This document shows, in pieces, positions 1 to 64,000 of a stretch of 64,000 nt of DNA. Each line of letters starts with the position of its first letter. The stretch's first letter is position 1. The stretch lies in IMG/VR virus record IMGVR_UViG_3300043497_000005. The stretch is one strand, 5' to 3'. Under the pieces are notes generated by a model. The model saw nothing but the letters and a program-made list of their open reading frames with translations. It had not been told where the DNA came from and did no database searches. This DNA comes from a virus. The translations under genes were made by a program, and so were the position numbers.

Positions 1-177
1 TGTGGCGACGCCTGCCGCTGCAGCACCGAACGCCGGGTTTGCAAACGTCAGTGTTGCCACAGTGACCGAGCCTGCGGTCTGCATGATGATCTTGCCCGGT
101 GGCGTGTTGACGTCGAGTTGATCGACAACGAAATCAGCGAGCCCGGTTCGGGTTGCTGTGGGATGCGTTACAGCCAA
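1..177 (-). CDS. Partial CDS (runs off window), probable virion structural protein
   Basis: Read by hand: TTG start at 177 preceded by AGGAGG; MAVTHPTATRTGLADFVVDQLDVNTPPGK...ATLTFANPAFGAAAAG; lies in the head-gene operon. Confidence 0.5.
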   Translation of the reverse strand, partial: MAVTHPTATRTGLADFVVDQLDVNTPPGKIIMQTAGSVTVATLTFANPAFGAAAAGVAT

Positions 178-186
178 TGAAACCTC

Positions 187-537
187 CTATTTGTCGTCGG
201 GCTCTTGATCGCTGCCCGACACCTCCGATTTCGGTCCGCCTTCGCGCACCAAGCCCTGTTCGATCCACTTCGGAATCATCTCCAGCAATTTCGCGTCCTC
301 GTCGCGCGCCTCGTAGCTCATGCCAGCCACGTACTCACTCTGCAGCGCCTCGCTGGTGAAATTGTCGAGAACGGTGAAACGTCGTCCCATCCTTGCATCC
401 TCCGCGATGATGTCGGCCCACGTCAGCCCATCGGATGGCGCGGGACCGTACACCGGTTGGTTGGGCTGCGGCATGATCGACTCATCAACCGGAGCCTGCC
501 GGTCTTTGCCGCCGATCATGACGCCGCGTTCGTACAT
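187..537 (-). CDS. Hypothetical protein
   Basis: 116-aa ORF tightly packed in the minus-strand late operon. Confidence 0.55.
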   Translation of the reverse strand: MYERGVMIGGKDRQAPVDESIMPQPNQPVYGPAPSDGLTWADIIAEDARMGRRFTVLDNFTSEALQSEYVAGMSYEARDEDAKLLEMIPKWIEQGLVREGGPKSEVSGSDQEPDDK

Positions 538-539
538 GC

Positions 540-1112
540 TTACTTGCCGCGCTTCTTCGAAGGCGTCGGCACCGGAGTGCCGCTACCCGGAACGATGATG
601 GCAAAGCTCACCCAGCCGGTGGTTGGCGTCCACATCGCCTTCCATTCGATCTTGGCGGTCTCTTCTTCGGTTGGCGGCGGGATCGGCGGCAGCCCTTGGT
701 CAGGATACGGCTGATCACCGGGCAGACCTGTGCCGGGACGCGGATCGTTCGGTCCCCAGATGTACACCGGCAACCACCCACCGCCAGCGTCAGGCGGCAG
801 CACGATGGGATGCGAGGGATGCGGCGGCAGCCCCTGATCGGGATGCGGCTGTTCGCCCGGCAGGCCTTGGTCCGGATACGGTCCATCTTCCGGAATGCCG
901 TATTCGGGATCGACCGGCGCACCGGGAGGAAGCGGGAAGTAAATCGGATGCGATGGAATCGGCAGGTCGCCGGGCAACGTCTGGTCCGGAGCGCCGCCCT
1001 GCCCACCGGGCAGCGTGTTGTCCGGTCGCGGCTGCGAGCCCGGTAGACCTTGATCAGGATATACACCCGATTCAATCGGGATGATCATCGCCAGAATCGA
1101 TTTTCGTGCCAT
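540..1112 (-). CDS. Proline-rich repeat protein (PDQGLP/HPI repeats)
   Basis: About five PDQGLP copies plus PDNTLP, PDQTLP and HPIVLPP; abuts its neighbours. Confidence 0.7.
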   Translation of the reverse strand: MARKSILAMIIPIESGVYPDQGLPGSQPRPDNTLPGGQGGAPDQTLPGDLPIPSHPIYFPLPPGAPVDPEYGIPEDGPYPDQGLPGEQPHPDQGLPPHPSHPIVLPPDAGGGWLPVYIWGPNDPRPGTGLPGDQPYPDQGLPPIPPPTEEETAKIEWKAMWTPTTGWVSFAIIVPGSGTPVPTPSKKRGK

Positions 1113-1157
1113 TCGCGTTCTCCTTGAGTTAGTGGGGTGCTCGCTTGCTAGCCGCGC

Positions 1158-1427
1158 TTACGCGGCGTCGTCATCGTCGTCGTCTTCGTCTTCGCCGTTG
1201 TCGTCGGCCTCGTGCTTGGCCTTCAACTCCTCGATGGTCTGCTCGACCTCGTCTGACGGGATGGCGTCGGCGTCGCGCACCTTGCCCTCGGCGATCCAGC
1301 GTTGCAACAGCGGTTCGGTGGTTTCATCTACCTCATAGATCGCGCCCTGCGCGTATTCGGTGTTGTCGTCGTCGGTGAAGGTCTCATTGGCGATAAAGCG
1401 CTTGTTGAGCTTTTCCATTATTCCCAT
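1158..1427 (-). CDS. Small acidic hypothetical protein
   Basis: ORF with AGGAAGAGG RBS and a D/E-rich C-terminus. Confidence 0.6.
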   Translation of the reverse strand: MGIMEKLNKRFIANETFTDDDNTEYAQGAIYEVDETTEPLLQRWIAEGKVRDADAIPSDEVEQTIEELKAKHEADDNGEDEDDDDDDAA

Positions 1428-2503
1428 TCCTCTTCCTGTTCCATGATCGGAGCGAACCGCGCATCGCCGAACGGGATGAACGCACATCTGCAATTCGGGT
1501 GCGCCGGAATCAGCCCGCGCGCCTCGTCTAGCTCATAAGGACCATCGGCGGCGATGTCCTCGCAGGTCTGGCACACCTTGTCGTCACCTGCGGTCAGAAC
1601 GTTGACCAGCGTCTGCTTTTCCTGTTCTTCCTCGATCTCGGCGACGATCTCCAGCGCACGCATCGCGAACTCCTGCGCCTGATTGCCGAACACGCCCTGC
1701 GCTACCTCTTCAATGAAAACCTCCTCCACGGTGCGAGGAGACCTGCGTCGCTTGGCCTTGTTGCGCGCAACGCGGGCGCGGCGCTTGGCCTTGCGGGTGC
1801 GCGGTGCATCCAGCAATAACGTGCTATCGCCATGACGATGACCAGCCGCATGATGGTGTTGGCCAGTATCAGGTATCCATTCGGGATCGATGCCAACCTG
1901 CCCGATGCCCTCGGCTTCATAGGCGAACAGCTTTCCGGCGTTGACCGCTCGCACCACGCCCGTGTTGACCATCAGATGCAGCCGCAGCTTGGTGACCTTC
2001 TCCAGCGTCTCGCGCACGTCGCGCATCAGGATTTCCGGTTTGGCCTTGCTCTCCAGTGCCGCGACCACGTGGCGCAGCAACCTGCGCGCGGTCTCCGCCG
2101 CAATGCCGCGCACCTCGGAGACAGCACCCGCCGTGTGCAGCTTCACCACTTCGCCCGCGTCCAGATGCAACAGCGAGACCCTTAGCTCATCCTCGACAAG
2201 CTCGATGCCACGGTCGACCGAGCGCTCGATCAGATCACGCGGCCAATCCTGCGGCACCATCAGGTTTAGATCGATCACGTGCTCGATCAGCCCTTCCGCG
2301 CGCGCCAGCTTGTGCGATACCGATTCCATCCAGTTGATGAACGCCAGCGGCTGCGATGTGGTCTCGTTGCGCAGTCCGATCACATCATGATCCTGCAGCC
2401 CCTGCTTCAGGCCCTTGTGCAGTTCGAACACCCGGCGCGCCACCAGTGCGCGACCATGCTTGCGTAAGCCTGCACTGCGCGTCGGGTCGCGCCTGTCGCT
2501 CAC
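1418..2503 (-). CDS. Phage head morphogenesis protein (MuF/SPP1 gp7 family)
   Basis: C-terminal DDKVCQTC...IPAHPNCRC motif; located downstream of the portal. Confidence 0.85.
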   Translation of the reverse strand: MSDRRDPTRSAGLRKHGRALVARRVFELHKGLKQGLQDHDVIGLRNETTSQPLAFINWMESVSHKLARAEGLIEHVIDLNLMVPQDWPRDLIERSVDRGIELVEDELRVSLLHLDAGEVVKLHTAGAVSEVRGIAAETARRLLRHVVAALESKAKPEILMRDVRETLEKVTKLRLHLMVNTGVVRAVNAGKLFAYEAEGIGQVGIDPEWIPDTGQHHHAAGHRHGDSTLLLDAPRTRKAKRRARVARNKAKRRRSPRTVEEVFIEEVAQGVFGNQAQEFAMRALEIVAEIEEEQEKQTLVNVLTAGDDKVCQTCEDIAADGPYELDEARGLIPAHPNCRCAFIPFGDARFAPIMEQEEEWE

Positions 2504-2697
2504 TGCTTGGCCTTCTTCTTCTCATGCATCTTGCGATACTTCTTGCGGATCGGTGCCATGATGGTCTCATCGATCTGGTTGTGGACGCTGATCAGGATCG
2601 GCTCGTGCAAGGCGGCATCCTTCATGTTGCCATTGCTGCCCTCGTAGAAAAACTCCTGCGCAACCTCGCCAGCTTCGGCACCGTGTATCTTGGGCAT
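2500..2697 (-). CDS. Hypothetical protein
   Basis: 65-aa ORF overlapping both neighbours. Confidence 0.55.
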   Translation of the reverse strand: MPKIHGAEAGEVAQEFFYEGSNGNMKDAALHEPILISVHNQIDETIMAPIRKKYRKMHEKKKAKQ

Positions 2698-4526
2698 CAG
2701 GCAGCCGCCTTCTCTGGTGGTTTCGGTTTGACGCGGCCAACATAGGCCTTGAACCGCGCGTAGCTCTCCGGGTCCTTCAGGTTTAGCACGCCCGACCAGC
2801 CACTGTTCAGCAACAGCTTCTTGCCGAGCTTGCTATCGGCGATCTTCCACAGGCTCTTTGGATCGTTGCTGCGCACCAGATCGTAAAGCTCTGCGATCTC
2901 CGGCGATTGCTTCTCCTCCTCGGTCAACTCCATCTCCGGCTCTTCCTCGGGCTCGATCTCGATCTGGTCCTGACCGTAATTGCCAGCGATCTGCAGCTTT
3001 TCGGTGTTGTCCTTCTGATCCCAGTATTCTTCCTGATACTCCTCGACCTGCTCGGTGATGTAATCCGGCGGGTCCATGTCATCGACGGCCTTCTCGGCCT
3101 TTGAGTTGAACTCGGTCACCAACGCGTCGATGATCTCCTTGCGCATGTCCTCATCGAGCATCTTGTTGTAGATCGGCGGCTCGATCACCGGCAGGTCCAA
3201 CTGGTTCGGGTTCTTGTTCTTGCCGCTCTCGTCAAGCTGCTTGTCGTCCCACGTGAATTCCGGATCGTCCGCACCGTCCTCATAGCGCGATTGATATTCA
3301 TCGATCTGCAGCGCGGCCAGTATCTCCTCATCGTTGAACGGATAATCCGGTTGCTCGGCTTCCTTGCGCTCTTGGCGTAGCCGCTTCACTTCATCGAGCG
3401 CCCACGTGTTGTCGCCATCGTTGAACTTGACCTGCTCGTCGCGCTTGGCCTGTTCGAGCCCCTGCCCGCTCTCGCGCCAGTTCTCGATCTCGCTCTGCAC
3501 GAACTCATCGCGGCTATCGCGCATCCAGCGGCGCTTGGTCTCTTCCTGCTGATCGGTCGACAGGATTTCCCATTCATCTGCGGTGATGGTCTCGCCACTA
3601 CCAGAACGACGGCCACCGCCGCCTTCGATGCTGTCGAGCTTCTCTTCCAGTTCACCCGACAGCGATGACCACGCCGATGCTGTCGGCACGTAGCCATACT
3701 TGGCCCACGCGTAGCCGCCGACATCGATGTTCGCTGACACCTTCACAGTGGTGATGCCCATCGCCTCATAGGCCTCGACGTTGCCGCCGAGGATGCGCTT
3801 GCCGGTGTCGTCGCCGGTCGCGGCACGCTCCAGCTTGAAGTAGGCGCTGTAAGCCTCGTGCTTGTCGGGCTTGATCTCACGGGTGAACTCGCCGATGCGA
3901 TCACCATCCGCATCGCGGATGTCCCCAGTGACGCTGAACTCGCTGCCGCTCAACCTGATGCGCATATCGACGCGGTCCTGCAAGCCACCCGTGAAGGTTT
4001 TCTTGAACTCCTCCGGGTCCATGCCGATCTTCTCGTTCCACGCCTGCAGGAATTTCTCCTCGCTGCCATCCTCGGCGCGGTAGCGAATCTTGGCCTTCTC
4101 GAAATCGTCCTTGGTGGCAGGCTTTTTCGCCTTGCCGGTCTTCGGCTTGGCGGCTTCCTCGGCGGCTACCTTCTTTTCCTCTTCGGCCTGCGCGCTCATC
4201 GCGGCGGCCTCGGCCTGCCTCTGCGCTTCGCGCTTGCGTTCGGCGCGCTCTTTCAGCTTCGGCGATAGTGCAGCACCCGAGCGCTCGGTCTTCTCCTTGC
4301 GCGCCGCCATCGGTCCGACACCAGAACCGAACTGGCCTGCGGTCGAGCCCGCCGATACCCGCTCGTGCTTCTCCTCGTTCCACGCCCGCACCGCGTCGTG
4401 CACGTCCTCGCCGCTCCAGTGCGCACGCAGCCGAACACGCATCTCCTCGAAGTCCTCGTTCTCCCAGTGGGCCGGGGGATCGGGATCATCCTGCCAAGGT
4501 GCGAACTGCGGCGTGCCCCTCATCAC
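2697..4526 (-). CDS. Head-associated multidomain protein with GNAT-like segment
   Basis: WNEEKHER...GQF motif; segment YFKL...TGKRIL...VKVSANIDVGGYAWAKYGY resembles a GNAT fold; acidic C-half. Confidence 0.6.
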   Translation of the reverse strand: MMRGTPQFAPWQDDPDPPAHWENEDFEEMRVRLRAHWSGEDVHDAVRAWNEEKHERVSAGSTAGQFGSGVGPMAARKEKTERSGAALSPKLKERAERKREAQRQAEAAAMSAQAEEEKKVAAEEAAKPKTGKAKKPATKDDFEKAKIRYRAEDGSEEKFLQAWNEKIGMDPEEFKKTFTGGLQDRVDMRIRLSGSEFSVTGDIRDADGDRIGEFTREIKPDKHEAYSAYFKLERAATGDDTGKRILGGNVEAYEAMGITTVKVSANIDVGGYAWAKYGYVPTASAWSSLSGELEEKLDSIEGGGGRRSGSGETITADEWEILSTDQQEETKRRWMRDSRDEFVQSEIENWRESGQGLEQAKRDEQVKFNDGDNTWALDEVKRLRQERKEAEQPDYPFNDEEILAALQIDEYQSRYEDGADDPEFTWDDKQLDESGKNKNPNQLDLPVIEPPIYNKMLDEDMRKEIIDALVTEFNSKAEKAVDDMDPPDYITEQVEEYQEEYWDQKDNTEKLQIAGNYGQDQIEIEPEEEPEMELTEEEKQSPEIAELYDLVRSNDPKSLWKIADSKLGKKLLLNSGWSGVLNLKDPESYARFKAYVGRVKPKPPEKAAA

Positions 4527-7500
4527 GTGCCCTTCTTCTTCAGAGCGCTGAGCGATTTCGCATAATCAGTGTCGCGCTCCTTGCCGCGCACGCCCATGCC
4601 CTCCCACAGGATTTTCTCCGGCCACCACCATGTCGCCTGCGCACCCGCTGGCGTTAGCTCGATGCCGTGACGCTCGCGCATCTTGTCAATCGCCCGGTTG
4701 AACACGCTTGTGATCCACTTGCGCTGGTTGCCGTTCTTCGGTTGCTCCACCATCATGCCCTTGGCGGTCAGTGTAAGCCGCTCCGATGCCAGCACCAGTT
4801 CGCTCTTCTCGTATTTCTCCTTGGTGCCAGCCTTCTTCTGCGCCTTCTGATGCGCGATGAAGTCGCGCTCGTGCTGGGTGTAGATTTCCTCGGCCCGCTC
4901 GATCACGCCCTTCCTCGTGCGCGGCACCGGCAGGCCCGCATGATCCAGTGCACCCTCAACACGCTCGATCTGCTTGGTCATGTCCTCGACGTCGGTCGAG
5001 CCGATCCCGGTGTTGGTGATGCGGCCCCATGCGCGCATGAACCACAGGTCCATCGTGATCGGCGAGAAATTGCCGTTCAGGTTCTGATAGAAGCCCTGCC
5101 CGATCTTCGGACCCAGCATCGCCGAGCCGTACACGATATCGTCCTTCAGGGTCGCACCGGGCTCGACGCCGGTCTTCAATGCGAGATCGCGCGCGGTCAT
5201 CTTGGTGTCGAAGAACTCACGCAGCTTGGCAATGCCGCCTTCCTCGATGGCTTCGTTGACCTTGCGCAGGTTCTCGACAATGGACGCCTTCTTGACCTCG
5301 ATGTCGGTGGGAAAGCGGCCATGCTTCAAGAAATGCCGATAGGCCTGATCCGCCAGCGCCACGTTGCGATCAACCGTCTCGCCCTGCGATGTCACCGCCA
5401 GCGCCACCGTGTAGATGAACTTCTGGTCCTTGTCCTTCGAGATGCCGGGATAGATATCCTCGGCGATCTCCATCGCCTCTTTCACCGTGTCGTCGTACCA
5501 GTGCTCGCCCGATGCGCCGCCGATCAGGCCCTCGCGCAATTCCATTGCGATCACGTTGGCCAGATACTCATCGGTCTCCTCGGTGTGGTTCTCCTCGGTG
5601 ATCGAGCTTAGCCCGAGGTCGCGCTTCAGTATCTTGCCAGCGCGCTCGTTCAACACCTTGGCAGCCTCGGTCACCAGCACTGAGTTGGGCTTGATGTCCG
5701 GGTACTCCGACAGGATCGCCGTCGGCGTTAGCTCGAACCCTTCTTGCTCATAAGGTGGGAGCCAGTGATTGCGTACGTCTTGCCAGATGGCTTCAGCATC
5801 TTGAACCGGGGATCGCTCAATGACTTTCTGGTATATGCCTCGCGCGCGGTCTCGCTGTTCGCGGTCCGATCCTTTGCCGTCGTATCCGATGAACTCGGCT
5901 TTGCCGAACTGGTAATAGACCGGGTTGTCCTTGCCATAGGCCTGCGCTCCCTTGTCGACCTTGTCTAGCTCGTCGCCGTCGGTGTCGACCACATAGACCG
6001 TCGCACCGCCCTGCTTCGGCACAATGGTATGGTTTGAGATGCCAGCCTTCAACAGCTTCTTGTGGATGCTCTCCAGCGTGCCCTTGGCCTCGAACTGGAT
6101 CAAGGCATCGGTCCCCTTGTCCTGTTGCTCGAACACCAGCACCGCCTTCTGGTCTGCGATGTAGCCCTTCATCACGGTGGCCAGCACGATGCGGTCCCAG
6201 TTGGACTCCGCGCGCGACATCAGCGAGTTTTCTGCACCATCGGTCCATGCCCCGATGATGTTGACCTCCTTGGCATCCCGCACGCCGACCTTGTCGTTGA
6301 TGTCGAGCGAGCACGCGCGCAGCCTTGTTTGCTGCCGTGAATTCAACTCCCTGATCGCGCCCTTGAAATCCAGCCCGCTCTTGACGCTCGGCGATACAAA
6401 GCCGGTGGTCTTCTCCATGTTCTCCGGCATCGAAACGAACTGCCCGCCACCCTGTCCGCCGGGATCGCGCGCGTGCTTCGTCGGGTCCCACTGGATCAGG
6501 CGGTCAGCTAACTTGCTCGCCAAACGGTCCAACAAGGCCGCGTCGAAAGGGGCTCGGCTGTCTTTCGCTACCTCCCCTTCCATGCCGCGCGCCTTCGGTG
6601 GCGCTAGCTGCTTCATCGGCGCAGGTCCCGCAAGCTCAGCCTCAAGCGCTTCCTCGTCCAGCGCTTCCTGTGCAGCGATGGCTTCCTCGATGCCAGCCTC
6701 GATGCCGGGATAGGTGCCGTCCTCGATCAACTGGTTGACGCGGCCCTTCACCAGCGCCTCGAACGGCACCAGACCAGTGGAGGCATCAACCGCTGCAGTG
6801 TCGGCCTTCACCTTGGCGATGTCGGCCTTGTCCTTGGCGCTCATCTGCCACAACGGATTCCAGTTGTAGAAAATATCCTCATCGAACGAGCCAAGCGCCG
6901 ACATCTGGATCGCAATGTCGAGCTTCTCCAGCGTCGGCGTCAGCCGCAATTCCTGATCGCTCTTGATGCGGTCGTAGTAATTGGTCAGATCGCTCTCGCC
7001 TGTCGAGTTCAGACCTGCCGGTGCCTGTCCAAGGAAACGCGTCGCCGGGATGTCAGCCGCACCCGCAGCAATGTGCATGTACATCTGCATGATCTCGGGC
7101 ATGCCGGTGAAGTCGACGCCGATGCGCTGCCACTCCTCCTCGCCATCGAGCACCACCGCGTTGATCACGCTCTTGGCCACGTTGGCTTCCGAGAAGCGCT
7201 TGATCAGCCGGTTGGTGCCGTCGGTGGTCGAGAAGATTTCGGTCAGCCCCGGTATCTTGACCACGTCGAACTTGGCTTCACTGATCATCGCAGCGATGCT
7301 CTGTTGCACGGTGCCTGCGGCTGCAACCGCGTCGTGCACCATCTGCAGCACCGGATCGCCCCAACCGAAATTCGCCATCGGGTCCGGTGGATCGAGACCG
7401 ATCAGGCGGATCATGCGGCTCGGATGAATCTTCACGTTGCCGAGCTTTCCGCTCTCGTCGTTCAACGTGTAGAACTCGGGCTGGCCGTAGTACGGCGACG

Positions 7501-7939
7501 TCACGTCCTTGATCAGGTCCTGTATCGCCAGTTGATGCGGCGCGAGGATGTGCAGGAACTTCAACCCGTCCTTCTTGATGGTCGTCGGGTCCAACTCCTT
7601 GGCCATGTCGCCTTCCACACCCATCAGGATGCAGCAACCGCCATAGAGCCGCGCCTTCACCAAGGCTTCCTGCAATTTCAACTGCACGCGCAGGCGATCC
7701 TCGGTCTCCTCCAGTAGCTCGATCTGATCGGCCTCTGCCTGCCATGCGCGCCACTCACGCGTCGCATCCTGCGCAGGAATCGAGATCGCCTTGCGTGCGA
7801 TCCAGTCCGATTGAAACGACGACTCCAATTGATCACGCGACCACAGCGTCTTGGTGTAGTGGTGGCCAGTCATCTTGTCGCGACCTTGGACACCAAGGCC
7901 GCTCAAAAAATTCGTGAAAGTATCAAAAACATAACCCAC
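4523..7939 (-). CDS. Portal protein (DUF1073/HI1409-like) fused to a long C-terminal extension with a glycosylase-like domain
   Basis: N-terminal WIARKAISIPAQDATREW...AADIPATRFLGQAPAGLNSTGESDLTNYYD is DUF1073-type portal; start moved to GTG 7939 because an AAGGA RBS precedes it (ORF track starts at 8002). Confidence 0.8.
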   Translation of the reverse strand: MGYVFDTFTNFLSGLGVQGRDKMTGHHYTKTLWSRDQLESSFQSDWIARKAISIPAQDATREWRAWQAEADQIELLEETEDRLRVQLKLQEALVKARLYGGCCILMGVEGDMAKELDPTTIKKDGLKFLHILAPHQLAIQDLIKDVTSPYYGQPEFYTLNDESGKLGNVKIHPSRMIRLIGLDPPDPMANFGWGDPVLQMVHDAVAAAGTVQQSIAAMISEAKFDVVKIPGLTEIFSTTDGTNRLIKRFSEANVAKSVINAVVLDGEEEWQRIGVDFTGMPEIMQMYMHIAAGAADIPATRFLGQAPAGLNSTGESDLTNYYDRIKSDQELRLTPTLEKLDIAIQMSALGSFDEDIFYNWNPLWQMSAKDKADIAKVKADTAAVDASTGLVPFEALVKGRVNQLIEDGTYPGIEAGIEEAIAAQEALDEEALEAELAGPAPMKQLAPPKARGMEGEVAKDSRAPFDAALLDRLASKLADRLIQWDPTKHARDPGGQGGGQFVSMPENMEKTTGFVSPSVKSGLDFKGAIRELNSRQQTRLRACSLDINDKVGVRDAKEVNIIGAWTDGAENSLMSRAESNWDRIVLATVMKGYIADQKAVLVFEQQDKGTDALIQFEAKGTLESIHKKLLKAGISNHTIVPKQGGATVYVVDTDGDELDKVDKGAQAYGKDNPVYYQFGKAEFIGYDGKGSDREQRDRARGIYQKVIERSPVQDAEAIWQDVRNHWLPPYEQEGFELTPTAILSEYPDIKPNSVLVTEAAKVLNERAGKILKRDLGLSSITEENHTEETDEYLANVIAMELREGLIGGASGEHWYDDTVKEAMEIAEDIYPGISKDKDQKFIYTVALAVTSQGETVDRNVALADQAYRHFLKHGRFPTDIEVKKASIVENLRKVNEAIEEGGIAKLREFFDTKMTARDLALKTGVEPGATLKDDIVYGSAMLGPKIGQGFYQNLNGNFSPITMDLWFMRAWGRITNTGIGSTDVEDMTKQIERVEGALDHAGLPVPRTRKGVIERAEEIYTQHERDFIAHQKAQKKAGTKEKYEKSELVLASERLTLTAKGMMVEQPKNGNQRKWITSVFNRAIDKMRERHGIELTPAGAQATWWWPEKILWEGMGVRGKERDTDYAKSLSALKKKGT

Positions 7940-7987
7940 AGGCGCATCCTTTCTGATATCAACCTGTCGCCATTTCAGGATGGCATT

Positions 7988-8060
7988 GGCAAGGTATGGC
8001 ACGGCGCGTTCAGGCAGCGTTAGGCACGGACGGGCACGGTCTGGCTGGCTTGGCTGGCTA
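7988..8060 (+). ncRNA. Orphan GGY-NN pentamer unit (candidate stand-alone guide RNA)
   Basis: GGCAA GGTAT GGCAC GGCGC GTTCA GGCAG CGTTA GGCAC GGACG GGCAC GGTCT GGCTG...; same grammar as the 28-29.5 kb array; intergenic; followed by a hairpin and T-tract. Confidence 0.7.
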
Positions 8061-8062
8061 CG

Positions 8063-8095
8063 AAAGGGGCTCCCTCACGGGGGCCTCTTTCATTT
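8063..8095 (+). terminator. Intrinsic terminator-like hairpin (possibly bidirectional)
   Basis: AAAGGGGCTCCC-TCAC-GGGGGCCTCTTT followed by CATTT. Confidence 0.6.
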
Positions 8096-8200
8096 GGCTG
8101 TCAGCAAATAGAACAGCGACACCAGCACGAACATGCCAGCGAGCCAGTACGAATGATCGAGCATGCCAGCAACGGCGAACGCTGCGGCTACCAGATACAT
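8090..8200 (-). CDS. Small membrane peptide
   Basis: Read by hand: MYLVAAAFAVAGMLDHSYWLAGMFVLVSLFYLLTAK, hydrophobic. Confidence 0.4.
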   Translation of the reverse strand: MYLVAAAFAVAGMLDHSYWLAGMFVLVSLFYLLTAK

Positions 8201-8404
8201 CTAGCGCCTGCTCATTTCGCGCTCGATGTCGGCCAAGATGTCTTCTCGCGGTCGCCTCGGTGGAAAGCCGTGCGATATTTCTTCAACCTCGATGATCAGG
8301 TTGATCAGCCCGATGTGACGGTCCGCCGACATCGTTAGCGCCGCGACGTTCAAGGCCCGCTGCTTCATGACATTGACAGCGTCGGCGATCTCGTCGTCGG
8401 TCAT
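8201..8404 (-). CDS. Hypothetical protein
   Basis: MTDDEIADAV... with GAAGG RBS; overlaps the upstream stop. Confidence 0.55.
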   Translation of the reverse strand: MTDDEIADAVNVMKQRALNVAALTMSADRHIGLINLIIEVEEISHGFPPRRPREDILADIEREMSRR

Positions 8405-8820
8405 CGACGCGCCTTCTTTTTCTTCGCGGCCTTCTTGGCTGCGCGCTTCGGTGTCGAGCGCGATGCAGGCGGCGCTTCTTCTGTGGTCTCGATGGCTACA
8501 GCGAACAACCGCCCCTGCCGCTGCTCCACCGGGTTGCCACGTGTGCCGGAGCGAAACTTGATCCACGCAATGGCGCGGCCAACGTCGGACGGGATGATCA
8601 CGCCCGAGCCCGGCACCACAACCTCGATGGTGACGGCAAAGCCTTTCAGATCGAACATATCGTTGAACGAGGTGCCGTCGGTCGAGAACTCGAACGTCAA
8701 TGGTGCCTCATCCCATTCCGCTGGCATGGTGATGCGCACCAACTGCCCGCCGCTGCAGTCAATGGCGCTCGACAATGAATCGCCTGCCTCGATAAACGGT
8801 CCGTCCAACACTTTCAGCAT
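8401..8820 (-). CDS. Hypothetical protein with basic tail
   Basis: 139-aa ORF with beta-rich core and PKRAAKKAAKKKKARR tail. Confidence 0.65.
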   Translation of the reverse strand: MLKVLDGPFIEAGDSLSSAIDCSGGQLVRITMPAEWDEAPLTFEFSTDGTSFNDMFDLKGFAVTIEVVVPGSGVIIPSDVGRAIAWIKFRSGTRGNPVEQRQGRLFAVAIETTEEAPPASRSTPKRAAKKAAKKKKARR

Positions 8821-8823
8821 GCA

Positions 8824-8976
8824 TCACCCTCTGATCAGTTCGAGCTTCACTGGCGCTTCCACGTTTCCACACCTCGGGCAGAACGACGGCCCCTTGGCTT
8901 GTTGCTTGCTGGTGATGCTACGCGTTTCCTTGCACGCCGTGCAACGCATCAGCACCCGCTCGATCTTCTTGACCAT
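8824..8976 (-). CDS. Small zinc-ribbon protein
   Basis: CTAC...CPRC motifs. Confidence 0.55.
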   Translation of the reverse strand: MVKKIERVLMRCTACKETRSITSKQQAKGPSFCPRCGNVEAPVKLELIRG

Positions 8977-8977
8977 G

Positions 8978-9133
8978 TCAATCGTCCACATCGTCATTGA
9001 GGAATTGCAGCGCATCACGCAGCGCCTGCTTGATGTCATCGAAGTCGGCGCGCGCAGGCGTCAGTATGTCGTTGATCTCGACGGTGTCGTATTTGAAAAG
9101 CTCGACCGCGCCATCGCGCACAATAACGATCAT
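8978..9133 (-). CDS. Hypothetical protein
   Basis: MIVIVRDGAVELF...; translationally coupled spacing. Confidence 0.45.
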   Translation of the reverse strand: MIVIVRDGAVELFKYDTVEINDILTPARADFDDIKQALRDALQFLNDDVDD

Positions 9134-9501
9134 TGTCCTGTCACCTTGGAGCCGTGCTTCATGTTTTCCCACTGCGTGTGCCGCACGTACATGCGCAAGC
9201 TGTCGTTGCTCATCAGCACGTCGTTCGGCCCCAGCATCGCAAGAATGCCCGGCGGGATGTTGGTTGCCTCGGCGTCGTCGTCGGGCACCACGATCACCTG
9301 CACGCCCATCTCTAGCTCCCTGATCCGCTCGCCCATCTTCGCCGCCTGCTCCTGCAGCTTCTCGATCAACAGCGGCAGGCTGTCCATGCCGTTCACCGGA
9401 GCATCCGCCCAGTGCAGGTTGCAGCGAAACGCCCGGTTCTTGCTCGACCAGTAGCCGAACCTGCCGCAGGCTTCGCAGTGGCCGAAGGTGCCTACGGTCA
9501 T
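9130..9501 (-). CDS. Hypothetical protein with N-terminal Cys motif
   Basis: MTVGTFGHCEACGRF...CNLH, then a coiled-coil segment. Confidence 0.55.
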   Translation of the reverse strand: MTVGTFGHCEACGRFGYWSSKNRAFRCNLHWADAPVNGMDSLPLLIEKLQEQAAKMGERIRELEMGVQVIVVPDDDAEATNIPPGILAMLGPNDVLMSNDSLRMYVRHTQWENMKHGSKVTGQ

Positions 9502-9513
9502 CGGATGTCCCTT

Positions 9514-9540
9514 CAAATGGGAGTCATTGACTCCCATTTG
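9514..9540. promoter_or_regulatory. 27-bp perfect palindrome, copy 1 (operator-like)
   Basis: CAAATGGGAGTCA-T-TGACTCCCATTTG; second copy at 31127-31155; followed by C10. Confidence 0.65.
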
Positions 9541-9647
9541 CCCCCCCCCCTATCAACCCACCCACCAGCCGAACCAGTATCCCGCCGCGAATGTCGCAAA
9601 CGCCAGTGCATAGTGCCACCACTTGACCTCGGCCTTCAGCGCGTCCC

Positions 9648-11114
9648 TTACCCAACCCATGACAGCGTCCGGTCGTAGGTGCCTATCGCCTCGGCCAGCT
9701 TGTTGAACGCACCCGCAGTGGCGTCGACCTGATCCATGTATTTGCCCATCGGATATTGCTCGTGCTCTTCGAGGAACGGCCTGTTCCACGCGCCTGCCAC
9801 CAGCGACACGTTACCCGCCTGCACCTGCGCCGCATAGGGCTCGGCTCGAACCTCCTTGGCCCCGGTCACCTTGTCCATCTGCGCATCAAAACCCTTCAGC
9901 CTGCGCACGGTGCCCTCGGCGCTTTCCTTGCCGCCTGATCCCGGCTCCTGCTCGATCCAGACCGTGTAGCGCTTGCAGAAGCTGCGGTCGCTGTTGGCTG
10001 CCTGCAGGATTCGCGTCTCGCGCTCGATGGCTGACCACTGGCCCCTGATCACGTCCTCAACCACCGTTGTGCCATCGCGCATGTCATGCACCAGAGAGGC
10101 TGCGGTGTAGGCACCACCATCCTTTGTCCCGGCTTTGTCAATGTATCGGATTGATTTGCGCACGTTGCTGCGGTCGACACTGCCGATGATGTTGAACCGC
10201 TCGGTAGGAAACATCTCGCCGCCTGCGGCGATAGGTGATTGCTGATAGATCGATTGCCAACCGGCATTGGTCAGAACCTTCTTGCGCTCCATCAGGAATT
10301 CGAGCGGCTTCATCTCCGGGAAGAGCACATCGCCCTTGCGGCGATATTTCTGGTTGCGCTCGGCAATGGCGGTGTAGCGCAGCACCCGGGTTTTCGGGAA
10401 GTGCTCGATCCAGCGCCCGAGCGGATCGTCCATGTGCCAGCGCGTCATGATCATCAGCAAACCGGCCTTGTCACTGAAGCGCCCGAAGAAGTCGTCGGTC
10501 ATCCATGACCATGTCTTGTCGCGTATCAGCTTGCTCTGTGCTTCGGCCCGGCCCTTCATCGGGTCATCGATCACGCCGAGGTCCAAGCCCATACCGTTGA
10601 TCTGGCCCATCACCGTGGTGTTGCGAAACGAGCCGTTGAAGCCGACGTATTCGAGGATCGTTGAATTGCGCAGCCAGCGCGCCGACGTCGCCGATGCTGC
10701 GGTGTCGTTGATCTTGGTGAACTCGAACACGTCCTTGTAGTTGGGGCTGTCGTAGATGCGCTGCAGCGCGAGATTCACCTTCACCCCTAGCTCGTCGCTG
10801 TACGATCCGAAGATGGTGCGCAGGTTCGGGTCCTGTCCCGCCACCCACGAGATGAAGTCCGTGATCTGCTCGGTCTTGCCATGCTGCGGCGGTGCCATGA
10901 TCACCATCGCCGGGCGGGTGCCTGCCACCATCTGCCGATAAAACCACTGCAGGTTCTGCGCTAGGTTCTTCTGCCACCACGTCTCGACAAGGTTCGGCCT
11001 GATCACCTTGCGGTAGGCGTAGAAGTCCCTGCGTGCAGTAGCGAACCCAAGCTCGGCCAGCGCATCCTTGTCACCCTCGTTTAGCCTCTTCTTCTCCGGT
11101 GGATACTGCACCAT
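9648..11114 (-). CDS. terL: Terminase large subunit
   Basis: Walker A APPQHGKT, Walker B VIDDP, C-terminal nuclease with YIDKAG and DQVDA. Confidence 0.92.
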   Translation of the reverse strand: MVQYPPEKKRLNEGDKDALAELGFATARRDFYAYRKVIRPNLVETWWQKNLAQNLQWFYRQMVAGTRPAMVIMAPPQHGKTEQITDFISWVAGQDPNLRTIFGSYSDELGVKVNLALQRIYDSPNYKDVFEFTKINDTAASATSARWLRNSTILEYVGFNGSFRNTTVMGQINGMGLDLGVIDDPMKGRAEAQSKLIRDKTWSWMTDDFFGRFSDKAGLLMIMTRWHMDDPLGRWIEHFPKTRVLRYTAIAERNQKYRRKGDVLFPEMKPLEFLMERKKVLTNAGWQSIYQQSPIAAGGEMFPTERFNIIGSVDRSNVRKSIRYIDKAGTKDGGAYTAASLVHDMRDGTTVVEDVIRGQWSAIERETRILQAANSDRSFCKRYTVWIEQEPGSGGKESAEGTVRRLKGFDAQMDKVTGAKEVRAEPYAAQVQAGNVSLVAGAWNRPFLEEHEQYPMGKYMDQVDATAGAFNKLAEAIGTYDRTLSWVG

Positions 11115-11246
11115 GTTGCTCTAGGACCTTGGTGATCTCGTCAGCCATCGCAACCACGAGATCAATGTCCATTTCCTTGTTGGCGTTTCTCTCGTGGCAA
11201 TACGCTTGCGCCAGTGCATGCATGATCTCCTCGCGGCTGATCACGG

Positions 11247-11717
11247 CTATACCGGCTCGGGCTCGTCGTTGTCGATCTCGAAGTCCTCCGGCTCGTCGTC
11301 GTTCACTGCCGGTGTGGCCTGCATGATCTTGAACATCACCTCGATGTCGAGGCCACGGCTGATCAACTCCCGCTTCACCTCATCGACGGTTTTGTAGACC
11401 GTGCTCTTCGGTTTGTCGTCCATTGTCTTCTGCTCGACCTGCAGCGGGATGATGCGGCCCAGCAATGAGACGAACGCGCGCAGGTCCTCCTGTGCGATCT
11501 TGCGCATGAAGCCGATCAGCTTGCCCTTGCCTTGGCCGTCCTGCCCCTCAAGCTCGGCTGCGATCATGATGGCTTCCTTGAGCAGCCTTGTGTGCTTGGC
11601 TGTGGCACCTCGTGGCTTGCCCGGGTTGGGGATGCCCGGTTTGCCGAAGCGTCCTCGCTTGTTGCCGCTCTTGTTGAGGGGCACGACGTTGCCGCCCATG
11701 TCCGTGGTGTCGGTCAT
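11247..11717 (-). CDS. terS: Terminase small subunit
   Basis: GRFGKPGIPNPGKPRG N-terminus; lies just upstream of terL. Confidence 0.7.
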   Translation of the reverse strand: MTDTTDMGGNVVPLNKSGNKRGRFGKPGIPNPGKPRGATAKHTRLLKEAIMIAAELEGQDGQGKGKLIGFMRKIAQEDLRAFVSLLGRIIPLQVEQKTMDDKPKSTVYKTVDEVKRELISRGLDIEVMFKIMQATPAVNDDEPEDFEIDNDEPEPV

Positions 11718-11825
11718 GTTCTGTTATCCCTGTAATTTACAGAAGTGGTTGTTCTGGGCACTACCGTTCGGCCACTGGCACGGTGTGACGCGATGCCAGA
11801 TCAGTTCGCCCACATGGTGCTGTTT

Positions 11826-12293
11826 TTATCTCAGCAAGCCCGGAGCCAGTTCAACGCGACCTAGTGCTTCCAGTAAAATGATCTCACGCTGTCTCGGTGT
11901 CATGCCTTGGTAGATACCGCGCTGTCCGACGAACAGGCCACCGGTTACTTGCACCTTCTGGCCTTTCAAGAACCTGTTGCGGTGTAGTTCGATCAGGCCG
12001 TTGTGTTCCTTCGCTTTCATGTTCGCTACCCACTTCTCGGGCAGCTTAGCTGGCTTGTCGCCGTTCATCAGCACGGTGGTGACACCGATGGTCGAGAACA
12101 GCACGTGCCACTGATCCTCGACCTCAACAAACAAATAGCGCGGGAATAACCACCGCGCTGCGATAACTTTCTTGCCTCGTGTGATGCGCACAACCTTCTC
12201 GCGCGGTGCGTACACGTTGAAGCCCTGTCGCTCGATATGAGTGATGGCGCGACGTTCGCATGCTGGCTGTGCCTGCACGACAGCCCAGAACAT
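11826..12293 (-). CDS. nusG: NusG/RfaH-family transcription antiterminator
   Basis: NGN domain (WAVVQAQP...LFPRYLFVE...TIGV) plus KOW (GQKVQVTGGLFVGQRG). Confidence 0.85.
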   Translation of the reverse strand: MFWAVVQAQPACERRAITHIERQGFNVYAPREKVVRITRGKKVIAARWLFPRYLFVEVEDQWHVLFSTIGVTTVLMNGDKPAKLPEKWVANMKAKEHNGLIELHRNRFLKGQKVQVTGGLFVGQRGIYQGMTPRQREIILLEALGRVELAPGLLR

Positions 12294-13038
12294 TGAACGC
12301 GCCTCCGTTTGCTCTGATGGCTTTCACATCGAACGGCTTTCCGCTTGGGCGATTCGCTGCGGTGAACCCTGACGCTCCTCTATCGGGTCGTCAACACTGT
12401 CCCGAAGGTCAATTACCGGGTGTTTCACCGGCTTCGCCTTTTCCGAAACCCGGCCACGGTGGGCGCTGGATTCGCCACGGTGGGAGCGCGTTTGTGCGCG
12501 GAAATGCGCGTTTATGCGCGCGCACCACCTGTAAGTGCTTGATATCACAACGAAACAAATAGCGTTTGTTTGGCTCAATGGGCTCTTGCATGACCGGGTG
12601 ATACGCCCTACCTTCTGGGCTCGTTGTTCGGTTCACTTGATCGGACGGCGAGACGACCCCTCCGGTGCGGCTTCATCAAGCTCACTTACGACCGGGGGCC
12701 GGGAGGACCGGAGCGCGGATCGAGGCAAGCCTCTCCCGCTCCCGCTGATGGGGGGAAGCCCATTGGTTCAGGTCCGATCCCCGGGGGACCAATAAAATGG
12801 CCGAGCCGTCCACTGCCAACTGAAACGAGAGCGCACGCCATAACGACGCTCACGAAAACCGGCAGCCACCCCACACGACACAACGCCACGCCATAACGAG
12901 CGACCGTGACCACGGGGACGACACCACCAACGAATTCATCGAGCGCAGCGACGACGACCGGGACAATGCAGTTTGCGATGTCAGCCCGGCGCTTCGCTGC
13001 GTCACGATGCATTCATCACCAACATCAAGGAGCACACC

Positions 13039-13242
13039 ATGATCGTTCAACACCGAGGCAAGACCTACCGCGTCAGCGAGGCAGGCATCGTTGAGGTTTA
13101 CATCCCGATGGGCCAACCGCGCGTCATGCAACTGACACCACGTGTCGGCCACTACCGCACACTGAAGCACAACAGCGTCACCTCTCATCAGGTGCGCATC
13201 ATCGCCGAGCGCATCAAGCGCAACAAGGAGCAAGCACAATGA
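13039..13242 (+). CDS. Hypothetical protein
   Basis: AAGGAGCA RBS, MIVQHRGKTY... Confidence 0.6.
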   Translation: MIVQHRGKTYRVSEAGIVEVYIPMGQPRVMQLTPRVGHYRTLKHNSVTSHQVRIIAERIKRNKEQAQ

Positions 13243-13373
13243 GGATGACCCACCGCTGCGAGCGCTGCCCGCGCGTCACCGATCTCTACCACTGCCGCTC
13301 GGTCGATGAGTATCTCTGCGAGGAGTGCATCGAACAGGTCGCCGACGAGGAGAACGAGGAGTGCGACGCATGA
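13239..13373 (+). CDS. Small Cys-rich protein
   Basis: Read by hand: MRMTHRCERC...YLCEECIEQ...; ATGA overlaps on both sides. Confidence 0.45.
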   Translation: MRMTHRCERCPRVTDLYHCRSVDEYLCEECIEQVADEENEECDA

Positions 13374-13567
13374 CGCCGCGCTCGATCCACGTCGTTCAGA
13401 CCAACCGCGAGACCGGACGTGAGCGACGCGCTGAGCTTTGCCAGCGCTACCTCATGTTCATCTCTGATTTCACCAAACGAAAGAAGACGCCGGGCGAAGT
13501 GCTCGACGCAATGCTCTGGGGCGACAGCATCGTCACCGAGCGCTTCACCTATCGCATCGAACACTGA
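13370..13567 (+). CDS. Hypothetical protein
   Basis: MTPRSIHVVQ...; ATGA overlap. Confidence 0.5.
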   Translation: MTPRSIHVVQTNRETGRERRAELCQRYLMFISDFTKRKKTPGEVLDAMLWGDSIVTERFTYRIEH

Positions 13568-13594
13568 CACCAACGCTTCAAGGAGCAACAAGCT

Positions 13595-15181
13595 ATGACA
13601 ACCGAAACCAAAACACGCGGCCAGATCGTTGCCGCTGACGTCTCCGCGCTTCTCCGCGCTCGCAACCCGCTGATCTGGATCGTCACCCGCGAGGAAGCTC
13701 GCGTCGAGGCGCTGCTGATCGAGGCGGCTGCAGCCGCTGGCTACATCCCGCGCACGTGGGATGTGGCGCAGGGTTTCTTGGACATCGGCGGCAAGCAGCC
13801 GAACGATCTGCGCGATTCCACTGGCCCCGACGCTGCGCTCACCATCATCGGCGCTCGTGCCGAGGGCAAGGAGCGCGGCGTCTGGATCATGCGCGACCTG
13901 CCGGTGTGGCTCGATGGTGCCATCGGCTTCACCACGGTGCGCCAGATGCGCAACCTCGCTCGCTCACTCCCCGGTGCACCGCGTGAAGGTGCGCAGGCGA
14001 TCATCATCATCTCGCCGAAGAGCGAGGTGCCCGCCGAACTCGCCGGTCATGCCACGGTCATCGATTGGCCGATGCCTGATCGCGCCGAGATCGCAGCGAT
14101 CCTCGATGCCGCCATCGACGGTCTGCCCGACGACCTGCGCGAGAGCGCAGCGCCGAACGGTCAGCGTGATGCGGCCATCGATGCTGCGGTTGGTCTGTCA
14201 GGTGAAGAGGCACAGGCGTGCTACTCGCGCTCGCTGGTGCAGCTTCGCAAGATCGACCCGGCCCTCGTTGCTTCTGAGAAGAAGCGCGTGGTCAGCCGCG
14301 AGCGCGTGCTCGAATGGTACGATCCGATCAAGGGCGGCCTCGATGCCGTCGGTGGTCTGGATAACCTCAAGGGCTGGCTCAACACGAGGAAGAGCGCTTA
14401 CAGCCCGGCGGCTCGTGCCTACGGCCTACCCGCTCCGAAAGGCGCGATGCTGGTTGGCGTCCCGGGCTGCGGCAAGTCGCTCACCGCCAAGGCCATTGCC
14501 ACGGCGTGGGGCGTGCCGCTGCTCAAGGTCGACCTCGGCGCACTGAAGAGCAAGTTCGTCGGTGATTCCGAAGCGAACCTGCGCAAGGTGTTCAAGCTGG
14601 TCGAAGCCATCGGTCGCTGCGTTGTCTGGTTCGATGAGATCGAGAAGGCGCTGGAAGGTGCCACCTCGGGCTCGGCGGACGGCGGCGTGTCGGCTGATGC
14701 GCTCGGCGCGGTGCTGACGTGGATGCAGGAGCGACAGGGAGAGTCGTTCGTGATCGCCACGGCGAACAAGGCTGAAGGCTTGCCGCCCGAGCTTCTGCGC
14801 AAGGGACGGTTTGACGAGGTCTGGTTCATCGACCTGCCCACCACCAACGAGCGCGCTGCGGTTCTCTCTGCAGCGTTGCGCGAGCACGGTCGCGGCGATG
14901 TCGCGATCAATGCCGCTGCGGTTGCGAAAGTGACCGAGGGCTACACCGGCTCCGAGATCGCGGCGCTGGTGCCTGATGCACTGTTCGCTGCGTTCAACGA
15001 CGACGCTCGCGAGATCACCACCAAGGACCTGACCGACGCCGCCGCCACGGTGGTGCCGCTCAGCGTGACCGCTGCAGAGAAGATCACTGCTCTGCGCAAC
15101 TGGGCTGCGAGCCGCGCACGTGCGGCATCACTGCCCGAGACCATCGACACGGTGCGCAAGGTTCGCGCGCTCGATCTCTAA
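13595..15181 (+). CDS. AAA+ ATPase (Ycf46-like)
   Basis: GVPGCGKSL Walker A, VWFDEIEK Walker B, SRH PPELLRKGRFDE; degenerate N-terminal AAA module. Confidence 0.9.
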   Translation: MTTETKTRGQIVAADVSALLRARNPLIWIVTREEARVEALLIEAAAAAGYIPRTWDVAQGFLDIGGKQPNDLRDSTGPDAALTIIGARAEGKERGVWIMRDLPVWLDGAIGFTTVRQMRNLARSLPGAPREGAQAIIIISPKSEVPAELAGHATVIDWPMPDRAEIAAILDAAIDGLPDDLRESAAPNGQRDAAIDAAVGLSGEEAQACYSRSLVQLRKIDPALVASEKKRVVSRERVLEWYDPIKGGLDAVGGLDNLKGWLNTRKSAYSPAARAYGLPAPKGAMLVGVPGCGKSLTAKAIATAWGVPLLKVDLGALKSKFVGDSEANLRKVFKLVEAIGRCVVWFDEIEKALEGATSGSADGGVSADALGAVLTWMQERQGESFVIATANKAEGLPPELLRKGRFDEVWFIDLPTTNERAAVLSAALREHGRGDVAINAAAVAKVTEGYTGSEIAALVPDALFAAFNDDAREITTKDLTDAAATVVPLSVTAAEKITALRNWAASRARAASLPETIDTVRKVRALDL

Positions 15182-15188
15182 GCTACCC

Positions 15189-15221
15189 GGCGGCGTCGCA
15201 ATAATGCGGCGTCGCCTTTTT
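15189..15221 (+). terminator. Intrinsic terminator
   Basis: GGCGGCGTCGCA-ATAA-TGCGGCGTCGCC with G-U pairs, followed by T5. Confidence 0.55.
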
Positions 15222-15244
15222 CATTCTCATCAAGGAGCACTACC

Positions 15245-16030
15245 ATGAACGTTCGCAACATCGAGACCCTGCGCCCCGGCTTCCTGATCTCGCTGAAGAC
15301 CAGCGTGCGCGGCAACGTCAAGTATGACAAGCGCGACATCGCCAACGAGACCACCGCCGACGGCAAGGCCATCGCCGAGTGGGAGACCAAGCGCATCATC
15401 GCCGACCCGGTCGAGTTCAAGGCCGCAGGCGAAGCGCGCGGCAAGGCGCGGTCGCTGATCAACAGCGTCTGCGTCGCGTCGGCGTTCGGCCTGCTCTGCC
15501 CCGAGGCGGCGCAGGAGGAGTTGGACAACGCGGTCAAGTCCGCTCACGCTGTGGTCGACACCTTCAACGCCACCGCCAAGCTCACGAGGGTTTCGGTCTA
15601 CGTCATGGTTGGCAAGATCGCCGCCGATGACGTCGAGGCGGTGAAGGCGATCAACTCCGAGGTGTCTGACCTGTTGGGCCAGATGCAGGAGGGCCTGAAG
15701 AACCTCGACGTCAAGGCGATCCGCGACGCCGCCGCTAAGGCCAAGGGCATCGGCCAGATGCTCGCTCCCGAGGCTGCGGTGCGGATTCAGATGGCCATCG
15801 ATGCGGCCCGCTCATCGGCACGCAAGATCGTGCAGGCCGGTGAGACCGCCGCCGCCGAGGTCGACCTGCGGGCGATCCGGGCGGTGACCGAAGCCCGGAC
15901 CGCGTTCCTCGATCTGGACGAGGCCAAGGAGGTCGCTGCGCCGCGTCAGGAGGGCCGGGCGCTCGATCTGACCCCGGAGCACCCGGTTGCCCCGGCAACC
16001 AAGCCCACGGCTCGCGCTATCGAACTGTGA
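15245..16030 (+). CDS. Hypothetical protein (DUF3150-like, AAA-cluster associated)
   Basis: 261-aa helical ORF with strong RBS after the Ycf46-like ATPase; family name is tentative. Confidence 0.6.
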   Translation: MNVRNIETLRPGFLISLKTSVRGNVKYDKRDIANETTADGKAIAEWETKRIIADPVEFKAAGEARGKARSLINSVCVASAFGLLCPEAAQEELDNAVKSAHAVVDTFNATAKLTRVSVYVMVGKIAADDVEAVKAINSEVSDLLGQMQEGLKNLDVKAIRDAAAKAKGIGQMLAPEAAVRIQMAIDAARSSARKIVQAGETAAAEVDLRAIRAVTEARTAFLDLDEAKEVAAPRQEGRALDLTPEHPVAPATKPTARAIEL

Positions 16031-16105
16031 GCCCATCCCCCGGGCGGCTGATTCACCCAGCCGCCCGGGTTCCCCATTCACCGCCCACGTGGAGAGCTAA
16101 ACCCA

Positions 16106-16453
16106 ATGGCATGCGACACCCAGCCCATGAAGGGCCAGACACTGACCGAGCGGAAAACTCAGGTCAAAGAGATCATCGCCTTCACCGACGAACTGATCCG
16201 CAAAGGCAAGATCAAGATCGTGGTCGACAAGCGATCAGGTGCCATCGCGTTCGATGGCATGACACCGCAGGAGCGCGGCAACGTATCCGACGCCTGCACA
16301 TACAGGATGCTGATGGTCAGTGGCAGCGTGCTGGCCAAGCAGGCCATCGCTCGCGCCGAGCAACTGGCCGGGCGCGGCGTCAACCGACAGGCGCTGACCA
16401 ACGGCGTGCACAGCCACGACGGCGGCCACACGTGGTCGACGCACAAACACTAA
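16106..16453 (+). CDS. Hypothetical protein (AAA-cluster associated)
   Basis: 115-aa ORF with GGAGAG RBS; ends GVHSHDGGHTWSTHKH. Confidence 0.7.
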   Translation: MACDTQPMKGQTLTERKTQVKEIIAFTDELIRKGKIKIVVDKRSGAIAFDGMTPQERGNVSDACTYRMLMVSGSVLAKQAIARAEQLAGRGVNRQALTNGVHSHDGGHTWSTHKH

Positions 16454-16473
16454 AACCATCAAGGAGCAAAACA

Positions 16474-16692
16474 ATGGTCACCATCCACCCTACGCTGGCG
16501 CGAGAGATCGCGTCAGCCATCAACAAGCGCTCGGTCGCCTGCGACATGATCGGCGCTGCACTGGCGAAGAGGCCGTACGAGCACGAGGCCTTCGTGTTCT
16601 GGGTCAAGCAACATCGCGACGCCAGCAACGCGCTGATCGCAATGGGCATCGACGTCATCACCTACGATGAGCCGATCAAGGAGCGAGCATGA
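16474..16692 (+). CDS. Hypothetical protein
   Basis: AAGGAGCAA RBS, MVTIHPTLARE... Confidence 0.65.
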   Translation: MVTIHPTLAREIASAINKRSVACDMIGAALAKRPYEHEAFVFWVKQHRDASNALIAMGIDVITYDEPIKERA

Positions 16693-17174
16693 CCAACCAC
16701 TGTGGAAGCTGCACGGCATGCTGCCGCGTGTTCGCCATCGCGGAGATGCCGGAGAAGAAGGCTGGGGATTGGTGCACCCACTGCACCATCGGCAAGGGCT
16801 GCAAGATTTACGAGGAGCGACCGCCAACCTGTTTCGATTTCGAATGCCTGTGGCTCGCCAGCCAGAAGCGCGAGAACCCGGACGAGCGGCTCGCTGCATC
16901 GCTACGGCCTGATCGTTGCAAGGTGGTGTTCGCGCCATCGACCAACCCGAACATCATGTCAGCCACCACCATGCCCGGCGCTAAGCTGGCATGGCAGAAG
17001 CCCGACGTGCTCGCGTTGATTCAGAAGATGACCGACGCAGGCATGGGCGTGGTCTGCGGCGCACCCGCGTCGACCGAACGGACGATGGTCGACCGCAACG
17101 GTCCGCACACCGTCTACCTCACCGAGCCCGACGAGCATGGCATGCAGTACAACATCGAGAAGGAAGACACGTGA
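16689..17174 (+). CDS. YkgJ-like Cys-cluster protein
   Basis: CGSCTACC...WCTHC...CKIYEERPPTCFDFECLWL. Confidence 0.75.
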   Translation: MTNHCGSCTACCRVFAIAEMPEKKAGDWCTHCTIGKGCKIYEERPPTCFDFECLWLASQKRENPDERLAASLRPDRCKVVFAPSTNPNIMSATTMPGAKLAWQKPDVLALIQKMTDAGMGVVCGAPASTERTMVDRNGPHTVYLTEPDEHGMQYNIEKEDT

Positions 17175-17554
17175 CGGTCATCGCATCTGTCCCTCGCGCC
17201 ATGCTGGAGCGCAAGCCCCGGCATGGTGACGCCTGCAACCGCTGCGGCCTGTGCTGCTACGCCGCGCTGTGCGACGTGGCGCGCCTGATCCACGGCAACC
17301 GCGTCGGGCCATGCCCGGAGCTTCAGTGGGATGCCGATGGCTCCCGCTGCGGCCTGATCGAGCGCAGTACAGGCGAGGCCCGCGAGGACGCCAAGCTGTT
17401 GATCAACTCGGGCAATGGCTGCGATATGATCCTGCGCGGCGAGCCTCGCAACCATCGCTACACCGCGAGCCTTCTGGATCGCGACATCAAGAACCGTGAG
17501 CGGCTCGATGCCGCTCGCATCCGTTTCGGTCTCATCAGGGAGCAAGGACAATGA
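17171..17554 (+). CDS. Second YkgJ-like Cys-cluster protein
   Basis: CNRCGLCC...CPEL...RCGL; GTG start overlapping the upstream stop. Confidence 0.65.
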   Translation: MTVIASVPRAMLERKPRHGDACNRCGLCCYAALCDVARLIHGNRVGPCPELQWDADGSRCGLIERSTGEAREDAKLLINSGNGCDMILRGEPRNHRYTASLLDRDIKNRERLDAARIRFGLIREQGQ

Positions 17555-17757
17555 CCACCGAATTCCAACTGAACAGGCCACGAGTCACCGACAATGATCG
17601 CGGCGCTATCGTCGTCACGTTTGAGGGCCGACAGATTCGTCTGTGGACCTACCAGAGCGAAGAGGCTCGACGGAAAAAGATGATGTACGCGCGCGAGTAC
17701 ATTGAGGGCTGGTGCGACGGTCGCAACTTCGAGCGAAAATTATTTATACCGAACTAG
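17551..17757 (+). CDS. Hypothetical protein
   Basis: 68-aa ORF with RBS. Confidence 0.65.
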   Translation: MTTEFQLNRPRVTDNDRGAIVVTFEGRQIRLWTYQSEEARRKKMMYAREYIEGWCDGRNFERKLFIPN

Positions 17758-17956
17758 CCGCTACACTGTCGGCGTTTACGAACGCGAGGTGCGTGATCGA
17801 CGCACACCTCGCCCTATGTTTTCCCATGTCAACCCCAACGAAATTCGCGGGCCGATGCACGCCCGCTAGCGTTTGCTGATCTGGAGTCACATCGACACCC
17901 GATTTGGCGCAAGTGCGTTTGCTACACTTTTGATGTTGTCAACCAAAGGAGCCATC

Positions 17957-18472
17957 ATGGCACGCAAGACAGAGACCATCGAACACCTCGACGCATCGAT
18001 CAAGCGATGGAAGACCCGGCTGAAGCGAACGATGACCATGCTCGACAAGCTGGAGAAGAAGCGCAACCGGCTCGCAGCCAAGGCGCTGGTTGCCAAGCAT
18101 CTCGATCCGGTGCTTGAGCAACTGGCTGGTCTCACGATCAGGCCGAAGGCCGAGAAGGTCGTAGTGTTCGAGCCCGAGCCGATCTCCCCGGTGATCGATG
18201 AGATCATGTCCAAGCCACCGTCCGAGACCGAGATGGCGGCGCACGACCGGGTGCTGGAGGACAGCGGCATCCCCGCGTTCCTGCGGCGCGGACAAGCGGC
18301 GCAGGCGGCTGCCGACAAGGTGATAGCCGACAGCATCCGCGAAGAGCAGGCCACCGCCAAGAAAGCGAAGGCTCAAGGCCGTATCGCCAAGATGAAGGCG
18401 AAGAAGGCTGGCGACCTGAAGAAAATGCCACTCAGTGGCAAGGCTGCACTAGACGCGATCCGCAACGGCTAA
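17957..18472 (+). CDS. Basic hypothetical protein
   Basis: AAGGAG RBS; K/A-rich; terminator downstream. Confidence 0.65.
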   Translation: MARKTETIEHLDASIKRWKTRLKRTMTMLDKLEKKRNRLAAKALVAKHLDPVLEQLAGLTIRPKAEKVVVFEPEPISPVIDEIMSKPPSETEMAAHDRVLEDSGIPAFLRRGQAAQAAADKVIADSIREEQATAKKAKAQGRIAKMKAKKAGDLKKMPLSGKAALDAIRNG

Positions 18473-18483
18473 CACCATCACCG

Positions 18484-18517
18484 CCCGGCCAGTGAACGAT
18501 TCGCTGGCCGGGTTTTT
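18484..18517 (+). terminator. Intrinsic terminator
   Basis: CCCGGCCAG...CTGGCCGGG followed by T5. Confidence 0.65.
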
Positions 18518-18540
18518 CTTATCCATCAAGGAGCAATGCA

Positions 18541-18891
18541 ATGACACCAACCGAAATGGCTCGGGTGTTCCTCGCCAACATCGAGGCCACCCGGGCGCTG
18601 ATGGAGGATGGCCAGAACGGCTACATCCTGCACGACGACAGCGCGATGCGATTCATCTGCCAGCGCCGAAACGAACCACTGCGCCTTGGCACGCCGCAGG
18701 ATGACGACGTCTCGGTGTTCACCACCCACGCCAGCGCCGTCGTGGCGCAGCGCTGGTGGAACCATCACCACCCGGACAACAAGGTCAAGGTCTCGCTGCG
18801 GCGCGAGGCCCTCGTTGCCTACATCGACCAGCAACAGGAAGCGGTCGATACCCTGATGCAGTTTGTCGAGATCGAGAAGGTGATGCGATGA
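18541..18891 (+). CDS. Hypothetical protein
   Basis: AAGGAGCAA RBS. Confidence 0.65.
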   Translation: MTPTEMARVFLANIEATRALMEDGQNGYILHDDSAMRFICQRRNEPLRLGTPQDDDVSVFTTHASAVVAQRWWNHHHPDNKVKVSLRREALVAYIDQQQEAVDTLMQFVEIEKVMR

Positions 18892-19130
18892 CGTACGACC
18901 CAACCGAACCGCTGCGGCGCGCGATGATCGAGACCGATCAGCCCGCCCGCGATCTGGCGAAAGCCGAACAGCGCTGGACGACCGAGGAGCTAACGCGCGA
19001 CTTCACTGTGCACCAATTTCTCGCACCGTTCGTTCTCGTCACTCGCAAGAGCGACGGTGCGCGCGGTAGCTTGGAGTTCACGCACAGCCCGCGCGTCTAC
19101 TTCAACTTCGAACAGGAAGGACACCACTGA
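18888..19130 (+). CDS. Hypothetical protein
   Basis: MTYDPTEPLRR...FTHSPRVYF; ATGA overlap. Confidence 0.65.
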   Translation: MTYDPTEPLRRAMIETDQPARDLAKAEQRWTTEELTRDFTVHQFLAPFVLVTRKSDGARGSLEFTHSPRVYFNFEQEGHH

Positions 19131-19543
19131 TGACCCGGTTCGTCGTTATCAACCCGCGCAAGCGGACGGTCGAAGCGGTCACCTTCGATGACGTCGTACA
19201 GGCTATGGCCTCGGTGGGGCTCGCCAGCGTCGACCACGGTGTGCTCGGTCGCGGCCTCGGATACTGCATCTACGAGCACAGCCTGTTCGTACCGCCGAGC
19301 GAACAGCACTACTGCGGGCTCGGTGGTCACCTGATCGCCGGACCAGCGGTCCTCTACGGCTTCGACCATGAGGGAGAGACCGTCGACCTACTGTTGTCGC
19401 AGATTCCTGATGTCACCTTCTATCTCGGCGTCAACGACGTTGAGGCAGCGATCTATCGTGGCGAGATCGAACGACCGTTCATAGCGGTCAACGGTGTCCG
19501 CCACTGGGAGTGGCCGCAACCTGCACCAAACAATTGGATGTGA
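19130..19543 (+). CDS. Hypothetical protein
   Basis: 137-aa ORF coupled to the upstream gene. Confidence 0.65.
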   Translation: MTRFVVINPRKRTVEAVTFDDVVQAMASVGLASVDHGVLGRGLGYCIYEHSLFVPPSEQHYCGLGGHLIAGPAVLYGFDHEGETVDLLLSQIPDVTFYLGVNDVEAAIYRGEIERPFIAVNGVRHWEWPQPAPNNWM

Positions 19544-19805
19544 GGATGTGGAGCGACGAGGCGTTCGCGGTCGCGGCGGTGGCGCTGTTCGCCGCCATCA
19601 TGCTCGTGATCGCCTTCTTCATCATGGGTAACGGATACTAAAGGAGCAACCGAAGTGACCGAAGACCAGCTAGCCGCGATGGCATCGTGGCTGCGCAGCA
19701 CACCGCTGCCTCAAGTGATAGCCGATGCACTCCGCAACGGCGACCTCGACCCCAACGACGGGATCGAACTTTTCCATTACATCAACGATCAAAGGAGCAA
19801 AGACG

Positions 19806-20303
19806 ATGAGCTTGAAACGACATCTTGAGATGAGGCGCGAGGCGTTCGGCGCTAACCCGCACGTCGATTTCATGCTGCAGTATGGACGCAGCTATGAGAT
19901 GTCGGCGCGAACCTTCCTCGGTCCGCGCGACCAGCCGCAGGCGTGCTACGGCAACGCCACGCATCATGCCGTGTTCGATGACCGCCTGACCTACGTCGAG
20001 GGCAGCGTCGCTGTCTATGGCGTTCCCATCGAGCACGCATGGTTGATCGATGCCGACGGCTTTGTCATCGATCCCACCCTCACCGGCAACCGTGACGGCA
20101 GGGTCAAGGAATACTTCGGTGTGCCGTTCAAGACCGAGTACGTGCGCCGGGCCGTGATTCTCAACAAGCACTACGGCCTGCTCGATTACTTCTACGCGGG
20201 CAAGACCGCGCCGAAGCTGTACGAGCTTGGCCTTGAGGCTGGCCAGCAATGGCTGCTCGATCAACCGGACAAACGCAGGCGATCCAGAAAGGCGGTGGCG
20301 TGA
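19806..20303 (+). CDS. Hypothetical protein (possible transglutaminase/papain-like fold)
   Basis: CYGNA...YVEG...HAW...VIDPT gives a Cys-His-Asp arrangement. Confidence 0.6.
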   Translation: MSLKRHLEMRREAFGANPHVDFMLQYGRSYEMSARTFLGPRDQPQACYGNATHHAVFDDRLTYVEGSVAVYGVPIEHAWLIDADGFVIDPTLTGNRDGRVKEYFGVPFKTEYVRRAVILNKHYGLLDYFYAGKTAPKLYELGLEAGQQWLLDQPDKRRRSRKAVA

Positions 20304-20650
20304 TGTGGGGCTCTCTGCTCAGCGGCATCGCTCTGGTCTCCATGTGGGACCGGGCGCGCAAGACCAACCACCCGCCCAAGAAGCAACGCTCGATCAACAT
20401 CGGCTTCCTGAAGTTCTGCTTCGGGATACTGGCGTTCCTCTGGCTGGTGTCCACCATCGGTCACGCGTTCGGCCAGACCACGTTCAAGAACGCGAACGGC
20501 CAGATCGTTGGTCGCTCGGTCACCAACAACGCAGGCACCACCTACTACGATGCGTCCGGTAGAAACACCGGACGCTCGACCACCAACAGCACCGGCACCA
20601 CGTTCTACAATGAGCGTGGTCAGGTAACCGGAAGGAGCAGCCGGAAATGA
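20303..20650 (+). CDS. Membrane protein with beta-repeat C-terminus
   Basis: Two hydrophobic segments, then repeated TTxYxxxGxxxGRS units. Confidence 0.6.
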   Translation: MWGSLLSGIALVSMWDRARKTNHPPKKQRSINIGFLKFCFGILAFLWLVSTIGHAFGQTTFKNANGQIVGRSVTNNAGTTYYDASGRNTGRSTTNSTGTTFYNERGQVTGRSSRK

Positions 20651-20988
20651 AAGTTACATTTGATATGGATTGGGAGCAGGTCGTTGAGATGTTCAACGAG
20701 TTCATCCAAGAAAGAGAGAAGGAGGACCCGCTAAGCTCATTGTCACTCATCTTCGATAGGAGCGATGATGACAGCGAGATTGAAGAGCCAGCGCTGTTCT
20801 TCTGTCCGGTGAAGTGGGACGTCGACTTCCAAGACCGCGTTTCCCTTATCGAGGCCCTGCAGGAATTTCTCGATGAACACAACGACGACGAGGAATTCGC
20901 CGATCAATGCGATCTCGCTAGGCGCTTGCAGGCAACAACCCGCGAATGGATCGAACAACAAAGGAGCAAGCGCGATGAACAAGCGTGA
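20647..20988 (+). CDS. Acidic hypothetical protein
   Basis: 113-aa coupled ORF. Confidence 0.6.
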   Translation: MKVTFDMDWEQVVEMFNEFIQEREKEDPLSSLSLIFDRSDDDSEIEEPALFFCPVKWDVDFQDRVSLIEALQEFLDEHNDDEEFADQCDLARRLQATTREWIEQQRSKRDEQA

Positions 20989-21271
20989 ATTCATAGACCT
21001 GTCGAAGCTGGCGCAGAAGCGCGCACGCGACGGCGCGATGCTGGTGCTCCAGCTACTCGATGATGATGAAGAGCGCGTCGCCATGCTGATCTATCTGGCT
21101 ATCGATCACATCAACGGCGCGACCCAGTTCATGCGGGACAGCAAGGAAGACACCACCGAGGACAAGGCGTTCGCCTCGGTGCTAGATATGCTGATCCACT
21201 CCATCGGTCCTCAGAAGGTGATGCGCGCCATCAGGGGGCTGATGGCTGAAGGAAGGAGCGTCGGCAAATGA
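20975..21271 (+). CDS. Hypothetical protein
   Basis: AAGGAGCAA RBS, MNKREFIDL... Confidence 0.6.
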   Translation: MNKREFIDLSKLAQKRARDGAMLVLQLLDDDEERVAMLIYLAIDHINGATQFMRDSKEDTTEDKAFASVLDMLIHSIGPQKVMRAIRGLMAEGRSVGK

Positions 21272-21573
21272 TCTGGCGTCTAATGGCGTCGGTCATCGCG
21301 GTGTCTGGCACGGGCGATGTTTCGCTCGTGCTCAGCCACACCGATTGGCCGGACGAGGCACAGTGCCGCAGCGTGATCGCGTCGCACTACACGCCACCAC
21401 CACCGAAGGAGATCAACGGCCACATCATCACCGTCAAGATCAGCGCGTCCTGCGTGCCGGTCGAACAGGAGATATCGCCGTTGCCACCGCCGCTCGCCAA
21501 CATGCTGCCCGGCGTGAGCCGCCGCATGCTGGCACCACCGTGCGGCGGCAGGCTGCCGTGCGATTACAACTAG
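21268..21573 (+). CDS. Hypothetical exported protein
   Basis: Hydrophobic N-terminus and paired Cys. Confidence 0.55.
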   Translation: MIWRLMASVIAVSGTGDVSLVLSHTDWPDEAQCRSVIASHYTPPPPKEINGHIITVKISASCVPVEQEISPLPPPLANMLPGVSRRMLAPPCGGRLPCDYN

Positions 21574-21582
21574 GAGCAAGCC

Positions 21583-21759
21583 ATGTATGAAATACAGATA
21601 CTGCGCGTGAACGCGACAGGCGGAGTCACGCGCGGCAAGCGACGCGCCGACACTGCACAGGACCTCCTGCACTGGGTCAAGGTGATCACCGGACCAGCGC
21701 AGAGCGACACGCTGATCGAGTTCACGGTGCGCACGACGGCGAGCAACGAGGATGGATGA
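21583..21759 (+). CDS. Hypothetical protein
   Basis: Read by hand: AGGAGCAA RBS, MYEIQILRVN... Confidence 0.5.
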   Translation: MYEIQILRVNATGGVTRGKRRADTAQDLLHWVKVITGPAQSDTLIEFTVRTTASNEDG

Positions 21760-21760
21760 T

Positions 21761-21985
21761 ATGACCGGCGAACAATATAAAAAAGCCATCGATCATCTCG
21801 GCATGTCGCAGGCGGGATCGGGGCGATTCTTTGGCGTGCACGATGACACGCCACGCAAGTGGATATCCGGAAGATACCCGGTGCCGTCAACAGTGGAGAT
21901 GTTGTTGCTGGTGATGATCCACTACAGCCTGACACCCGAAAATGTCATGGCCATTGTCCATCAAGACAGGGTTGCCTCGCACTGA
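21761..21985 (+). CDS. HTH DNA-binding protein
   Basis: MTGEQYKKAIDHLGMSQAGSGRFFGVHDDTPRKWISG. Confidence 0.7.
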   Translation: MTGEQYKKAIDHLGMSQAGSGRFFGVHDDTPRKWISGRYPVPSTVEMLLLVMIHYSLTPENVMAIVHQDRVASH

Positions 21986-22181
21986 GCGCGTCGCTATGTT
22001 CCCCATCTTCTCTGCGGTGCCAGAGGTGATGGTCGAGTTTGCTCCTTGCTCATGTGCCCCTCAACCTGCAGAAAACCGAGAGGGCGGCAGCAATGCCGCC
22101 CTCTCGCGCGTCCGGTCAAGCCCCAAGCGTGGTCTCGCTGTCAACAGTTGGGTAGTGCGGCAATGGAGAGCCGCCCCGGAT

Positions 22182-22364
22182 TCATTCGATGATCTCCCAT
22201 GTGATGAGCATGACCGGCGATCCTGACCGCTCGCCGTGCTCCACGCTGTAGGCCCGCAGCTTCACCTTGTGCATCGCTTCCAGTTGCTGTTGCTCGAAGT
22301 CGATGTCGATAGGGCTGACCGGGATCAGAAACTTCGAGACGTGCGGCAGAAAATTAACCGTCAT
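22182..22364 (-). CDS. Hypothetical protein
   Basis: 60-aa ORF at the end of the leftward operon. Confidence 0.45.
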   Translation of the reverse strand: MTVNFLPHVSKFLIPVSPIDIDFEQQQLEAMHKVKLRAYSVEHGERSGSPVMLITWEIIE

Positions 22365-22587
22365 TCAACCTCCGCAATTTTCTCGTTTGCTCCTCAAGGC
22401 ACTCCGCTGCGAAGCGCTCCATCTTCATCAGCGCGTTGGCGTCGGCCTCGATCTCAGCCAGCTTGCGCTGCGCATCGAGCGAGCGCGCCCTGATCAGGTT
22501 GTACATGTCGCGCAGCCCCGCCACTAGCTCGCGCTGCGCCTTCAGTGGATCGAATTCGGTCATCATCGTCTCCATTGCTCGGTCCAT
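22354..22587 (-). CDS. Coiled-coil hypothetical protein
   Basis: C-terminal part of the track ORF; start uncertain. Confidence 0.5.
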   Translation of the reverse strand: MDRAMETMMTEFDPLKAQRELVAGLRDMYNLIRARSLDAQRKLAEIEADANALMKMERFAAECLEEQTRKLRRLNDG

Positions 22588-24086
22588 TGCGGGCTCTCCC
22601 TCACCTTGGATTTCGCCCACGCAATGGCGCGGCTCTTGATCCATGATGCGGTGCTCGGTCGCGGTGATAACATCTGCACGTGCTTCATGTCGTGCGACGG
22701 CCACGTTCCGATCCGCTCGCGATACTTGTTCGCCGCCCAGCCCTCCTTGTAGGCATGCTGGAACGCATAGCCCTTTAGCTCGGCAAAGAACATCGCCTTC
22801 TCGTTGTGCGTCATCTCGTCGGTGGGGCGCAGCGGCTTCTTCTTCGGTGGCTTCAACTCGCGAAGCTCGCCGGGCTCTGGCTCGATCTTGCTCACCACCT
22901 TGGCGACGGTCCCGCAGCCCGGGCAGCACGCCATCTTCGGCAGCTTCAGGTATCCGCAATTCGGGCATTCCTTCGGCAGCCGGATGTTGTCGGTGCGGTT
23001 GTCATTGCGCGGTGCCTTGCCGTCATGCAGCCCGACAAAGCTATCGTCAACGTCGGTCACCATGCCGAGCCGCAGGTGGTTGTCGCTGTGATCGAGGATC
23101 AGGCAGTCGTCTTTGCCGGGCGCGTTGCGCAGGCCACGCCCGACGATCTGGGTGAACAGCATATCGCTCTTGGTGGGCCTGCACATCGAGATGCAGCGAA
23201 CATCCCAGTCGATTCCGGTGGTCAGAGTCTCGACGTTCACCACCACCTTGAGCTTGCCATTGTGGAAGTCCCGCCGCAACGCCGCCCGCTCGGTGTCTTT
23301 GGTCTTGTGATCCTGATATCCGCAGGGGATTCCGGCGGCTTCGAACTGCAGCTTCAGCTTCATGGCGTGCGCGCGATCCACCGCGTAGCACAGCGTCGGT
23401 CGCCACTCCGACAGCTTCAGCCACGTCTCGACCGCATCGGCTACCAGCCTGCGCTCCTGCATCGCCAGCGATAGCTCATCGATCTGATAGTCGCCGCCCA
23501 CCGTGCGCACGTTGGACAGGTCCGGGTGCGATGGCGCGTAGACCCTGAACGGCGACAGGTTGCCCGCGTCGATCATCTGTTGGATCGATGCTGCCTTGTG
23601 ATAGTGATCGAACCACGCTCCCATGCCCTTGCGCCACGGCGTCGCACTCATTCCGATCAGCGGCACGTCGATCCATTCGGGCACCGGCACGTCTGGTGTG
23701 CCGAGCCACTTCTCGTAGAACGTAAACCATTGGTGACACTCATCGAGCAGCACCACGGCAACGTCTGGCACCGTGCGCCGCATCAGCGTTTGTACACTAG
23801 CGATCTGGATCGGCATGTCCCAATTCGACATGTGATGATCGGCTTGGATCACGCCGACATCGAGGATGCCACGACGCGCGAACATGCTCACGGTCTGGTC
23901 GATCAGCGAGATCGCGGGCACCGTGAACAGCACCTTCTTGTTTTTTTTCTGCGCGTTGGTCGTCAGCGCTGCAGCTAACTCGGTCTTGCCGTACCCTGTC
24001 GGAGCTTGCAGGCAGATGCGCCGCTTGCCGTCCCTCACCGCCTCACGCAGCGCCTGCAGTGCGGCTTCCTGATCATCACGTAGCAT
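22563..24086 (-). CDS. Superfamily II DEAD/DEAH-like helicase with Zn ribbon
   Basis: APTGYGKT, LDECH, SATP, QIVGRGLR, CPNC..CPGC. Confidence 0.92.
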   Translation of the reverse strand: MLRDDQEAALQALREAVRDGKRRICLQAPTGYGKTELAAALTTNAQKKNKKVLFTVPAISLIDQTVSMFARRGILDVGVIQADHHMSNWDMPIQIASVQTLMRRTVPDVAVVLLDECHQWFTFYEKWLGTPDVPVPEWIDVPLIGMSATPWRKGMGAWFDHYHKAASIQQMIDAGNLSPFRVYAPSHPDLSNVRTVGGDYQIDELSLAMQERRLVADAVETWLKLSEWRPTLCYAVDRAHAMKLKLQFEAAGIPCGYQDHKTKDTERAALRRDFHNGKLKVVVNVETLTTGIDWDVRCISMCRPTKSDMLFTQIVGRGLRNAPGKDDCLILDHSDNHLRLGMVTDVDDSFVGLHDGKAPRNDNRTDNIRLPKECPNCGYLKLPKMACCPGCGTVAKVVSKIEPEPGELRELKPPKKKPLRPTDEMTHNEKAMFFAELKGYAFQHAYKEGWAANKYRERIGTWPSHDMKHVQMLSPRPSTASWIKSRAIAWAKSKVRESPQWTEQWRR

Positions 24087-24342
24087 CGGCCATCACCTCC
24101 GCTGCGCTGATCGTGATCGTGGAGACATCCTGCACGCCGCGCCCGATCTCCTCCGGAAGCGCGCCCACCATCCCCAATAGGTTGGCCTGCCGTATCCAAT
24201 CCACCGCCGTCTCACAGACGATCAGATCGCCCTTCAATGCGACGCCGATGGAATCGATATCGAGCATCATCGCGCGAGCCCGAGCCGATGCAGCGCGGAG
24301 CGCAGCGAGGAGGAATTCCTTGTGGGTGGCTTCCTCCATCAC
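24076..24342 (-). CDS. Hypothetical protein
   Basis: 88-aa coupled ORF. Confidence 0.55.
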   Translation of the reverse strand: MMEEATHKEFLLAALRAASARARAMMLDIDSIGVALKGDLIVCETAVDWIRQANLLGMVGALPEEIGRGVQDVSTITISAAEVMADAT

Positions 24343-24536
24343 CTGCGCCCTTTCAGGTTAGGGCCGAGCTTGTTCTGCTTCAGCCATTCCTGTTCAACCT
24401 TTCGCGCTCGCTCATCGAGCCCGTCGCGTGGCTTGTCGCTGATGGTGCGCCCGTTATCGAGCACCGCCCCCGGTTTGTATTTCTCCTCGATCTCCCTGAA
24501 TTTTCTCGCCTTCGTCCAGTTCATCTTGCCCGTCAT
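24339..24536 (-). CDS. Hypothetical protein
   Basis: AAGGAGCAA RBS before MTGKMNW... Confidence 0.55.
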   Translation of the reverse strand: MTGKMNWTKARKFREIEEKYKPGAVLDNGRTISDKPRDGLDERARKVEQEWLKQNKLGPNLKGRR

Positions 24537-25216
24537 CGGTTGCTCCTTTTTGGTCATGTCTCTCCCACTTTCTTCCAGAGATACCCAGTGAGGGTGATGC
24601 TCCCCGCCTTGGCGGACCGGTTCGAAAAACCCGGCGGAATACTCGTTCGTCTTCGTCTGGGTCTCGGGGCGTAAAGTGGACAAACCGCACGGCCACGCAG
24701 CCGCTTTCCCACCCGAGGGGCAGTGCGACCTTCATCGGCTTCTGTGGGGAGGGACCACCGTGCAGCACCCACCGGCTCGATAAAGATCGGCCTCGGAACG
24801 CTTGCTGTGGATGGGGGTTGATGATAAGCGGGAAATTGCTTAGGTTTCCGCACTGGTCATCGACGCCTTGCTCGCAACAAGTATCGTCGGACTTTCGAGA
24901 GAGGCCACCGTTTGCTGCGGTGGCCTTTTCGATTCGTAGGCTGATCTCCTCGCTCGAAAGAGTCAAAACGTTTCGGTGCGCCAGCCGACGTTAGCTGCAT
25001 CACGAAAAATTACCGGGCACATTTGATCGATGCGGTTGACCACGATATCGCGGCATCGCTTCGTGCTTCACACCAAATATTGAATCTCTCCTGAAAATAT
25101 CTCCCACGGTGGGAGATGAAATGTTCCGAGCAGGTTGCTCTTGATCGCTCGCGCGTGAACCGGCTATGGGTGATTCGCGTTAGATGCAGCGCAACAACCA
25201 ATGGAGCAAAGACAGT

Positions 25217-25468
25217 ATGACTGACCAAAACAAGGACGCCAACCACAGCCTCGACCGCCGCCGGGAAGAGCGGGCACTCAACGATCTGGCACAGGACAGC
25301 GTCTCTCGCTTCACCGACCTGACCTCTGTCGGCATGGAAGTGATGCAGAAAAATATCGAATGGCAATCCGAGGTCGCGCGCTATTGGGCCGACAGCCTCA
25401 ACGTCGCCCATAGCTCGATGAACCAGATCATCCAGACGGTGCAGCAACAGCGCAAGCGTGTTGCCTAA
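25217..25468 (+). CDS. Hypothetical helical protein
   Basis: GGAGCAA RBS; lone rightward gene ending at a hairpin. Confidence 0.5.
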   Translation: MTDQNKDANHSLDRRREERALNDLAQDSVSRFTDLTSVGMEVMQKNIEWQSEVARYWADSLNVAHSSMNQIIQTVQQQRKRVA

Positions 25469-25482
25469 CCGGTTGTGATGAG

Positions 25483-25529
25483 AGGCCGGTCACCTGAAGC
25501 CGCCCCCGGCCCTTGGTGACCGGCCTTTT
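25483..25529. terminator. Hairpin between convergent genes
   Basis: AGGCCGGTCACC...GGTGACCGGCCT followed by TTT. Confidence 0.55.
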
Positions 25530-26065
25530 CATTTCTGCGCAGTGAACAGCGGCGTATGCCGCCACGCCAGTTGCGGGTTGAGCCACGCGCATTGAAAACT
25601 CCACAACGCGGCTGCATCACTCTCGTCGGTGGTGGTCGCGGGCCATCCCATTTGCTGGCAGCGCTCCAGCGTCAGCGGCTTGGCGATCTTCGCTTTCATA
25701 TTCTGGCCGATGAAGTGTGCTCGCACTTGGCTTACTGATGCTTGGCGAAGATCGTAGCGGTCGTAGCACCACTCCTCCAGATGCTCGGCGAGGCCGAACA
25801 GCAACCGCGTGGTGCTAATATTGGTCTTGCCGCCCATGAACGATGGCACCGCCGGGCTCTCGTACACGATCAGGTCAGGGCTCATGCGATGGTGCTTCAC
25901 CATCGCCTCAAGCCACTTCCTGAATTCACGATAGGTCTCGGCGTGCGATGCGCCGCCCTTGCTGAACCGCACGTGCCCACATAGCGGGATCGAGCCGGGC
26001 ACGCCAGCGGCCCAGCCTGTTGTCGTAGCTAAATCGAGCGCGAGCACGCGACCAGTAAAGGTCAC
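25529..26065 (-). CDS. RuvC-like Holliday junction resolvase
   Basis: LALDLATTTGWA, IVYESP, DESDAAA catalytic pattern. Confidence 0.8.
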   Translation of the reverse strand: MTFTGRVLALDLATTTGWAAGVPGSIPLCGHVRFSKGGASHAETYREFRKWLEAMVKHHRMSPDLIVYESPAVPSFMGGKTNISTTRLLFGLAEHLEEWCYDRYDLRQASVSQVRAHFIGQNMKAKIAKPLTLERCQQMGWPATTTDESDAAALWSFQCAWLNPQLAWRHTPLFTAQK

Positions 26066-26247
26066 CGCCCGCGCCTGCTGCGTTTTTTGACCGTAACAAC
26101 CACCCGCTTCGCCTTGCCGGTCTTCGGCTTGACGTTGACGGTACGCGTTGCCTTGTCGATCTTTGTCTTGTTTTTCTCCACGCGCTTTTCTCGCAGTGCG
26201 CGAAGCTCCATCTCTTTGGGTCCTACTTTATCGTGTGACATCATCAT
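26062..26247 (-). CDS. Small basic protein
   Basis: AAGGAGCAA RBS; K/R-rich. Confidence 0.55.
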   Translation of the reverse strand: MMMSHDKVGPKEMELRALREKRVEKNKTKIDKATRTVNVKPKTGKAKRVVVTVKKRSRRGR

Positions 26248-26461
26248 TGCTCCTTGGTGGATGCAGGTCAGGCCGCAGCCTCTCGCGGTCGATAGAGAAC
26301 AGCCTCTCGATCTTTATAACATGATGCGATGGAATACGATGCCAGCGCGTCAGTGTCGGCAGCGCGAGCTTGAGCGCCTTGGCCAAGCGATAGCGTGAGC
26401 CAGCCGCCGCCACCGCCAGCCGCAGACCCTCATCCCGAATTCGTTTTTTGCTCGTTGCCAT
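26228..26461 (-). CDS. Cro/YdaS-like HTH regulator
   Basis: AGSRYRLAKAL...RWHRIPSHHVIKIE...LRPDL; divergent from the RAMP-like gene. Confidence 0.75.
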   Translation of the reverse strand: MATSKKRIRDEGLRLAVAAAGSRYRLAKALKLALPTLTRWHRIPSHHVIKIERLFSIDRERLRPDLHPPRSNDDVTR

Positions 26462-26606
26462 GCGCGGGTAGCCTACAGGGAGACGACATCGGGATCACAC
26501 ACCCCCCGCAATTTATTTTTCACTGTCCTCTTGCATATAGTTGTTATTTATCTTACTGGGGGTTTGACCGTCAGCGTGGTGCTGGCCGGGCAAGGAGCAA
26601 ACTAAA

Positions 26607-27431
26607 ATGGCTGTGAAGAAAAAAGACGACACCGATCAGGCGATCATGATCAAGAAGATCGAGCCTGACATTGTACGTTGCGCGATCCTCGGTGCTTCGC
26701 CGATGATCATGCATCGGTTCGCGTTCAAGGCGTGGCAAGAATTGCTGTTGCCTGCCGCCAAGAAGAACGCGGCAGCGAAGGCGGAGAATCTAAAGCACGA
26801 TCCGCTCAACGAATTTCGTGAGTGCTGCTACCGCAACCGCTCGGAAGAAGAACCGACGGCGATCCACTATCCGGCTGGCGCGTTCTCGAAGGCACTGGCA
26901 GCGGCAGCGCTCGACCTGCCCGGAGCAACCAAGGCGCAAATCCTGCGGCTTGTCGGCGTCGTCAGCACACAGATCAATATCTATGGCACGCCCACGCTGG
27001 GCATGGATATGGTGCGATCCAGTGACATGGCCAGAACACCGGACGTGCGCACGCGCGCATATCTGCCGGAATGGTGCTGCACGGTGGACATCAGCTACAT
27101 CAAGTCGCTGATCGGGAAAGAGCAGATCATCAACCTGCTTGATGCTGCCGGTCTCATCGTCGGCATCGGCGACTACCGCCCGCAGAAGGGCGGACAGTAC
27201 GGTCGCTTCGAGGTAGTGAGCCCGGACAACAAGGACTTCGTGCGTATCATGAAGCAACAGGCGCGCATAGCGCAGGAAGCTGCGCTGGAGACCCCTACGT
27301 TCTTCAACGAGGATTCCGCTGAGCTATATCAGTGGTTCAATGAGGAGACCGAGCGTCGTGAGAAAACCGTGCCCTCGTCCAAGGGTAACGGCAAACCGAA
27401 GCCGCAGCCGACACAGGTGCCGGTGCAGTAA
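26607..27431 (+). CDS. RAMP/Cas7-like protein (putative guide-RNA-binding effector)
   Basis: N-terminal strand ILGASPMIMH and C-terminal Gly-rich loop GLIVGIGDYRPQKGGQYGRFEV resemble RAMP (Csm3/Cas7) hallmarks; lies upstream of the repeat array. Confidence 0.7.
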   Translation: MAVKKKDDTDQAIMIKKIEPDIVRCAILGASPMIMHRFAFKAWQELLLPAAKKNAAAKAENLKHDPLNEFRECCYRNRSEEEPTAIHYPAGAFSKALAAAALDLPGATKAQILRLVGVVSTQINIYGTPTLGMDMVRSSDMARTPDVRTRAYLPEWCCTVDISYIKSLIGKEQIINLLDAAGLIVGIGDYRPQKGGQYGRFEVVSPDNKDFVRIMKQQARIAQEAALETPTFFNEDSAELYQWFNEETERREKTVPSSKGNGKPKPQPTQVPVQ

Positions 27432-27439
27432 ACGAAAGC

Positions 27440-27474
27440 GGCGGCGATCAATTATGGTCGCCGCCATTTTTTTT
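27440..27474 (+). terminator. Intrinsic terminator between the RAMP-like gene and its partner
   Basis: GGCGGCGATCA-ATTA-TGGTCGCCGCC, then A and T8. Confidence 0.65.
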
Positions 27475-27489
27475 GAAAGGAGCGAGACA

Positions 27490-28044
27490 GTGAGCAGTAG
27501 ATCAGACAAACGCCAAAGAGAACTCGATGCCGCGATCCGCGCATGCGAGGATGAAACAGGCCATGCGATACCGAAGGTGGTGGTGGCGGCAGCGCAGGAC
27601 CCAACGCACCCAAGCTATGAGGTGCTCACCCTCGAATTTAATTGGAACGTTCAAGAGGCTGCACAAGCACACTGGGAAGATCGAGCGCGCGAGCTTATCC
27701 GCGAGGTGCGTGTGATGGTGGTTTACGGTGACGCCAAGATCGCGACGCCGGTTTACGTCAGCGATCCGCGCGTTCCCGAGTCGTCGTTTATCCGCACAGT
27801 AAGAATCGCGCGAAGCGGACCAACCAAAAGGGCGGTGCTGCAGGCGGAGTGCGACCGGATCGCTTCGGCGATCAACCGCGCGATAGGTCTGGCTGTTGTG
27901 TTCGATCTAGAACAGCGTTTCGAAAACGCGCTTGCCGAGATCATGATGGCGGCCAACGAGCTAGGCAGCCGCGACGACGATGGCGACGACGATGACGGTG
28001 GCAGCGCATCACCGCGCGGGCCGGAGCCATCACCGGCACCGTGA
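27490..28044 (+). CDS. Partner protein of the RAMP-like gene
   Basis: GTG start with AAGGAG RBS; PKVVVAAAQDPTHP...FNWN...AAQAHW..RARELI; ends 8 nt before the array. Confidence 0.7.
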   Translation: MSSRSDKRQRELDAAIRACEDETGHAIPKVVVAAAQDPTHPSYEVLTLEFNWNVQEAAQAHWEDRARELIREVRVMVVYGDAKIATPVYVSDPRVPESSFIRTVRIARSGPTKRAVLQAECDRIASAINRAIGLAVVFDLEQRFENALAEIMMAANELGSRDDDGDDDDGGSASPRGPEPSPAP

Positions 28045-28052
28045 GCTTGCTT

Positions 28053-29570
28053 GGCATGGCAGGCACGGTGAGGTGAGGTACGTTGAGGCGCGGCTGTGCG
28101 CGGTCTGGTTGGGCTCGGTTAGGTCAGGCAGGCAAGGCCCGGCGAGTTGTTGTGAGTTATGATATGGCAAGTCGCGGCGTGGCAGGCGCGGTTAGGCCGG
28201 GCGAGGTTAGGTGCGTCGCGGCAGGGTATGGCGGGCCGAGGCCGGGCTGGGCAGGACTGGTGAGGTCGGGCCGGGATTGGTCAGGCAGGGCGCGGCGAGG
28301 CGCGGCGTGTTGTGTCCGATTAGGTTTGGGCAAGGCAGGCATGGTGTGGCGCGTTTGGCGATGGCGAGTTGAGGCTAGTCCGGTTGAGACGAGGCATGTC
28401 GCGGCGAGGCAGGCGAGGTAGTCTGGCCACGTCTAGCTCGGTCACGGCGAGGCTTGGCAGGCGCGGTGTGTCAGGTCAGGTCATGTCATGGCCGGGTAGG
28501 TCAAGGCGCGGCCCGGTAAGTCATGGCGTGGCAGGCAAGGCATGGTGTGATCGTGTGGGGTGAGATCAGGTGCGACGAGGCAAGGCAGGCGCGGTTAGGC
28601 GGCGAGGGGCACGGCTGGGCACGGCGAGGCAAGGTATGGCAGGCATGGCTCGGTTTCGGCGGCGCTCGGTGTTGCACGGTCAGGCCGGGCGTGGCGTGGC
28701 ATGGCAGGCACGTTATGGCTGGGCAAGGTAGGTCATTGGTGTGGCAGGCGACGTCTGGCGCGGGCGGCTAGTTGTGGTCGGGTCAGGCAAGGCATGGCAG
28801 GCGAGGTACGGCAAGGTGTGTTCGTGCGAGGCAAGGTCGGGCAGGCTGGGCAAGGCGCGTCGGCGCTTGGTGAGGCAGTGTGCGGCGTGGCTGGGCAAGG
28901 TTAGGCAGGCGAGGTGCGGCGAGGCCGGATATGGCACGGTCCGGCTTGGTGGGGTTTGGCGCGGCAGGCGCGGCAAGGCGAGCCCGGTCAGGCCGGGGTC
29001 GGCTCTGGCGAGGCACGGCATGGCGAGGCAGGCTGGGCGGGCTTCGGTTTGGCAAGGCATGGCTGGTTGCGGTTAGCTCTGTTGCGGCGTGACGTGGCAG
29101 GCTGGGCTTGGCTTGACGCGGTCGGGTTCGTTGCGGTGGGGCAGGTTGTGGTCAGGCGTGGCAGGCGAGGCGTGTTTTGGTCCGGCAGGATAAGGCTAGG
29201 TCTGGCAAGGCAGGCTGGGCTTGGTATGGCGCAGCGAGGCGGGGCACGATGGGGCAAGGCACGGCAGGCGCGGACTGGCTCAGTATGGCTAGGCGCGGCT
29301 GGGTAAGGCGCAGCGAGGCAGGCAAGTTAGGGTCTGTCGCGGCGAGGCAAGGACGGCCCGGGCGTGGCGAGGATTGGCACGGCAGGCAAGGTTGGGCGTG
29401 GCGAGGTCTGGCATGTAGCGGCTAGGTGAGCCACGGCAGGCTAGGCACGCACAGGTGACGTGAGGCATGGCGAGACGAGGATGGGTTGGGTGACGCGAGG
29501 CTAGGTCAGGCAGGCTGGGCTCGGTAGGGTCGTGCATGTTCGGGTTGGTCACGTCGCGGAGTGGCAGGCA
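28053..29570 (+). ncRNA. GGY-NN pentamer array, 25 units delimited by GGCA(GG); candidate guide-RNA array
   Basis: Strict 5-nt periodicity; 26 GGCAGG delimiters; 21 of 25 units have length 5n+4; terminator follows. Confidence 0.85.
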
Positions 29571-29575
29571 AAAGG

Positions 29576-29604
29576 AAACCGGGAGAATTACTCTCCCGGT
29601 TTTT
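29576..29604 (+). terminator. Terminator closing the array
   Basis: AAACCGGGAGA-ATTAC-TCTCCCGGTTTTT; overlaps the end of the convergent ORF. Confidence 0.75.
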
Positions 29605-29773
29605 CCTTGCTGGTTAGTTCGTGGTATCGAATGCACCACGTGTCGATATCGCTCTGCGTGTAGCCGCGCGAGTTCATCTCTTTCCAGAATTCCTCTCGCG
29701 TCATCCGTTTGTCGCCGTACTGACCGAGCAGGTACGCCAGCGATTCGTATTTGGTGAGCGGCTTGGTCTTCAT
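29588..29773 (-). CDS. Hypothetical protein (gapped near-match to array unit 24)
   Basis: MKTKPLTKYESLAY...YTQSDIDTWCIRYH...; ATGA overlap. Confidence 0.65.
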   Translation of the reverse strand: MKTKPLTKYESLAYLLGQYGDKRMTREEFWKEMNSRGYTQSDIDTWCIRYHELTSKEKPGE

Positions 29774-30420
29774 GGCTGCGGCCTGTGCTCCCGGCAGAAC
29801 CACCGACCCGGCTTGCCCTTCAACAGACTGACACCGTAACCCCAGCTAGCGTCGCGACAGCACACCTCGCAGAAATTGGAATCGGGCCAACCGGGGCCGA
29901 TCAGGTAGCGCTTGGTTTTCACGCCGCCACCGATGACGTCATTGACCGGCACCACGCGGCACTCAGTGCGGTTGCGCTCGTTGGTGCGCGTGATCGGCCA
30001 CATCTCCTCGCCGGTTTCCCAGAACCACTTCTTCAGCGCCTGCATGTCCATCACGTAGACGTTGAGGCCAACCTCGCTCTTCGGTGTCGAGAACGCATAG
30101 ATCAGGATGTCGGCGACCGAGGTGTACATCCAGCCTTGTCGCTCGTAGCCCGGGACCGTACAGGTCCACGTCTCCAGCGCGAAGGCGGTGTATCCCGTCG
30201 TCCCGTCGGTGGGCCAGTGCACGATCTTCTCCTCGACAGTCTTCTGCCCGCCCGGCGTTTCTACCAGCGTGTCGACGTAGCGCTGGGTTGGGTCGTTGTT
30301 GTCGAGAAAGCGATACCTGTCTGGAAAATATCGGTCATAGAAAAATGGCTTCAGGATCATGTCGCGCTGCCTGACCTGCCAAGCATTCTTGATGTCGAAA
30401 GTGTTGTCGATGTCGCTCAT
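29770..30420 (-). CDS. Putative PD-(D/E)xK nuclease-like protein with C-terminal Cys motif
   Basis: YVDTLV...VEEK, ADILIY; CEVC...WFCREH. Confidence 0.55.
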   Translation of the reverse strand: MSDIDNTFDIKNAWQVRQRDMILKPFFYDRYFPDRYRFLDNNDPTQRYVDTLVETPGGQKTVEEKIVHWPTDGTTGYTAFALETWTCTVPGYERQGWMYTSVADILIYAFSTPKSEVGLNVYVMDMQALKKWFWETGEEMWPITRTNERNRTECRVVPVNDVIGGGVKTKRYLIGPGWPDSNFCEVCCRDASWGYGVSLLKGKPGRWFCREHRPQP

Positions 30421-31421
30421 CCTGCAGCCGCCTCTGTCCCGGCTTCAACGAACAGGTTGGTGAAGTCAGAACGCTCCTCACGCTGGTTGGCCTCGCCATA
30501 TGGCGGATAAGAACCGGCGCGGATGATCTCGTAGGATTTTTCCGGCTTCTCCGAGTGCTTACCACGCGGTGCCTCGAAGTGCGTCGGGATGCTGGCTGCC
30601 GCCGGACGTGTGGTGGTTTCACCGCGCGTGGCGAATATCATGTGCTCGGTGCTGTTGCGATAGTAGCTGCCGAGCCCGAACGGCGGCGGCTTGATCCACG
30701 TGATGACGGTGCGGTGCTGAAAGCCCCAATGCTCGACCAGCTTGCACGCCTCGCTCATGAAGTTGTTGGTCGTCCAGCAATACATCTGACAGCCTTCTTC
30801 TTCATCGGCCCACGCCGCAACGTCAAGCTCACGCAGTTGTTCGATGGTCTGCATCGCATAGCCCGGCTTTGCGCGTGCAGCGATGGACAACCAATCGTAA
30901 TCCCAAGCCGGATCGATGACGATAGTGCGGAATTTTCCGACGCGGGGCACGAGGTTCAGGATACGATATTCATCGGCCTGTACCCTCGTGGTGCGCAGAA
31001 TACTCGACACCTCGTTGCGCTGAAGCGTCGGGCAGATCGTGCCATCCTTCACCAACCGCTTGAAAGTAACTTCATCGAGCCGGGCGATCTTGTCGATGGT
31101 GTTGTAGTCGGGTGGAAGCATCTTGGCCAAATGGGAGTCAATGACTCCCATTTGGGAATCGCACCACGTCGCAATCCGCATGAACATGCTGGCAACACGA
31201 CGGTGGAATTTCAGATCACTATCGAGCACATTGATCCACTGCCCGTGCTCCAGACCAGCCTTAGCCCTATGCAGATCGCGGCCAAGCTCGATGAACCCAG
31301 TGACGGCGGTTTGCCTAATAACATCCCATTGATCGTTGAGCCGCTTCGCCCACTGTCGTCTCGTCAGTTGTAATTCGCCCGGCTTGATGACAGTCAATTC
31401 CCGGCTTGGCTTCTTAGGCAT
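30417..31421 (-). CDS. MT-A70-family adenine methyltransferase with N-terminal DNA-binding-like domain
   Basis: IVIDPAW, YCWTTN, WGF..TVITWIK, G.Y.RNSTEH, HSEKPE. Confidence 0.85.
   Translation of the reverse strand: MPKKPSRELTVIKPGELQLTRRQWAKRLNDQWDVIRQTAVTGFIELGRDLHRAKAGLEHGQWINVLDSDLKFHRRVASMFMRIATWCDSQMGVIDSHLAKMLPPDYNTIDKIARLDEVTFKRLVKDGTICPTLQRNEVSSILRTTRVQADEYRILNLVPRVGKFRTIVIDPAWDYDWLSIAARAKPGYAMQTIEQLRELDVAAWADEEEGCQMYCWTTNNFMSEACKLVEHWGFQHRTVITWIKPPPFGLGSYYRNSTEHMIFATRGETTTRPAAASIPTHFEAPRGKHSEKPEKSYEIIRAGSYPPYGEANQREERSDFTNLFVEAGTEAAAG
31127..31155. promoter_or_regulatory. 29-bp perfect palindrome, copy 2 (inside the methylase gene)
   Basis: CCAAATGGGAGTCA-A-TGACTCCCATTTGG. Confidence 0.65.
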
Positions 31422-31899
31422 GCTGTTTCCTTACTGCGAGCGGGTTGGTGTACATGCGGAAGTGCGTCGGGCAGTACGACGACATGCTGCCGTTATAGTC
31501 GTAGCCGCGCGGCTTGCCGCAGACCTTCTGCAGCTTCCACTTGCCGCTGCGCTCCGGCAGGATGGCCTTGCAGCCGTTCGACCCGTTGTCGAGATACTCA
31601 ACGCCGGGGGTCTTGCTGATGGCGTCGACCTCGGTGACGGTCAGGGGAGTTCGGGGTGGCATCTTGGTCACGTTGTTGCTCCTTGGTGGTGGTGGCTTGG
31701 GTGGTGGCTTGAAGGTCATCAGCGAGGTTGTGGTCCTCCTCTTGAATGCCTCTCTAGGCAGGCGATGCTTGCGCCCGGCAATGGCATTGCGGGAGACGGC
31801 GTAGCCAGCCTGTTGCAGGCCATTGGCCACGTACGACAACGAACCGCCCTCATCCCATAGACGGACGAGGAGGGCGTCGGCCTCGTCGGTCCATATCAT
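31414..31899 (-). CDS. gcrA: GcrA-family regulator
   Basis: MIWTDE...LVRLWDEG.S...VSRNAIAGRKHRL plus C-terminal CKAIL...CG...YCPTH. Confidence 0.85.
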   Translation of the reverse strand: MIWTDEADALLVRLWDEGGSLSYVANGLQQAGYAVSRNAIAGRKHRLPREAFKRRTTTSLMTFKPPPKPPPPRSNNVTKMPPRTPLTVTEVDAISKTPGVEYLDNGSNGCKAILPERSGKWKLQKVCGKPRGYDYNGSMSSYCPTHFRMYTNPLAVRKQHA

Positions 31900-32132
31900 G
31901 GCTTGCGCTTTCGCTTGCTTGAGAAGATGTCCGGGCGAACCTGCTCCGGTGTCATCTCGATTAGCGGGGCGATCTCCATCACGTGGTGCGCTGGCACACG
32001 ATTCCACGCCGCCACGTTCTGGTGCGTTACGCCGAGGTGTCGTGCGATCACCGCAGCGAACCCCGGCTTGGAGAAGATCAGCCGCATCACGTGGTCGCGC
32101 TCCTTGTCACGCCTCGGGCTGGACCGCTTCAT
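31896..32132 (-). CDS. Second Cro/YdaS-like HTH regulator
   Basis: IARHLGVTHQNVAAWNRVPAHHV...VRPDIF. Confidence 0.75.
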   Translation of the reverse strand: MKRSSPRRDKERDHVMRLIFSKPGFAAVIARHLGVTHQNVAAWNRVPAHHVMEIAPLIEMTPEQVRPDIFSSKRKRKP

Positions 32133-32432
32133 CACCTCTCCTCGCATAAAGCGTCGGGCCTCGACACTGGTCGATTCCATTTGTTTACTCCACATTGTAC
32201 GAGAACAACATCATTTGAATCTATCCCATTGATTTCTGGATTTCTACCCTCTAAAGACAGAGTCGGTCTCCCGGGGGAAAGCCAATACCCCTTGTGCCCC
32301 ACCTCCGGAAGGACCGAAGGCTCCGCGTTGCTCCACCGTAAAAGGTGAACGACGCGGGGCCAACCGGGGCGGACAGAACCTAGTGTGTTTGCACTGTCCG
32401 CCCCGTTTAACGTTCTTCAAGGAGCAAGACGT

Positions 32433-33362
32433 ATGCAGGTTATCCCTTGGGATGGCCAGCCCATCACGCAGCCGGGCTGGTATTCGAACATCCCCATTGA
32501 GCGCTATCATTCGGCTGGCATCTGCGACGGTCCTGCGGTGTCGTCGTCCAACTTGCGCAGATGCTGGACGCACAGCCCGGCGCACATGAACGCTGAGTGG
32601 GCCGAGAACCCCGAAGCCGAGCCGCGCACCGCGACGCGCGCGATGATTCTGGGTCAGGCCGCGCACCATCTCTTCCTCGGCGAAGATGGCTTCTCGGCGA
32701 AGTTCATCGCACAACCAGCGGAATATCCCGACAAGAAGACCGGGCTGAAAAAGCCGTGGCACAACGGCAGCGATTACTGCAAGGCGTGGAACGACAAGTT
32801 CTCTGATCGCGTCATCGTCACGCTGAAGGAATTGCAGGCGATCATCGAGATGGCGAAATCGATGGCGCTCGAACCGCTGGTCAAGGAAGGGCTGTTGACC
32901 GGCCACGTTGAATGCTCTGGCTTCATCAAGGATCAGGAGACCGGGCTGTGGATCAAGGTGCGGCCCGACGTGATCCCGACCGACGGCGGAGACTTCGCTG
33001 ACCTCAAGACCGCAGCCGAGGTGACGACGCCAGCGCTGATGTCATCGATCCGCAGCTACGCGTATCACATGCAGGGCGCGCTGATCTGGGAGGTGTGCGA
33101 GGTGCTCGGCCAGCCGTTCGAATCGTTCGTGCTGATGTTCATCGAGACCACCAGACCGTTCTGCGCCCGCACAGCACCGATGGACGACAAGGACCTTGCG
33201 TTCGGCAGACAACAGAACCGCCTGATGCTGCGCAAGATCAGGGAGTGCATGGAGCTAAAGCATTTCCCGGGACCGGGTGAAGGCGATCTGTCGCCGATGC
33301 CGCTGTCGAACGACGAGCGCCAGCGCATCGAGACCCGGCTGAAGGTGGAAGGGCTGATATGA
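32433..33362 (+). CDS. recE: RecE/ExoVIII-like exonuclease (DUF3799)
   Basis: VSSSNL, LGQAAH, KVRPD, DLKT, YHMQGA. Confidence 0.85.
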   Translation: MQVIPWDGQPITQPGWYSNIPIERYHSAGICDGPAVSSSNLRRCWTHSPAHMNAEWAENPEAEPRTATRAMILGQAAHHLFLGEDGFSAKFIAQPAEYPDKKTGLKKPWHNGSDYCKAWNDKFSDRVIVTLKELQAIIEMAKSMALEPLVKEGLLTGHVECSGFIKDQETGLWIKVRPDVIPTDGGDFADLKTAAEVTTPALMSSIRSYAYHMQGALIWEVCEVLGQPFESFVLMFIETTRPFCARTAPMDDKDLAFGRQQNRLMLRKIRECMELKHFPGPGEGDLSPMPLSNDERQRIETRLKVEGLI

Positions 33363-34804
33363 AGAAGGACAAGCCGGTCGCTCATTACCCGACGGCGCTC
33401 AACAGCGGCAGCCACCCGAGGCTCAACTTCAAGGGGCTCGACATCAAGCAGAACGGCGACGACTTCATCATCGAGAAGTCAGATGATCCAAACGCGATGC
33501 CGAAGCTGGCAAAGGAGATAGTCGAGCGGATCGATGCTGGAGCGTTCGCTTCGCTCGGCGAGATGATCAACCCGTTTGAAAGCACCGCAAAGGTGGATCA
33601 CCCGACCGACAAGCGAAACAAAGTGCCGGGGCTCACGATGCCGAGCGGGATGACGCCGCCGAAACCGCATCGCTTCGGTCCCGGCTACGACAACAGTACG
33701 CCGGTCCAGACCATGCGCGCCACGAGGAACGACACCGACCTCAAGCGCACGCTGTTAAACATCGTGAACAAGAAAGCTGGATCGCCACCACCGCAATACG
33801 ACGACGACCGCCCGCTGATCGACCTGTTGCACGAGGCGACCTTCACCGAGCCCGACGGCCTGCAGTGGATCGAGAAGAAGTACGATCTGCGCATGCTGTT
33901 GCGGAAGGCGCACTGCTTCACCCTCGACAAGGAGACCTCGGCGATGGTTGGCGATTTCTCGCTCGCCATAGCCAGCGATCTGGAGAGCGCGCGCCGGATG
34001 GCGATCCCACCGTTTCCGGTGACGTGGATCGAGATCAACAACATCGCGCGGCTGGATCGCCTCAAGGAACGCGGCGTCAAGCTGACCGCGCAGGCGGCAG
34101 GCGAGACCGAGGCAGGCCCGCCGGTCGAGCGCGTTGGCTGGCTGATTCATCCCGAGGCGGAGGGTGGCCATTATGCGACCTACGTCGCCTTGGTGGGTGC
34201 TGGGGTGATGGTTGCGCCACTGTCCTATTTCTGGTGCACCGGACCCACCAATGGAGAAGAGCTTCAGACGATGCTGTTGCGGGAGTCGGACATCGATGTC
34301 GCCTTTGTCGAGCGGCTCACGTTCGGCGTCAACAATTCTGGCGTCTACGCATCTGACGCCCGCCCGTCACCGACGCCGCTGCACACAGAGCGGATGCAAA
34401 ACATGGATGAGGCGAGCTATTCTGCCAACGTCAGGGAATTGATGACGGAGATCGGCGGCGAGCTTCGTCACGTCTGGGGGTTCCTGATCGCGCTCGGTGC
34501 CGGTCAGCTTGGCATTGAAGCGAAGTACAGCGATCAGCCGAAGCCACAGAGCACGCCGCCGACGATGAAGAACGGCAAGCCGTTGCTGCCGCTGGAGCAC
34601 AAGGTGCTGCACCTGCATCTGGCGAGAAAGATGACGCCAGACAAGGTGGTGGCGCGGATGACGACGCACCACAAGCACCGCTGGCATGAGGTGCGCGGAC
34701 ATTTCCGCTTGCTGAAGAGCGGCAGGCGCGTGCCGATTAAACCACACGCGCGCGGCGACAAGCGTCTCGGCGTGATCGAGAAGACCTACCGCGTCGAGCG
34801 GTAG
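33359..34804 (+). CDS. Large hypothetical protein
   Basis: 481-aa ORF; C-terminal HEVRGHFR...PHARGD. Confidence 0.7.
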   Translation: MKKDKPVAHYPTALNSGSHPRLNFKGLDIKQNGDDFIIEKSDDPNAMPKLAKEIVERIDAGAFASLGEMINPFESTAKVDHPTDKRNKVPGLTMPSGMTPPKPHRFGPGYDNSTPVQTMRATRNDTDLKRTLLNIVNKKAGSPPPQYDDDRPLIDLLHEATFTEPDGLQWIEKKYDLRMLLRKAHCFTLDKETSAMVGDFSLAIASDLESARRMAIPPFPVTWIEINNIARLDRLKERGVKLTAQAAGETEAGPPVERVGWLIHPEAEGGHYATYVALVGAGVMVAPLSYFWCTGPTNGEELQTMLLRESDIDVAFVERLTFGVNNSGVYASDARPSPTPLHTERMQNMDEASYSANVRELMTEIGGELRHVWGFLIALGAGQLGIEAKYSDQPKPQSTPPTMKNGKPLLPLEHKVLHLHLARKMTPDKVVARMTTHHKHRWHEVRGHFRLLKSGRRVPIKPHARGDKRLGVIEKTYRVER

Positions 34805-34824
34805 GCAATACAGAGGAGCAAACA

Positions 34825-35424
34825 ATGGCTAAGACATTTTCAGTGAGGCTGGAGATCGAGGAGGTCGCGTTAGGTACGGTGCTGCGCAAGCTGCATGACA
34901 TGCCCGGCATCGCAAAGCTCGATCTGGATTTCGGAGAGGGCGGCAAAGGCGCTGGCCGCGAGAAGCTACAGCAACAGGCGGCGGTGCTGAACACGCCACC
35001 GGTCGAAGCGGTTCTCAAGGCGCTGGCCAATGGTCCTTTGAGATCGCGCGACCTGATCAAGGCGACCGGCATGAAGGACCATCGCGTCTATTACGCAATC
35101 GGCAAGCTCGGTGATGCCGTCCGCAGGAACGCCGACGGTGCCCTCGAACTCGCGGCGCTGGCGTTACCTGCGCCAACGGTCAAGCGTCGCTCCGACGGTC
35201 GCGCCACGCCGGGAAGGGGACCGGAGATTCTGCGGGCTTCACTGGCATCATCCGACACGCCGCTGAGCTTCGCAGATTTACGCAATAGCCTGAAGGCCAA
35301 CGGCATGTCGGGCAAGTCGGTAAATGGGGTGCTGGATCGCGCTAAGCGTGATGGCATCATCAAGAAAACCAAGGACGGCTACACGTTGACCGCGAAGGCG
35401 ATGAACGGTGCCGCGCATGGCTAG
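34825..35424 (+). CDS. Winged-helix-like DNA-binding protein
   Basis: Two HTH-like segments; AGGAGCAA RBS. Confidence 0.55.
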   Translation: MAKTFSVRLEIEEVALGTVLRKLHDMPGIAKLDLDFGEGGKGAGREKLQQQAAVLNTPPVEAVLKALANGPLRSRDLIKATGMKDHRVYYAIGKLGDAVRRNADGALELAALALPAPTVKRRSDGRATPGRGPEILRASLASSDTPLSFADLRNSLKANGMSGKSVNGVLDRAKRDGIIKKTKDGYTLTAKAMNGAAHG

Positions 35425-35767
35425 AGGCTACATCAAGATTTTCCGGACCTACTCCTACGTGGACAAGAATCCGGTGATCGACAAGGTGCGCACCATCATG
35501 CAAGACGAAGGGCTGTTCGATCAGCTAACCATCGCATCCGAGATTTCGAATGTGGGGCGTGCCACGATGGCAAACTGGTTCCACGGACCAACAAGAAATC
35601 CACAGCACCACACGGTCGCTGCGGTGATCACCGCGATGGGCTATGAAGAACAGTTCGTGAAAAAGAGAGCCATCGACATCGAGCGCGAGCGCAAGGTCGC
35701 CGCCGAGTGGACAGCGAAACAACCGAAACCGAAGAAAAGGAGCAAACCAAATGGTAGACGTAGCTGA
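35417..35767 (+). CDS. HTH protein
   Basis: IASEISNVGRATMANWFHGPTRNPQ. Confidence 0.65.
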   Translation: MARGYIKIFRTYSYVDKNPVIDKVRTIMQDEGLFDQLTIASEISNVGRATMANWFHGPTRNPQHHTVAAVITAMGYEEQFVKKRAIDIERERKVAAEWTAKQPKPKKRSKPNGRRS

Positions 35768-36773
35768 AATCGAGCGGCGTGTTGATCGCGCCATCACCTC
35801 CGCGATCCCGATCAGCGTCAAGTTGGGCGGCATCGATCCCGAGAACTACGGTCAGGTGATGGAGTTTTCGAAGGCGATGGCAACCTGCCGCGCTGGCATT
35901 CCGCAATGGCTGCGCGGATCGGTTGGTGACTGCCTGATGATCTGCACGCGCGCGCTGCGCTGGGGCATGGACCCGTTCTTCGTCGCGGAGAAATCCTACG
36001 CGATGCAGAACAAGAGCGGTGAGGTCAGGGTTGGTTATGAAAGCCAGTTGGTTCATGCCGTGATCGAGGCGCTGGCTCCGCTCAAGGGCAGGCTGCGCCA
36101 TCGCTTTGAGGGCGAAGGCGATGACACCGTCTGCATCGTATCCGGCACCTTCAAGGGCGAGGACGCGCCGCATGAATACACCAGCGAGCCGCTCGGCAAG
36201 CGGGTCAAGGACATCGGCAGGAACGAGAAGGGCAACTTCCGTGGCTCACCGCTGTGGCTGCAGAAGCCGCGCGTGCAGTTGTTCTATGATGCGTCGCGCG
36301 ACTGGGCGCGCATCAATTGTCCTGACGTGCTGGCTGGCGTCTACACCCGCGACGAACTACCAGACCACGAGCCGGTAGACGTAACGCCAGACAGTGGAAA
36401 GAAAACCGATGCATTGATGCAGCGGTTAAAGGAAGGGCGAGAGAAGCACGCTGACCATAGGGGATTCGATGCAGAGCATGTCGCACGAGAGGCGACGCTA
36501 AGCTCAGTGATCGAGGGCAGCACCAATTCCGGTGAAGCCGAACAGGGAGAGAACGATGAGCGCGTCAATGAGCCTGACGTTGAAGGACGGCAGGCAGATG
36601 CTGGTGATCGACCAGATGGAGATCGAAACGAAGACCGAGGCGAAGTCGCTGTCGGCGATGATCGAGAAGTGGGCGGAGAGCCTGCCGGACAGCAAGCCGA
36701 GGACGAGGACCAAGGCAAGGAAGACACCTTCCCGCCGGACCGCACCCCAGCGAAGCCCAAAGGCAAACGGTGA
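35751..36773 (+). CDS. recT: RecT-like single-strand annealing protein
   Basis: GDCLMIC..A.RWGMDPFFVA, W...PRVQL...WARINCPDVLAGVYTRDE; acidic tail; same operon as RecE. Confidence 0.75.
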   Translation: MVDVAEIERRVDRAITSAIPISVKLGGIDPENYGQVMEFSKAMATCRAGIPQWLRGSVGDCLMICTRALRWGMDPFFVAEKSYAMQNKSGEVRVGYESQLVHAVIEALAPLKGRLRHRFEGEGDDTVCIVSGTFKGEDAPHEYTSEPLGKRVKDIGRNEKGNFRGSPLWLQKPRVQLFYDASRDWARINCPDVLAGVYTRDELPDHEPVDVTPDSGKKTDALMQRLKEGREKHADHRGFDAEHVAREATLSSVIEGSTNSGEAEQGENDERVNEPDVEGRQADAGDRPDGDRNEDRGEVAVGDDREVGGEPAGQQAEDEDQGKEDTFPPDRTPAKPKGKR

Positions 36774-37096
36774 CACTGAGGCAACGCAAACCTCGCTTGT
36801 CTGATCCGGGCTATCTTGCATGGCTCCGCAAGCAACGCTGCGCCTGCGGATGCCTGCAGCCACCACCGTGCGACGCCGCCCACCTTCGTGCGACATCGTT
36901 CGAGCACGGCAAGCCCGGCGGTTGGGGTCGACCCGATGACCGCTGGGCCTTGCCGCTGAAGCATAATCACCACATGGCACAGCACCACCACGGCAACGAA
37001 CTTGCATGGTGGGCCGCGCACGGTGTCAGCGATCCCTTCGCGCTGGCGCAGCAATACTATCAACGCTATCAAAACATCAAAGGAGCTACCGAATGA
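36770..37096 (+). CDS. DUF968-like Zn/HNH-type nuclease
   Basis: YLAWLRKQRCACGC...DAAH...DDRWALPL..NHH. Confidence 0.7.
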   Translation: MTLRQRKPRLSDPGYLAWLRKQRCACGCLQPPPCDAAHLRATSFEHGKPGGWGRPDDRWALPLKHNHHMAQHHHGNELAWWAAHGVSDPFALAQQYYQRYQNIKGATE

Positions 37097-37485
37097 ACGA
37101 CCAGACCCCAGTTCGCCGCAGCCCGCTCGTCAACGTCGAGAACATCGACCATGATGTGCAGCAAGTGCTGTCGCGCAAGTTCACCGATCCGATGAAGGCG
37201 ATGCACGACCTCGATGATCTTGGCCGCATGTCAGCCGAGGCGGTTCTGACCCAGTACGAGGCCGCCGCCATCGCGGTCGAGGACATGGGAATCTCCGTCA
37301 AGGAGATGGTGAAGAAGCTCGGCGAGGCCTTGCTCGAATGTGCTGACGACATGAAGCACATCAACGAGACCGCCGTCGAGATTCGCGAGAAGGGTAAGCA
37401 CTCGCAGGCTCTGATCGAGCGCGTCAACGATCTGTCGAAGTCGATCCGCGCGGCCTGCGCTGAATTCAAGAAGCAGGTGGGCTGA
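37093..37485 (+). CDS. Helical hypothetical protein
   Basis: AAGGAG RBS. Confidence 0.65.
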   Translation: MNDQTPVRRSPLVNVENIDHDVQQVLSRKFTDPMKAMHDLDDLGRMSAEAVLTQYEAAAIAVEDMGISVKEMVKKLGEALLECADDMKHINETAVEIREKGKHSQALIERVNDLSKSIRAACAEFKKQVG

Positions 37486-37561
37486 TGGACACGTGGGCAG
37501 ACCAGAAGGTGATCACCGCCGAGCACCTCAAGCGTCGAGGGTCCAAGCTCAGGAAGCTGGC

Positions 37562-37849
37562 GTGATCACCTACAAGCGCAACACGAGGAGCACGCTGCAG
37601 GCCGCATATTCCGGCAGCGTGCGGATTGGCTACGTCGAGAGCAGCGCGAGCGAGCGATGGCTATGGTCGCTCAACACCATCCAGCCGGGCGGCGGTCGTG
37701 CCGCTGGCATTGCGGAATCAGAAGTGTTGGCCAAGGACCAGCTTGCATATCAATGGGTGAAGTGGGTCAACGCTGCCGGTCTACAATTGAACTTGAAGGA
37801 GCAACACCATGCCGAAGTCGAGCGACCCGCTGATCGTCAAGGAGCTTGA
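37562..37849 (+). CDS. Hypothetical protein
   Basis: GTG start inside the track ORF. Confidence 0.45.
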   Translation: MITYKRNTRSTLQAAYSGSVRIGYVESSASERWLWSLNTIQPGGGRAAGIAESEVLAKDQLAYQWVKWVNAAGLQLNLKEQHHAEVERPADRQGA

Positions 37850-38054
37850 GCGCCGCGCCAAGAACGACGCGCTGATCAACAGCGAGTACAAGGCGACCAA
37901 GGACCACTGGAAGACCGGCTACGCGATGCACGGCAACATCGGCGTGCGCTACTATCCGTTCTGCGACCGGTATGCTTGGTTCAACGAGACCGGGCCGATC
38001 AGCAAGGGCGTCGCCTTGAGGGAGATAAAGCTCGGCATGCGGATGTCGGCATGA
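37809..38054 (+). CDS. Hypothetical protein
   Basis: AAGGAGCAA RBS. Confidence 0.6.
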   Translation: MPKSSDPLIVKELERRAKNDALINSEYKATKDHWKTGYAMHGNIGVRYYPFCDRYAWFNETGPISKGVALREIKLGMRMSA

Positions 38055-38512
38055 CGATCACGGCGATGGAATCGAGAAGCCTGCGCGTACCTACGCACTG
38101 GCGCGTGCTGACCGAATGGCTACCGCAAGGGAGCATCGCGATGAGCCCCATCAAGATACTATTCGCGTTCGCTGCAATGATGTCGTTGCTGATGGTGCTG
38201 GCGATCCAGCGGCTCCCGGGTGAGGAGCGCATCGAGGTGCCGAAGGTCGAGCCGTTGCCGCTGGCGCAGAAGACCGATCCGATCTTCAGCGTTGCGCCGC
38301 CGAAGGTCGCTCCGGTTAGGATCATCGACACATCGAAATTGGTCACCGAGCGCGTCGTGCCCGATGCGCCGGTAGCTGAGCCGCCGGTTGCGAAGGAGGG
38401 ACCGCAACCGGCGGCGAAGCGGGTGGCCGAAACCGAGAGCAACGTTTGCACGAGGCACAAGCTCAGAAAAGTTATAACGAATGGAGGTCGCTCATGGCGC
38501 TGCCGACGCTGA
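38051..38512 (+). CDS. Membrane-anchored hypothetical protein
   Basis: TM segment, Pro-rich linker, C-terminal CTRH...WRC. Confidence 0.6.
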   Translation: MTITAMESRSLRVPTHWRVLTEWLPQGSIAMSPIKILFAFAAMMSLLMVLAIQRLPGEERIEVPKVEPLPLAQKTDPIFSVAPPKVAPVRIIDTSKLVTERVVPDAPVAEPPVAKEGPQPAAKRVAETESNVCTRHKLRKVITNGGRSWRCRR

Positions 38513-39039
38513 AGTTGCCGCCAATAAAATACCTGCGCTCATGCTTCGACTATAATCGAACCGAGGGAAGTTTGCGCTGGAGACACCGACCGCGCAACCA
38601 CTTCGGTTCTGAGCGCGAATGGAAAAGATGGAATATACGATTTGCCGGAACGGCTGTCGGGTATAGCAGACGCCACTGCCGCATCAGTCTTGCGGGCGCG
38701 TGTTACGCGGCGCATCGCGTGATATGGAAACTAGAGACAGGTAATGAGCCGCCGCCGAACATTGACCACAAGAATCGCGACGGGTGCGACAATCGCTTTG
38801 ACAATTTACGACCAGCCACCCAGACCAACCAGAATTGCAACAGGGAGAGAATGAGAAACAATTGTTCTGGATACACTGGCGTTAGCTTTTCTCGCAACAA
38901 GTGGCGGGCTGTCATTTACCTAAACAAAGTCCAACATCATCTCGGCTACTTTCCAACCGCTACAGAAGCTGCCGCCGCTTATAGCGAGATGGCACGAAAA
39001 CTTCACGGCGAATTTCACGTACCGGAGCGGAACAAATGA
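38494..39039 (+). CDS. HNH homing endonuclease with AP2 domain
   Basis: AHRVIW...IDHKNRDGCDNRFDNLR..T..NQ.N; GVS...KWRA.I...HLGYF. Confidence 0.9.
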   Translation: MALPTLKLPPIKYLRSCFDYNRTEGSLRWRHRPRNHFGSEREWKRWNIRFAGTAVGYSRRHCRISLAGACYAAHRVIWKLETGNEPPPNIDHKNRDGCDNRFDNLRPATQTNQNCNRERMRNNCSGYTGVSFSRNKWRAVIYLNKVQHHLGYFPTATEAAAAYSEMARKLHGEFHVPERNK

Positions 39040-39581
39040 GCGTCACCTATAGCGTCGAGTTACTGGAAGCCACCATCAACAAACAGGTCGAGCGCATCGA
39101 GGAACTGGAAGCGGCGCTGCGAGACGCCGCCGTCCGCATCGAGGGGCTGAACCCGGCGATACAAAAAAGCGTCGATGATTGGCGTGAACGTGGCGAGCGC
39201 ATCGAGGCGCTGGAGGCGGCGCTGCACAAGATTGATGACATAACAATCGACCATACTGCGATGGGGATCGCCCGCAAAGCCCTCGCCAGCGCCGCACTCG
39301 CACCGGAGGAGAGACAAGTGACCCGAACTCTTTGGGAGCTTCTGCGCGAGCATAAGATCGACCTCACAACGGCACAGCACATCTGTAACGATGCGATGAT
39401 AAATGGTGTTTCAGTCCCATGTGAAACCGCCCGCATCGAGGCGCTGGAAGCGGCGCTACGGCTTATCCGTGATGATGGAAGGAACTGCACTGACCACTGC
39501 CGCCGCCAAGCCGACCGCGCGTTTGGGCGACACCGAAAACTCCCTGACCAAACCGAAGCAGAGAAGGAGCAAGACCGATGA
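39036..39581 (+). CDS. Coiled-coil protein with three RIE(A/E)LEAAL modules
   Basis: Repeats visible at both protein and DNA level. Confidence 0.6.
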   Translation: MSVTYSVELLEATINKQVERIEELEAALRDAAVRIEGLNPAIQKSVDDWRERGERIEALEAALHKIDDITIDHTAMGIARKALASAALAPEERQVTRTLWELLREHKIDLTTAQHICNDAMINGVSVPCETARIEALEAALRLIRDDGRNCTDHCRRQADRAFGRHRKLPDQTEAEKEQDR

Positions 39582-40072
39582 CGGCAATAAGAACCAAAAC
39601 AGTAGAGACGTTCAAGCTGACCGTGGAAGTAATCCAGCGCGACATCGATGAGGGCAAGTGCGGCCTCGTCTCCAAATGCATGGAGAAGATTTCCATCGAG
39701 CGCGCGCTGCGCAAGATCGATCCGAAGGGTGGTGACCACAAGGTTCGCATCGACGCTGGCATCGTGAAGTTCGCACTGAAGGGCTACCGCTGGCGCGGCA
39801 TCACGCCGAAGATAGCCAAGCGGTCCCTGATCCAGTTCGACAAGGAAGCAAGGGCTCGCGCCAAGGCCGAGAAGGAAGGCCGCCAGCATGTCTCGCGGGT
39901 CAAGCCGCACAAGTATCGCATGGAGGTCGAGCGGATGAGCAAGATCACGCCGTTCACCAAGGAGCGGCTGGCGCAGGTCTACGAGGCGCGCGAGAGACGG
40001 GCGGCAGAAGGTCGACCGGACAAGCGGACCTATGACCTGCATCACCGCGTTGTAGGGCTTGGGTCCGTTTAA
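39578..40072 (+). CDS. Hypothetical protein
   Basis: AAGGAGCAA RBS. Confidence 0.65.
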   Translation: MTAIRTKTVETFKLTVEVIQRDIDEGKCGLVSKCMEKISIERALRKIDPKGGDHKVRIDAGIVKFALKGYRWRGITPKIAKRSLIQFDKEARARAKAEKEGRQHVSRVKPHKYRMEVERMSKITPFTKERLAQVYEARERRAAEGRPDKRTYDLHHRVVGLGSV

Positions 40073-40198
40073 CTCACGTTAGCTTGGCCGACACCAAACC
40101 CTTCCCGATAACGGTCTGACACCGGACACAACATAATACAAATGGGGCTTGCGTAGTACGCAGCCTTGGTTGTAATTATCGGGGAGGGAGCAAACCTC

Positions 40199-40411
40199 GT
40201 GACCGACAGAAAACCACCATCCTACAATCCCAACGCCAGATACTGGCTGAACCAATCTGTGGCGCGGGCCGAGCGCAGGCTGGAGATGCTACACATCCGC
40301 CAGCAGATCGCAGCAATTGACGAGAAACTGAGGATTCTGGAACGATGCCATCCACCTCAGAAGGCTACCAGCGAGGAGCCTTCTGAGGTGCATTCCGCAC
40401 CAACTTCCTGA
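40199..40411 (+). CDS. Hypothetical protein
   Basis: GTG start after GGAGCAA. Confidence 0.45.
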   Translation: MTDRKPPSYNPNARYWLNQSVARAERRLEMLHIRQQIAAIDEKLRILERCHPPQKATSEEPSEVHSAPTS

Positions 40412-40432
40412 TCAGAAGAAGGACTACAAATT

Positions 40433-41152
40433 ATGAGAAAACTATTAATGGCTACGGCCTTACTTGCGTTAGCGGCGGTGACACCCGCCAGCGCAAATGT
40501 TGTGCTTGATACTACTGGACAAGGTGGCACCGGCACCAACGTGGTGTTTACTGGCATTGATGCCAACGATCCTCGCTTGATTCTTGGTCACCTCAACGGC
40601 CAGAACAACGAGATCGTAAGGTTCTTCGACCGGTCCAACACCACTGGGTTCACTGGACAAGCAAGCGGTCAGAGCATCAAAATCGAGAACACCCGCGATC
40701 TGGATATCACCATCTGGGACAGCACCAACACGACCCAGCTTGGTACTACAGAGAATGCCTTCTCCATCAAGGGAACGGGCAACATCTTCTTCCTCCTGCA
40801 GGTCGCAGAACCGGATGGCACCATCAACAACCTCGCCTTCACCAACCTTCCGGGAGGTGTGGCAGGGCTTGGGGGTGGCGGCTACGATCTTGGCAACGGC
40901 AATCAGCAGAAGGGCTTTGACTTCATCGCCAGTGGTGGCGAGGTCATTGTCGATCTGGACCTCTACCTTGGTGTCGGCGGCAAGATCAACGACTTCGAAC
41001 ACTTCCGCATCGACGTGAGCCCGATCCCGCAGGTTGCGGCTGTACCTGAATTGAGCACATGGGCGTTAATGTGCATCGGGTTCGCTGGTCTCGGTTTCAT
41101 GGCCTATCGTCGGCGTGAAAACAACGGCGGTCAAGCGTTTCGTTTAGCGTAG
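40433..41152 (+). CDS. PEPxxWA-CTERM sorting-domain protein
   Basis: Signal peptide; C-terminal VPELSTWALMCIGFAGLGFMAYRRR. Confidence 0.88.
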   Translation: MRKLLMATALLALAAVTPASANVVLDTTGQGGTGTNVVFTGIDANDPRLILGHLNGQNNEIVRFFDRSNTTGFTGQASGQSIKIENTRDLDITIWDSTNTTQLGTTENAFSIKGTGNIFFLLQVAEPDGTINNLAFTNLPGGVAGLGGGGYDLGNGNQQKGFDFIASGGEVIVDLDLYLGVGGKINDFEHFRIDVSPIPQVAAVPELSTWALMCIGFAGLGFMAYRRRENNGGQAFRLA

Positions 41153-41162
41153 CGTAAGCGTA

Positions 41163-41194
41163 GTGGGGTGCGGTTAACACGCACCCCATTTTTC
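41163..41194 (+). terminator. Intrinsic terminator
   Basis: TGGGGTGCG-GTTAACA-CGCACCCCA followed by T5. Confidence 0.65.
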
Positions 41195-41209
41195 TGGGAG
41201 CATCACCCC

Positions 41210-41722
41210 ATGAAGATTTACGATTTCGAAGACTGGGAGCTAACCCAATACACGTTGAAGGACGTGCTCGACTACGACCCGGAAACCGGGAATTTTATCT
41301 GGCTGGTGAAACCTTCCGCGCGTGTTGCGCTTGGTCAGCGGGCCGGTTCATTGGATGCAAAGGGCTACCGGGTGATCAAGATTGCCGGACAAAGCTACAA
41401 GGCCCACCGTCTGGCATGGCTCTGGGAGCATGGCGAGTGGCCGAAACTCGATCTCGATTTCATCAACCGCGACCCTGACGACTGTAGGATTAAGAACCTG
41501 CGTGAAGCCACCAAGAGCCAGAACGGCGGAAACAGCGTGGTCCGGAGGAAGGGATTGAAAGGTGCGTACTGGCATGAGCCAGATCAAAAATGGACAAGTG
41601 CGATTCGCGCCAACGGGAAAAACTATTGGCTGGGTAATTTCAAAACCGAGAAGGAGGCCCACGCAGCGTATTGTCAGGCGGCTAAAAAATACTTCGGAAG
41701 GTTTGCACACTCGGGAAAATAG
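41210..41722 (+). CDS. HNH homing endonuclease with AP2-like domain
   Basis: LDYDPETG...KAHRLAW...DFINRDPDDCRIKNLREAT; the usual His reads F. Confidence 0.85.
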   Translation: MKIYDFEDWELTQYTLKDVLDYDPETGNFIWLVKPSARVALGQRAGSLDAKGYRVIKIAGQSYKAHRLAWLWEHGEWPKLDLDFINRDPDDCRIKNLREATKSQNGGNSVVRRKGLKGAYWHEPDQKWTSAIRANGKNYWLGNFKTEKEAHAAYCQAAKKYFGRFAHSGK

Positions 41723-41794
41723 ATGCAGCGCGCAGCGCCCATTAAGACGTTGCGCGGTGCATCCCGCACCGCTCTCTAGCTAGGAGTTTTACTC

Positions 41795-42367
41795 ATGTTA
41801 AAGAAGCTGCTGTTAACAGCCACACTTGCTTTAGGCCTCGCCGCCCCGGCGAGCGCCGCCGTCGTTAGTGACTTCGGCATTGACCCGCCGTCGTCGTCGG
41901 CCCCTTTCGGCAACGCTCCGGGTGCAGGACTGTTTACCGATTACTACACCTTCACCCTTTTGGATGGAGCATACATCGCGGTCGCCAACGCCACCAACAC
42001 GTTTGCTGATGGCGTCATCGGTGGTGCCAACTACATCGGGAATTTCGCTGCGGCGATTTACGAGACAGTTGGTGACCCCGGCGGCGGCGACGACACTCTG
42101 GTGTTTGGCCCGCAATTCGCGAGCCTGAACACTGGTGCAAGGAGCCAGTCGCTCAACGGCATCGGGTTCTTGGACGAGGGCAGCTACTACCTGCAAATCT
42201 CCGGTAACGCCGGAGCGACCGCAGGCTATGGCGGCAACTTCTCCGTCACGCAAGTGGCACCCGTACCTGAGCCTGCGACTTGGGTGCTTTTAATCGCTGG
42301 CTTCGCTGGCGTGGGCTTCATGGCCTATCGCAAGCGAAACGGTGAGGCATCTTTCCGCGTCGCATAA
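41795..42367 (+). CDS. PEPxxWA-CTERM protein with FxDxY/F N-terminal motif
   Basis: Signal peptide, FTDYYTFTL, VPEPATWVLLIAGFAGVGFMAYRKR. Confidence 0.9.
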   Translation: MLKKLLLTATLALGLAAPASAAVVSDFGIDPPSSSAPFGNAPGAGLFTDYYTFTLLDGAYIAVANATNTFADGVIGGANYIGNFAAAIYETVGDPGGGDDTLVFGPQFASLNTGARSQSLNGIGFLDEGSYYLQISGNAGATAGYGGNFSVTQVAPVPEPATWVLLIAGFAGVGFMAYRKRNGEASFRVA

Positions 42368-42440
42368 AGCGATCCAAGAAGGAGCAGCGCAGGGAGATCG
42401 GAATCAACCGGTCCCCTGCGTTTCTTATAAGGAGCAACAA

Positions 42441-42701
42441 ATGGACGAGCATCTCGACGGCTTGCACGGTCACGTGCACGGGGTGGTGAAACGCCTGAAG
42501 ATGGGCGATACCGGATCGATCCCGGTCACCAAGGAATATCCGGCGGACGAGATCAGGCTCTACGCGACAGCCTACGGCATGCACAAGAAGAAGTGGTTCG
42601 TCACCAGCTACGACAAGGCGACCAACACGGTGATCGCCAAGCGCACCATGCCGCCGAACTTCGACGCGCCGGACATGATCGATCCCGAGGAGGAATTGTA
42701 A
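42441..42701 (+). CDS. Hypothetical protein
   Basis: AAGGAGCAA RBS. Confidence 0.6.
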   Translation: MDEHLDGLHGHVHGVVKRLKMGDTGSIPVTKEYPADEIRLYATAYGMHKKKWFVTSYDKATNTVIAKRTMPPNFDAPDMIDPEEEL

Positions 42702-42935
42702 ATGCCGATATCCAGCAACATGACCCCCGATCAATTTCAGGATCACATGGACAAGCTGTCGATCCGTGTCAGCCAAGCACTGGGCGGCGAGCGTTTGGAG
42801 GATGCCATGAGCGCCTGCGCCGCCTGCATCGGCTTCGGCATGATCCAGCTTCCGCCGGAGCAGCACGACAAGATGCGCGCGCACCTCGACCGCATCATCG
42901 ATGTGATCATCGAGAAAGCACCGAGGACGCAATGA
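42702..42935 (+). CDS. Hypothetical protein
   Basis: 77-aa coupled ORF. Confidence 0.55.
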   Translation: MPISSNMTPDQFQDHMDKLSIRVSQALGGERLEDAMSACAACIGFGMIQLPPEQHDKMRAHLDRIIDVIIEKAPRTQ

Positions 42936-43318
42936 AAAAGTTCGTGCCGCTGACGCTGCAGGCGAACCGGCTTCGTGAGGGCAGCTACGCGAGCGATGAG
43001 AGCTTTGGTTTAGCTGGAGCGTTTCGCCTGATCGCGCCGAGCGGCGCAATGTTGATGGCTCTGTCGAGCGGGCCGTCAGGCAACGGCAATGACACGGGCT
43101 GGGAGCACGTGTCGGTTTCGGCGGAGAAGCGATGTCCGACGTGGGAGGAGATGTGCTGGATAAAGGACCTGTTCTGGGGCGAGCACGAGATGGCGGTGCA
43201 GTACCATCCGCCGAAGAGCGAATACGTGAACTTCCATCCGCACGTGCTGCACATCTGGAAGCCGAGCACGATGGTGATTCCGATGCCACCGTCGTTGCTG
43301 GTGGGGCCGAAGCGATGA
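42932..43318 (+). CDS. Conserved phage hypothetical protein
   Basis: GWEHVSVS...RCPTWEEMCWIKDLFW...YVNFHPHVLHIW. Confidence 0.7.
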   Translation: MKKFVPLTLQANRLREGSYASDESFGLAGAFRLIAPSGAMLMALSSGPSGNGNDTGWEHVSVSAEKRCPTWEEMCWIKDLFWGEHEMAVQYHPPKSEYVNFHPHVLHIWKPSTMVIPMPPSLLVGPKR

Positions 43319-43587
43319 CGCTGGTGATGCGCACCACTTGCCCGTTCTGCGGCTTCCATCACAACCGGCTCAGCGTGGCCTTCAGCGACGACGATGAGGC
43401 GACGCCGACCGACGGCGACGCCACCATGTGCTTTGGCTGCGGCGCGTTCGTCATCTTGGACAGCACCCGGGACGCCGGGCTGCGCAGGCCAACCAAGGCA
43501 GAGCGCCGCGAGATAGAGCGGGACGAACGTTTCACGCAGCTACGCACTGGCTGGAACGAATTTCAGCGAAAGCGGTCAACGAGTTAG
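43315..43587 (+). CDS. Zn-finger protein
   Basis: CPFC...CFGC. Confidence 0.6.
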   Translation: MTLVMRTTCPFCGFHHNRLSVAFSDDDEATPTDGDATMCFGCGAFVILDSTRDAGLRRPTKAERREIERDERFTQLRTGWNEFQRKRSTS

Positions 43588-43603
43588 GAAAAGGTGTGGT
43601 CTG

Positions 43604-43900
43604 GTGCGCCTGATCTGTGAAACATGCCACAGGCGATGGAAGCTGGCCCCCGGGGAGAAGAGGTGGGGCGGTTCCTGCCCGGCCTGCCGCCGGGCTCGCT
43701 CGCTGCGCCGCGAAGCCGCCGGGCTCAGCCGCCGCAGGATCGCATTAGAAGCCCGTGGAGAGCCTTTGCCATCCGGCCCTCCACCGACACCGGACCAGTT
43801 GCTCGCGCTAATGAGCGAGGCGGATTCCAAGGCGGCGCGGGCGCTCGAACTGGCCACCTCGCTCGCCACCCGGTTCAGGTCCCCGGACAGGCTGAAATAG
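43604..43900 (+). CDS. Zn-finger hypothetical protein
   Basis: CETC...CPAC; last rightward ORF. Confidence 0.45.
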   Translation: MRLICETCHRRWKLAPGEKRWGGSCPACRRARSLRREAAGLSRRRIALEARGEPLPSGPPPTPDQLLALMSEADSKAARALELATSLATRFRSPDRLK

Positions 43901-43934
43901 GGAACCCGTTAGCTCCCACGGTGGGCGATATTTC

Positions 43935-44150
43935 CTACCGGGCGATCCGGGGCACCCCGCCGTCGATGGCTCCGACGAACTGGAGCAGGAGCACGATGAC
44001 GATCAAGACCGAGAGCACCATCAGCACGATCTTGGCAATGCGCCGGAAGGGCTCGTCCATCGGCAGGTTGTCGATCAGGTAGCTCAACAGCCAGAACACC
44101 ACGCCGATGACGATGATGTAGACGACGAGCGATACGAGCGATGTGATCAT
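43935..44150 (-). CDS. Two-TM membrane protein, possible holin
   Basis: Two hydrophobic helices; downstream of the endolysin. Confidence 0.6.
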   Translation of the reverse strand: MITSLVSLVVYIIVIGVVFWLLSYLIDNLPMDEPFRRIAKIVLMVLSVLIVIVLLLQFVGAIDGGVPRIAR

Positions 44151-44290
44151 GGCATTTTCCTTTCGGGCCACGTCGCGTTGCACTTGCTGCAACGGATGAA
44201 GCGCCAGCCCGCGACGGCGTCGCCGGGTGCCAGCGTGTGATAGCGCCGATGAAACAATCGGCAGATGATGCGATCCAGTAGTTGCGTCAT
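44147..44290 (-). CDS. Small hypothetical protein
   Basis: MTQLLDRIICRLFHRRY...RCSKC. Confidence 0.45.
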   Translation of the reverse strand: MTQLLDRIICRLFHRRYHTLAPGDAVAGWRFIRCSKCNATWPERKMP

Positions 44291-44321
44291 GCGTTGGGCT
44301 CCAACCTTTGCGAGCGCGGCC

Positions 44322-45884
44322 CTAAGCCATTGCATCAGGATTCTCGGCAGCGTCTTCGCTAAGCAGGCGCTGCACGTCGAGCAGCATTTCGTTGGCCTCG
44401 CGCTTCAGTTCGACCTCTTGGCGGTTGATCGGCCCCCAGTGCTGGCGCAGATAGCGCAGACCGACGCCGGTCACGAAGGCATGAAACGCCGGGGAGAACT
44501 TCGACAGGAATTGAAACTTGGCACCGTCGCCGCTGCCGTAGTTGCCGAGATCGTCCTTGTCGAGCTTCACGCCCTCTTGGAACGTCGGCAGGAATCCATT
44601 CGGGTTGGCCCAGTATTCCTGCAGCAACGGCGGGATCGATGAGGAGCACGAGCGGATATTCCACGAGGTCTGGTACAGCGACGCCTCGGCGGTGTCTGCG
44701 CTGACGTTCTCCGCGCTCATGTCGCGGCCCTCGCAGTAGCGCCCGGAGCTTTCGCGCGCGCCGAGCCCGAGCATCAGCACGAACAGATGGCGCAGCGTGT
44801 CGATGCCGTCGACGCTGTTGTCCATTCCGAGCGCGGCAAACTCGTCGCGATACCACGTCAGCGCATCCTTCTCCGACAGGTTGCGATCCGCCTGCGCCGC
44901 CGTCGTTGCTATCGGATGACCCTGCATCAGCCGCGTCGCCGCCAGCCCGAAGCATTGCGCGATGCCAGCGGTGTAGCCGAGCGGCAGCTTGCCGCGATCA
45001 CGCCATTTGTAATTGGCGATGGCGGAATGCTTTGCGATATCTGCGATCCTGCGCGCCTGATCCGCTGGCATACGGTCATTGCCCGACGCCTTGGCGTTCT
45101 CCAGATAATCCAGCGCAGCCCACGTCTTTGGGCCGATGATGCCGTCTGACGTCACACCCTCGCCATAAGCCGATTGATAACCGCGCACTGCTGCATCGGT
45201 CACGGGGCCGAAATCGCCGTCCGCTGGAAAGACGCCGAGCAATGTCTGCACGTACACAACATGGTCGCCACTGTCGCCGAGGCCTATCGTTGGCCGTCCC
45301 GGTTCTTCCTCCGGTATGAGAGGAGGTTCGATCTCTTCGACCTCGTCGGGCGGTGGCTCTGCCGATATCTTCTTGCCGGTGAGCGCAGACGCCAGTGCGA
45401 CGCACACGTCATCGAAGTATTCCTGATAGGCGTCGGCATCGGCGGAGCTATCGACAAACACCACCTCGACCAGCACAGATGCTTCCGCCGTCGAGTTCAG
45501 GAAGAACAGGTTGTCGCGATACTTCGGCCCGCGATTTGGCAGGCCTGTCGCCTTGGCGATTCCATCCGCGACCTTTTTCGCGAGGTCCTTCTGTGTCAGG
45601 TACAGACACTCGGTCCCCATCTCGGCGCTGGTGGTTTGATAGGCGTTGAAGTGCACACTGACATCGAGCGTTCGCTTTTGCGCGTTGTGCCAGTTGACGA
45701 TGCGGTTCAGGTTCTCGTTCTGCGAATGGCTCCAATCGTCGTGATATGTCATCGCGTCGACGCCAGCGGCGCGCAACAGCCGCGCGGTTTCGTCAACGAC
45801 ATCGCGCGCGCAATTCACTTCGTCCAGATAGCCTGATGCGCCGCGCACATACTTGCCGTGTCCGGACGAAATGCAGATCGTCAT
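44322..45884 (-). CDS. Endolysin: amidase_3 + PG-binding + putative lysozyme-like domain
   Basis: ISSGHG, SVHFNA, LVEVVFVD; DGDFGPVT...DGIIGPKTW; RESSG...SLYQ; start MTICISS at 45884. Confidence 0.85.
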   Translation of the reverse strand: MTICISSGHGKYVRGASGYLDEVNCARDVVDETARLLRAAGVDAMTYHDDWSHSQNENLNRIVNWHNAQKRTLDVSVHFNAYQTTSAEMGTECLYLTQKDLAKKVADGIAKATGLPNRGPKYRDNLFFLNSTAEASVLVEVVFVDSSADADAYQEYFDDVCVALASALTGKKISAEPPPDEVEEIEPPLIPEEEPGRPTIGLGDSGDHVVYVQTLLGVFPADGDFGPVTDAAVRGYQSAYGEGVTSDGIIGPKTWAALDYLENAKASGNDRMPADQARRIADIAKHSAIANYKWRDRGKLPLGYTAGIAQCFGLAATRLMQGHPIATTAAQADRNLSEKDALTWYRDEFAALGMDNSVDGIDTLRHLFVLMLGLGARESSGRYCEGRDMSAENVSADTAEASLYQTSWNIRSCSSSIPPLLQEYWANPNGFLPTFQEGVKLDKDDLGNYGSGDGAKFQFLSKFSPAFHAFVTGVGLRYLRQHWGPINRQEVELKREANEMLLDVQRLLSEDAAENPDAMA

Positions 45885-45895
45885 TGGGGTTTTCC

Positions 45896-47506
45896 TTATC
45901 TGGAGATCGGCGGCCTGACCGCCTCTTGTGCTCGCTGGATGCGCTGCAATTCCTCCGCCGTCCACGTCTGCGTTCCGGAGATCGGCGGGGTTACCCTGCC
46001 GCCGGGATCGCCCGGTGTCGGCGACCACGATTCACCCGGAGAACCTTCGCCCGGCGTGAACGACGGCGTCAGTTCGTTCGGATCGTCTTCCGGAGACCAC
46101 GATTCTTCCGGAGGTGTCCCGGGTGGGAACGCTGGCGTTAGCTCGTTCGGGTCATCTTCAGGCGACCACGACTCGCCTTCCTCGGGCGGCGCTGGCGGGC
46201 CTTCCATTTCCGGCGGAGCGACACGACCCGGTCCCGGGTCCTGTTTCCACTTCATGCCAGCGTCGGTGCCGCTCGGGTTCTCAACCTGACAGCGCGTGGT
46301 GTAGCCGACACCGCGCGTGTAATTGTGCTCGGCTTCCTTGATCCGATAGGTGCCGTCGACGCCCGGGCGTGCGCCGTCGATCACGACATAGCCACCGGCC
46401 TTTGCTGTCGGTTCGCCATTGAGCAACACCCAACCGGTGCCGCGCCTGCCTTGGACGTCGGCACCGGCACCTTGGTTGGTTTGCTCGCCCGTGGCTTTGT
46501 CGGCCACCGAGTTGACGGCATGCGCAACCGCATTGGTGCCGCCGAACGGCGTGACCGCGCTGATCTGGCTCTTGATGTCTTCCCATCCGCCTTTGAACAC
46601 GTCGAAGAATTTCGATTGCGCCTCGCCATATTGCGGACGCCCGATGTACGGCTTGATGCGCCAGCCGATCAGGTTGATGCCCCAGATCGCCTCGATGGTT
46701 GGCATCGGCGATCCATCGGCGGCGGTGGATTCCCCGGCGCTGACCAGCACCGCCTTGTTCTTCATGATCTTGAAAAACCCGCCGGTCTCGCGCGCGATGC
46801 GTTCTCCGAAGTTCATCGGGCTGTCATTGATGCGCCAATAGTCGCGCGAAATCTTTTCCATCGCAGGCGACATCACGACCTGCAGCCCGGCAGCGCCGAA
46901 CACCTTGGTCATCATGTCCTTGAGCGGAATCTTGCCACCACCACCGCCGCCTGCGGTCGCAGCGTCACCCGTGCCGCCGTCCCCACCGGCACCGCCAGCG
47001 ACACCGCCCTCGCCGCCAGCGCTGTCGTCCTCCTTGCCAGCGCCCAAGAAATCGCTTTGCACTTCCTTGTTGAGACCCTTGTCGTTGTGGCCCTTGCCCT
47101 CGATCCACAACCGACGACCGCCGCCGCGACGACCGAACCCGGACTCGCAGTTCTCGACCCAGCCATCGAACACGATCTCAAGACCGGGGCCGCCGAACTT
47201 GGCTTCGCCCATCGGTGCCGTTTGAATTATGCCCTGCCCGCCTGCGGCGCTCTCCCTGCCGTAATCGGTCAGGCGCGGACCCTCACCTTTCCAGCCGAGG
47301 CAGACCTGTAGCTCCGCGCCGTCGGGCGGAATCTGAAGCTCGGCGTTGCGATCATCAAGCTCGATGTTGCACTCGTCAGAACCGCCACCGAGCTTGTCGA
47401 TCACCTGCACCGAGATCAGATACGGAAACAGCCGGGACGAGATGTCCTTTCCGTGCACCAGTATTTGACACCATGCGTGCCGACGCGGCCCCTGATGCTC
47501 GACCAT
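45896..47506 (-). CDS. Late control/tail protein D (P2 gpD-like)
   Basis: DECNIELDDRN, QVCLGW, G.Y.I....H.Y.RG.GYTT; position in the tail operon. Confidence 0.8.
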   Translation of the reverse strand: MVEHQGPRRHAWCQILVHGKDISSRLFPYLISVQVIDKLGGGSDECNIELDDRNAELQIPPDGAELQVCLGWKGEGPRLTDYGRESAAGGQGIIQTAPMGEAKFGGPGLEIVFDGWVENCESGFGRRGGGRRLWIEGKGHNDKGLNKEVQSDFLGAGKEDDSAGGEGGVAGGAGGDGGTGDAATAGGGGGGKIPLKDMMTKVFGAAGLQVVMSPAMEKISRDYWRINDSPMNFGERIARETGGFFKIMKNKAVLVSAGESTAADGSPMPTIEAIWGINLIGWRIKPYIGRPQYGEAQSKFFDVFKGGWEDIKSQISAVTPFGGTNAVAHAVNSVADKATGEQTNQGAGADVQGRRGTGWVLLNGEPTAKAGGYVVIDGARPGVDGTYRIKEAEHNYTRGVGYTTRCQVENPSGTDAGMKWKQDPGPGRVAPPEMEGPPAPPEEGESWSPEDDPNELTPAFPPGTPPEESWSPEDDPNELTPSFTPGEGSPGESWSPTPGDPGGRVTPPISGTQTWTAEELQRIQRAQEAVRPPISR

Positions 47507-47507
47507 G

Positions 47508-47819
47508 TCACATCCCTGCCGGTGCGGTGCCCTGCGATCCGAATTGCGTCATGTTGTCCTCCGGCGTCTTGCCCCACAGCACCACGGTGTTCTTGCGTTG
47601 CGGGATGCCGCTTAGAACATCGTAATCAATCGGGATGCGCACCTGCGTGCCCACGGGAAGGAACGGCGAGTAGCGATGGCACTTCGCCAGATGCGGGTTG
47701 TCGTCCAGCATACGCTCCAGCATCATCGGCGCGCGGTTGCGATAGCGCCGCCACAGGATCAGGTCGACGGTGATGTAATCCGAGCCGACGGTGACAAGGT
47801 CGTAAGATGAGACGCTCAT
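47508..47819 (-). CDS. Tail protein X
   Basis: TVDLILWRRY...LDDNPHLA...LPVGTQVRIP. Confidence 0.85.
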   Translation of the reverse strand: MSVSSYDLVTVGSDYITVDLILWRRYRNRAPMMLERMLDDNPHLAKCHRYSPFLPVGTQVRIPIDYDVLSGIPQRKNTVVLWGKTPEDNMTQFGSQGTAPAGM

Positions 47820-48397
47820 GCTCCAATGGCTCCCGAACTGTAAAGCTGGGCGATGTTGCTGGCTCCGTCGTTCGGGATCGGCACACGCTGGAAGCTCGCC
47901 TCGAACTCGATCATCTGTCCGATGCCGTCATAGCCGAGGAACGTGTGGCCACGGCTCAGCGTCTCGATGATGTACCAACCGAAGTGCCAGCCATCGCCCC
48001 TGATCAGGATGTGCGCCTGACCCAGCCGTCGCATGTTGTCGAGCACGTCGAGATGGGTCAGGCCGCCGGATGATGCGCCGCCGCCGAGATGCTCGCGCAG
48101 CACGTCGTCAGCGGCGCGCGATGCTTCCGGCCCCTGTATCGGATGCGTGATGTTGCGAGGCAGCCCGCTGTTGGGATCGCTGGAGTTGCGCGATTTGCCA
48201 GCAAAGAAATGCGGGAAGACCTTGCCCTTCAGCGAGATGTGCTCGTCGGCCTCACCAACCCACTCACGATACATCGCAGCGCCAGCGATTTCCTTCTTGG
48301 CCCAATCCGCGCCGGTCTGGTGCGCGAAGTTCTCGACGTTCATCGGAAAGACCTGAAATTGAATCGGTCCCCACTGAAACATAACCCAGTTGGCCAT
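47816..48397 (-). CDS. Tail protein U-like (P2 gpU)
   Basis: WGPIQF, ISLKG, GDGWHFGWYIIETL. Confidence 0.8.
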   Translation of the reverse strand: MANWVMFQWGPIQFQVFPMNVENFAHQTGADWAKKEIAGAAMYREWVGEADEHISLKGKVFPHFFAGKSRNSSDPNSGLPRNITHPIQGPEASRAADDVLREHLGGGASSGGLTHLDVLDNMRRLGQAHILIRGDGWHFGWYIIETLSRGHTFLGYDGIGQMIEFEASFQRVPIPNDGASNIAQLYSSGAIGA

Positions 48398-51300
48398 TAT
48401 GCCGCTCCGATGTCGGAATAAGAACTCCAGCGTGCCTCGCGCACTTCGCGGTCCGCCTGTCTGCGCATCGACGCGCGCGCGAACTGCACCTCGTTGTCGT
48501 TGACCCTCATGTTGAGGTTGACCCGTTGATCGCGCGTGACCGGCGTGTCGTCGGTTGGCTGCACGGGCGGCATCTCCGCCGTCGGCGCTGTCGGTGCTGC
48601 CTTGTTGTTTCTGGCTTCGCGCTCCGCTCTCATTTGATCTGGCGTCAACCGGTTATCGAGACCGCGCTGCACCGCCGCTCTCTCTTCAGCCGTTCCTGCA
48701 TAGGCACCGAGACCTTCACCAACGATGGCGCGGTTGCCCGTGATGCCCATGTGGATTTTAGCCGGATCGCTCATGTAGCGCGCGCCAGTACCACCAGCGC
48801 CGCGTCGCGCCGCTTCCTCGATCACCTTGAGACGACGCGGATCATTCAGCCCCAGCACCTTGCCGGTCTTCGGATCGACAATGTCAACATCGGCGGCGCG
48901 GCCTTTATCGTGACGATGCGACCCGGTGTGACCGTGCGCTCCCTCCATGCGTTGACCGCCAGAGGTGACGCGAATCTTGACGCCAGAGGCTTCAGCTGCG
49001 CCCTCCAGCGCATCTCTCAGTTGCGGATCGAGCTTACCCTTGCGAATACCGGCAACACGCCCCTGTGCTTCTTCGACTAAGTTGCCGCCACCGCCTTCCA
49101 ACTGCGTGGTCGTCTCAGCCGGTGCCGCCGTTGCTCCTCCGTCAGCTACCCTGCCGCGCTCCGCACCGACGCCACGGTTGCCGCCGATGCCAGCGAAGTT
49201 GCCGATGCCGGTGTTGCGCGCGCCGTACCACGATCCCCAGCCATGCTTGCTGGCGTGCTTGAGCGCAAAGTCGATGGTGTCCTTTTCGTTGGCCGGATCG
49301 CGCGGGTCTTTGCCGGTCGCCTTCTGATAGGCGTTGCCGAGGCCGCCGCCCATGTAGAGTTGGAAGGCACCCCAGCTATCCTCGCGCCCGTTGTAGCTGC
49401 CCTTGCCTGTTCGCTTCACAGACGACTGAAACGTGCCGAGCCCTTCCGACTTCGCGACCGCCACCGCCGTGTCTGGATCGATGTTGTATTTTTTCGCCGT
49501 CTCACGGATGTGCTGCTCCATGCCGCGCGGATCGCCGCCCTTGCCAACGCGGCCACGCGCAGCACCGACGCCGGGTGTGCCGCCGCCGCCACCTCCGCCA
49601 CCTTCGATCTTGCTGCCGCCACCGCCGCCATACGATGAGCCGCCACCGTAGCCAGCCGCAGGACCAGCGCGCTCGAATGGACCGCCGCCCCCTCCGCCAC
49701 CGCCACCACCTCCGCCACCATAGCCGCCGCCGGAGCCACGGAAATTCGCTGGCAAGAACTTGGAATCAGAACTGCCGCCATACATGGCGTTCTGGTAGCC
49801 ACCGCCCGGCAGAGCACCGCGACCAATGCCGATGCCGGGTCCGCCCTCACCGCGTATGCCGCCACTGCCGGGAGTGCCGCGCTGCTTCAGGTCTTCGCGG
49901 CTGTAGCCGTAGGCCTTTGAAGCAACCCACGCCGCTGCATCCTTCGCGCTACTGGAGAACGACGAGCGCTGGTACAGGTTCTGGTTCGGTCCGGGCGGCG
50001 ACGGCGGCGTGGTCAGCTTCTTCTCAAGCTCCTCCTGTCGCCGCTTATGCTCTTCAAGCTCGAACTGTCCGCTCACGCCGGGTGCGGCTTCGTTGGAGAA
50101 GTGCGGTATCCGCAGCCCGTGCGGACCGACGAGGCTGAAGTTCGGTGCCTCGCCCTTGAAGCCGCCAGTGATATATTTCACCCAACTGCCAACGTATTTG
50201 AGCGTCTCGCCGAGCCCCTTCAGCTTTGCGGTAAAGATGATGATGGCTTCAGGCGCGCCGATGTTGACCAGAAATTCGCCGAACGTCTTCGACAATTCCT
50301 TGAGATTCACCATCAGGCCCTCGATGCCACCGGACGCGGTCTTGTCGATGGCGATGCCATCCTTGACAGCACGGCTTTGCTCGGCAGCTTCCTTCAGCAA
50401 TCTGATGCGCTCGCCGATCAAGCCGTTGTTGTCGGCTTCCATGATCTTGCGCAGGAACAGCGCCTCTCTGGCGTCGATCTTTTCAAGCCTGCGATAGGCA
50501 GCTTCCTTGTCGCGCACCTTTCTGAAATTATCGATCACGAACGCGGTGACGTCGCCGCCGCGCTTCTTGATGTTTTCGATCTGCTCCTGCCACTGGCTTT
50601 CCGGCATGCCGAACACGTCGCCGACCCTACCGGAGGTGAGGCTCTGCATCGTGTTCTTCAACAGCACTGCGCCCTTTGAGGTGTCGCCCATCTGATCGGT
50701 GGCGATCTCAAGCAGCGCTCCCATCCGCGCCAGACCGTTCTCTCCGCCGTAGCCGATCTGCTTGGCCACCTCGGCTAGCTCCGAGCCGTTGGCGATCAGG
50801 TCCTTGATGTCGAGGTTGCCGCTGCGCGTTAGCTCGCCGATCATCTCCATCGTGCGCGCGAACTCGCTCGCGGGGATGTTGAGGTTGCGCATCAGATCGG
50901 AGGTGAGCTTGGCAAGGTTGCCGGGATCGACGTCCATGCCCTTGGCGACCATGTTGAGCCTTGGTGCCAGATCGGCGGCTTCTTTCGCCGTGATCTTCAG
51001 GCCGTTGCGCAGCCGCTCCATTCCCTCATAGGTCTTGTCCCAATCGGTCGACGTCGCTCTCGCCGTCTCGGTGAGCCTGTCCTTGACCTCGCCGATGGCA
51101 GCCGCCGTCATCCGGGTCCTGTTCTGCAACAGCGCCATCTTCTTTTCGGTGTCGGCGAAATTGAGGTAGGCGCGGCGCGCGAGATCGGCAGCGGTAGCGA
51201 CGCTGGCGTAGCGCGTCACCATCGATTGAAGCTCGTCGCCTAGCTCTCGAACAAGCGAGGTCTGCCGCTTCTTCGCGATAGCGTCCTTTGCCGCTGCATC

Positions 51301-51606
51301 CTGAGAGACCTTGGCTGCGGCGGCCTCGGCATCGGCCCGTTTCTTGGCGGCGGCTGCGCTCTCGGCGTTGAACTGGATGTGGTTTTGCAGGAGCCTGAGA
51401 TAGCCTTCCTGTCCGCTCTTCGTTTCTCTGGTGCGCACCTGCAGCGCGCGCATCGCTGTGTCACTGACCTTGCCGCTCTTCTCGATGGCGGCGATCAGCT
51501 TTTGCGTTTCGGTGGTCAGGTCGCGCGTGTTCTTCTGCGCCGACTTGAACGCAGCCGCAGTTTTGTCTTCGCCGGTTAATGTGATCTTGGAGGTGTTGTC
51601 GACCAT
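48397..51606 (-). CDS. Tape measure protein with C-terminal lysozyme-like and peptidase M15-like domains
   Basis: Long helical N-region, Gly-rich linker, AKSEG...SWGAFQL, SHRHDKGRAAD. Confidence 0.85.
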   Translation of the reverse strand: MVDNTSKITLTGEDKTAAAFKSAQKNTRDLTTETQKLIAAIEKSGKVSDTAMRALQVRTRETKSGQEGYLRLLQNHIQFNAESAAAAKKRADAEAAAAKVSQDAAAKDAIAKKRQTSLVRELGDELQSMVTRYASVATAADLARRAYLNFADTEKKMALLQNRTRMTAAAIGEVKDRLTETARATSTDWDKTYEGMERLRNGLKITAKEAADLAPRLNMVAKGMDVDPGNLAKLTSDLMRNLNIPASEFARTMEMIGELTRSGNLDIKDLIANGSELAEVAKQIGYGGENGLARMGALLEIATDQMGDTSKGAVLLKNTMQSLTSGRVGDVFGMPESQWQEQIENIKKRGGDVTAFVIDNFRKVRDKEAAYRRLEKIDAREALFLRKIMEADNNGLIGERIRLLKEAAEQSRAVKDGIAIDKTASGGIEGLMVNLKELSKTFGEFLVNIGAPEAIIIFTAKLKGLGETLKYVGSWVKYITGGFKGEAPNFSLVGPHGLRIPHFSNEAAPGVSGQFELEEHKRRQEELEKKLTTPPSPPGPNQNLYQRSSFSSSAKDAAAWVASKAYGYSREDLKQRGTPGSGGIRGEGGPGIGIGRGALPGGGYQNAMYGGSSDSKFLPANFRGSGGGYGGGGGGGGGGGGGPFERAGPAAGYGGGSSYGGGGGSKIEGGGGGGGGTPGVGAARGRVGKGGDPRGMEQHIRETAKKYNIDPDTAVAVAKSEGLGTFQSSVKRTGKGSYNGREDSWGAFQLYMGGGLGNAYQKATGKDPRDPANEKDTIDFALKHASKHGWGSWYGARNTGIGNFAGIGGNRGVGAERGRVADGGATAAPAETTTQLEGGGGNLVEEAQGRVAGIRKGKLDPQLRDALEGAAEASGVKIRVTSGGQRMEGAHGHTGSHRHDKGRAADVDIVDPKTGKVLGLNDPRRLKVIEEAARRGAGGTGARYMSDPAKIHMGITGNRAIVGEGLGAYAGTAEERAAVQRGLDNRLTPDQMRAEREARNNKAAPTAPTAEMPPVQPTDDTPVTRDQRVNLNMRVNDNEVQFARASMRRQADREVREARWSSYSDIGAA

Positions 51607-51615
51607 GTCGGCCCT

Positions 51616-52044
51616 TTACGGTTCTTCGCTCATATCGAAGCCCGGCTGCGTGTCGAACTGCGGCGGCAACGGAATGCCCGGCGCGGTCTGTGCAATGCCG
51701 CTGCCATTGGTGGCGCGCGGCGCTTCCTCCTCCTCATAGGTCTCCTGCTTCATCGGGATGCGACCGTTGGTGAGGTCGTCGCGTATCTCCGGCGTCAGCA
51801 TGCCCATGAACGCTTCCATCACCCGGTCAGCGTCCGGATAACGTAGCTCGCGAATGATCGCTTCCTCGACGCCAGCAAGCTCGACCAGAAGCTCGACCAT
51901 GCTTTTCCACGCGCCTTCGCTCCAGCGCAGCGCGTGGCCGAACCGAAGCGGAGCGAGCGTGATGCTCTCGATCCGCTTCTTGTTGTGCTCGAACGGAACG
52001 AAAAGCTCGATGGTGCGTCCGCCGGTTGCGTGGTGGGTGATCAT
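51616..52044 (-). CDS. Tail assembly chaperone
   Basis: Lies between tube and tape measure genes; ITLAP...LAGV...LRYPDADRV. Confidence 0.7.
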   Translation of the reverse strand: MITHHATGGRTIELFVPFEHNKKRIESITLAPLRFGHALRWSEGAWKSMVELLVELAGVEEAIIRELRYPDADRVMEAFMGMLTPEIRDDLTNGRIPMKQETYEEEEAPRATNGSGIAQTAPGIPLPPQFDTQPGFDMSEEP

Positions 52045-52202
52045 CTGTGGACCCAAATGGTGATGACAGGTTCACCCTTATCGACCCTTTGATCCACGAA
52101 CTCAACGTTAGCCACGGGACCGGCACCATCGGTGTCGGCCACCACTACACGCTTTTTTTCATCATGGCGCTGTAGCCACGAGATCAGTTCACCGACGGTC
52201 AC
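52041..52202 (-). CDS. Small hypothetical protein (not in ORF track)
   Basis: Read by hand: MTVGELISWLQRHDEKKRVVV...; GTGA/ATGA overlaps at both ends. Confidence 0.55.
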   Translation of the reverse strand: MTVGELISWLQRHDEKKRVVVADTDGAGPVANVEFVDQRVDKGEPVITIWVHR

Positions 52203-52813
52203 GCGTTAAACCCGCCGCCTACCGCCGGGCCTTCGGTGTCGACGGCGTTGCCCGGAATAGCCAGCATCGTGATCATGTCACGGTTGGTTTCCTTGCCACC
52301 GATACGTCGGCTCGAAGTGAAGAAATCCCAGTTGTAGATTTCATCCAACTGGCCGTTCTCGGACAGTTGCATGTAAAGCTGGTACGACACGATGCTCTTG
52401 ATGGAGTATTCGTGCGCCATCAGGTTGCCCATCGAGAACGCCGTCGGGTTCACGCGACCGAGACGGCCCTCCATGATCGCCATTGCCTGCAGCGCCTTGC
52501 TGGTGCGCCGGTCACGGATCAGGCCGTAGGCGGTGAAGCGCTGATAGTAGGGATCGTTCTGGCCGATGTAGGCCATCAACGCCGGGTCCCAGCCTGCGAG
52601 GTTGAAGGTGGATTCCAGCTTGTTCATGTGCGTTGGAATCTCGATGGCGATGGATGCGCCGCCGGGAGCGTGGTCGACGTAGTTCTCTTCCAGCCCGGGC
52701 AGCTTCAATTCCTGCAGCACCAGATGGGTCGAGATGCCGGGAGCGCTTGAGCCGCGAGTGTCACCGCAGATCAGGTTGGCGCTTTCCATGACGTAGATCG
52801 TTGCGTTGGCCAT
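52199..52813 (-). CDS. Major tail tube protein (P2 FII-like)
   Basis: LKLPGL, MNKLESTFNLAGWD, GRLGRV; follows the sheath gene. Confidence 0.85.
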   Translation of the reverse strand: MANATIYVMESANLICGDTRGSSAPGISTHLVLQELKLPGLEENYVDHAPGGASIAIEIPTHMNKLESTFNLAGWDPALMAYIGQNDPYYQRFTAYGLIRDRRTSKALQAMAIMEGRLGRVNPTAFSMGNLMAHEYSIKSIVSYQLYMQLSENGQLDEIYNWDFFTSSRRIGGKETNRDMITMLAIPGNAVDTEGPAVGGGFNA

Positions 52814-52929
52814 AGGTTCTTCCTTTTCGGTTTCCGGAAAAAAGTTGGCGGACGGGCGCTTGCAGTCGCCCCTACAGTTTGAAGCACGTCAGTTCGTGCT
52901 GTCCGCCGCCACCCGCCTTCGCGAGCGGG

Positions 52930-54693
52930 TTACGAGGATGCGAGGTTCAGTTGCGTGGCGAGATCGGCCACCATTGCATCGATAGCCTCGCGATAGCGCG
53001 AGGATTCGATGGTGATGTGCTTGAGGACCGGCGGCTCTTCTGCCTTGAAGCCGACGGTGAGATGGCCGAGCCTGATCTGTTCAGGCGAGTTGCCCTCGGT
53101 CCGGAAGTTGACCTGATAGCCGAGGATGTGCTGATCGGCCTGCAGGTCGCGCAGGAAGAACCTCATGGTGTTGAGGATCGCCTGCACGGTGTGGCCGATG
53201 ATGTTGTACCGGCCAAGGAAGTATCGCAGCGAGCGCAGCATGCCGAGGTGGATGTAGTCGCGTCCACGCATGACGTTGTACATCTGCCAGAGCGGGTCTT
53301 CGCCTGCATTGTCGGTCGAGATCAGCACGAAGCCGCCCGACGCGATGGCGAAGTCGTCGCCGACCTCGCCACGGATCAGCGCGCCGATGTTCGCAGCAAA
53401 CAATTCCTGCGCCTCGTTCGCACTGTCGGTGAGGTTGAAACCGATCTCTCGGTTCGGAGAGATGATGCCTTGCACCGCTTGGTTAGCCGCCGAATGGAAC
53501 GGCGCGCCGGTCTCGTGGTCGCGCCGCACCATGATGCCCGCCATGCGCGATGCCAGCGGACGGATTACGATGTAGGACGTCACCGGGTCCATCACACGGC
53601 AACCGCCGGAGAGCGGGATCAGGCGATGGCTCTGCATGGTCTCGCGCCAATCGAGATCGTTCTGCAGCGAAGAGCCCGACGATTCCACGATCATGTGCGC
53701 GAGAAGCTGGTTGCAGATCGAGGTCGCGCCAGCAACCACCGGGTTGGCACCGGAGACGATGGTCGCTGTGTAGGTCGCAAGCTCGCCGGTCTCTTCCCAT
53801 GTGATGATGAAGGCGGCACCCGTGCCGCTGCCGCTGGTAGCGGTGACATCCAACGGTGCCGTTGGCGGCGTCGTGGTGCCGACGACAAAGCCCGGGTTGG
53901 CCACCGTGGTGGTCAGCACCTCGCCGCCAGCGCCGACGGTGGCGACGACGAGGATGATCTGGTTCGGCAGGATCAATTGCTCGCCGACGCCGTAGCCGAT
54001 GCCGCCAGAATCCACCGCTGCCGACGCCGCCTGATTGCCCGGAGGAGGTGCCACGATGGTGGGCGGCGTGTCGTACCATGCGCCCGGCATCTCAAGCTGG
54101 ACCGCACCAAGCTGGCCATTGGACAGGCCGAAGGCATGCCCCTGCGCCTGCACCGCGTTCGGTCCGCCGCCGGAGAACGTCAGCGGATACATGTGATCAG
54201 TGAGGTAACCCTCGCCCGGCGCGGTGCGCTCGATGGCACCGACGCCGTTCGCCATCTGCGATGTATAGCCCGGCGCGATCAGGATGCGCGGCGTGAAGCC
54301 GAGCTTCTGTGACGACTTCAGGAACGCCCACATCCCGGTCCCGGTCAGGCTGTCGCCAGCGATCTTCGAGATCGTTTGCTGCATCTTGATCGAGGGATCG
54401 GGATCGATGCCTTCCGGCGTGCGGACGATAACGATGCGCGCGGCGAATTGCGTCTCGCCAAGCTGATCGTTGACGCCGCGAACCGCGTCGGACAGATAAC
54501 CCAACTCGCCGAGCTTGCGCGTCTTGTTGGTGTCGTTCGAGTTCAGGAAGATCGGCGTATCGTACGGAAACAGCGCCGCGTCCGCGAGCGGTGCCGGGCC
54601 GATGATTCCAATGGTCGAAAGGTCAGCGCCCAATACCGGACGCGCGCCTTCATCGACTTTGCGGATGCTAATGCCGAATACTGGGTCAGCCAT
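52930..54693 (-). CDS. Contractile tail sheath protein
   Basis: P2 FI-like: PRILIAPGY, SAANQAVQGI, EQIRLGHL...EEPPVLKHI. Confidence 0.9.
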   Translation of the reverse strand: MADPVFGISIRKVDEGARPVLGADLSTIGIIGPAPLADAALFPYDTPIFLNSNDTNKTRKLGELGYLSDAVRGVNDQLGETQFAARIVIVRTPEGIDPDPSIKMQQTISKIAGDSLTGTGMWAFLKSSQKLGFTPRILIAPGYTSQMANGVGAIERTAPGEGYLTDHMYPLTFSGGGPNAVQAQGHAFGLSNGQLGAVQLEMPGAWYDTPPTIVAPPPGNQAASAAVDSGGIGYGVGEQLILPNQIILVVATVGAGGEVLTTTVANPGFVVGTTTPPTAPLDVTATSGSGTGAAFIITWEETGELATYTATIVSGANPVVAGATSICNQLLAHMIVESSGSSLQNDLDWRETMQSHRLIPLSGGCRVMDPVTSYIVIRPLASRMAGIMVRRDHETGAPFHSAANQAVQGIISPNREIGFNLTDSANEAQELFAANIGALIRGEVGDDFAIASGGFVLISTDNAGEDPLWQMYNVMRGRDYIHLGMLRSLRYFLGRYNIIGHTVQAILNTMRFFLRDLQADQHILGYQVNFRTEGNSPEQIRLGHLTVGFKAEEPPVLKHITIESSRYREAIDAMVADLATQLNLASS

Positions 54694-54717
54694 TCTGGTT
54701 TCTCCTGTTGGGATCGT

Positions 54718-55011
54718 TCAGATCACGTGAGCGGGGGTTGATATTTCGAGAGCCTTGATGGTCAGCGCGTGCAGCCTCACCGACAGCACCATGATCGGCT
54801 CAGCGTGCGCTGCAGGCGCTGAGAAGACTCGTATCTCGCGGACGTAGTCGCCCACCAACTGGTCCTGCACTATGGGTGTGATCATCACCGAGCCGACCGG
54901 GTTGCACTCCATCGCGGTCGCCAGCATCTGCAGCGGCGATGGTTGCGGGACCGCATGCGCAGGCGGCACTGGTGTGGTCTGTCGTCCTTCGAAGAATGCA
55001 GTGTCAGCCAT
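54718..55011 (-). CDS. Hypothetical protein
   Basis: 97-aa coupled ORF. Confidence 0.55.
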   Translation of the reverse strand: MADTAFFEGRQTTPVPPAHAVPQPSPLQMLATAMECNPVGSVMITPIVQDQLVGDYVREIRVFSAPAAHAEPIMVLSVRLHALTIKALEISTPAHVI

Positions 55012-55029
55012 GTGATCTCCACTGATGTG

Positions 55030-55866
55030 TTACGGGACAGACCAAGTGTCATTCCCGGTGAACTGATGATAGGTGTAGCCGCCGCTCTCCCACACAGCGC
55101 CGCCACTCGCCCACGGCTTTCCGAGGTAGCGGATCACAACGATGCCGGAGCCGCCCGCTGCGCCGTGGAAGTATTGCGGCGATCCGAATATGCCGGTGTA
55201 GCAACCACCACCACCGCCGCCGCCAGAGTTGGCCGCGCCGGGATTGCCGTTGCCGTTCAGGCCACCAGAACCGCCGCCGCCGGAGCCGCCGGGAGCTTGC
55301 GGCTGGATGTGCGAGGGACCGCCACCTCCACCGCCGCCGCCATAGGTGCCGCCGTTGAAGCAACCTCTGCCGGGACCGCCGCCGCCGGATGGACCGGTTG
55401 GTGAACCACCGGGGCCGCCAGCGCCGCCGCCGCCGCCCGCAGCGTATCCTCCGGCGCTACTGCCGCCATCGTATCCCTGACCGGGTGTGCCACCGCCCTG
55501 CCCGGTCGTGTAGGCAGCACCACCGCCGCAGCCACCGCCATTGCCATTGCTGGCCGAGGCCACGTATGGCGACCAGCTTCCGCCACCACCACCGCCGCCG
55601 ACGACGCCGACGACGCCGTGGATGTACGTGTTGCCGCCGTTGACTCCGGTGTAGCCAGCGCCGCTATATCCAGAGCCGCCGCCGCCGATCTCGATAGGAT
55701 AGCCGCCAGCGTTCATCGCGGATGTGCCTTCGAGAACACCACCGCCGCCGCCACCACCTCCCGTGCCCCAACCGCCAGAACCACCACCGGCCACAACGAG
55801 CCAGTCGAACGTCGCCGGTCGCTGCCTTCCACCGGTCAACAAACTCGCTTGCTGCGCACCGGCCAT
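55030..55866 (-). CDS. Glycine-rich tail-fibre-associated protein
   Basis: VVAGGGSGG...GGSGIVVIRY pattern. Confidence 0.75.
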   Translation of the reverse strand: MAGAQQASLLTGGRQRPATFDWLVVAGGGSGGWGTGGGGGGGGVLEGTSAMNAGGYPIEIGGGGSGYSGAGYTGVNGGNTYIHGVVGVVGGGGGGGSWSPYVASASNGNGGGCGGGAAYTTGQGGGTPGQGYDGGSSAGGYAAGGGGGAGGPGGSPTGPSGGGGPGRGCFNGGTYGGGGGGGGPSHIQPQAPGGSGGGGSGGLNGNGNPGAANSGGGGGGGCYTGIFGSPQYFHGAAGGSGIVVIRYLGKPWASGGAVWESGGYTYHQFTGNDTWSVP

Positions 55867-57813
55867 TTAGGTCAGCGCTCCGGAGATGATCCAGACGCCG
55901 CCCTCGGTCTTGATCGCGGTGGCGATGCTGTTGACCGCGAGCGTGTGGTTGCCAGCGTAGCTGTTGCCACCGGATCGAAACATCGTCTCGGTGTTGTTGA
56001 TGTAGCAGGTGCCTGCGCGGTTGGCGTAGGTGATGGTGGTGCCGACCGGATAGAGCCCGCCGTTGATGGTGCACTGTCCGCCATTGACGTACATGACGAG
56101 GCACTTGCCCTGATCGGTACCGACCGTCCAGTAGCCGTGCGGGATGGCGTAGGCAGGGACCGTGGAGAACAGTTGCACGTCCCTCGGCTGTGCATAGAGC
56201 GAGAAATTGCTGGAGTTTAGAAAGCGCACCCAAGCACCCGGAACGCCACCGCTCCAGTTGCGGGTCCACAACTCATTGGGGTTATCTTCCCAGCCCCAAG
56301 CCTGTTGCATGCCCCAGAAATTGCTGGCGTTGCCGTGGCGCAGGTTGGCCTGAAACCACCAGCCTGCATTTGGTGCGTTGGCGGCAGCGTTGGTTTCGCC
56401 GCCGAACAACCATCCTGATACTGGCGTGCTCTGAAACGAAGAATTCCAGTTCACCCCGGAAAAACCTTGCGGTGCCTTGATGGCTGTCAACGCCGATCCG
56501 CCAACGAAGGCGAAGTCGGTGCCGTTATAGCTGATGTACTTGGTGCCGGTCTGGCCAAGCTCCAGCGTGCCGGACCCGGCTTTGACGTTGCCGCCAGCGT
56601 TAAGTGCGCCGGACAGCGTAACGATTCCGGTGATGTCGACGTTTCCGATACCGGAGAACGTGCCGTTATAGTTGAGGCCCTTGACGCTGAGCGCACCGTT
56701 GGCGCGGTTGACGCTCAATGCCGTATCGATGAAGACGCCGTTGTCGGCGTAGCGCAGCAACGAAACGTTGGAGCCGGTGTTGCCGCCGCCTTCTGGTGAG
56801 GTATCAGCGAGAGACAGCACCCATCGCCTGACGCCGTCGACCGACAGCGCCTCTATCATGCGATGCTCTCCGGTTGCGGTGGATCGCAGCCGCAGCGCCG
56901 GGTTTGATGTGGTGATCGTCAGGATATTGCCGACCGTGCCGCCAGCGCCGATGATCGCATCGACGTAGGCCTTGGTCGCCGCCATCGTCGGTTGTGACGG
57001 CGGACCGAACAGATACAGCGGGCCGGTCATCACCGCGCCCGATGACGACATCGATCCCATCAGATACTCGTTCATCCGGGCACGGGTCCATGCCGTGGTC
57101 GCCAGCATGTTGTCGTTCGAGTTGATGTTCGGATGCACGCCGGGCTGCACCGCAGTGAACGCCGTGGTGCCGTCCTTGCGGACGTAGTTGAAGAGATCGA
57201 TACCGGCCCCCTCCAAATCCTCCGCAACACTGAGGATCGAATTATACATGGTGACGACTTCGGCGTGGTCCGCCACCACCGTGTCGTGCATCGGGCCGAC
57301 CGCGTCGTGATAGAGCTTGGTGGAATCCGCCATGCCCGGTGTCGATGACACTACCCAGTCGCTGTGCGGCCCCGGGTCTCCATGCAGCGCCGTGATCATG
57401 ATCTCAAGGATGCCAAGCTCCTGATCGTACGACATCGTGCGCGCGATGGCGTAGTCGTCAGGCGTGTGCTCGATGATCAGATAAGGCGATGGCGTGAAGG
57501 TCTCACGCTGCACACCTTCTTCGATCTGCAGCGTCATGTACCCCATGACCAGTTCGTACTCGCCATCGACCGGCGCGAGCAGGAATCCAAGCTGGGTGAC
57601 CTCCAAGATGTCCTTGGTGGCCGGGATCAGGATTTCGTTCATCCGCAACAGCGCGGCGGCGCGAATTTCCTCGTTGACGCCAGCGAGAAGGTCTTGCGTC
57701 GATTCCAGATTCTGGAAGCGACCTTCCAGCGACGGCAGCAACCGCTTCATGTAGGGAAGCAGTTGCGTGCCGGGCTTTAGCTCGAACTCTTCGTCAAGCC
57801 GCTTCAGTGCCAT
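55867..57813 (-). CDS. Tail fibre protein
   Basis: MTGPL, ATKAYVD and beta-repeat segments; variable C-terminus. Confidence 0.75.
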   Translation of the reverse strand: MALKRLDEEFELKPGTQLLPYMKRLLPSLEGRFQNLESTQDLLAGVNEEIRAAALLRMNEILIPATKDILEVTQLGFLLAPVDGEYELVMGYMTLQIEEGVQRETFTPSPYLIIEHTPDDYAIARTMSYDQELGILEIMITALHGDPGPHSDWVVSSTPGMADSTKLYHDAVGPMHDTVVADHAEVVTMYNSILSVAEDLEGAGIDLFNYVRKDGTTAFTAVQPGVHPNINSNDNMLATTAWTRARMNEYLMGSMSSSGAVMTGPLYLFGPPSQPTMAATKAYVDAIIGAGGTVGNILTITTSNPALRLRSTATGEHRMIEALSVDGVRRWVLSLADTSPEGGGNTGSNVSLLRYADNGVFIDTALSVNRANGALSVKGLNYNGTFSGIGNVDITGIVTLSGALNAGGNVKAGSGTLELGQTGTKYISYNGTDFAFVGGSALTAIKAPQGFSGVNWNSSFQSTPVSGWLFGGETNAAANAPNAGWWFQANLRHGNASNFWGMQQAWGWEDNPNELWTRNWSGGVPGAWVRFLNSSNFSLYAQPRDVQLFSTVPAYAIPHGYWTVGTDQGKCLVMYVNGGQCTINGGLYPVGTTITYANRAGTCYINNTETMFRSGGNSYAGNHTLAVNSIATAIKTEGGVWIISGALT

Positions 57814-57817
57814 GTGG

Positions 57818-58324
57818 TCACGCCTTCTTCTTGGCCTTGGTGGATTCCGGCTCCGGTTCTGGCGTCACGTCCGGGCTCGATGGCACGTCCGGGTCGACCG
57901 GCGTGTCGCCAAGCTCGACCGCGTCAACGATGCACGGTTGCACTTCTGGATCGAGGCATGTCTCGCCGGTCATCTGGTAGCTCTTCGCCGGAGCCAGTGC
58001 GCGACCGGCGAAGATGCAGGCCTTGCCGAGCGTGACCTGATAGACCTTCCCTGCGGTGAAGGTGGGCAACGCTCGACCGCTCTTCTTCCATTCCGGCGGC
58101 GAGTCCTTCGACGGGGACGACGTCGGAGAGCCGATCACCATCACCCGGTCATCGACCCATTCCCCCTTGCGTATTTCACGTCGCGAGCCCTTGCCGTCCT
58201 GTGGCACATAGGGCATGAGCCCTGTCGGCGCTCCACCCGGATCGAGCCGGGCTCGCGCCGCCGCCAGCGCTCCCTCTTCCATCGGCATGTTGACGTTGCG
58301 TTGCGGATATTTATCCGTAGCCAT
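57818..58324 (-). CDS. Hypothetical virion protein
   Basis: 168-aa ORF with AAGGGAG RBS. Confidence 0.6.
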   Translation of the reverse strand: MATDKYPQRNVNMPMEEGALAAARARLDPGGAPTGLMPYVPQDGKGSRREIRKGEWVDDRVMVIGSPTSSPSKDSPPEWKKSGRALPTFTAGKVYQVTLGKACIFAGRALAPAKSYQMTGETCLDPEVQPCIVDAVELGDTPVDPDVPSSPDVTPEPEPESTKAKKKA

Positions 58325-58339
58325 ATTGAGTTCTCCCTT

Positions 58340-60703
58340 TTAAGCGATGGCGATGTCGACGCGCTCGCCCACCAAGAAAAGGGCGTTCACGTTATCGGTG
58401 GTGCCCTCGGACCTGATCTTGTAGGCCGTGATGGCGACGCCACCGAGCGCAGCGAGATTCCACGTGCAGCTTCTCACCAGAACCGTCGGGTCATCCGGAG
58501 AAACCTCGTCTTGGATCAGCGATGGCGTCCTCGCGTTGACGTAGCCCGCGCCCACCAACAGCCGTGGCGTGAAGCTGTGGTATGGAGCGCCACGCCACGA
58601 CTCCAGACGGAAGTCGCAGTACACCGTGGTCACCGGACCGGGCGTGGTGCGGGCGGTAGAGATGTGGCGGAAGTCCGAGCGCGGACGCGTTGTCAGCGAA
58701 CGCGAGTTGGACGCAACACCAAAGCCCGGCATTTCGTCCGTGGTGCCAAGCAGGGTGACCCTGAACGGCAACAGCGGTGGCAGAGCTACCAACGGGTTGC
58801 CTTCGTGATAGTAGCCGAGAGGCCGCCAGATTCCGTTGACCTGCACCTCGAAATTGATCGCTGTTCCGGGCGGCTTGGTGCTGTCGAAATTGAGATCGAT
58901 GGCAGAAATTCCGCCGTTCAATTCGAGCGACAGCAATTGCGTGGTGCACTGCGTGGTGCGGAATCTCGCGAAGTAAAGCCGGAACGACAGGTCCTTGGTG
59001 AGATCGCCGACCGACCATGCCCCATCGCTCGATTGAAACATCGAGCCCTGCGCGAACTTGTTGTTGTGCACCAGCGCGACGAAGTGGTTGCCCGGCGTCT
59101 GCAGGACAATGGCGTAGCGCTGGCCTTTGGCAAGATAGGTTGGGATGAAGTCGAACTTGGTACCGTTCGGCGGCGCACGCAGCCGGTCCGCAGTGAGCGT
59201 CGAGCGCGCGATGGTCCGCTCGAAGTTGGGAGCGCCCGCCGCGTTGCATTCGCAGATTAGGCAGTGAACGTCGCCGGTTGTGGCGATACGCGTGAAGAAG
59301 ATATCAACACCGGTCATCCAGCCGCCCTGAGAGTTCAGGTAGGTCTGTGAGATCACCGACCCGGACAGGCCTTCGATGGTGACCACCTGCCGCCAGTAAT
59401 AGCTGTCGATGATCTCATCGACCCAGAACTGCACCAGCCGGAGAACCGTGTGGCTCGGGTTGTCCATCACATCGAGGATTTGGAAGGTCTCGGTGCCGCG
59501 CGTCAGGATGTTCCTGACCGGGTCGTAGATCAGATCAGTGTTCGGCGTATAGCCGCCGACGCCTGATTGTTCATGGGATTGCAGGAAGCCGGTGCCGTAG
59601 TCATGACCGGCTGGTGCAAACCACCACCAGCCATTGGAGCAGACCACGAATGGCGTGCCCCACCGAATTCGCGTGCGGGTCTTGGCGCAAAGCTCCCATG
59701 AGATCGTCTGGTACTGATATTGCGAGATCGACATCTCGGAGTCTTTACCGAGCACCTCGATGCGAACTACCTGATCGTAGACCGGCAGCACAAAGTTGGC
59801 TTGGTTGATTACTCCGGGGTCCATCGGGTTCAGCAATGCGAACTGCGCATCACGTTCGGCTGCGTTCGGGAAGCGAATGCCTTCCTCCACCTTGGCCAGA
59901 TAATCCACGTGATACAGATCGGTCTCGTCAGGCGTCAGGAAATGATCGGCTCCCCAAGACGAATAGGTGTCAGGCAGCCCGCTCTTTTCCTTCACGCGTG
60001 CAACGTCGGCTGCGATCTGCAGCACGAACTTCATTCCAGCGGTGCCGTTCAACCGGGCGGCCAGCGCAGCCATGTCGGTCGCCAGCGTGTCGAGGCGTGA
60101 CGCGGTTTGCGTGCGCCACGCATCCATCTCGTTCATGCGGGCATCGAGATCGGTAACGTTCGGCGCGCGGTTTTCGTCCACCATCTGGATCGAGACGATG
60201 CCGGTAGAGTCCAGCAATATCCATGCAACCGCCAGCGTGTTCGACGCCACGCTCGGGTGCTGCGGGTCCGGGCCTTCAGCGCCGATCACGGTCGAGACGT
60301 TGGCCCACCTGCGGTTCTCGGTCGAGACCACACGCGCCACCGTGGCGCGGGTCACCGGGTCCGTGAGGAAGGTTCTCGGTTCGGTATCGGTCTCGATCTC
60401 TTGGCCCCACGCCACCACGCCGACATAGCGCCGCGTCACCACCGGCAGCACGCCGAGCATGTCGAGTGACGATCCGCCCTCGCTGTCGTTATAGAACACC
60501 AGACCGTTGTGGTAGAGCCTGCCGTTGCCGACGGTGACCACCGCAGGCGCGGTCTGCACCGTGGTGAAGCCGGTGTAGGCCATGCCGGGGATGAGAGTAT
60601 CCGCCACGATGTGATCAAACGAGGCGCGTGGAAACAAACCGAAGTTGTTGAAGTCCTCGACCGTGACCTTCTGCCAATCTTGGATATTAACTTTCCGTTC
60701 CAT
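58340..60703 (-). CDS. Large tail/baseplate-associated structural protein
   Basis: 787 aa; lies between gpI-like and fibre genes. Confidence 0.65.
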   Translation of the reverse strand: MERKVNIQDWQKVTVEDFNNFGLFPRASFDHIVADTLIPGMAYTGFTTVQTAPAVVTVGNGRLYHNGLVFYNDSEGGSSLDMLGVLPVVTRRYVGVVAWGQEIETDTEPRTFLTDPVTRATVARVVSTENRRWANVSTVIGAEGPDPQHPSVASNTLAVAWILLDSTGIVSIQMVDENRAPNVTDLDARMNEMDAWRTQTASRLDTLATDMAALAARLNGTAGMKFVLQIAADVARVKEKSGLPDTYSSWGADHFLTPDETDLYHVDYLAKVEEGIRFPNAAERDAQFALLNPMDPGVINQANFVLPVYDQVVRIEVLGKDSEMSISQYQYQTISWELCAKTRTRIRWGTPFVVCSNGWWWFAPAGHDYGTGFLQSHEQSGVGGYTPNTDLIYDPVRNILTRGTETFQILDVMDNPSHTVLRLVQFWVDEIIDSYYWRQVVTIEGLSGSVISQTYLNSQGGWMTGVDIFFTRIATTGDVHCLICECNAAGAPNFERTIARSTLTADRLRAPPNGTKFDFIPTYLAKGQRYAIVLQTPGNHFVALVHNNKFAQGSMFQSSDGAWSVGDLTKDLSFRLYFARFRTTQCTTQLLSLELNGGISAIDLNFDSTKPPGTAINFEVQVNGIWRPLGYYHEGNPLVALPPLLPFRVTLLGTTDEMPGFGVASNSRSLTTRPRSDFRHISTARTTPGPVTTVYCDFRLESWRGAPYHSFTPRLLVGAGYVNARTPSLIQDEVSPDDPTVLVRSCTWNLAALGGVAITAYKIRSEGTTDNVNALFLVGERVDIAIA

Positions 60704-60713
60704 GCTGCCTCTC

Positions 60714-62168
60714 CTAGAGCAAGTTCACGACTTGCTGGTCAATGGTGGTTTCGTTGTAAGCGCGTTCGCGTAGCTCGATCAGGCGCGTCGGGTCGTAGGC
60801 AACGCGCACACGATCTCTCAGCGCCTGTGAAGTGACGACGGCTCGGCTAGCGCGGTCGAAGTCGGCCATGTCGACTGCGCTCGCGAAGTAATTGTCGTCG
60901 GTGGTGAAGCCTTCATCACCGAACCAACTCCACCAATCGTCATCGGCATGAAGGTGGATCATCAGGTCCGCCGTGTAGGCGGGCCATGAGACGTAATCGA
61001 CGCCGACATAGGAGATGCCGCCAGTGATGGTCGCGACGATGTCAGGGTCGTACAGGAAGATGCGATCAGCCAGCATGCGCGCGGCGTCGTATCCGGCGTC
61101 GGCGTAGTAGACGACGGGGACCGGCGGTACCGGATAAGGAACGGTGTTCGGCGGCGTTGGCGGCAGCACTATCGGGTGCTCCGGACGCGGGATGGTGTCT
61201 GGAAGCTCGTGATCAGGATGCGGCAGGTCACTCGGGTGCGTGATGTTGCGGCTGTCGCTCCAATCGCCGACGAAGAAGAACGAATTGCCCCAGCCGATGT
61301 CGCTATTGCGCTCATAGCGCACATCGATAGGCTCAAGCCCGGGCAGCACCATGTCGAGATGCAGTTGGCTCTGCTCGTGGCTATAGCTGCCGTCGACGCG
61401 CACCGTGATCAGCTTCGGCACGATGGCTTCAGCACAGACGAACCTCTCATCGTTAACGAAGTCCTCGGTCATGATGGCGTGACCGGCCTGCCCCGGCAAC
61501 GCGATCTGCTCGAAGTCCACCGAGGCGACGCCGTTGATCTCTTTGGTGAAGGTGTAGATTTGCAGCGGGATGTCCTGCCCGGTCCGCAGCCGCAGATACG
61601 CCTTGCGACCGTGCAGCGCCTCGCCATCATCGAGCCCGACGAAATCGTTGACGCCGCCCTTGTCGGAATACAGCACATCAACGCCGTCCCAACCGATCCC
61701 CTCCTCGAAGGTGATGCGGATCGACGGCATCATGTGAATCCAGAAATCGTAGGCCGCCTTGTCCATCGAGGGCGAGGCGAAGAACGCCTGCGGCGGACGG
61801 ATCGCCTGCACCACCTCGTAACCGACCGGCCCGACGAAATCCCGCCCGCTGTAGTGGAGCGCCATTTCGATTCCGGCCTGCGTGCCGCGCAGCGATTTGT
61901 ATTCGAACTGCCGCGCCACCCATTCGCGTTGCGTGCTCTCGCTCCAGCCCTCCTCCCACAACAGCACGCCCTGCGCGTAGCCGAGATAGGGCAGGTTGTT
62001 GTAGCTGATCTTGTAGGGGTCCCACTGGTCGATGATGATCTCGGCATAGGTGCCGATCAGCCGCTCACCGTCGACGTCGGCCATCGCCTTTTCGAGACCT
62101 GACGCCGAACGATAGAGCAGTTTCGCACCGGGTGCTTTGATCAGCCCCTCTGTGACGATGTCGTTCAT
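60714..62168 (-). CDS. Baseplate wedge/tail protein I-like
   Basis: WDPY...LPYL...W...W...RGT..GIEMAL; start MNDIVT at 62168. Confidence 0.8.
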   Translation of the reverse strand: MNDIVTEGLIKAPGAKLLYRSASGLEKAMADVDGERLIGTYAEIIIDQWDPYKISYNNLPYLGYAQGVLLWEEGWSESTQREWVARQFEYKSLRGTQAGIEMALHYSGRDFVGPVGYEVVQAIRPPQAFFASPSMDKAAYDFWIHMMPSIRITFEEGIGWDGVDVLYSDKGGVNDFVGLDDGEALHGRKAYLRLRTGQDIPLQIYTFTKEINGVASVDFEQIALPGQAGHAIMTEDFVNDERFVCAEAIVPKLITVRVDGSYSHEQSQLHLDMVLPGLEPIDVRYERNSDIGWGNSFFFVGDWSDSRNITHPSDLPHPDHELPDTIPRPEHPIVLPPTPPNTVPYPVPPVPVVYYADAGYDAARMLADRIFLYDPDIVATITGGISYVGVDYVSWPAYTADLMIHLHADDDWWSWFGDEGFTTDDNYFASAVDMADFDRASRAVVTSQALRDRVRVAYDPTRLIELRERAYNETTIDQQVVNLL

Positions 62169-63115
62169 AGGGCGCGCCCGCCGTAGGTGATCGACAGGCT
62201 TGTGACCCTGACCAGCCAATCCAGCGGCACGAACACGTTGTCTTCCGGCGAAACGATGTCGACGTGATGCACGCCGCTCATCCGGCACGCCGCATGGATC
62301 GCGGTGTGGCTGTGATCGTGGCCAAGCCAGTATTGGTCGTTGATCAGCGCTGCGATGTTGTCCCTGATCTTGGTGATGGTCTGGTCCTGCGCCGTGCCGG
62401 GATACAGCCACACCACGATCTTGTATTCGATCTCCCTGATCTTCGGCGGGTTGACCGAGATCACGTCGGTCAGCGCCATGCGCGACAGGCTCTGGATGTA
62501 GGCGCGGATCGTCACAAGCTCTTCATCCGTCGGCTTCGGACCGGCAGGCGGCTCCTTCAGGCAGGTGATCAGGATTGTCGGATAGTAATCGTGCTGCACT
62601 GAGCGAATGGCCGTTACGTCGCGTAGTGACGGCAGCGCGGTGAGCGCCCAAAATTCGTAGGCTTCCGCCGTGCCATGCGGTGACAACGTGTTTGGCGACA
62701 GCCAGATGCGCCGACGATAGCGGTCGTCGCTCTCGCCCGGCAGGCGAGGAACGCCGCCGGGATAGCGCGAGGCGATAGCATCGAGATCGGTACCGATGGC
62801 GTAGGCCAGCGTGATCGAGCGAGCCGCCTGATTGACGCGATCCCGCAGCATCAATTCGAAATAGCTGCACGCCTCTTGGTTGATCTTGATCGGATCGAAC
62901 TCAAGCTCCTCGACGTCGTACTGCGCAGCAACCGGCGGATCGTACTGCATCCACAATTGCTTCAGCCGCGCCATCCGGTCAGCGAGGATTTGCTCGACGT
63001 CGAGCTTCTCCAGCACGATCATCGGCTGCAGGTTGGCTGGCAGGATGACCGAGATTCTATCGGTCAGCCTGTCGGCCAGTGCCTGTCCGCCGCCTTGGAT
63101 GTAGACGTCGCTCAT
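62165..63115 (-). CDS. Baseplate J-like protein
   Basis: AIGTDLDAIA...ESDDRYRRRI...HGTAEAYEFWAL. Confidence 0.9.
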   Translation of the reverse strand: MSDVYIQGGGQALADRLTDRISVILPANLQPMIVLEKLDVEQILADRMARLKQLWMQYDPPVAAQYDVEELEFDPIKINQEACSYFELMLRDRVNQAARSITLAYAIGTDLDAIASRYPGGVPRLPGESDDRYRRRIWLSPNTLSPHGTAEAYEFWALTALPSLRDVTAIRSVQHDYYPTILITCLKEPPAGPKPTDEELVTIRAYIQSLSRMALTDVISVNPPKIREIEYKIVVWLYPGTAQDQTITKIRDNIAALINDQYWLGHDHSHTAIHAACRMSGVHHVDIVSPEDNVFVPLDWLVRVTSLSITYGGRAL

Positions 63116-63681
63116 AATTGGCTCCCCGGCGGAATGTTGGGTGTGGTGCCGATGCCGAGCGGCGGAGCGCCGGAGATGTAACCTCCCTGCCGCTCCCAGA
63201 GATTGTAGCCGCGCGACACCAGCCCGGTGGCGCGTCGCACCTGCGGCGTGTCGTTGCCGAGGTGGCCGCGTGGCCGGTAGATGCCATCCATCGATGTGGT
63301 TAGCTCGCCCCTGCGAAGCTCCTCCGGCGAGGTCAGGCCGGAGCCATCGGCACGCTTGCCGACGCGCACGCGCTGGATGCGATAGTTCGGCTCCCACAGA
63401 TCGAGCCCGGTGGAGATCGCCCAGTAGAACCGGCAGATCGTGGTCTCGGTCGCGTTCTCGCCGATCAGGTGAGGCACGAACGAACCGACCCACCGACGCA
63501 ACACCCGCTCGTGGTATCGCGTCGAGAAGATCAGCAACATCGATTGCTCGACGTGATCCCACCCGGTGAGCATCTTGCCGGTGATCCGGTCCATGCCGAT
63601 GCGCACAGGGTTCAGAACGATGCGGCCATAGCGAAGGTCTGGCCACATGTCCGAGGTGGGATCGTAGAGTTCGTTCGCCAT
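63112..63681 (-). CDS. Baseplate wedge W/gp25-like protein
   Basis: IGMDRITGK..TGWDHVEQS...STR...RRWVGS...WEP. Confidence 0.85.
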   Translation of the reverse strand: MANELYDPTSDMWPDLRYGRIVLNPVRIGMDRITGKMLTGWDHVEQSMLLIFSTRYHERVLRRWVGSFVPHLIGENATETTICRFYWAISTGLDLWEPNYRIQRVRVGKRADGSGLTSPEELRRGELTTSMDGIYRPRGHLGNDTPQVRRATGLVSRGYNLWERQGGYISGAPPLGIGTTPNIPPGSQL

Positions 63682-63687
63682 CGCCGC

Positions 63688-64000
63688 TTACCTCGGCGGC
63701 GTTGTCGGCGGCACCCGCTTGTCGCGCGGACCTCCTTCTGGTTTGGCCTGCGCCTGCGGGTTGTCCGGGTTGGTCGACGTGAACGGCTCCTGCTTCTTGC
63801 CCTTGTGGCTGCGGGTCTGCCGTCCAGAGTAGCCGCCGACGCCAGCGAACATCGGCGCGCCGGATTGGATGCGCCTGTCGTACCTCGGAATCCGCTTCGG
63901 ATCGGCGTCGTTGTCCTCGCTGCGCCCGCGCGTGACCTGCGCCAGCATCTTCTTGGCGGCCTCGCCGATCTCGCCGACCGGCTTGTCGCCCATCAGCCCC
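63688..64000 (-). CDS. Partial hypothetical protein (start beyond window)
   Basis: Open frame reaches the window edge. Confidence 0.5.
   Translation of the reverse strand, partial: GLMGDKPVGEIGEAAKKMLAQVTRGRSEDNDADPKRIPRYDRRIQSGAPMFAGVGGYSGRQTRSHKGKKQEPFTSTNPDNPQAQAKPEGGPRDKRVPPTTPPR

What the first reader, a model, noticed from the sequence alone, without database searches (positions are those of the whole stretch)
28053..29570. Array grammar: 5-nt GGY-NN beads cut into 25 units by a 4-nt GGCA step
Hand-parsed GGCAGG delimiters start at 28058, 28127, 28181, 28250, 28334, 28408, 28456, 28530, 28584, 28638, 28703, 28743, 28796, 28840, 28904, 28963, 29027, 29096, 29160, 29209, 29263, 29317, 29381, 29435, 29509 and 29563. 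Unit lengths are 69,54,69,84,74,48,74,54,54,65,40,53,44,64,59,64,69,64,49,54,54,64,54,74,54, so 21 of 25 are 5n+4. The triplet is mostly GGC/GGT (some GTY, GAY, GCY) and the NN differ in every unit. A conserved scaffold with free dinucleotides fits information storage, not slippage-driven microsatellite. The 4-nt phase break is a natural processing or boundary mark.
Basis: seen in the sequence. Interest (0 to 1): 0.9.

Follow-up and report, generated by a model that had tools for sequence, protein, structure and literature searches.

The report
Phage VIPR guide-RNA array (staggered type)
The 1.5-kb run of GGY-NN five-base beads is the guide-RNA array of a phage VIPR system, a CRISPR-like RNA-guided DNA-silencing system first described in 2026 preprints.

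Summary
All 26 GGCAGG delimiters are present and 21 of 25 units are 5n+4 long. Lag-5 autocorrelation is 0.49. Entropy per bead position is 0.41 / 1.07 / 1.19 bits for G-G-Y and 1.90 / 1.98 bits for N-N.

The array is the vrRNA array of a VIPR system (bioRxiv 10.64898/2026.04.26.720920 and .720927).
- The 274-aa gene upstream (26607-27431) models as a Cas7-type RAMP. It also matches the solved SUSP1 Vipr protein across its G-loop.
- Arrays with the same grammar lie beside homologues of this gene in 88 loci, always with the G-rich strand on the coding strand. Cultured Gordonia phages are among them.
- Under the published 1-nt-skip rule, units 1, 24 and 16 match genes of other soil phages at 24/26, 25/28 and 21/24. 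All three matches are in codon register. For units 1 and 24 the targets are sibling-phage alleles of the phage's own genes.
- The phage's own alleles, known for units 1 and 24, stay below 80%.
- Each match starts and stops exactly at the GGCA steps, so the steps are guide boundaries. This fits the "staggered array" type of the preprint.

No RNA data show processing. The scan has already found VIPR at least eight times on other DNA.

The parts
26607..27431 (+). vipr gene: 274-aa RAMP (Cas7-like) protein that would bind one GGYNN repeat per subunit
   Evidence: AlphaFold2 model has pLDDT 94.6. The top 50 Foldseek PDB hits are almost all Csm3/Cmr4/Cmr6/type VII Cas7/gRAMP chains, E 3e-5, prob 1.0. 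phmmer hit to PDB 36pp_D 'SUSP1 Vipr protein', E 0.0035, covers the G-loop; G186-I-G-D189-Y190-R191-P aligns with SUSP1 D177-W178-R179. 2700 representative homologues.
27440..27473 (+). intrinsic terminator (11-bp stem plus T8) between vipr and the accessory gene
   Evidence: sequence read. The RBS and GTG of the next gene follow at once, so the accessory gene and the array are reached only by read-through (inference).
27490..28044 (+). candidate vap (vipr-accessory protein) gene, 184 aa with an acidic tail; function unknown
   Evidence: RBS AAAGGAG plus GTG at 27490. Homologues lie between vipr and the array in L002, L003, L005, L006, L017, L040, L124 and others. The model has pLDDT 88 but no PDB fold match. 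No Pfam, PDB sequence or Atlas family.
28045..29569 (+). vrRNA array: 25 abutting units of 9-17 GGYNN repeats, each separated from the next by a 4-nt GGCA step (1-nt register slip)
   Evidence: RNA fold z-score is -1.34, so there is no strong structure.
28058..28126 (+). unit 1: guide against the TDE.DA.ALW..Q motif of the RuvC-like resolvase gene of sibling phages
   Evidence: 24/26 in L274 1090-1127 and 23/26 in L002, L255, L256, L258-L260 and L262. 17 hits reach 80% or more, all in frame; 0/150 shuffles reach the best score.
28963..29026 (+). unit 16: guide matching an ATPase gene in metagenome contig L327
   Evidence: 21/24 at L327 3745-3779, in frame, 0/150 shuffles reach it. The window has no homologue.
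29381..29434 (+). unit 23: weak candidate guide against the RecT-like gene of siblings
   Evidence: 17/20 in L255 2929-2957(-) and 16/20 in L266, at the same codons and in frame, but 11/150 shuffles reach this score.
29435..29508 (+). unit 24: guide against the 61-aa gene next to the array, as carried by sibling phages
   Evidence: 25/28 in L255 8923-8963 and in L256, 24/28 in L316, 23/28 in L270 and L252. In frame; 0/150 shuffles reach it.
29576..29612 (.). bidirectional intrinsic terminator that closes the array and the convergent 61-aa gene
25529..26065 (-). own RuvC-like resolvase gene; own allele of the unit-1 site at 25593-25630 matches only 19/26
   Evidence: Three of the 7 mismatched bases come from Ser (AGT, not TCN) and Leu (TTG, not CTN) codon-family differences.
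29588..29773 (-). own 61-aa gene; own allele of the unit-24 site at 29622-29662 matches only 20/28
35751..36773 (+). own RecT-like gene (phrog_561); it carries a 1-aa indel at the site matched by unit 23 in siblings
26228..26461 (-). divergent Cro/YdaS-like gene; vipr is the first gene of the opposite early transcription unit
   Evidence: same layout in L003-L005

Best explanation
This is a VIPR (Viral Interference Programmable Repeat) locus of a soil phage, probably of an alphaproteobacterium. It comprises vipr (26607-27431), a candidate vap (27490-28044) and a tail-less 'staggered' array of 25 vrRNA units (28045-29569) closed by a terminator.

By the published mechanism, Vipr subunits polymerise along the RNA, one per GGYNN repeat. 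They bury each GGY and expose the NN pairs. The NN pairs then base-pair with double-stranded DNA that reads NNx NNx ..., where the skipped base is usually the codon wobble position, and the bound filament silences transcription.

Shown here: the grammar of the array; the RAMP fold and G-loop of the protein; the tight, strand-fixed association of gene and array across many phages; guide-target matches that obey the 1-nt-skip rule; and the coincidence of match ends with the GGCA steps.

Inferred:
- The targets are sibling phages competing for the same host. Their RuvC-like resolvase and a small 61-aa gene are hit, and possibly recT. The phage's own alleles escape through changes at codon positions 1-2.
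- The one-base register slip at each GGCA stops filament growth and so sets guide length without a structured 3' tail.
- The terminator after vipr keeps protein in excess over guides.
For: - Grammar and entropy.
- Protein: RAMP fold; sequence match to the solved SUSP1 Vipr over the G-loop, with the D-[W/Y]-R contacts described in 10.64898/2026.04.26.720927.
- Association: a DNA-pattern search alone returned more than 119 viral and more than 120 genomic stretches. 69 of 119 viral stretches encode a homologue of the 274-aa protein. In 88 of 88 loci that hold both, the G-rich strand is the coding strand and the array is adjacent.
- Cultured Gordonia phages UmaThurman and Ecliptus show the same grammar right after their homologue.
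- Targets. Hits at 80% or more in 0.76 Mb of relatives: skip-1 38, skip-0 17, skip-2 8, reversed guides 7.
- No self hit reaches 80%, as the discovery paper reports for its own guides.
- Match blocks end at the steps.
- Published description of staggered arrays with a 1-nt overlap.
Against: - No RNA evidence for the array. The only RNA run holding part of the stretch has two contigs on vipr and none on the array, and DNA carry-over cannot be excluded.
- Only 3 of 21 clean guides have a significant target in the 2.7 Mb I could search.
- The sequence match to the solved Vipr is weak (E 0.0035) and covers 56 residues.
- The thumb arginine R138 of SUSP1 aligns with a leucine here; conserved R148/R150 lie nearby.
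- The vap candidate has no recognisable DNA-binding fold.
- The preprint says staggered arrays were not among the architectures confirmed by small-RNA sequencing.
Confidence: 0.93

Rival explanations
1. It is a VIPR array, but it is not cut into discrete guides. One long transcript carries many separate Vipr filaments, each confined to one unit by the register slip, and works as a multi-guide RNA.
For: There is no hairpin, ribozyme or conserved tail between units that could direct a nuclease. The boundary is only GGCA|GGC. The preprint did not confirm staggered arrays by small-RNA sequencing.
Against: The legend of fig. S18 of the preprint speaks of 'individual processed vrRNAs'. All characterised VIPR types yield discrete RNAs of about 100 nt.
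Confidence: 0.2
2. It is a G-rich non-template-strand element acting at the DNA or transcription level (R-loop-primed replication origin, G-quadruplex tract, Chi-like array or Rho-related signal) in the replication module.
For: 47% G against 21% C over 1.5 kb, GG every 5 nt, located between helicase/resolvase and recombination genes.
Against: This does not explain near-maximal NN entropy beside fixed GGY, the obligatory RAMP gene on the same strand in 88/88 loci, or the codon-phased matches to other phages' genes that stop at unit borders.
Confidence: 0.02
3. It is a slippage-born microsatellite or decayed repeat with no function.
For: Four units are out of phase and some beads are degenerate.
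Against: Slippage copies whole units and would not keep GGY fixed while randomising NN. The same grammar, GGCAGG step included, recurs from actinobacterial to proteobacterial phages next to the same protein family. Some guides are conserved between arrays at different positions.
Confidence: 0.01
4. It is a protein-coding region with unusual composition; ORFs of 82-130 aa are open in it, and a gene caller annotated the equivalent stretch of Gordonia phage UmaThurman as gp40.
For: ORFs overlap the array on both strands. UmaThurman gp40 is annotated over its array.
Against: Period 5, not 3. ORFs are open in several frames because stop codons are rare in GGYNN. There is no lag-3 signal.
Confidence: 0.01

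Closest known systems
Type II VIPR system of Escherichia phage SUSP1 and of a Pseudomonas fulva prophage (bioRxiv 10.64898/2026.04.26.720920; structures in 10.64898/2026.04.26.720927; PDB 36pp)
   Same: A small RAMP protein with the G-loop D-[W/Y]-R next to an accessory gene. Guide RNAs made of GGY/NN pentamers, 9-16 per guide. NN read against DNA with one skipped base that falls on the wobble position. No self-targeting. Targets lie in competing mobile elements.
   Different: - No conserved 3' tail or pseudoknot after each guide.
- 25 guides abut directly and are offset by one base, against four separate vrRNA genes in SUSP1.
- The protein has 274 aa with an extra C-terminal helical part, against 202 aa, and is only weakly similar in sequence (E 0.0035).
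- Targets found here are sibling-phage alleles of the phage's own core genes, not a satellite.
'Staggered vrRNA arrays' of the VIPR discovery preprint (fig. S18 of 10.64898/2026.04.26.720920)
   Same: [quoted passage not shown] This is exactly what a 5n+4 unit length with a GGCA|G step means.
   Different: The figure and its loci are not available to me, so I cannot say whether this clade or the GGCAGG step is the one shown. The preprint did not list this architecture among those confirmed by small-RNA sequencing. Here the boundaries are supported by where target complementarity starts and stops.
Class 1 CRISPR backbone: Cas7/Csm3/Cmr4 filaments on crRNA
   Same: Same fold. One subunit per fixed number of guide bases. 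A thumb breaks the guide-target duplex periodically.
   Different: Period 5 with three bases buried and two read, against period 6 with five read. No repeat-spacer array and no cas1/cas2 or other cas genes in the locus. Phage-borne.

Membership tests
VIPR system | Vipr protein: minimal RAMP fold (RRM core, glycine-rich loop, thumb hairpin) | tested here: met
   Model pLDDT 94.6. Foldseek top hits are Cas7-family RAMPs, E 3e-5, prob 1.0. The beta-hairpin at 145-165 and the G-loop G186-x-G188-D189-Y190-R191 are conserved in 106 homologues. phmmer hit to solved SUSP1 Vipr, E 0.0035.
VIPR system | vrRNA made of tandem YNNGG/GGYNN repeats with conserved GGY and hypervariable NN, about 9-16 repeats per guide | tested here: met
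   Entropy 0.41/1.07/1.19 against 1.90/1.98 bits. 9-17 repeats per unit in the window and a mode of 9-11 in 520 units of other loci.
VIPR system | Array adjacent to vipr, usually with one accessory (vap) gene, in a phage or provirus | tested here: met
   vipr, 184-aa gene and array lie on one strand. 88/88 loci hold gene and array on the same strand. The phage context includes helicase, RuvC-like, exonuclease, RecT and GcrA genes. The identity of the 184-aa protein with a named vap1-6 could not be tested.
VIPR system | Targets obey the 1-nt-skip rule, mostly with the skipped base at the codon wobble position | tested here: met
   Units 1, 24 and 16 score 24/26, 25/28 and 21/24, with 0/150 shuffles reaching each score, all at frame offset 0. 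Hits at 80% or more: skip-1 38, skip-0 17, skip-2 8, reversed 7.
VIPR system | No self-targeting at 80% or more NN match | tested here: met
   The best self matches are 19/26, 20/28 and 22/32.
VIPR system | Array transcribed; guides co-purify with Vipr; complex binds and silences matching DNA | not testable with these tools
   Only metagenome runs hold the phage. One metatranscriptome has two contigs on vipr and none on the array.
Type II VIPR (SUSP1-like) | Each vrRNA ends in an invariable structured 3' tail of about 40 nt (pseudoknot in the SUSP1 clade) | tested here: not met
   Units abut with only GGCA|GGC between them. No fold signal, z = -1.34. No Rfam match.
Staggered vrRNA array (VIPR sub-architecture) | Neighbouring guides overlap by 1 nt, so the register slips by one base at each boundary | tested here: met
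   21/25 units are 5n+4. The same GGCA|GGC step is seen at 738 boundaries in other loci. Target matches start and stop at the steps.
CRISPR-Cas | Repeat-spacer array plus cas genes (an adaptation module, or several effector subunits) | tested here: not met
   No direct repeats of CRISPR type. No cas domains in the neighbours.

The most novel reading that the evidence does not exclude
In tail-less staggered arrays the one-base register slip at GGCA|GGC may be the whole punctuation. It would throw the next GG out of the Vipr pockets, end cooperative filament growth, and so define guide length with no structured handle, ribozyme or dedicated nuclease. If so, 25 guides are packed at almost 100% coding density. 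The phage would aim them at conserved catalytic motifs of sibling phages' core genes, while its own alleles escape through Ser/Leu codon-family switches and amino-acid changes at codon positions 1-2.
Probability: 0.3. Interest if true: 0.55.

Novelty: new member of a known kind. Interest (0 to 1): 0.35.

Why it matters
VIPR is a very recent addition to RNA-guided systems, and this locus is a rich natural example. It has 25 guides in 1.5 kb, of an architecture (staggered, tail-less) that the discovery paper described but did not confirm experimentally.

This locus adds three points:
- Target complementarity itself marks the GGCA steps as guide borders.
- At least two guides are aimed at sibling phages' alleles of the phage's own genes, with self-escape at codon positions 1-2.
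- The same GGCAGG punctuation is shared by phages of Actinobacteria and Proteobacteria, and is mis-annotated as a protein gene in at least one GenBank phage.

It does not reveal a new kind of system. This scan has already met VIPR on at least eight other windows.

Tried and rejected
- Megablast of 26000-31500 against GenBank phages: no match.
- Rfam at a permissive threshold: only two chance-level hits on the terminator.
- No whole genome is held for this window.
- My first hypotheses were a TRAP-like ring protein reading triplets, an R-loop origin, a Chi array, a Rho signal and G-quadruplexes (noted). I dropped them once the PDB hit led to the VIPR papers.
- Exact-pattern scan of IMG/VR for all 26 NN bases of unit 1: 0 hits. 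Natural matches are 88-92%, so exact scans are too strict, and I ran no further search on them.
- 232 guides parsed from other loci, scanned against this window: 3 hits at 80%, fewer than the reversed control's 10. There is therefore no evidence that the fetched phages target this one.
- Self match of unit 24 alone (20/28) is not significant (23/200 shuffles). Only the relatives' alleles are.
- Unit 23 is weak (11/150 shuffles).
- The accessory protein has no Pfam, PHROG function, PDB sequence hit, Atlas family or Foldseek match below E 0.7.
- Contig L197 (64,000 bases, Atopobiaceae MAG) is not this window.
- Reads: only assembled contigs were available, so RNA ends could not be mapped. The joints that suggest alternative array content in runs X7 and X12 have short sides (21-23 nt) and are weak.
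- Supplementary tables of the preprint are not held, so the type (I-VII) could not be assigned.

Full report
**What is there.** Window 28045-29569 is non-coding. It lies between the stop codon of a 184-aa gene (28042-28044) and a bidirectional intrinsic terminator at 29576-29612.
- It is 47% G and 21% C, with a GC skew near +0.37 throughout.
- Base identity at lag 5 is 0.494, against about 0.23-0.26 at lags that are not near a multiple of 5.
- At long lags the peak moves to 5n-1 (lag 34 above 35, lag 39 above 40). This is the signature of repeated 4-nt steps in a 5-nt lattice.
The 25 unit lengths are as stated and 21 are 5n+4.
- Over the 243 beads of those 21 units the entropies are 0.41, 1.07 and 1.19 bits for G, G and Y (95% pyrimidine) and 1.90 and 1.98 bits for the two N. 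All 16 dinucleotides occur.
- Tandem Repeats Finder reports only short fragments, Rfam reports nothing, and the RNA fold energy is not unusual (z = -1.34).

**Surroundings.**
- Upstream on the same strand lie a 274-aa gene (26607-27431; PHROG 4652, unknown function), a strong terminator (27440-27465 plus T8), and a 184-aa gene that starts at GTG 27490 behind an AAAGGAG ribosome-binding site.
- A Cro/YdaS-like gene diverges from the 274-aa gene.
- Nearby genes encode a helicase, a RuvC-like resolvase, an MT-A70 methylase, GcrA, a PD-(D/E)XK exonuclease and a RecT-like protein.
- This is the early/replication region of a phage, probably of an alphaproteobacterium.
- The same DNA is present in many soil metagenomes.

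**The array always travels with the 274-aa protein.**
- Close relatives of that protein carry arrays of the same grammar: L002 has 1.95 kb, L003 has 1.0 kb, and L006 has one upstream of the gene.
- A search of public collections with nothing but the DNA pattern GGCAGGC plus five beads returned more than 119 viral and more than 120 genomic stretches.
- 69 of the 119 viral stretches encode a detectable homologue of the 274-aa protein at 22-48% identity.
- In all 88 loci that hold both gene and array, the G-rich strand is the coding strand and the array is next to the gene.
- Two cultured Gordonia phages have the same grammar directly after their homologue, GGCAGG step included. In UmaThurman the array is annotated as protein gp40. 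In Ecliptus it is an unannotated gap.

**Identification.**
- phmmer against PDB sequences gave one hit below E 0.01: chain 36pp_D, 'SUSP1 Vipr protein' (E 0.0035). The match covers residues 148-203, including G-I-G-D189-Y190-R191-P aligned to G-V-G-D177-W178-R179-P.
- This led to three 2026 preprints on VIPR systems.
- They describe a phage-encoded minimal RAMP protein, Vipr, that polymerises on vrRNAs made of 9-16 YNNGG repeats, one subunit per repeat.
- GGY is buried, with D177, W178 and R179 of the G-loop among the contacts.
- The NN pairs read double-stranded DNA with one skipped base per pair, usually the codon wobble position.
- The result is transcriptional silencing of competing phages and satellites.
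- Seven types are named. Array architectures include 'staggered arrays with overlapping vrRNAs', in which guides derive from positions overlapping by 1 nt.
- An AlphaFold2 model of the 274-aa protein, built on 106 homologues, has pLDDT 94.6.
- Its best PDB fold matches are Csm3, Cmr4, Cmr6, type VII Cas7 and gRAMP chains (E 3e-5, probability 1.0).

**Functional test by target prediction.** I read the NN of the 21 in-phase units as NNx NNx ... and scanned 2.7 Mb of fetched phage DNA on both strands. This included 80 loci of relatives found through the RuvC-like protein.

| Unit | Best match | Target gene | Shuffles reaching it | Own allele |
|---|---|---|---|---|
| 1 | 24/26 (L274); 23/26 in seven loci; 17 hits at 80% or more | RuvC-like resolvase, motif TDE.DA.ALW..Q | 0/150 | 19/26 |
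| 24 | 25/28 (L255, L256); 24/28 (L316) | homologue of the 61-aa gene at 29588-29773 | 0/150 | 20/28 |
| 16 | 21/24 (L327) | ATPase gene | 0/150 | none in window |
| 23 | 17/20 and 16/20, same codons | RecT-like gene of two relatives | 11/150 (weak) | 1-aa indel at the site |

- Every one of these matches starts at a first codon position, so the skipped base is the wobble base.
- In the relatives' DNA, hits at 80% or more number 38 for skip 1, 17 for skip 0, 8 for skip 2 and 7 for reversed guides.
- No guide reaches 80% on the phage's own genome.
- In the own RuvC-like allele, 3 of the 7 mismatched bases come from Ser AGT (not TCN) and Leu TTG (not CTN). Six-fold degenerate codons are the only synonymous route around a guide that ignores wobble bases; this last point is my inference.
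- Most relatives that share the replication module lack a VIPR cassette near it. The cassette is therefore accessory in this lineage.

**The 4-nt step.**
- I laid each of the three significant guides on its target together with the neighbouring beads. Matching is near-perfect from the first bead after one GGCA step to the last bead before the next, and falls to 0-1 of 2 per bead outside.
- The AG of the step itself does not match.
- Across 738 boundaries in other loci the step is the same, GGCA followed by GGC in 83%.
- Some guides are shared between arrays of relatives at different positions: unit 24 with L002 7522 at 23/26, unit 14 with L002 8102 at 21/24, and unit 17 with L003 7082 at 22/26. 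Most guides are unique.

**What is not shown.**
- There is no RNA evidence for the array. The one metatranscriptome that holds part of the stretch has two contigs on vipr only.
- Whether discrete RNAs are cut at the steps remains open. The alternative is that one transcript carries many filaments.
- The 184-aa protein is conserved in position but has no recognisable fold or family. Calling it a vap rests on position alone.
- The VIPR type (I-VII) could not be assigned, because the preprint's tables are not held.

**Verdict.** The element is a staggered vrRNA array of a VIPR system: a new member of a kind described in 2026, not a new kind. The scan has met VIPR on at least eight other windows.

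Noticed in passing
L247 4600-4960 (Gordonia phage UmaThurman NC_031249.1, about 33330-33690): The annotated protein gene gp40 ('hypothetical protein') lies over a GGYNN array with GGCAGG steps, directly after the Vipr homologue gp39. It is most likely a mis-annotated vrRNA array.
   Followed up: partly
L248 3155-4871 (Gordonia phage Ecliptus OP820472.1): A compact cassette sits between the tail assembly chaperone and tape measure genes, like an inserted moron. It holds two HTH genes, the Vipr homologue gp19 and a 260-bp array in an unannotated gap.
   Followed up: no
L006/L007 4200-5950: In this relative (Vipr 66% identical) the array lies upstream of vipr, is more degenerate (GGCAGGA steps, many broken beads), and is covered by called 'genes' of 110 and 282 aa that are probably spurious.
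   Followed up: no
window 27440-27473: A strong terminator lies directly between vipr and the accessory gene, with no room for a promoter. The accessory gene and array can only be reached by read-through, which could keep Vipr in large excess over guides.
   Followed up: partly
window 28408-28455, 28638-28795: Units 6, 10, 11 and 12 (48, 65, 40 and 53 nt) are out of phase and have many beads without GG. They may be decayed guides or carry internal indels.
   Followed up: no
window 28500-29250, in soil runs X7 and X12: Some metagenome contigs match the flanks exactly but carry other GGYNN sequence in place of one or two units. This hints at unit turnover between co-occurring strains. The joints have short sides (21-23 nt), so the hint is weak.
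   Followed up: partly
L255 5101-6075 and L255 8923-8963: The sibling phage targeted by unit 24 carries its own VIPR array, with a Vipr only 22% identical to this one. Two different VIPR lineages therefore circulate in the same phage group.
   Followed up: no
L003 6555-6623: A relative's array holds a guide to the same RuvC-like motif, shifted by one codon and tuned to another allele (DEADAAALWDYQC). Different phages seem to aim at the same conserved site.
   Followed up: partly
window 30417-32007: A GcrA homologue overlaps an MT-A70 methylase gene on the minus strand, a phage-borne pair of cell-cycle-type regulators. This points to an alphaproteobacterial host.
   Followed up: no
L169 (Nocardia), L132 (Aureimonas), L138 (Paenibacillus), L197 (Atopobiaceae MAG), L198 (Streptomyces): Arrays of 0.4-1.2 kb with the same GGCAGGC grammar occur in genomes of very different bacteria, presumably in prophages.
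   Followed up: no

What the first reader, a model, noticed from the sequence alone, without database searches (positions are those of the whole stretch)
29439..29662. Code cracked on unit 24: NN dinucleotides spell codon positions 1-2 of the adjacent gene, skipping the wobble base
Unit 24 (29439-29508) gives NN = TA AC CA GA GA AT GA GA TG TG GA GA TA CA. The minus-strand ORF at 29621-29662 reads TAC ACG CAG AGC GAT ATC GAC ACG TGG TGC ATT CGA TAC CAC (YTQSDIDTWCIRYH). Ten of 14 dinucleotides match under an NN-skip-1 rule, with the skipped base at codon position 3. A rough uniform-background estimate is about 1e-9 per site, about 3e-3 over both strands and 25 units; real dinucleotide bias would weaken this. 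The guide equals the sense strand, so it would pair with template DNA, not mRNA. Inference: the true target is a homologue in a related phage (Y-T-Q/H-D/E-D/E-I-D/E-D/E-W-C-D/E-D/E-Y-H), and skipping the wobble base makes synonymous escape useless.
Basis: partly seen in the sequence, partly recalled or inferred. Interest (0 to 1): 0.95.

Follow-up and report, generated by a model that had tools for sequence, protein, structure and literature searches.

The report
VIPR guide RNA aimed at rival phage
The repeat array is a phage VIPR guide-RNA array, a system first published in 2026, and unit 24 follows the published skip-every-third-base rule to target a small gene in a rival soil phage, so the weaker match to the phage's own neighbouring gene is a by-product of homology.

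Summary

The self-match alone is only marginal. The bead-level shuffle gives p about 0.001 per unit, or about 0.03 over 25 units. At base level it is 20/28, p about 0.02-0.05.

The "code" is right but not new. It is the 1-nt-skip rule of VIPR systems (bioRxiv 10.64898/2026.04.26.720920, .720927 and 2026.10.15.759431). These papers also published the wobble-skipping rationale.

The locus meets the sequence-level VIPR features:
- The Vipr protein has a RAMP fold and hits SUSP1 Vipr (PDB 36pp) at E 2e-7.
- A conserved accessory gene follows it.
- A 25-unit staggered GGY-NN array follows that gene.

The homologue in a complete 85-kb phage (IMGVR_UViG_3300043634_000027) matches unit 24 at 25/28 bases and 12/14 beads (YTQDDIDSWCEQYH). 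Units 1 and 23 hit its RuvC-like and RecT-like genes within the same 8 kb, all wobble-aligned. Other skip lengths give nothing.

Both phages co-occur in the same soil runs. Earlier notes of this scan flagged VIPR-like loci on other DNA.

Verdict: a new member of a known kind, of modest interest.

The parts
26607..27431 (+). vipr gene: a 274-aa RAMP-fold protein that would coat the guide RNA, one protomer per GGY-NN bead
   Evidence: The AF2 model has pLDDT 85. All top Foldseek and VIA-align hits are Csm3/Cmr4/Cas7 (E 1e-4, Z 8.9, rmsd 3.4 A over 151 aligned residues). A family profile hits 'SUSP1 Vipr protein', PDB 36pp_D, at E 2e-7 over the thumb-to-G-loop region. Window residues R150 and D189-Y190-R191 align with SUSP1 R138 and D177-W178-R179, which the structure paper shows reading GGY. 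The protein belongs to phrog_4652 and has no Pfam hit.
27440..27475 (+). terminator-like hairpin with a T8 run, between vipr and the accessory gene
   Evidence: Consensus scan and the sequence itself.
27490..28044 (+). vipr-accessory (vap-like) gene, 184 aa, function unknown
   Evidence: tblastn finds homologues beside vipr in about 48 fetched loci. These include Mycobacterium phage Donkeykong gp50 and Cyanophage Cy-LDV1 g33. It belongs to phrog_15946. The AF2 model has pLDDT 88.6 but no PDB fold match at E <= 0.001.
28058..29566 (+). staggered vrRNA array: 25 units of 8-16 GGY-NN pentamer beads, separated by a 4-nt GGCA step (GGCAGGC)
Evidence: Period-5 autocorrelation drifts to 5k-1 at longer lags. 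The bead logo is G 0.89, G 0.75, Y 0.89, N, N. An independent dynamic-programming parse recovers the same units. Same-strand arrays sit next to vipr homologues in about 70 of 80 IMG/VR loci.
29439..29512 (+). unit 24: a 14-bead guide (29439-29508) plus the GGCA step
   Evidence: NN list verified. The best natural target is G004 46062-46102 (-) at 25/28 bases.
29622..29662 (-). near-cognate self site for unit 24: 10/14 beads, 20/28 bases, below the published 80% threshold
29588..29773 (-). 61-aa gene of unknown function (stop codon included). It is the own-genome homologue of unit 24's target gene.
   Evidence: Translation. It has no Pfam or PHROG hit. Homologues of 60-75% identity were fetched from relatives.
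29576..29602 (.). hairpin serving as a bidirectional terminator. It closes the array on the + strand and the convergent 61-aa gene on the - strand.
   Evidence: The TAA stop of the 61-aa gene lies in the loop.
28062..28130 (+). unit 1: a 13-bead guide whose targets are RuvC-like resolvase genes of relatives
   Evidence: It scores 23/26 at G004 44555-44592 (-), against a null maximum of 20 in 3000 shuffles. It scores 22/26 at L004 7608-7645 (-), with nine consecutive perfect beads. The own copy at 25593-25630 (-) scores 19/26.
29385..29438 (+). unit 23: a 10-bead guide with a probable target in the RecT-like gene of G004
   Evidence: It scores 17/20 at G004 52068-52096 (+), p about 0.003, in frame with the skip at the wobble position. 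The window's own RecT homologue (35724-36770) has an indel at this site.
25529..26065 (-). own RuvC-like resolvase gene, which carries the near-cognate self site of unit 1 (25593-25630)
   Evidence: phrog_159 at E 1e-13.

Best explanation
The locus 26607-29610 is a VIPR (Viral Interference Programmable Repeat) system of a soil phage. It has three parts: a Vipr RAMP protein, a conserved accessory gene, and a 25-unit staggered array of GGY-NN pentamers.

By analogy with the characterised SUSP1 system, each unit would be cut out as a vrRNA. Vipr protomers would polymerise on it, one per bead, and bury each GGY. The exposed NN dinucleotides would pair with double-stranded DNA while every third target base is flipped out. 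Binding would block transcription.

Unit 24 is one such guide. Its best natural target found here is a conserved motif (YTQ-D-DID-x-WC-E-x-YH) in a small early gene of a co-occurring rival phage. That phage, G004, is a complete 85-kb genome. Units 1 and 23 hit its RuvC-like and RecT-like genes within the same 8 kb.

The 10/14 match to the phage's own adjacent gene arises because that gene is a homologue of the target. It differs at four whole beads and stays below the identity level used for functional targets, so it is most likely not bound.

Shown here: the anatomy, the fold and sequence link to Vipr, the gene-array association, the target matches with their controls, and co-occurrence of the two phages. 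Inferred from the published system: RNA processing, filament assembly, DNA binding and silencing in this phage.
For: VIPR identity:
- RAMP fold.
- Profile hit to SUSP1 Vipr, PDB 36pp_D, at E 2e-7, with the GGY-reading residues conserved.
- Same-strand period-5 arrays next to homologues in about 70 of 80 loci.
- The accessory gene is conserved in about 48 loci.
- No CRISPR-like repeat in the window and no Rfam family.
- The published description matches: GGY/NN repeats, staggered arrays with 1-nt overlap, the 1-nt skip, wobble alignment, either strand, and no self hits at 80% or more.

Targets:
- Unit 24 scores 25/28 on G004, against a null maximum of 23 in 3000 shuffles. Direct reading.
- It scores 23/28 on two more relatives, one of them 90% complete and without vipr.
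- Unit 1 scores 23/26 and unit 23 scores 17/20 on the same phage.
- All three hits are on the sense strand with the skip at the wobble position.
- Skips 0, 2 and 3 give no unit of 10 or more beads at 0.80 or above.
- Own-window identity peaks at 0.78.

Ecology: all eight soil runs that hold 72% or more of the window's VIPR region also hold 92% or more of the G004 target region.
Against: - There is no RNA or functional data for this phage; no RNA run holds it.
- Only 3 of 25 units have a target in the roughly 1.1 Mb I could scan. No perfect 28/28 target for unit 24 was found in viral contigs or genome contigs, so G004 may be a near-cognate rather than the intended target.
- Mismatch tolerance of VIPR is not quantified in the papers I read. 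Binding at 25/28 and non-binding at 20/28 are therefore both inferences.
- The 80% threshold is loose for 10-bead units. Shuffled sets give 0.8 such hits per 85 kb, so the unit 23 target is only probable.
- The VIPR type (I-VII) could not be assigned because the paper's figures and data tables are not held.
Confidence: 0.85

Rival explanations
1. The self-match is a functional self-target. Unit 24 binds weakly to the 3' end of the phage's own convergent 61-aa gene. There it would act as a roadblock that tunes that gene, or stop antisense transcription from running into the array.
For: - The site lies only 113 nt from the guide, just upstream of the shared terminator.
- The bead-level match is the best in the window.
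- A solo vrRNA-like unit at 7988-8047 likewise has its best window hit (19/24, p about 0.006) in the adjacent gene.
Against: - Identity is 71%, below the 80% level at which the papers call targets, and they found no self-targets.
- Four whole beads mismatch, spread across the guide.
- Three non-self homologues match better.
- Across 272 guides in 80 related loci, near-self matches within 6 kb are no commoner than chance: 4 at p <= 0.01 against 2.7 expected.
Confidence: 0.07
2. The 10/14 self-match is a coincidence unrelated to targeting. Unit 24's real target, if any, lies in some other gene family.
For: - At base level the self-match (20/28) is equalled by an unrelated window site, and 2-5% of shuffles reach it.
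- Family-wise significance at bead level is only about 0.03.
Against: - The same site in homologues scores higher, up to 25/28, in the same codon register.
- Each of the four beads that mismatch in self is matched in at least one homologue.
- Two other units hit the same rival phage nearby.
Confidence: 0.05
3. The array is not a guide array at all. It could be a protein-wrapping RNA like the TRAP binding site (triplets with 2-nt spacers), or a G-rich R-loop-forming DNA like immunoglobulin switch regions.
For: - The period is 5, with a fixed triplet and two free bases.
- The G-rich strand is the non-template strand.
- These were my first hypotheses, before the literature search.
Against: - The NN positions carry information. 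They match coding sequences of rival phages only at skip 1.
- The adjacent protein is a Vipr homologue.
- Unit lengths vary from 8 to 16 beads, which rules out a ring of fixed size.
Confidence: 0.02

Closest known systems
VIPR type II system of Escherichia phage SUSP1 (Vipr, vap1, four vrRNAs; bioRxiv 10.64898/2026.04.26.720920 and .720927; PDB 36pp)
   Same: - A phage-encoded single RAMP protein with a shared G-loop (GxGD-W/Y-RP...G-R/K-F) and thumb arginine.
- An adjacent accessory gene.
- GGY-NN pentamer guides of 9-16 beads.
- 1-nt-skip, wobble-aligned matches to genes of competing mobile elements, and no self-target at 80% or more.
   Different: - The sequence match to SUSP1 Vipr covers only about 50 residues (E 2e-7), and this protein is longer (274 aa against 202).
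- There are 25 guides in one continuous staggered array.
- Units are separated by a 4-nt GGCA step, not by an invariant 3' tail with a pseudoknot.
- The accessory protein has no recognisable fold match.
- The host is an unknown soil bacterium.
- The targets are recombination and early genes of a full-size rival phage, not a satellite.
Staggered vrRNA arrays noted among the seven VIPR types (fig. S18 legend of 10.64898/2026.04.26.720920)
   Same: [quoted passage not shown] This fits the GGCA|GGC register shift of -1 seen here at 21 of 25 boundaries.
   Different: According to the paper, that architecture was not among those confirmed by small-RNA sequencing. Natural targets were reported only for types II, III and V. 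I could not see the figure or the type assignment, so equivalence rests on the legend's wording.
Class 1 CRISPR backbone proteins (Cas7 family: Csm3, Cmr4, type VII Cas7, gRAMP)
   Same: - RRM core, G-loop and thumb fold (Foldseek E 1e-4; VIA-align Z 8.9, rmsd 3.4 A over 151 aligned residues).
- One protomer per fixed-length RNA segment.
- Periodic base flipping.
   Different: - The guide period is 5 nt, with three bases buried and two read, against a target period of 3. In Cas7 complexes the period is 6 on both strands.
- There is no repeat-spacer array, no cas1/cas2, no Cas10 or Cas3, and no known adaptation machinery.
Vipr-like genes with GGC-NN arrays in cultured phages: Mycobacterium phage Donkeykong (cluster F, gp48-50 region) and Cyanophage Cy-LDV1 (g33-g34)
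   Same: Both have arrays of the same grammar, including GGCAGGC steps, next to a protein ending in the same G-loop motif and next to a vap homologue.
   Different: The arrays are much shorter (about 200-350 bp). In Donkeykong the array is annotated as a protein-coding gene (gp48) and lies upstream of the Vipr-like gene. I did not test their guides.

Membership tests
VIPR (Viral Interference Programmable Repeat) systems | A Vipr protein: a minimal single-RRM RAMP with a G-loop and thumb, related to published Vipr | tested here: met
   The AF2 model (pLDDT 85) hits only Cas7-family RAMPs at the top of the list. A family profile hits PDB 36pp_D, 'SUSP1 Vipr protein', at E 2e-7. The GGY-contacting residues R138 and D177/W178/R179 align with window R150 and D189/Y190/R191.
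VIPR (Viral Interference Programmable Repeat) systems | Adjacent non-coding RNA region of tandem GGY-NN (YNNGG) pentamers on the same strand, with conserved GGY and hypervariable NN | tested here: met
   The array holds 283 beads with the logo G .89, G .75, Y .89, N, N. The same association is seen in about 70 of 80 homologous loci.
VIPR (Viral Interference Programmable Repeat) systems | A minimal locus: vipr plus one accessory (vap) gene, with no cas operon and no CRISPR array | tested here: met
   The 184-aa gene is conserved next to vipr in about 48 loci. No CRISPR-like repeat is found in the 64-kb window. Neighbouring genes are ordinary phage early genes. Whether this gene is one of the published vap1-6 could not be checked.
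VIPR (Viral Interference Programmable Repeat) systems | Guides match other mobile elements under the 1-nt skip rule at 80% NN identity or more, mostly wobble-aligned, with no self-target at that level | tested here: met
   Units 1, 23 and 24 reach 0.88, 0.85 and 0.89 on phage G004, all in sense frame with the skip at the wobble position. Skips 0, 2 and 3 give nothing. The own-window maximum is 0.78. The other 22 units have no target in the sequences scanned.
VIPR (Viral Interference Programmable Repeat) systems | vrRNAs are expressed, processed and co-purify with Vipr | not testable with these tools
   All 24 public runs that hold the region are soil or sediment DNA metagenomes. None is on record as RNA.
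VIPR (Viral Interference Programmable Repeat) systems | RNA-guided binding of double-stranded DNA that silences transcription | not testable with these tools
   This needs EMSA or reporter assays. It is known only for the SUSP1 and P. fulva systems.
CRISPR-Cas class 1 (as an alternative filing) | A repeat-spacer array with contiguous spacers of about 30 nt, plus a multi-gene cas operon | tested here: not met
   Tandem Repeats Finder finds no such repeats. The array period is 5 nt. The only RAMP-fold protein I identified in the locus is the Vipr homologue.

The most novel reading that the evidence does not exclude
Guides and the phage's own near-cognate alleles might be kept side by side on purpose. 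One version is that the guide is genetically linked to the 'immune' allele of the gene it attacks, so that recombinants do not self-target. The other is that new guides are born from neighbouring own genes by an unknown templated process, which would be a first hint of how VIPR guides are acquired.

In this window, unbiased scans place the best near-self hits of unit 24 and of the solo unit at 7988-8047 within about 150 nt of the guides.

My survey of 272 guides in 80 related loci found no general excess of nearby near-self matches: 4 at p <= 0.01 against 2.7 expected. The idea therefore survives only as an occasional or lineage-specific effect.
Probability: 0.06. Interest if true: 0.65.

Novelty: new member of a known kind. 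Interest (0 to 1): 0.3.

Why it matters
The finding is therefore a correct rediscovery, not a discovery.

What this locus adds is modest but useful:
- It is an independent natural guide-target case from an uncultured soil phage with the staggered-array architecture. The preprints report neither small-RNA confirmation nor natural targets for that architecture.
- It shows three guides converging on the early and recombination region of a complete rival phage. That phage carries its own divergent VIPR and is present in the same soil samples.
- It shows concretely how a phage can carry a homologue of its own target without reaching the identity level at which targets are called.

It also flags arrays in cultured phages (Donkeykong, Cy-LDV1) that are annotated as protein-coding genes or left unannotated.

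Tried and rejected
Before finding the literature I considered three other readings.
- A TRAP-like RNA that wraps a protein ring. Rejected because unit lengths vary and the NN bases carry target information.
- An R-loop or switch-region-like G-rich repeat. Rejected for the same reason.
- The 12-bp repeat of Mycobacterium phage Tweety gp54. One search shows it is a different, coding repeat.

Searches that led nowhere:
- Rfam gave nothing relevant.
- Literature searches on 'pentanucleotide', '5-nt periodicity', 'GGCNN' and 'Cas7-like' found nothing.
- Word-based homologue searches for the 61-aa protein found only itself. A two-sequence alignment was needed.
- A gapped exact pattern for unit 24 found only copies of G004 in viral contigs and nothing in genome contigs. 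No 28/28 target is known.
- The G004 array does not target the window in return.
- Units 2-22 and 25 have no significant target in the window, in 83 loci or in three relatives' genomes.
- A register-free search for runs of 7 or more perfect beads gave only chance-level extras.
- The accessory protein has no PDB fold match.

Data that were not available:
- No whole genome is held for the window.
- No RNA runs hold the region.
- The paper's supplementary data are not held, so no VIPR type was assigned.

The idea that near-self matches generally sit next to guides was tested and not supported.
Full report
**What is in the sequence.** A 1.5-kb non-coding stretch lies between the stop of a 184-aa gene (28044) and a strong hairpin (29576-29602). 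It is built from 5-nt beads of the form G-G-Y-N-N. Autocorrelation peaks at lag 5 and drifts to 5k-1 at longer lags. The cause is a 4-nt step (GGCA, seen as GGCAGGC) that breaks the run about every 40-85 nt. A dynamic-programming parse that knows nothing of those delimiters recovers the same units. The bead logo is G 0.89, G 0.75, C/T 0.89, then two nearly unbiased positions.

**Checking the observation.** The minus strand at 29662-29622 reads YTQSDIDTWCIRYH, in frame with an ORF that ends at 29588. Its probable start is the ATG at 29773, giving 61 aa. Ten of 14 dinucleotides match when one target base is skipped per bead, and the skipped base is codon position 3. The next best site in the window has 7/14.

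- One of 2000 order-shuffles reached 10 or more beads. The expected count is about 0.0015 per unit, so about 0.03-0.04 over 25 units.
- At base level the match is 20/28. An unrelated window site equals it, and 2-5% of shuffles reach it.
- Over all 25 units and skips 0-3, nothing else in the window stands out except unit 1 at skip 1, with p = 0.027.

**What the locus is.** The 274-aa protein upstream (26607-27431) has no Pfam family and falls in phrog_4652, of unknown function. Its AlphaFold model (pLDDT 85) matches only Cas7-family RAMPs at the top of both structure searches: Csm3, Cmr4, type VII Cas7 and gRAMP (Foldseek E 1e-4; VIA-align Z 8.9, rmsd 3.4 A over 151 residues).

Homologues are numerous, with 642 found. 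In 80 IMG/VR loci that encode one, about 70 have a period-5 GG array on the same strand within about 1.5 kb. The same grammar, GGCAGGC steps included, occurs in Mycobacterium phage Donkeykong and Cyanophage Cy-LDV1.

That led me to three 2026 preprints.
- The first shows that VIPR systems consist of a Vipr RAMP protein, an accessory gene and vrRNAs of alternating GGY/NN. It also shows that the NN bases read double-stranded DNA with one skipped base per bead, and that the skip falls mostly on the wobble position. Targets lie on either strand and belong to competing phages and satellites. No self-hit reaches 80% NN identity.
- The second gives the structural basis. One protomer binds per bead, GGY is buried, and one target base is flipped into a thumb-bundle pocket.
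- The third publishes the argument that wobble-skipping defeats synonymous escape, and it describes solo vrRNAs.

A profile of the window's protein family hits the PDB chain named 'SUSP1 Vipr protein' (36pp_D) at E 2e-7. The residues that the structure paper shows contacting GGY (R138, D177, W178, R179) align with R150, D189, Y190 and R191 here. The paper's legend for 'staggered' arrays says successive vrRNAs overlap by 1 nt, which fits the 4-nt step. The 184-aa gene is conserved beside vipr in about 48 loci. Its confident model has no fold match.

Word-based searches found no homologue of the 61-aa protein. However, the best hit of unit 24 among the fetched loci (L003, 21/28) turned out to lie in a homologue, in the same codon register. 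An alignment of the two sequences retrieved more homologues.

Unit 24 scores on the homologous site as follows:

| Sequence | NN bases matched | Beads matched | Peptide |
|---|---|---|---|
| Own gene | 20/28 | 10/14 | YTQSDIDTWCIRYH |
| L003/L086 type | 21/28 | 8/14 | YTQGDIDKWCASFY |
| L087 | 23/28 | 10/14 | YTQACIDEWCQQYH |
| L089 | 23/28 | 10/14 | YTQESIDKWCDDFY |
| L084/L085 | 25/28 | 12/14 | YTQDDIDSWCEQYH |

A gapped exact pattern found the L084/L085 sequence in three IMG/VR contigs. All are the same phage. One of them, IMGVR_UViG_3300043634_000027 (handle G004), is 85,350 bp and rated 100% complete.

I then scanned the whole G004 genome with all 25 units:
- Unit 24 scores 25/28, against a maximum of 23 in 3000 shuffles.
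- Unit 1 scores 23/26, against a maximum of 20.
- Unit 23 scores 17/20, p about 0.003.

The three sites lie within 8 kb, in a RuvC-like gene, the 61-aa-family gene and a RecT-like gene. They flank G004's own divergent vipr and array. All three are on the sense strand with the skip at the wobble position. Skips 0, 2 and 3 give no unit of 10 or more beads at 0.80 or above.

Other results fit the same picture:
- Unit 1 also matches the RuvC-like gene of another relative at 22/26, with nine consecutive perfect beads.
- A 90%-complete relative without vipr carries the 23/28 site.
- G004's guides do not hit the window in return.
- No unit reaches 0.80 in its own window.

**Ecology.** The phage is found only in soil and sediment DNA metagenomes, and no RNA run holds it. 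All eight runs that hold 72% or more of the window's VIPR region also hold 92% or more of the G004 target region. The two phages therefore share samples. They could be co-resident prophages or competitors on one host. The runs may not all be independent sites.

**How it most likely works.** Unit 24 is a vrRNA guide against the 61-aa-family gene of rival phages. The match to the neighbouring own gene arises because that gene is a homologue of the target. The own copy differs at four whole beads and sits at 71%, below the level at which targets are called, so it is probably not bound. Processing, filament assembly, DNA binding and silencing are inferred from SUSP1 and were not shown here.

Each of the four beads that mismatch in self is matched in at least one homologue. 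A still better, unsampled target is therefore plausible.

**A possible extra and its test.** Both unit 24 and a solo vrRNA-like unit at 7988-8047 have their best window-wide hit in the gene next door. This could mean linkage of a guide with an immune allele, or guide birth from neighbouring genes. I parsed 272 guides of 10 or more beads from 80 related loci and compared their best near-self hits within 6 kb with shuffles. Four reached p <= 0.01 against 2.7 expected, and nine reached p <= 0.05 against 13.6 expected. There is no general effect.

**Verdict.** The locus is a new member of the VIPR family with a staggered 25-guide array, and natural targets were identified for three of its guides. 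Interest is modest.

Noticed in passing
window 7988-8047 (+), hairpin 8063-8095: A solo vrRNA-like unit of 12 GGY-NN beads followed by a hairpin lies 20 kb from the array. Its best window-wide 1-nt-skip hit is 19/24 at 7842-7876 (-), in the adjacent gene, with p about 0.006. It has no significant hit in G004, G002 or G001. Solo vrRNAs are described in 10.64898/2026.10.15.759431.
   Followed up: partly
L001 3000-3350 (Mycobacterium phage Donkeykong, NC_051648.1 about 36880-37230): A GGC-NN array with GGCAGGC steps is annotated as a protein-coding gene (gp48, hypothetical protein). It sits next to a Vipr-like gp49 and a vap-like gp50. About 20 cluster-F mycobacteriophages gave similar hits. They offer a culturable model for staggered VIPR arrays.
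   Followed up: partly
L002 2985-3180 (Cyanophage Cy-LDV1, BK059895.1): A short, unannotated GGC-NN array lies between g34, which ends with a Vipr-like G-loop motif, and g33, a vap homologue. It sits in the early region next to cI and excisionase.
   Followed up: no
G004 47814-48416 and 49066-49800 (L102, L105): The target phage carries its own divergent vipr (profile E 1.6e-22) and a staggered array of about 12 units with GGCAAGGCAGGC boundaries. None of its guides hits the window, so the conflict looks one-sided within the sequence available.
   Followed up: yes
L040 7560-8000: In a related array the short unit GGCGT GGTTT GGCAC GGCA is repeated three times in tandem. Donkeykong has an internal five-bead duplication. 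Arrays therefore also grow by local duplication.
   Followed up: no
L007 5601-5660 and 7502-7581: Two guides of one related locus have unusually good near-self matches 290-350 nt away (20/24 and 24/32, each p about 0.005). This is the only other locus of the 80 that resembles the adjacency seen in the window.
   Followed up: no
window 30417-31899 and L108: The leftward operon that ends in the 61-aa gene also encodes a YdaS-like protein, a GcrA-like protein and an MT-A70 methylase with a DUF3102 N-terminus (Pfam hits). This suggests an alphaproteobacterial host.
   Followed up: no

Follow-up and report, generated by a model that had tools for sequence, protein, structure and literature searches.

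The 64,000-nucleotide stretch of viral DNA analyzed here, IMG/VR record IMGVR_UViG_3300043497_000005 and called the window in the following, contains at positions 28061 to 29565 what is very probably the guide-RNA (vrRNA) array of a phage VIPR system; the probability of this reading is put at about 0.93. It is preferred because a Vipr-family gene and a partner gene lie upstream on the same strand, because the array is made of GGY-NN units, because targets for two of its guides are found in sister phages, and because no site in the window itself reaches 80% agreement. The window is derived from a phage, encoding a helicase, a RuvC-like resolvase, an MT-A70 methylase, and a GcrA homologue.

VIPR is a CRISPR-like silencer first described in 2026, which consists of a lone Cas7-like Vipr protein and of vrRNAs with 9-16 GGY/NN repeats. 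Out of each three target bases, two pair with the NN bases and one is skipped, mostly a wobble base; targets are rival mobile elements, rival VIPR systems included, and self-targeting is reported to be absent. Several array layouts occur, among them "staggered arrays" (fig. S18), in which neighboring vrRNAs overlap by 1 nt and which are described at the level of the legend, without confirmation by RNA sequencing there (bioRxiv 10.64898/2026.04.26.720920). The elements of the present locus are the following.

26607 to 27431, plus strand: vipr, coding for a Cas7-like RAMP protein of 274 amino acids (assigned from PDB sequence match, AlphaFold2 model, and Foldseek).
27440 to 27475, plus strand: hairpin resembling an intrinsic terminator, with the hairpin proper at 27440-27465 followed by T8, between vipr and the partner gene.
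27490 to 28044, plus strand: partner gene (candidate vap), 184 amino acids with an acidic tail, start at GTG 27490.
28061 to 29565, plus strand: putative staggered vrRNA array, 25 units of GGY-NN pentamers with 4-nt GGC-A-GGC steps between the units.
29576 to 29602, no single strand: hairpin terminator with a 12-pair stem and T runs on both strands, closing the array and the convergent leftward operon.

Period, punctuation, and composition of the array

A 5-nt period is strong throughout the array, with an autocorrelation identity of 0.49 at lag 5 and a signal at its multiples as well, compared with about 0.24 off-phase. An extra peak at lag 15 is absent and stops occur in every frame, so that a protein-coding function of the array was rejected. 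Tokenization of positions 28041-29580 by dynamic programming yielded 282 five-mers, 28 four-mers, and 3 six-mers. The pentamers, about 274 between 28061 and 29560, have the form NN-G-(G/T)-(C/T): G occupies position 3 in 94% of them, G (78%) and T (14%) are the main bases of position 4, and C (61%) and T (34%) those of position 5, while positions 1 and 2 are nearly free of information (0.09 and 0.02 bits, respectively). At the DNA level, the grammar of VIPR guides, a conserved GGY alternating with a variable NN over about 9-16 repeats per guide, is thereby present.

The motif GGCAGGC is found 25 times within the array. The 25 4-nt steps, which always follow GGC and read AGGC except for one AGGA, divide the array into 25 units spanning 6-16 pentamers; at each GGC-A-GGC step, where 4 nt stand for 5, the end of one unit marks the start of the next, as is characteristic of a staggered array. 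Twenty of the 25 units are regular, with 8-16 pentamers each as compared with the 9-16 repeats per guide published for the type II VIPR of SUSP1 and Pseudomonas fulva. Internal phase slips are located in units 6, 10, 11, 12, and 16, and these five may have decayed. The division into 25 units and the decoded readings of units 15, 20, and 22 proposed in the preliminary description of this DNA were reproduced exactly, and its numbering of unit 24 agrees as well.

The array starts nine bases past the stop codon of the upstream plus-strand gene, and a promoter for it was not found. Rfam and tRNA scans detected neither an RNA family nor a tRNA in the window. The alternation of identical repeats and spacers that typifies CRISPR arrays is absent; Tandem Repeats Finder and the tokenization reveal the 5-nt unit only. 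In its layout, the locus resembles the staggered VIPR of fig. S18 (10.64898/2026.04.26.720920), since a Vipr RAMP gene, one accessory gene, and GGY-NN repeats are carried by a phage, the guides abut with a one-base register change, and the one-base skip falls on the wobble position. It differs from that description in having 25 units, two of which are guides directed against the genes flanking the cassette in the allelic form found in sister phages. In SUSP1, every guide is an individual RNA about 100 nt long that carries a conserved 3' tail and a pseudoknot, whereas the array described here is devoid of such a tail, the 4-nt step being its sole punctuation.

The NN dinucleotides had been thought to resemble the first two positions of codons, and a chi-square comparison across codon phases had been proposed. 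With dinucleotides from 46 long ORFs, which cover 48 kb of the window, as reference, chi-square was 57.4 against sense codon positions 1-2, the best fit of all tested, compared with 337.9 against positions 2-3, 221.8 against positions 3-1, 139-303 against the three antisense phases, 107 against bulk dinucleotides, and 81 against uniform frequencies; log-likelihoods give an identical ranking. The proposal was thus borne out, positions 1-2 being clearly the best phase, though the fit is not exact (p 7e-7), with an excess of TG, TA, and GA and a deficit of GG, CC, CT, and CA. A reading of NN as codon positions 1-2, with the wobble base passed over, is also what the VIPR rule prescribes (10.64898/2026.04.26.720920). 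The sense reading is favored over the antisense one in 17 of 21 units. The remaining compositional remarks of the preliminary description also hold: GA is the commonest NN (41 of 274 pentamers), 55% of the pentamers have A or T as their second N, and TG is over-represented (20 observed versus 8.2 expected from codon positions 1-2) and often unit-initial, opening 5 of the 25 units (binomial p 0.03). TG and TA might be in excess through a preference of the guides for conserved Trp, Cys, and Tyr positions, which are present in both identified targets.

The vipr gene and its partner

In a phmmer search of PDB, the best match of the vipr product was the Vipr protein of SUSP1, 36pp_D (E 0.0035), which was also the sole match of a profile built from 35 homologues (E 2.7e-7). 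The SUSP1 residues R138, D177, W178, and R179, which hold the GGY bases according to the published structures (10.64898/2026.04.26.720927), are aligned by the profile with R150, D189, Y190, and R191 of the vipr product. R150, D189, and R191 are invariant among the 35 homologues, and Y190 is replaced by W in the family consensus. As judged from this alignment, the GGY-holding residues of SUSP1 Vipr appear to be kept. The vipr product belongs to the same protein family as the Vipr proteins of the type II systems in Escherichia phage SUSP1 and a Pseudomonas fulva prophage, with sequence similarity to SUSP1 Vipr confined to about 55 residues; as in those systems, rival mobile elements are targeted and all self sites stay below 80% NN.

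The AlphaFold2 model of the vipr product has a pLDDT of 81.6, and its best Foldseek matches in PDB are all Cmr4/Csm3/Cas7 RAMPs (E 4e-5 to 1e-3). By Foldseek, the modeled protein shares its fold with the backbone of class 1 CRISPR complexes, in which Cas7, Csm3, or Cmr4 is arranged on the crRNA, and the published VIPR structures resemble these complexes in having one protomer per RNA period and a thumb that flips bases out. Unlike class 1 CRISPR, the system has no repeat-spacer array, its period is 5 nt with three bases hidden instead of 6 nt with one hidden, and target recognition follows a gapped 2-of-3 code.

The vipr family comprises 642 members in a large protein collection and 307 in IMG/VR. 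Among 80 loci taken from the latter, a same-strand GGY-NN array adjoins the vipr homologue in 65, mostly downstream; several of the 15 loci without an array are contigs that end soon past the gene. When seven consecutive GGY-NN pentamers were used as a pattern, at least 120 IMG/VR contigs matched, many of them with arrays of 200-1500 bp. In other IMG/VR phages (L026, 6311-7012; L097, 885-2429, minus strand), more than 100 NNGGC pentamers follow one another in phase with hardly any punctuation.

Between vipr and the partner gene, the hairpin has an 11-pair stem, 8 of whose pairs are GC, with a run of T behind it, and is predicted to act as a terminator. The partner gene most likely starts at GTG 27490, with a ribosome site of the AGGAG type upstream. 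In 59 of the 80 loci, a tblastn homologue of it lies directly 3' of the vipr homologue and in the same orientation, which argues for an accessory gene of this vipr clade. Its product matches phrog_15946, a family of unknown function, and none of the named vap families (vap1-6), so that the locus is assigned to none of the VIPR types I-VII. The model of the partner product is confident (pLDDT 88), and no match to Pfam, PDB sequences, or PDB folds was obtained; in this it is unlike the SUSP1 and Pseudomonas fulva comparison set, matching nothing solved. A pattern search of IMG/VR returned no match either, the query having been an over-long ORF from 27340 with an untranslated N-terminal part.

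Targets in sister phages and position of the cassette

Targets were scored by the published one-base-skip rule with the 80% NN threshold of the preprint. Megablast of positions 24000-34000 against 50,697 phage records gave no match, and outside relatives were obtained through homology to the RuvC-like protein. Two of these relatives are parts of larger genomes: L205 belongs to the complete 85,350-bp phage G001, and L203 to the 76.7-kb phage G002. Both phages are collinear with the window, with about 65-80% nucleotide identity across aligned segments of 27-33 kb. The guides and sites concerned are the following.

28061 to 28129, plus strand: unit 1, 13 NN, 11 of which agree in the RuvC-like gene of L204, L205, L215, L209, and G001.
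29438 to 29511, plus strand: unit 24, 14 NN, 12 of which agree in the homologue of a small ORF in L204, L205, L215, L210, and G001.
25593 to 25630, minus strand: the window's own mismatched copy of the unit-1 target, 8 of 13 NN, in the RuvC-like gene 25529-26065 (phrog_159, RuvC-like resolvase).
29622 to 29662, minus strand: the window's own mismatched copy of the unit-24 target, 10 of 14 NN, in frame in ORF 29588-29803.
23155 to 23177, plus strand: site matched by a guide of G001 (G001 about 49060-49100), 8 of 8 NN, antisense in the helicase gene 22563-24086.

Two of the 25 units thus have a target at or above the threshold (85% and 86% NN) when one base is skipped, the skipped base being the wobble base. 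The matches of units 1 and 24 are in frame, at sites homologous to the window's own near-matches, and their scores in G001 were reached by none of 200 shuffled guides each. In the complete G001 genome, only these two stand out among the 21 units scanned, the five slipped units not having been scanned whole; in the whole contigs of ten further relatives it is again only units 1 and 24. A perfect target (100% NN) was found for none of the units, units 1 and 24 included.

The window itself was scanned with every unit at skips 0-3, and no self-target of at least 80% NN was found within its 64 kb, the best sites reaching 71% and 62%. The unit-24 site is reached by none of 200 shuffled guide sets in the window; the unit-1 site is the best one in the window for that unit, with a score that about 5% of shuffled guides attain. 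Since both own sites lie below the threshold of the preprint, the window conforms to the absence of self-targeting in VIPR. All four mismatches of unit 24 to the own gene fall on a GA of the guide, and so do both mismatches to the G001 allele; GA may merely represent common Asp and Glu codons at these places, or it may be a tolerated filler.

By these results, two expectations of the preliminary description are supported: the units point at outside genes, as targets of at least 80% NN in sister phages are available for units 1 and 24, and there is no convincing self-match, the highest scores within the window (10 of 14 and 8 of 13) each being below 80%. The other 23 of the 25 units stand without a target.

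For these 23 orphan units, no target of at least 80% NN was found in any sequence searched, namely, the 2.9 Mb of fetched loci, the whole genomes of G001 and G002, the whole contigs of ten relatives (G003, G004, and G006-G013; 339 kb), and 10 loci from bacterial genomes. The scans of larger collections used exact patterns only. Exact or spaced patterns of units 20, 3, 5, and 4 gave no genuine target in IMG/VR, the single match (L300) being attributed to chance, as only the 9 forced NN of the 14 agree and an internal stop codon is present; patterns of units 24 and 17 gave none in metagenomes, unit 24 having no exact match there. This negative result is weak because exact scans would miss the known targets of units 1 and 24, each of which has two mismatches. 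With up to 3 mismatches allowed, no match was obtained for units 20, 5, and 3 in five sister records each, nor for unit 24 in 401 genomes from the class to which a Casimicrobiaceae MAG referred to below belongs, a scan that served as positive control for host prophages. Three kinds of near-misses were judged to be due to chance: unit 20 agrees at 8 of 10 NN with a Loktanella prophage gene (an 807-aa ORF, presumably primase-like) and at 7 of 10 in G002, unit 15 agrees at 8 of 11 in L125, and skip-3 matches occur in L217 and L226, which are not arrays.

Targeting is also observed in the opposite direction. G001 carries a staggered array of its own at 49.0-49.9 kb with the same GGC-A-GGC junction, and the base skipped by its guide at 23155-23177 of the window is the wobble position of the helicase gene. 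The helicase copy of G001 itself has 5 of 8 NN, a six-base block being substituted at exactly that site.

The skip was evaluated more widely in a pooled test, in which 10-NN windows were slid along 593 array runs (from the window and L001-L260) over 7.3 million positions on both strands. At a one-base skip, 30 windows reached at least 9 of 10 NN versus 9 for shuffled guides, the corresponding numbers at skips 0, 2, and 3 being 9 versus 4, 5 versus 5, and 8 versus 1; the one-base skip is the sole skip clearly enriched over shuffled guides. Two of the matches obtained are between other phages. A guide at L124:11070-11130 agrees with the vipr gene of another VIPR phage (L129:10379-10411) at 9 of 10 NN in two consecutive 10-NN windows. 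L207, a close relative, has a short array at the end of its locus (11500-11565), which agrees with L282 (G004), 14754-14792, minus strand, at 9 of 10 in four consecutive windows.

In G001, the segments homologous to window positions 26149-26280 and 29603-29798 adjoin each other. Because these flanks are adjacent there, the cassette of about 3.3 kb, comprising vipr, the partner gene, and the array, is considered an insert in the leftward operon, in opposite orientation to it. Its immediate neighbors are the window's own copies of the two genes whose sister alleles are targeted by units 1 and 24.

Proposed mode of action and alternative readings

The array would most likely be transcribed together with the partner gene, giving one RNA that ends at the hairpin 29576-29602. 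By analogy with other VIPR systems, for which the 2026 preprints describe the mechanism, one Vipr protomer would bind each repeat and hide the GGY bases, the NN bases would be presented so as to pair with double-stranded DNA at two bases out of three, and binding of the guide would silence transcription of the target. Each 4-nt GGC-A-GGC step would break the 5-nt register, so that one Vipr filament would end and the next would start; about 25 separate guides would result, corresponding to the "staggered arrays with 1-nt overlap" of fig. S18. The phage would use these guides in co-infection for shutting down conserved genes of competing phages, and its own copies would escape because they differ at 4-5 NN.

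Since the only two G001 matches of the 21 scanned units are alleles of the genes that flank the cassette, and the own flanking copies are mismatched, a connection by design between the cassette and its targets may tentatively be proposed, albeit as a rather unlikely one: the rival's alleles of the cassette neighbors would be silenced in mixed infection. If this were the case, the only recombinants spared would be those that take the resistant flanks, and hence the cassette too, which would amount to a silencing-based analogue of marker exclusion by homing endonucleases. Alternatively, the linkage of flanks and targets could stem from new guides arising from neighboring genes.

The array might also be an acquired memory of the CRISPR kind, to which units would be added from invaders by an adaptation step. 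The many different units would agree with such an origin, as would the fact that both units with identified targets point at rival phages and that no guide is common to this array and any other fetched array. This origin is nevertheless considered very improbable, because the cassette consists of two genes only, the VIPR papers describe no adaptation step (bioRxiv 10.64898/2026.04.26.720920), and a 5-nt guide for a 3-nt target period cannot arise by simple insertion of target DNA. The preliminary description had regarded the array as possibly being a record of competitor or host genes. The competitor part is supported by the rival-phage targets of units 1 and 24, while a target in a host gene was not found; as to the word record, an acquisition step is evident neither here nor in the VIPR papers.

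Solo vrRNAs that redirect the Vipr protein of a rival have been described on satellites (bioRxiv 10.64898/2026.10.15.759431), and some or all of the units could likewise be decoys or anti-VIPR guides instead of guides for the phage's own Vipr; the protein of G001, the VIPR array of which has the same junction grammar, might load such RNAs. This is scarcely credible, however, for an array that is located directly 3' of its own vipr and partner genes and in which units 1 and 24 target ordinary G001 phage genes and not decoy sites. A structural or decayed pentanucleotide repeat devoid of guide function, such as G-quadruplex DNA, a microsatellite remnant, or a G-rich RNA acting as a protein sponge, would account for the G-rich strand with GG every 5 nt, but was dropped as practically excluded, given that variation is limited to two of five positions, that the 65 loci mentioned above combine such an array with a Vipr-family gene, and that phase-specific, codon-like NN and two matches which no shuffled guide reaches would be unexpected.

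As a vrRNA array, the locus is a large and clean example of the staggered type from an uncultured phage, with 25 guides, 4-nt punctuation, and no 3' tail. The known picture of the VIPR mechanism is left unchanged by it. It goes slightly beyond the VIPR papers in the size and clean punctuation of the array, in the mutual targeting among collinear sister phages, and in the location of the cassette, which is flanked by the phage's own, mismatched versions of the two targets identified. Within the sister-phage set, guides are aimed mutually, that is, between the window and G001 in both directions, from L207 at G004, and from L124 at the vipr gene of another phage. These phages would provide a natural system in which the delimitation of guides without a tail, the number of mismatches that protects the own allele, and the co-travel of guides and resistant alleles could be studied.

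As concerns the host, the closest relative of the RuvC-like protein in the genome collection is encoded on L270 (DASYSP010000135.1), a 58.5-kb contig of a Casimicrobiaceae MAG, with 63% identity, and for this reason the GcrA and methylase genes do not settle the host. The RuvC-like matches that follow L270 are alphaproteobacterial, with about 30% identity. The MT-A70 adenine methylase gene overlaps the GcrA-family gene (30417-32007, minus strand), in the leftward operon that ends at the terminator of the array.
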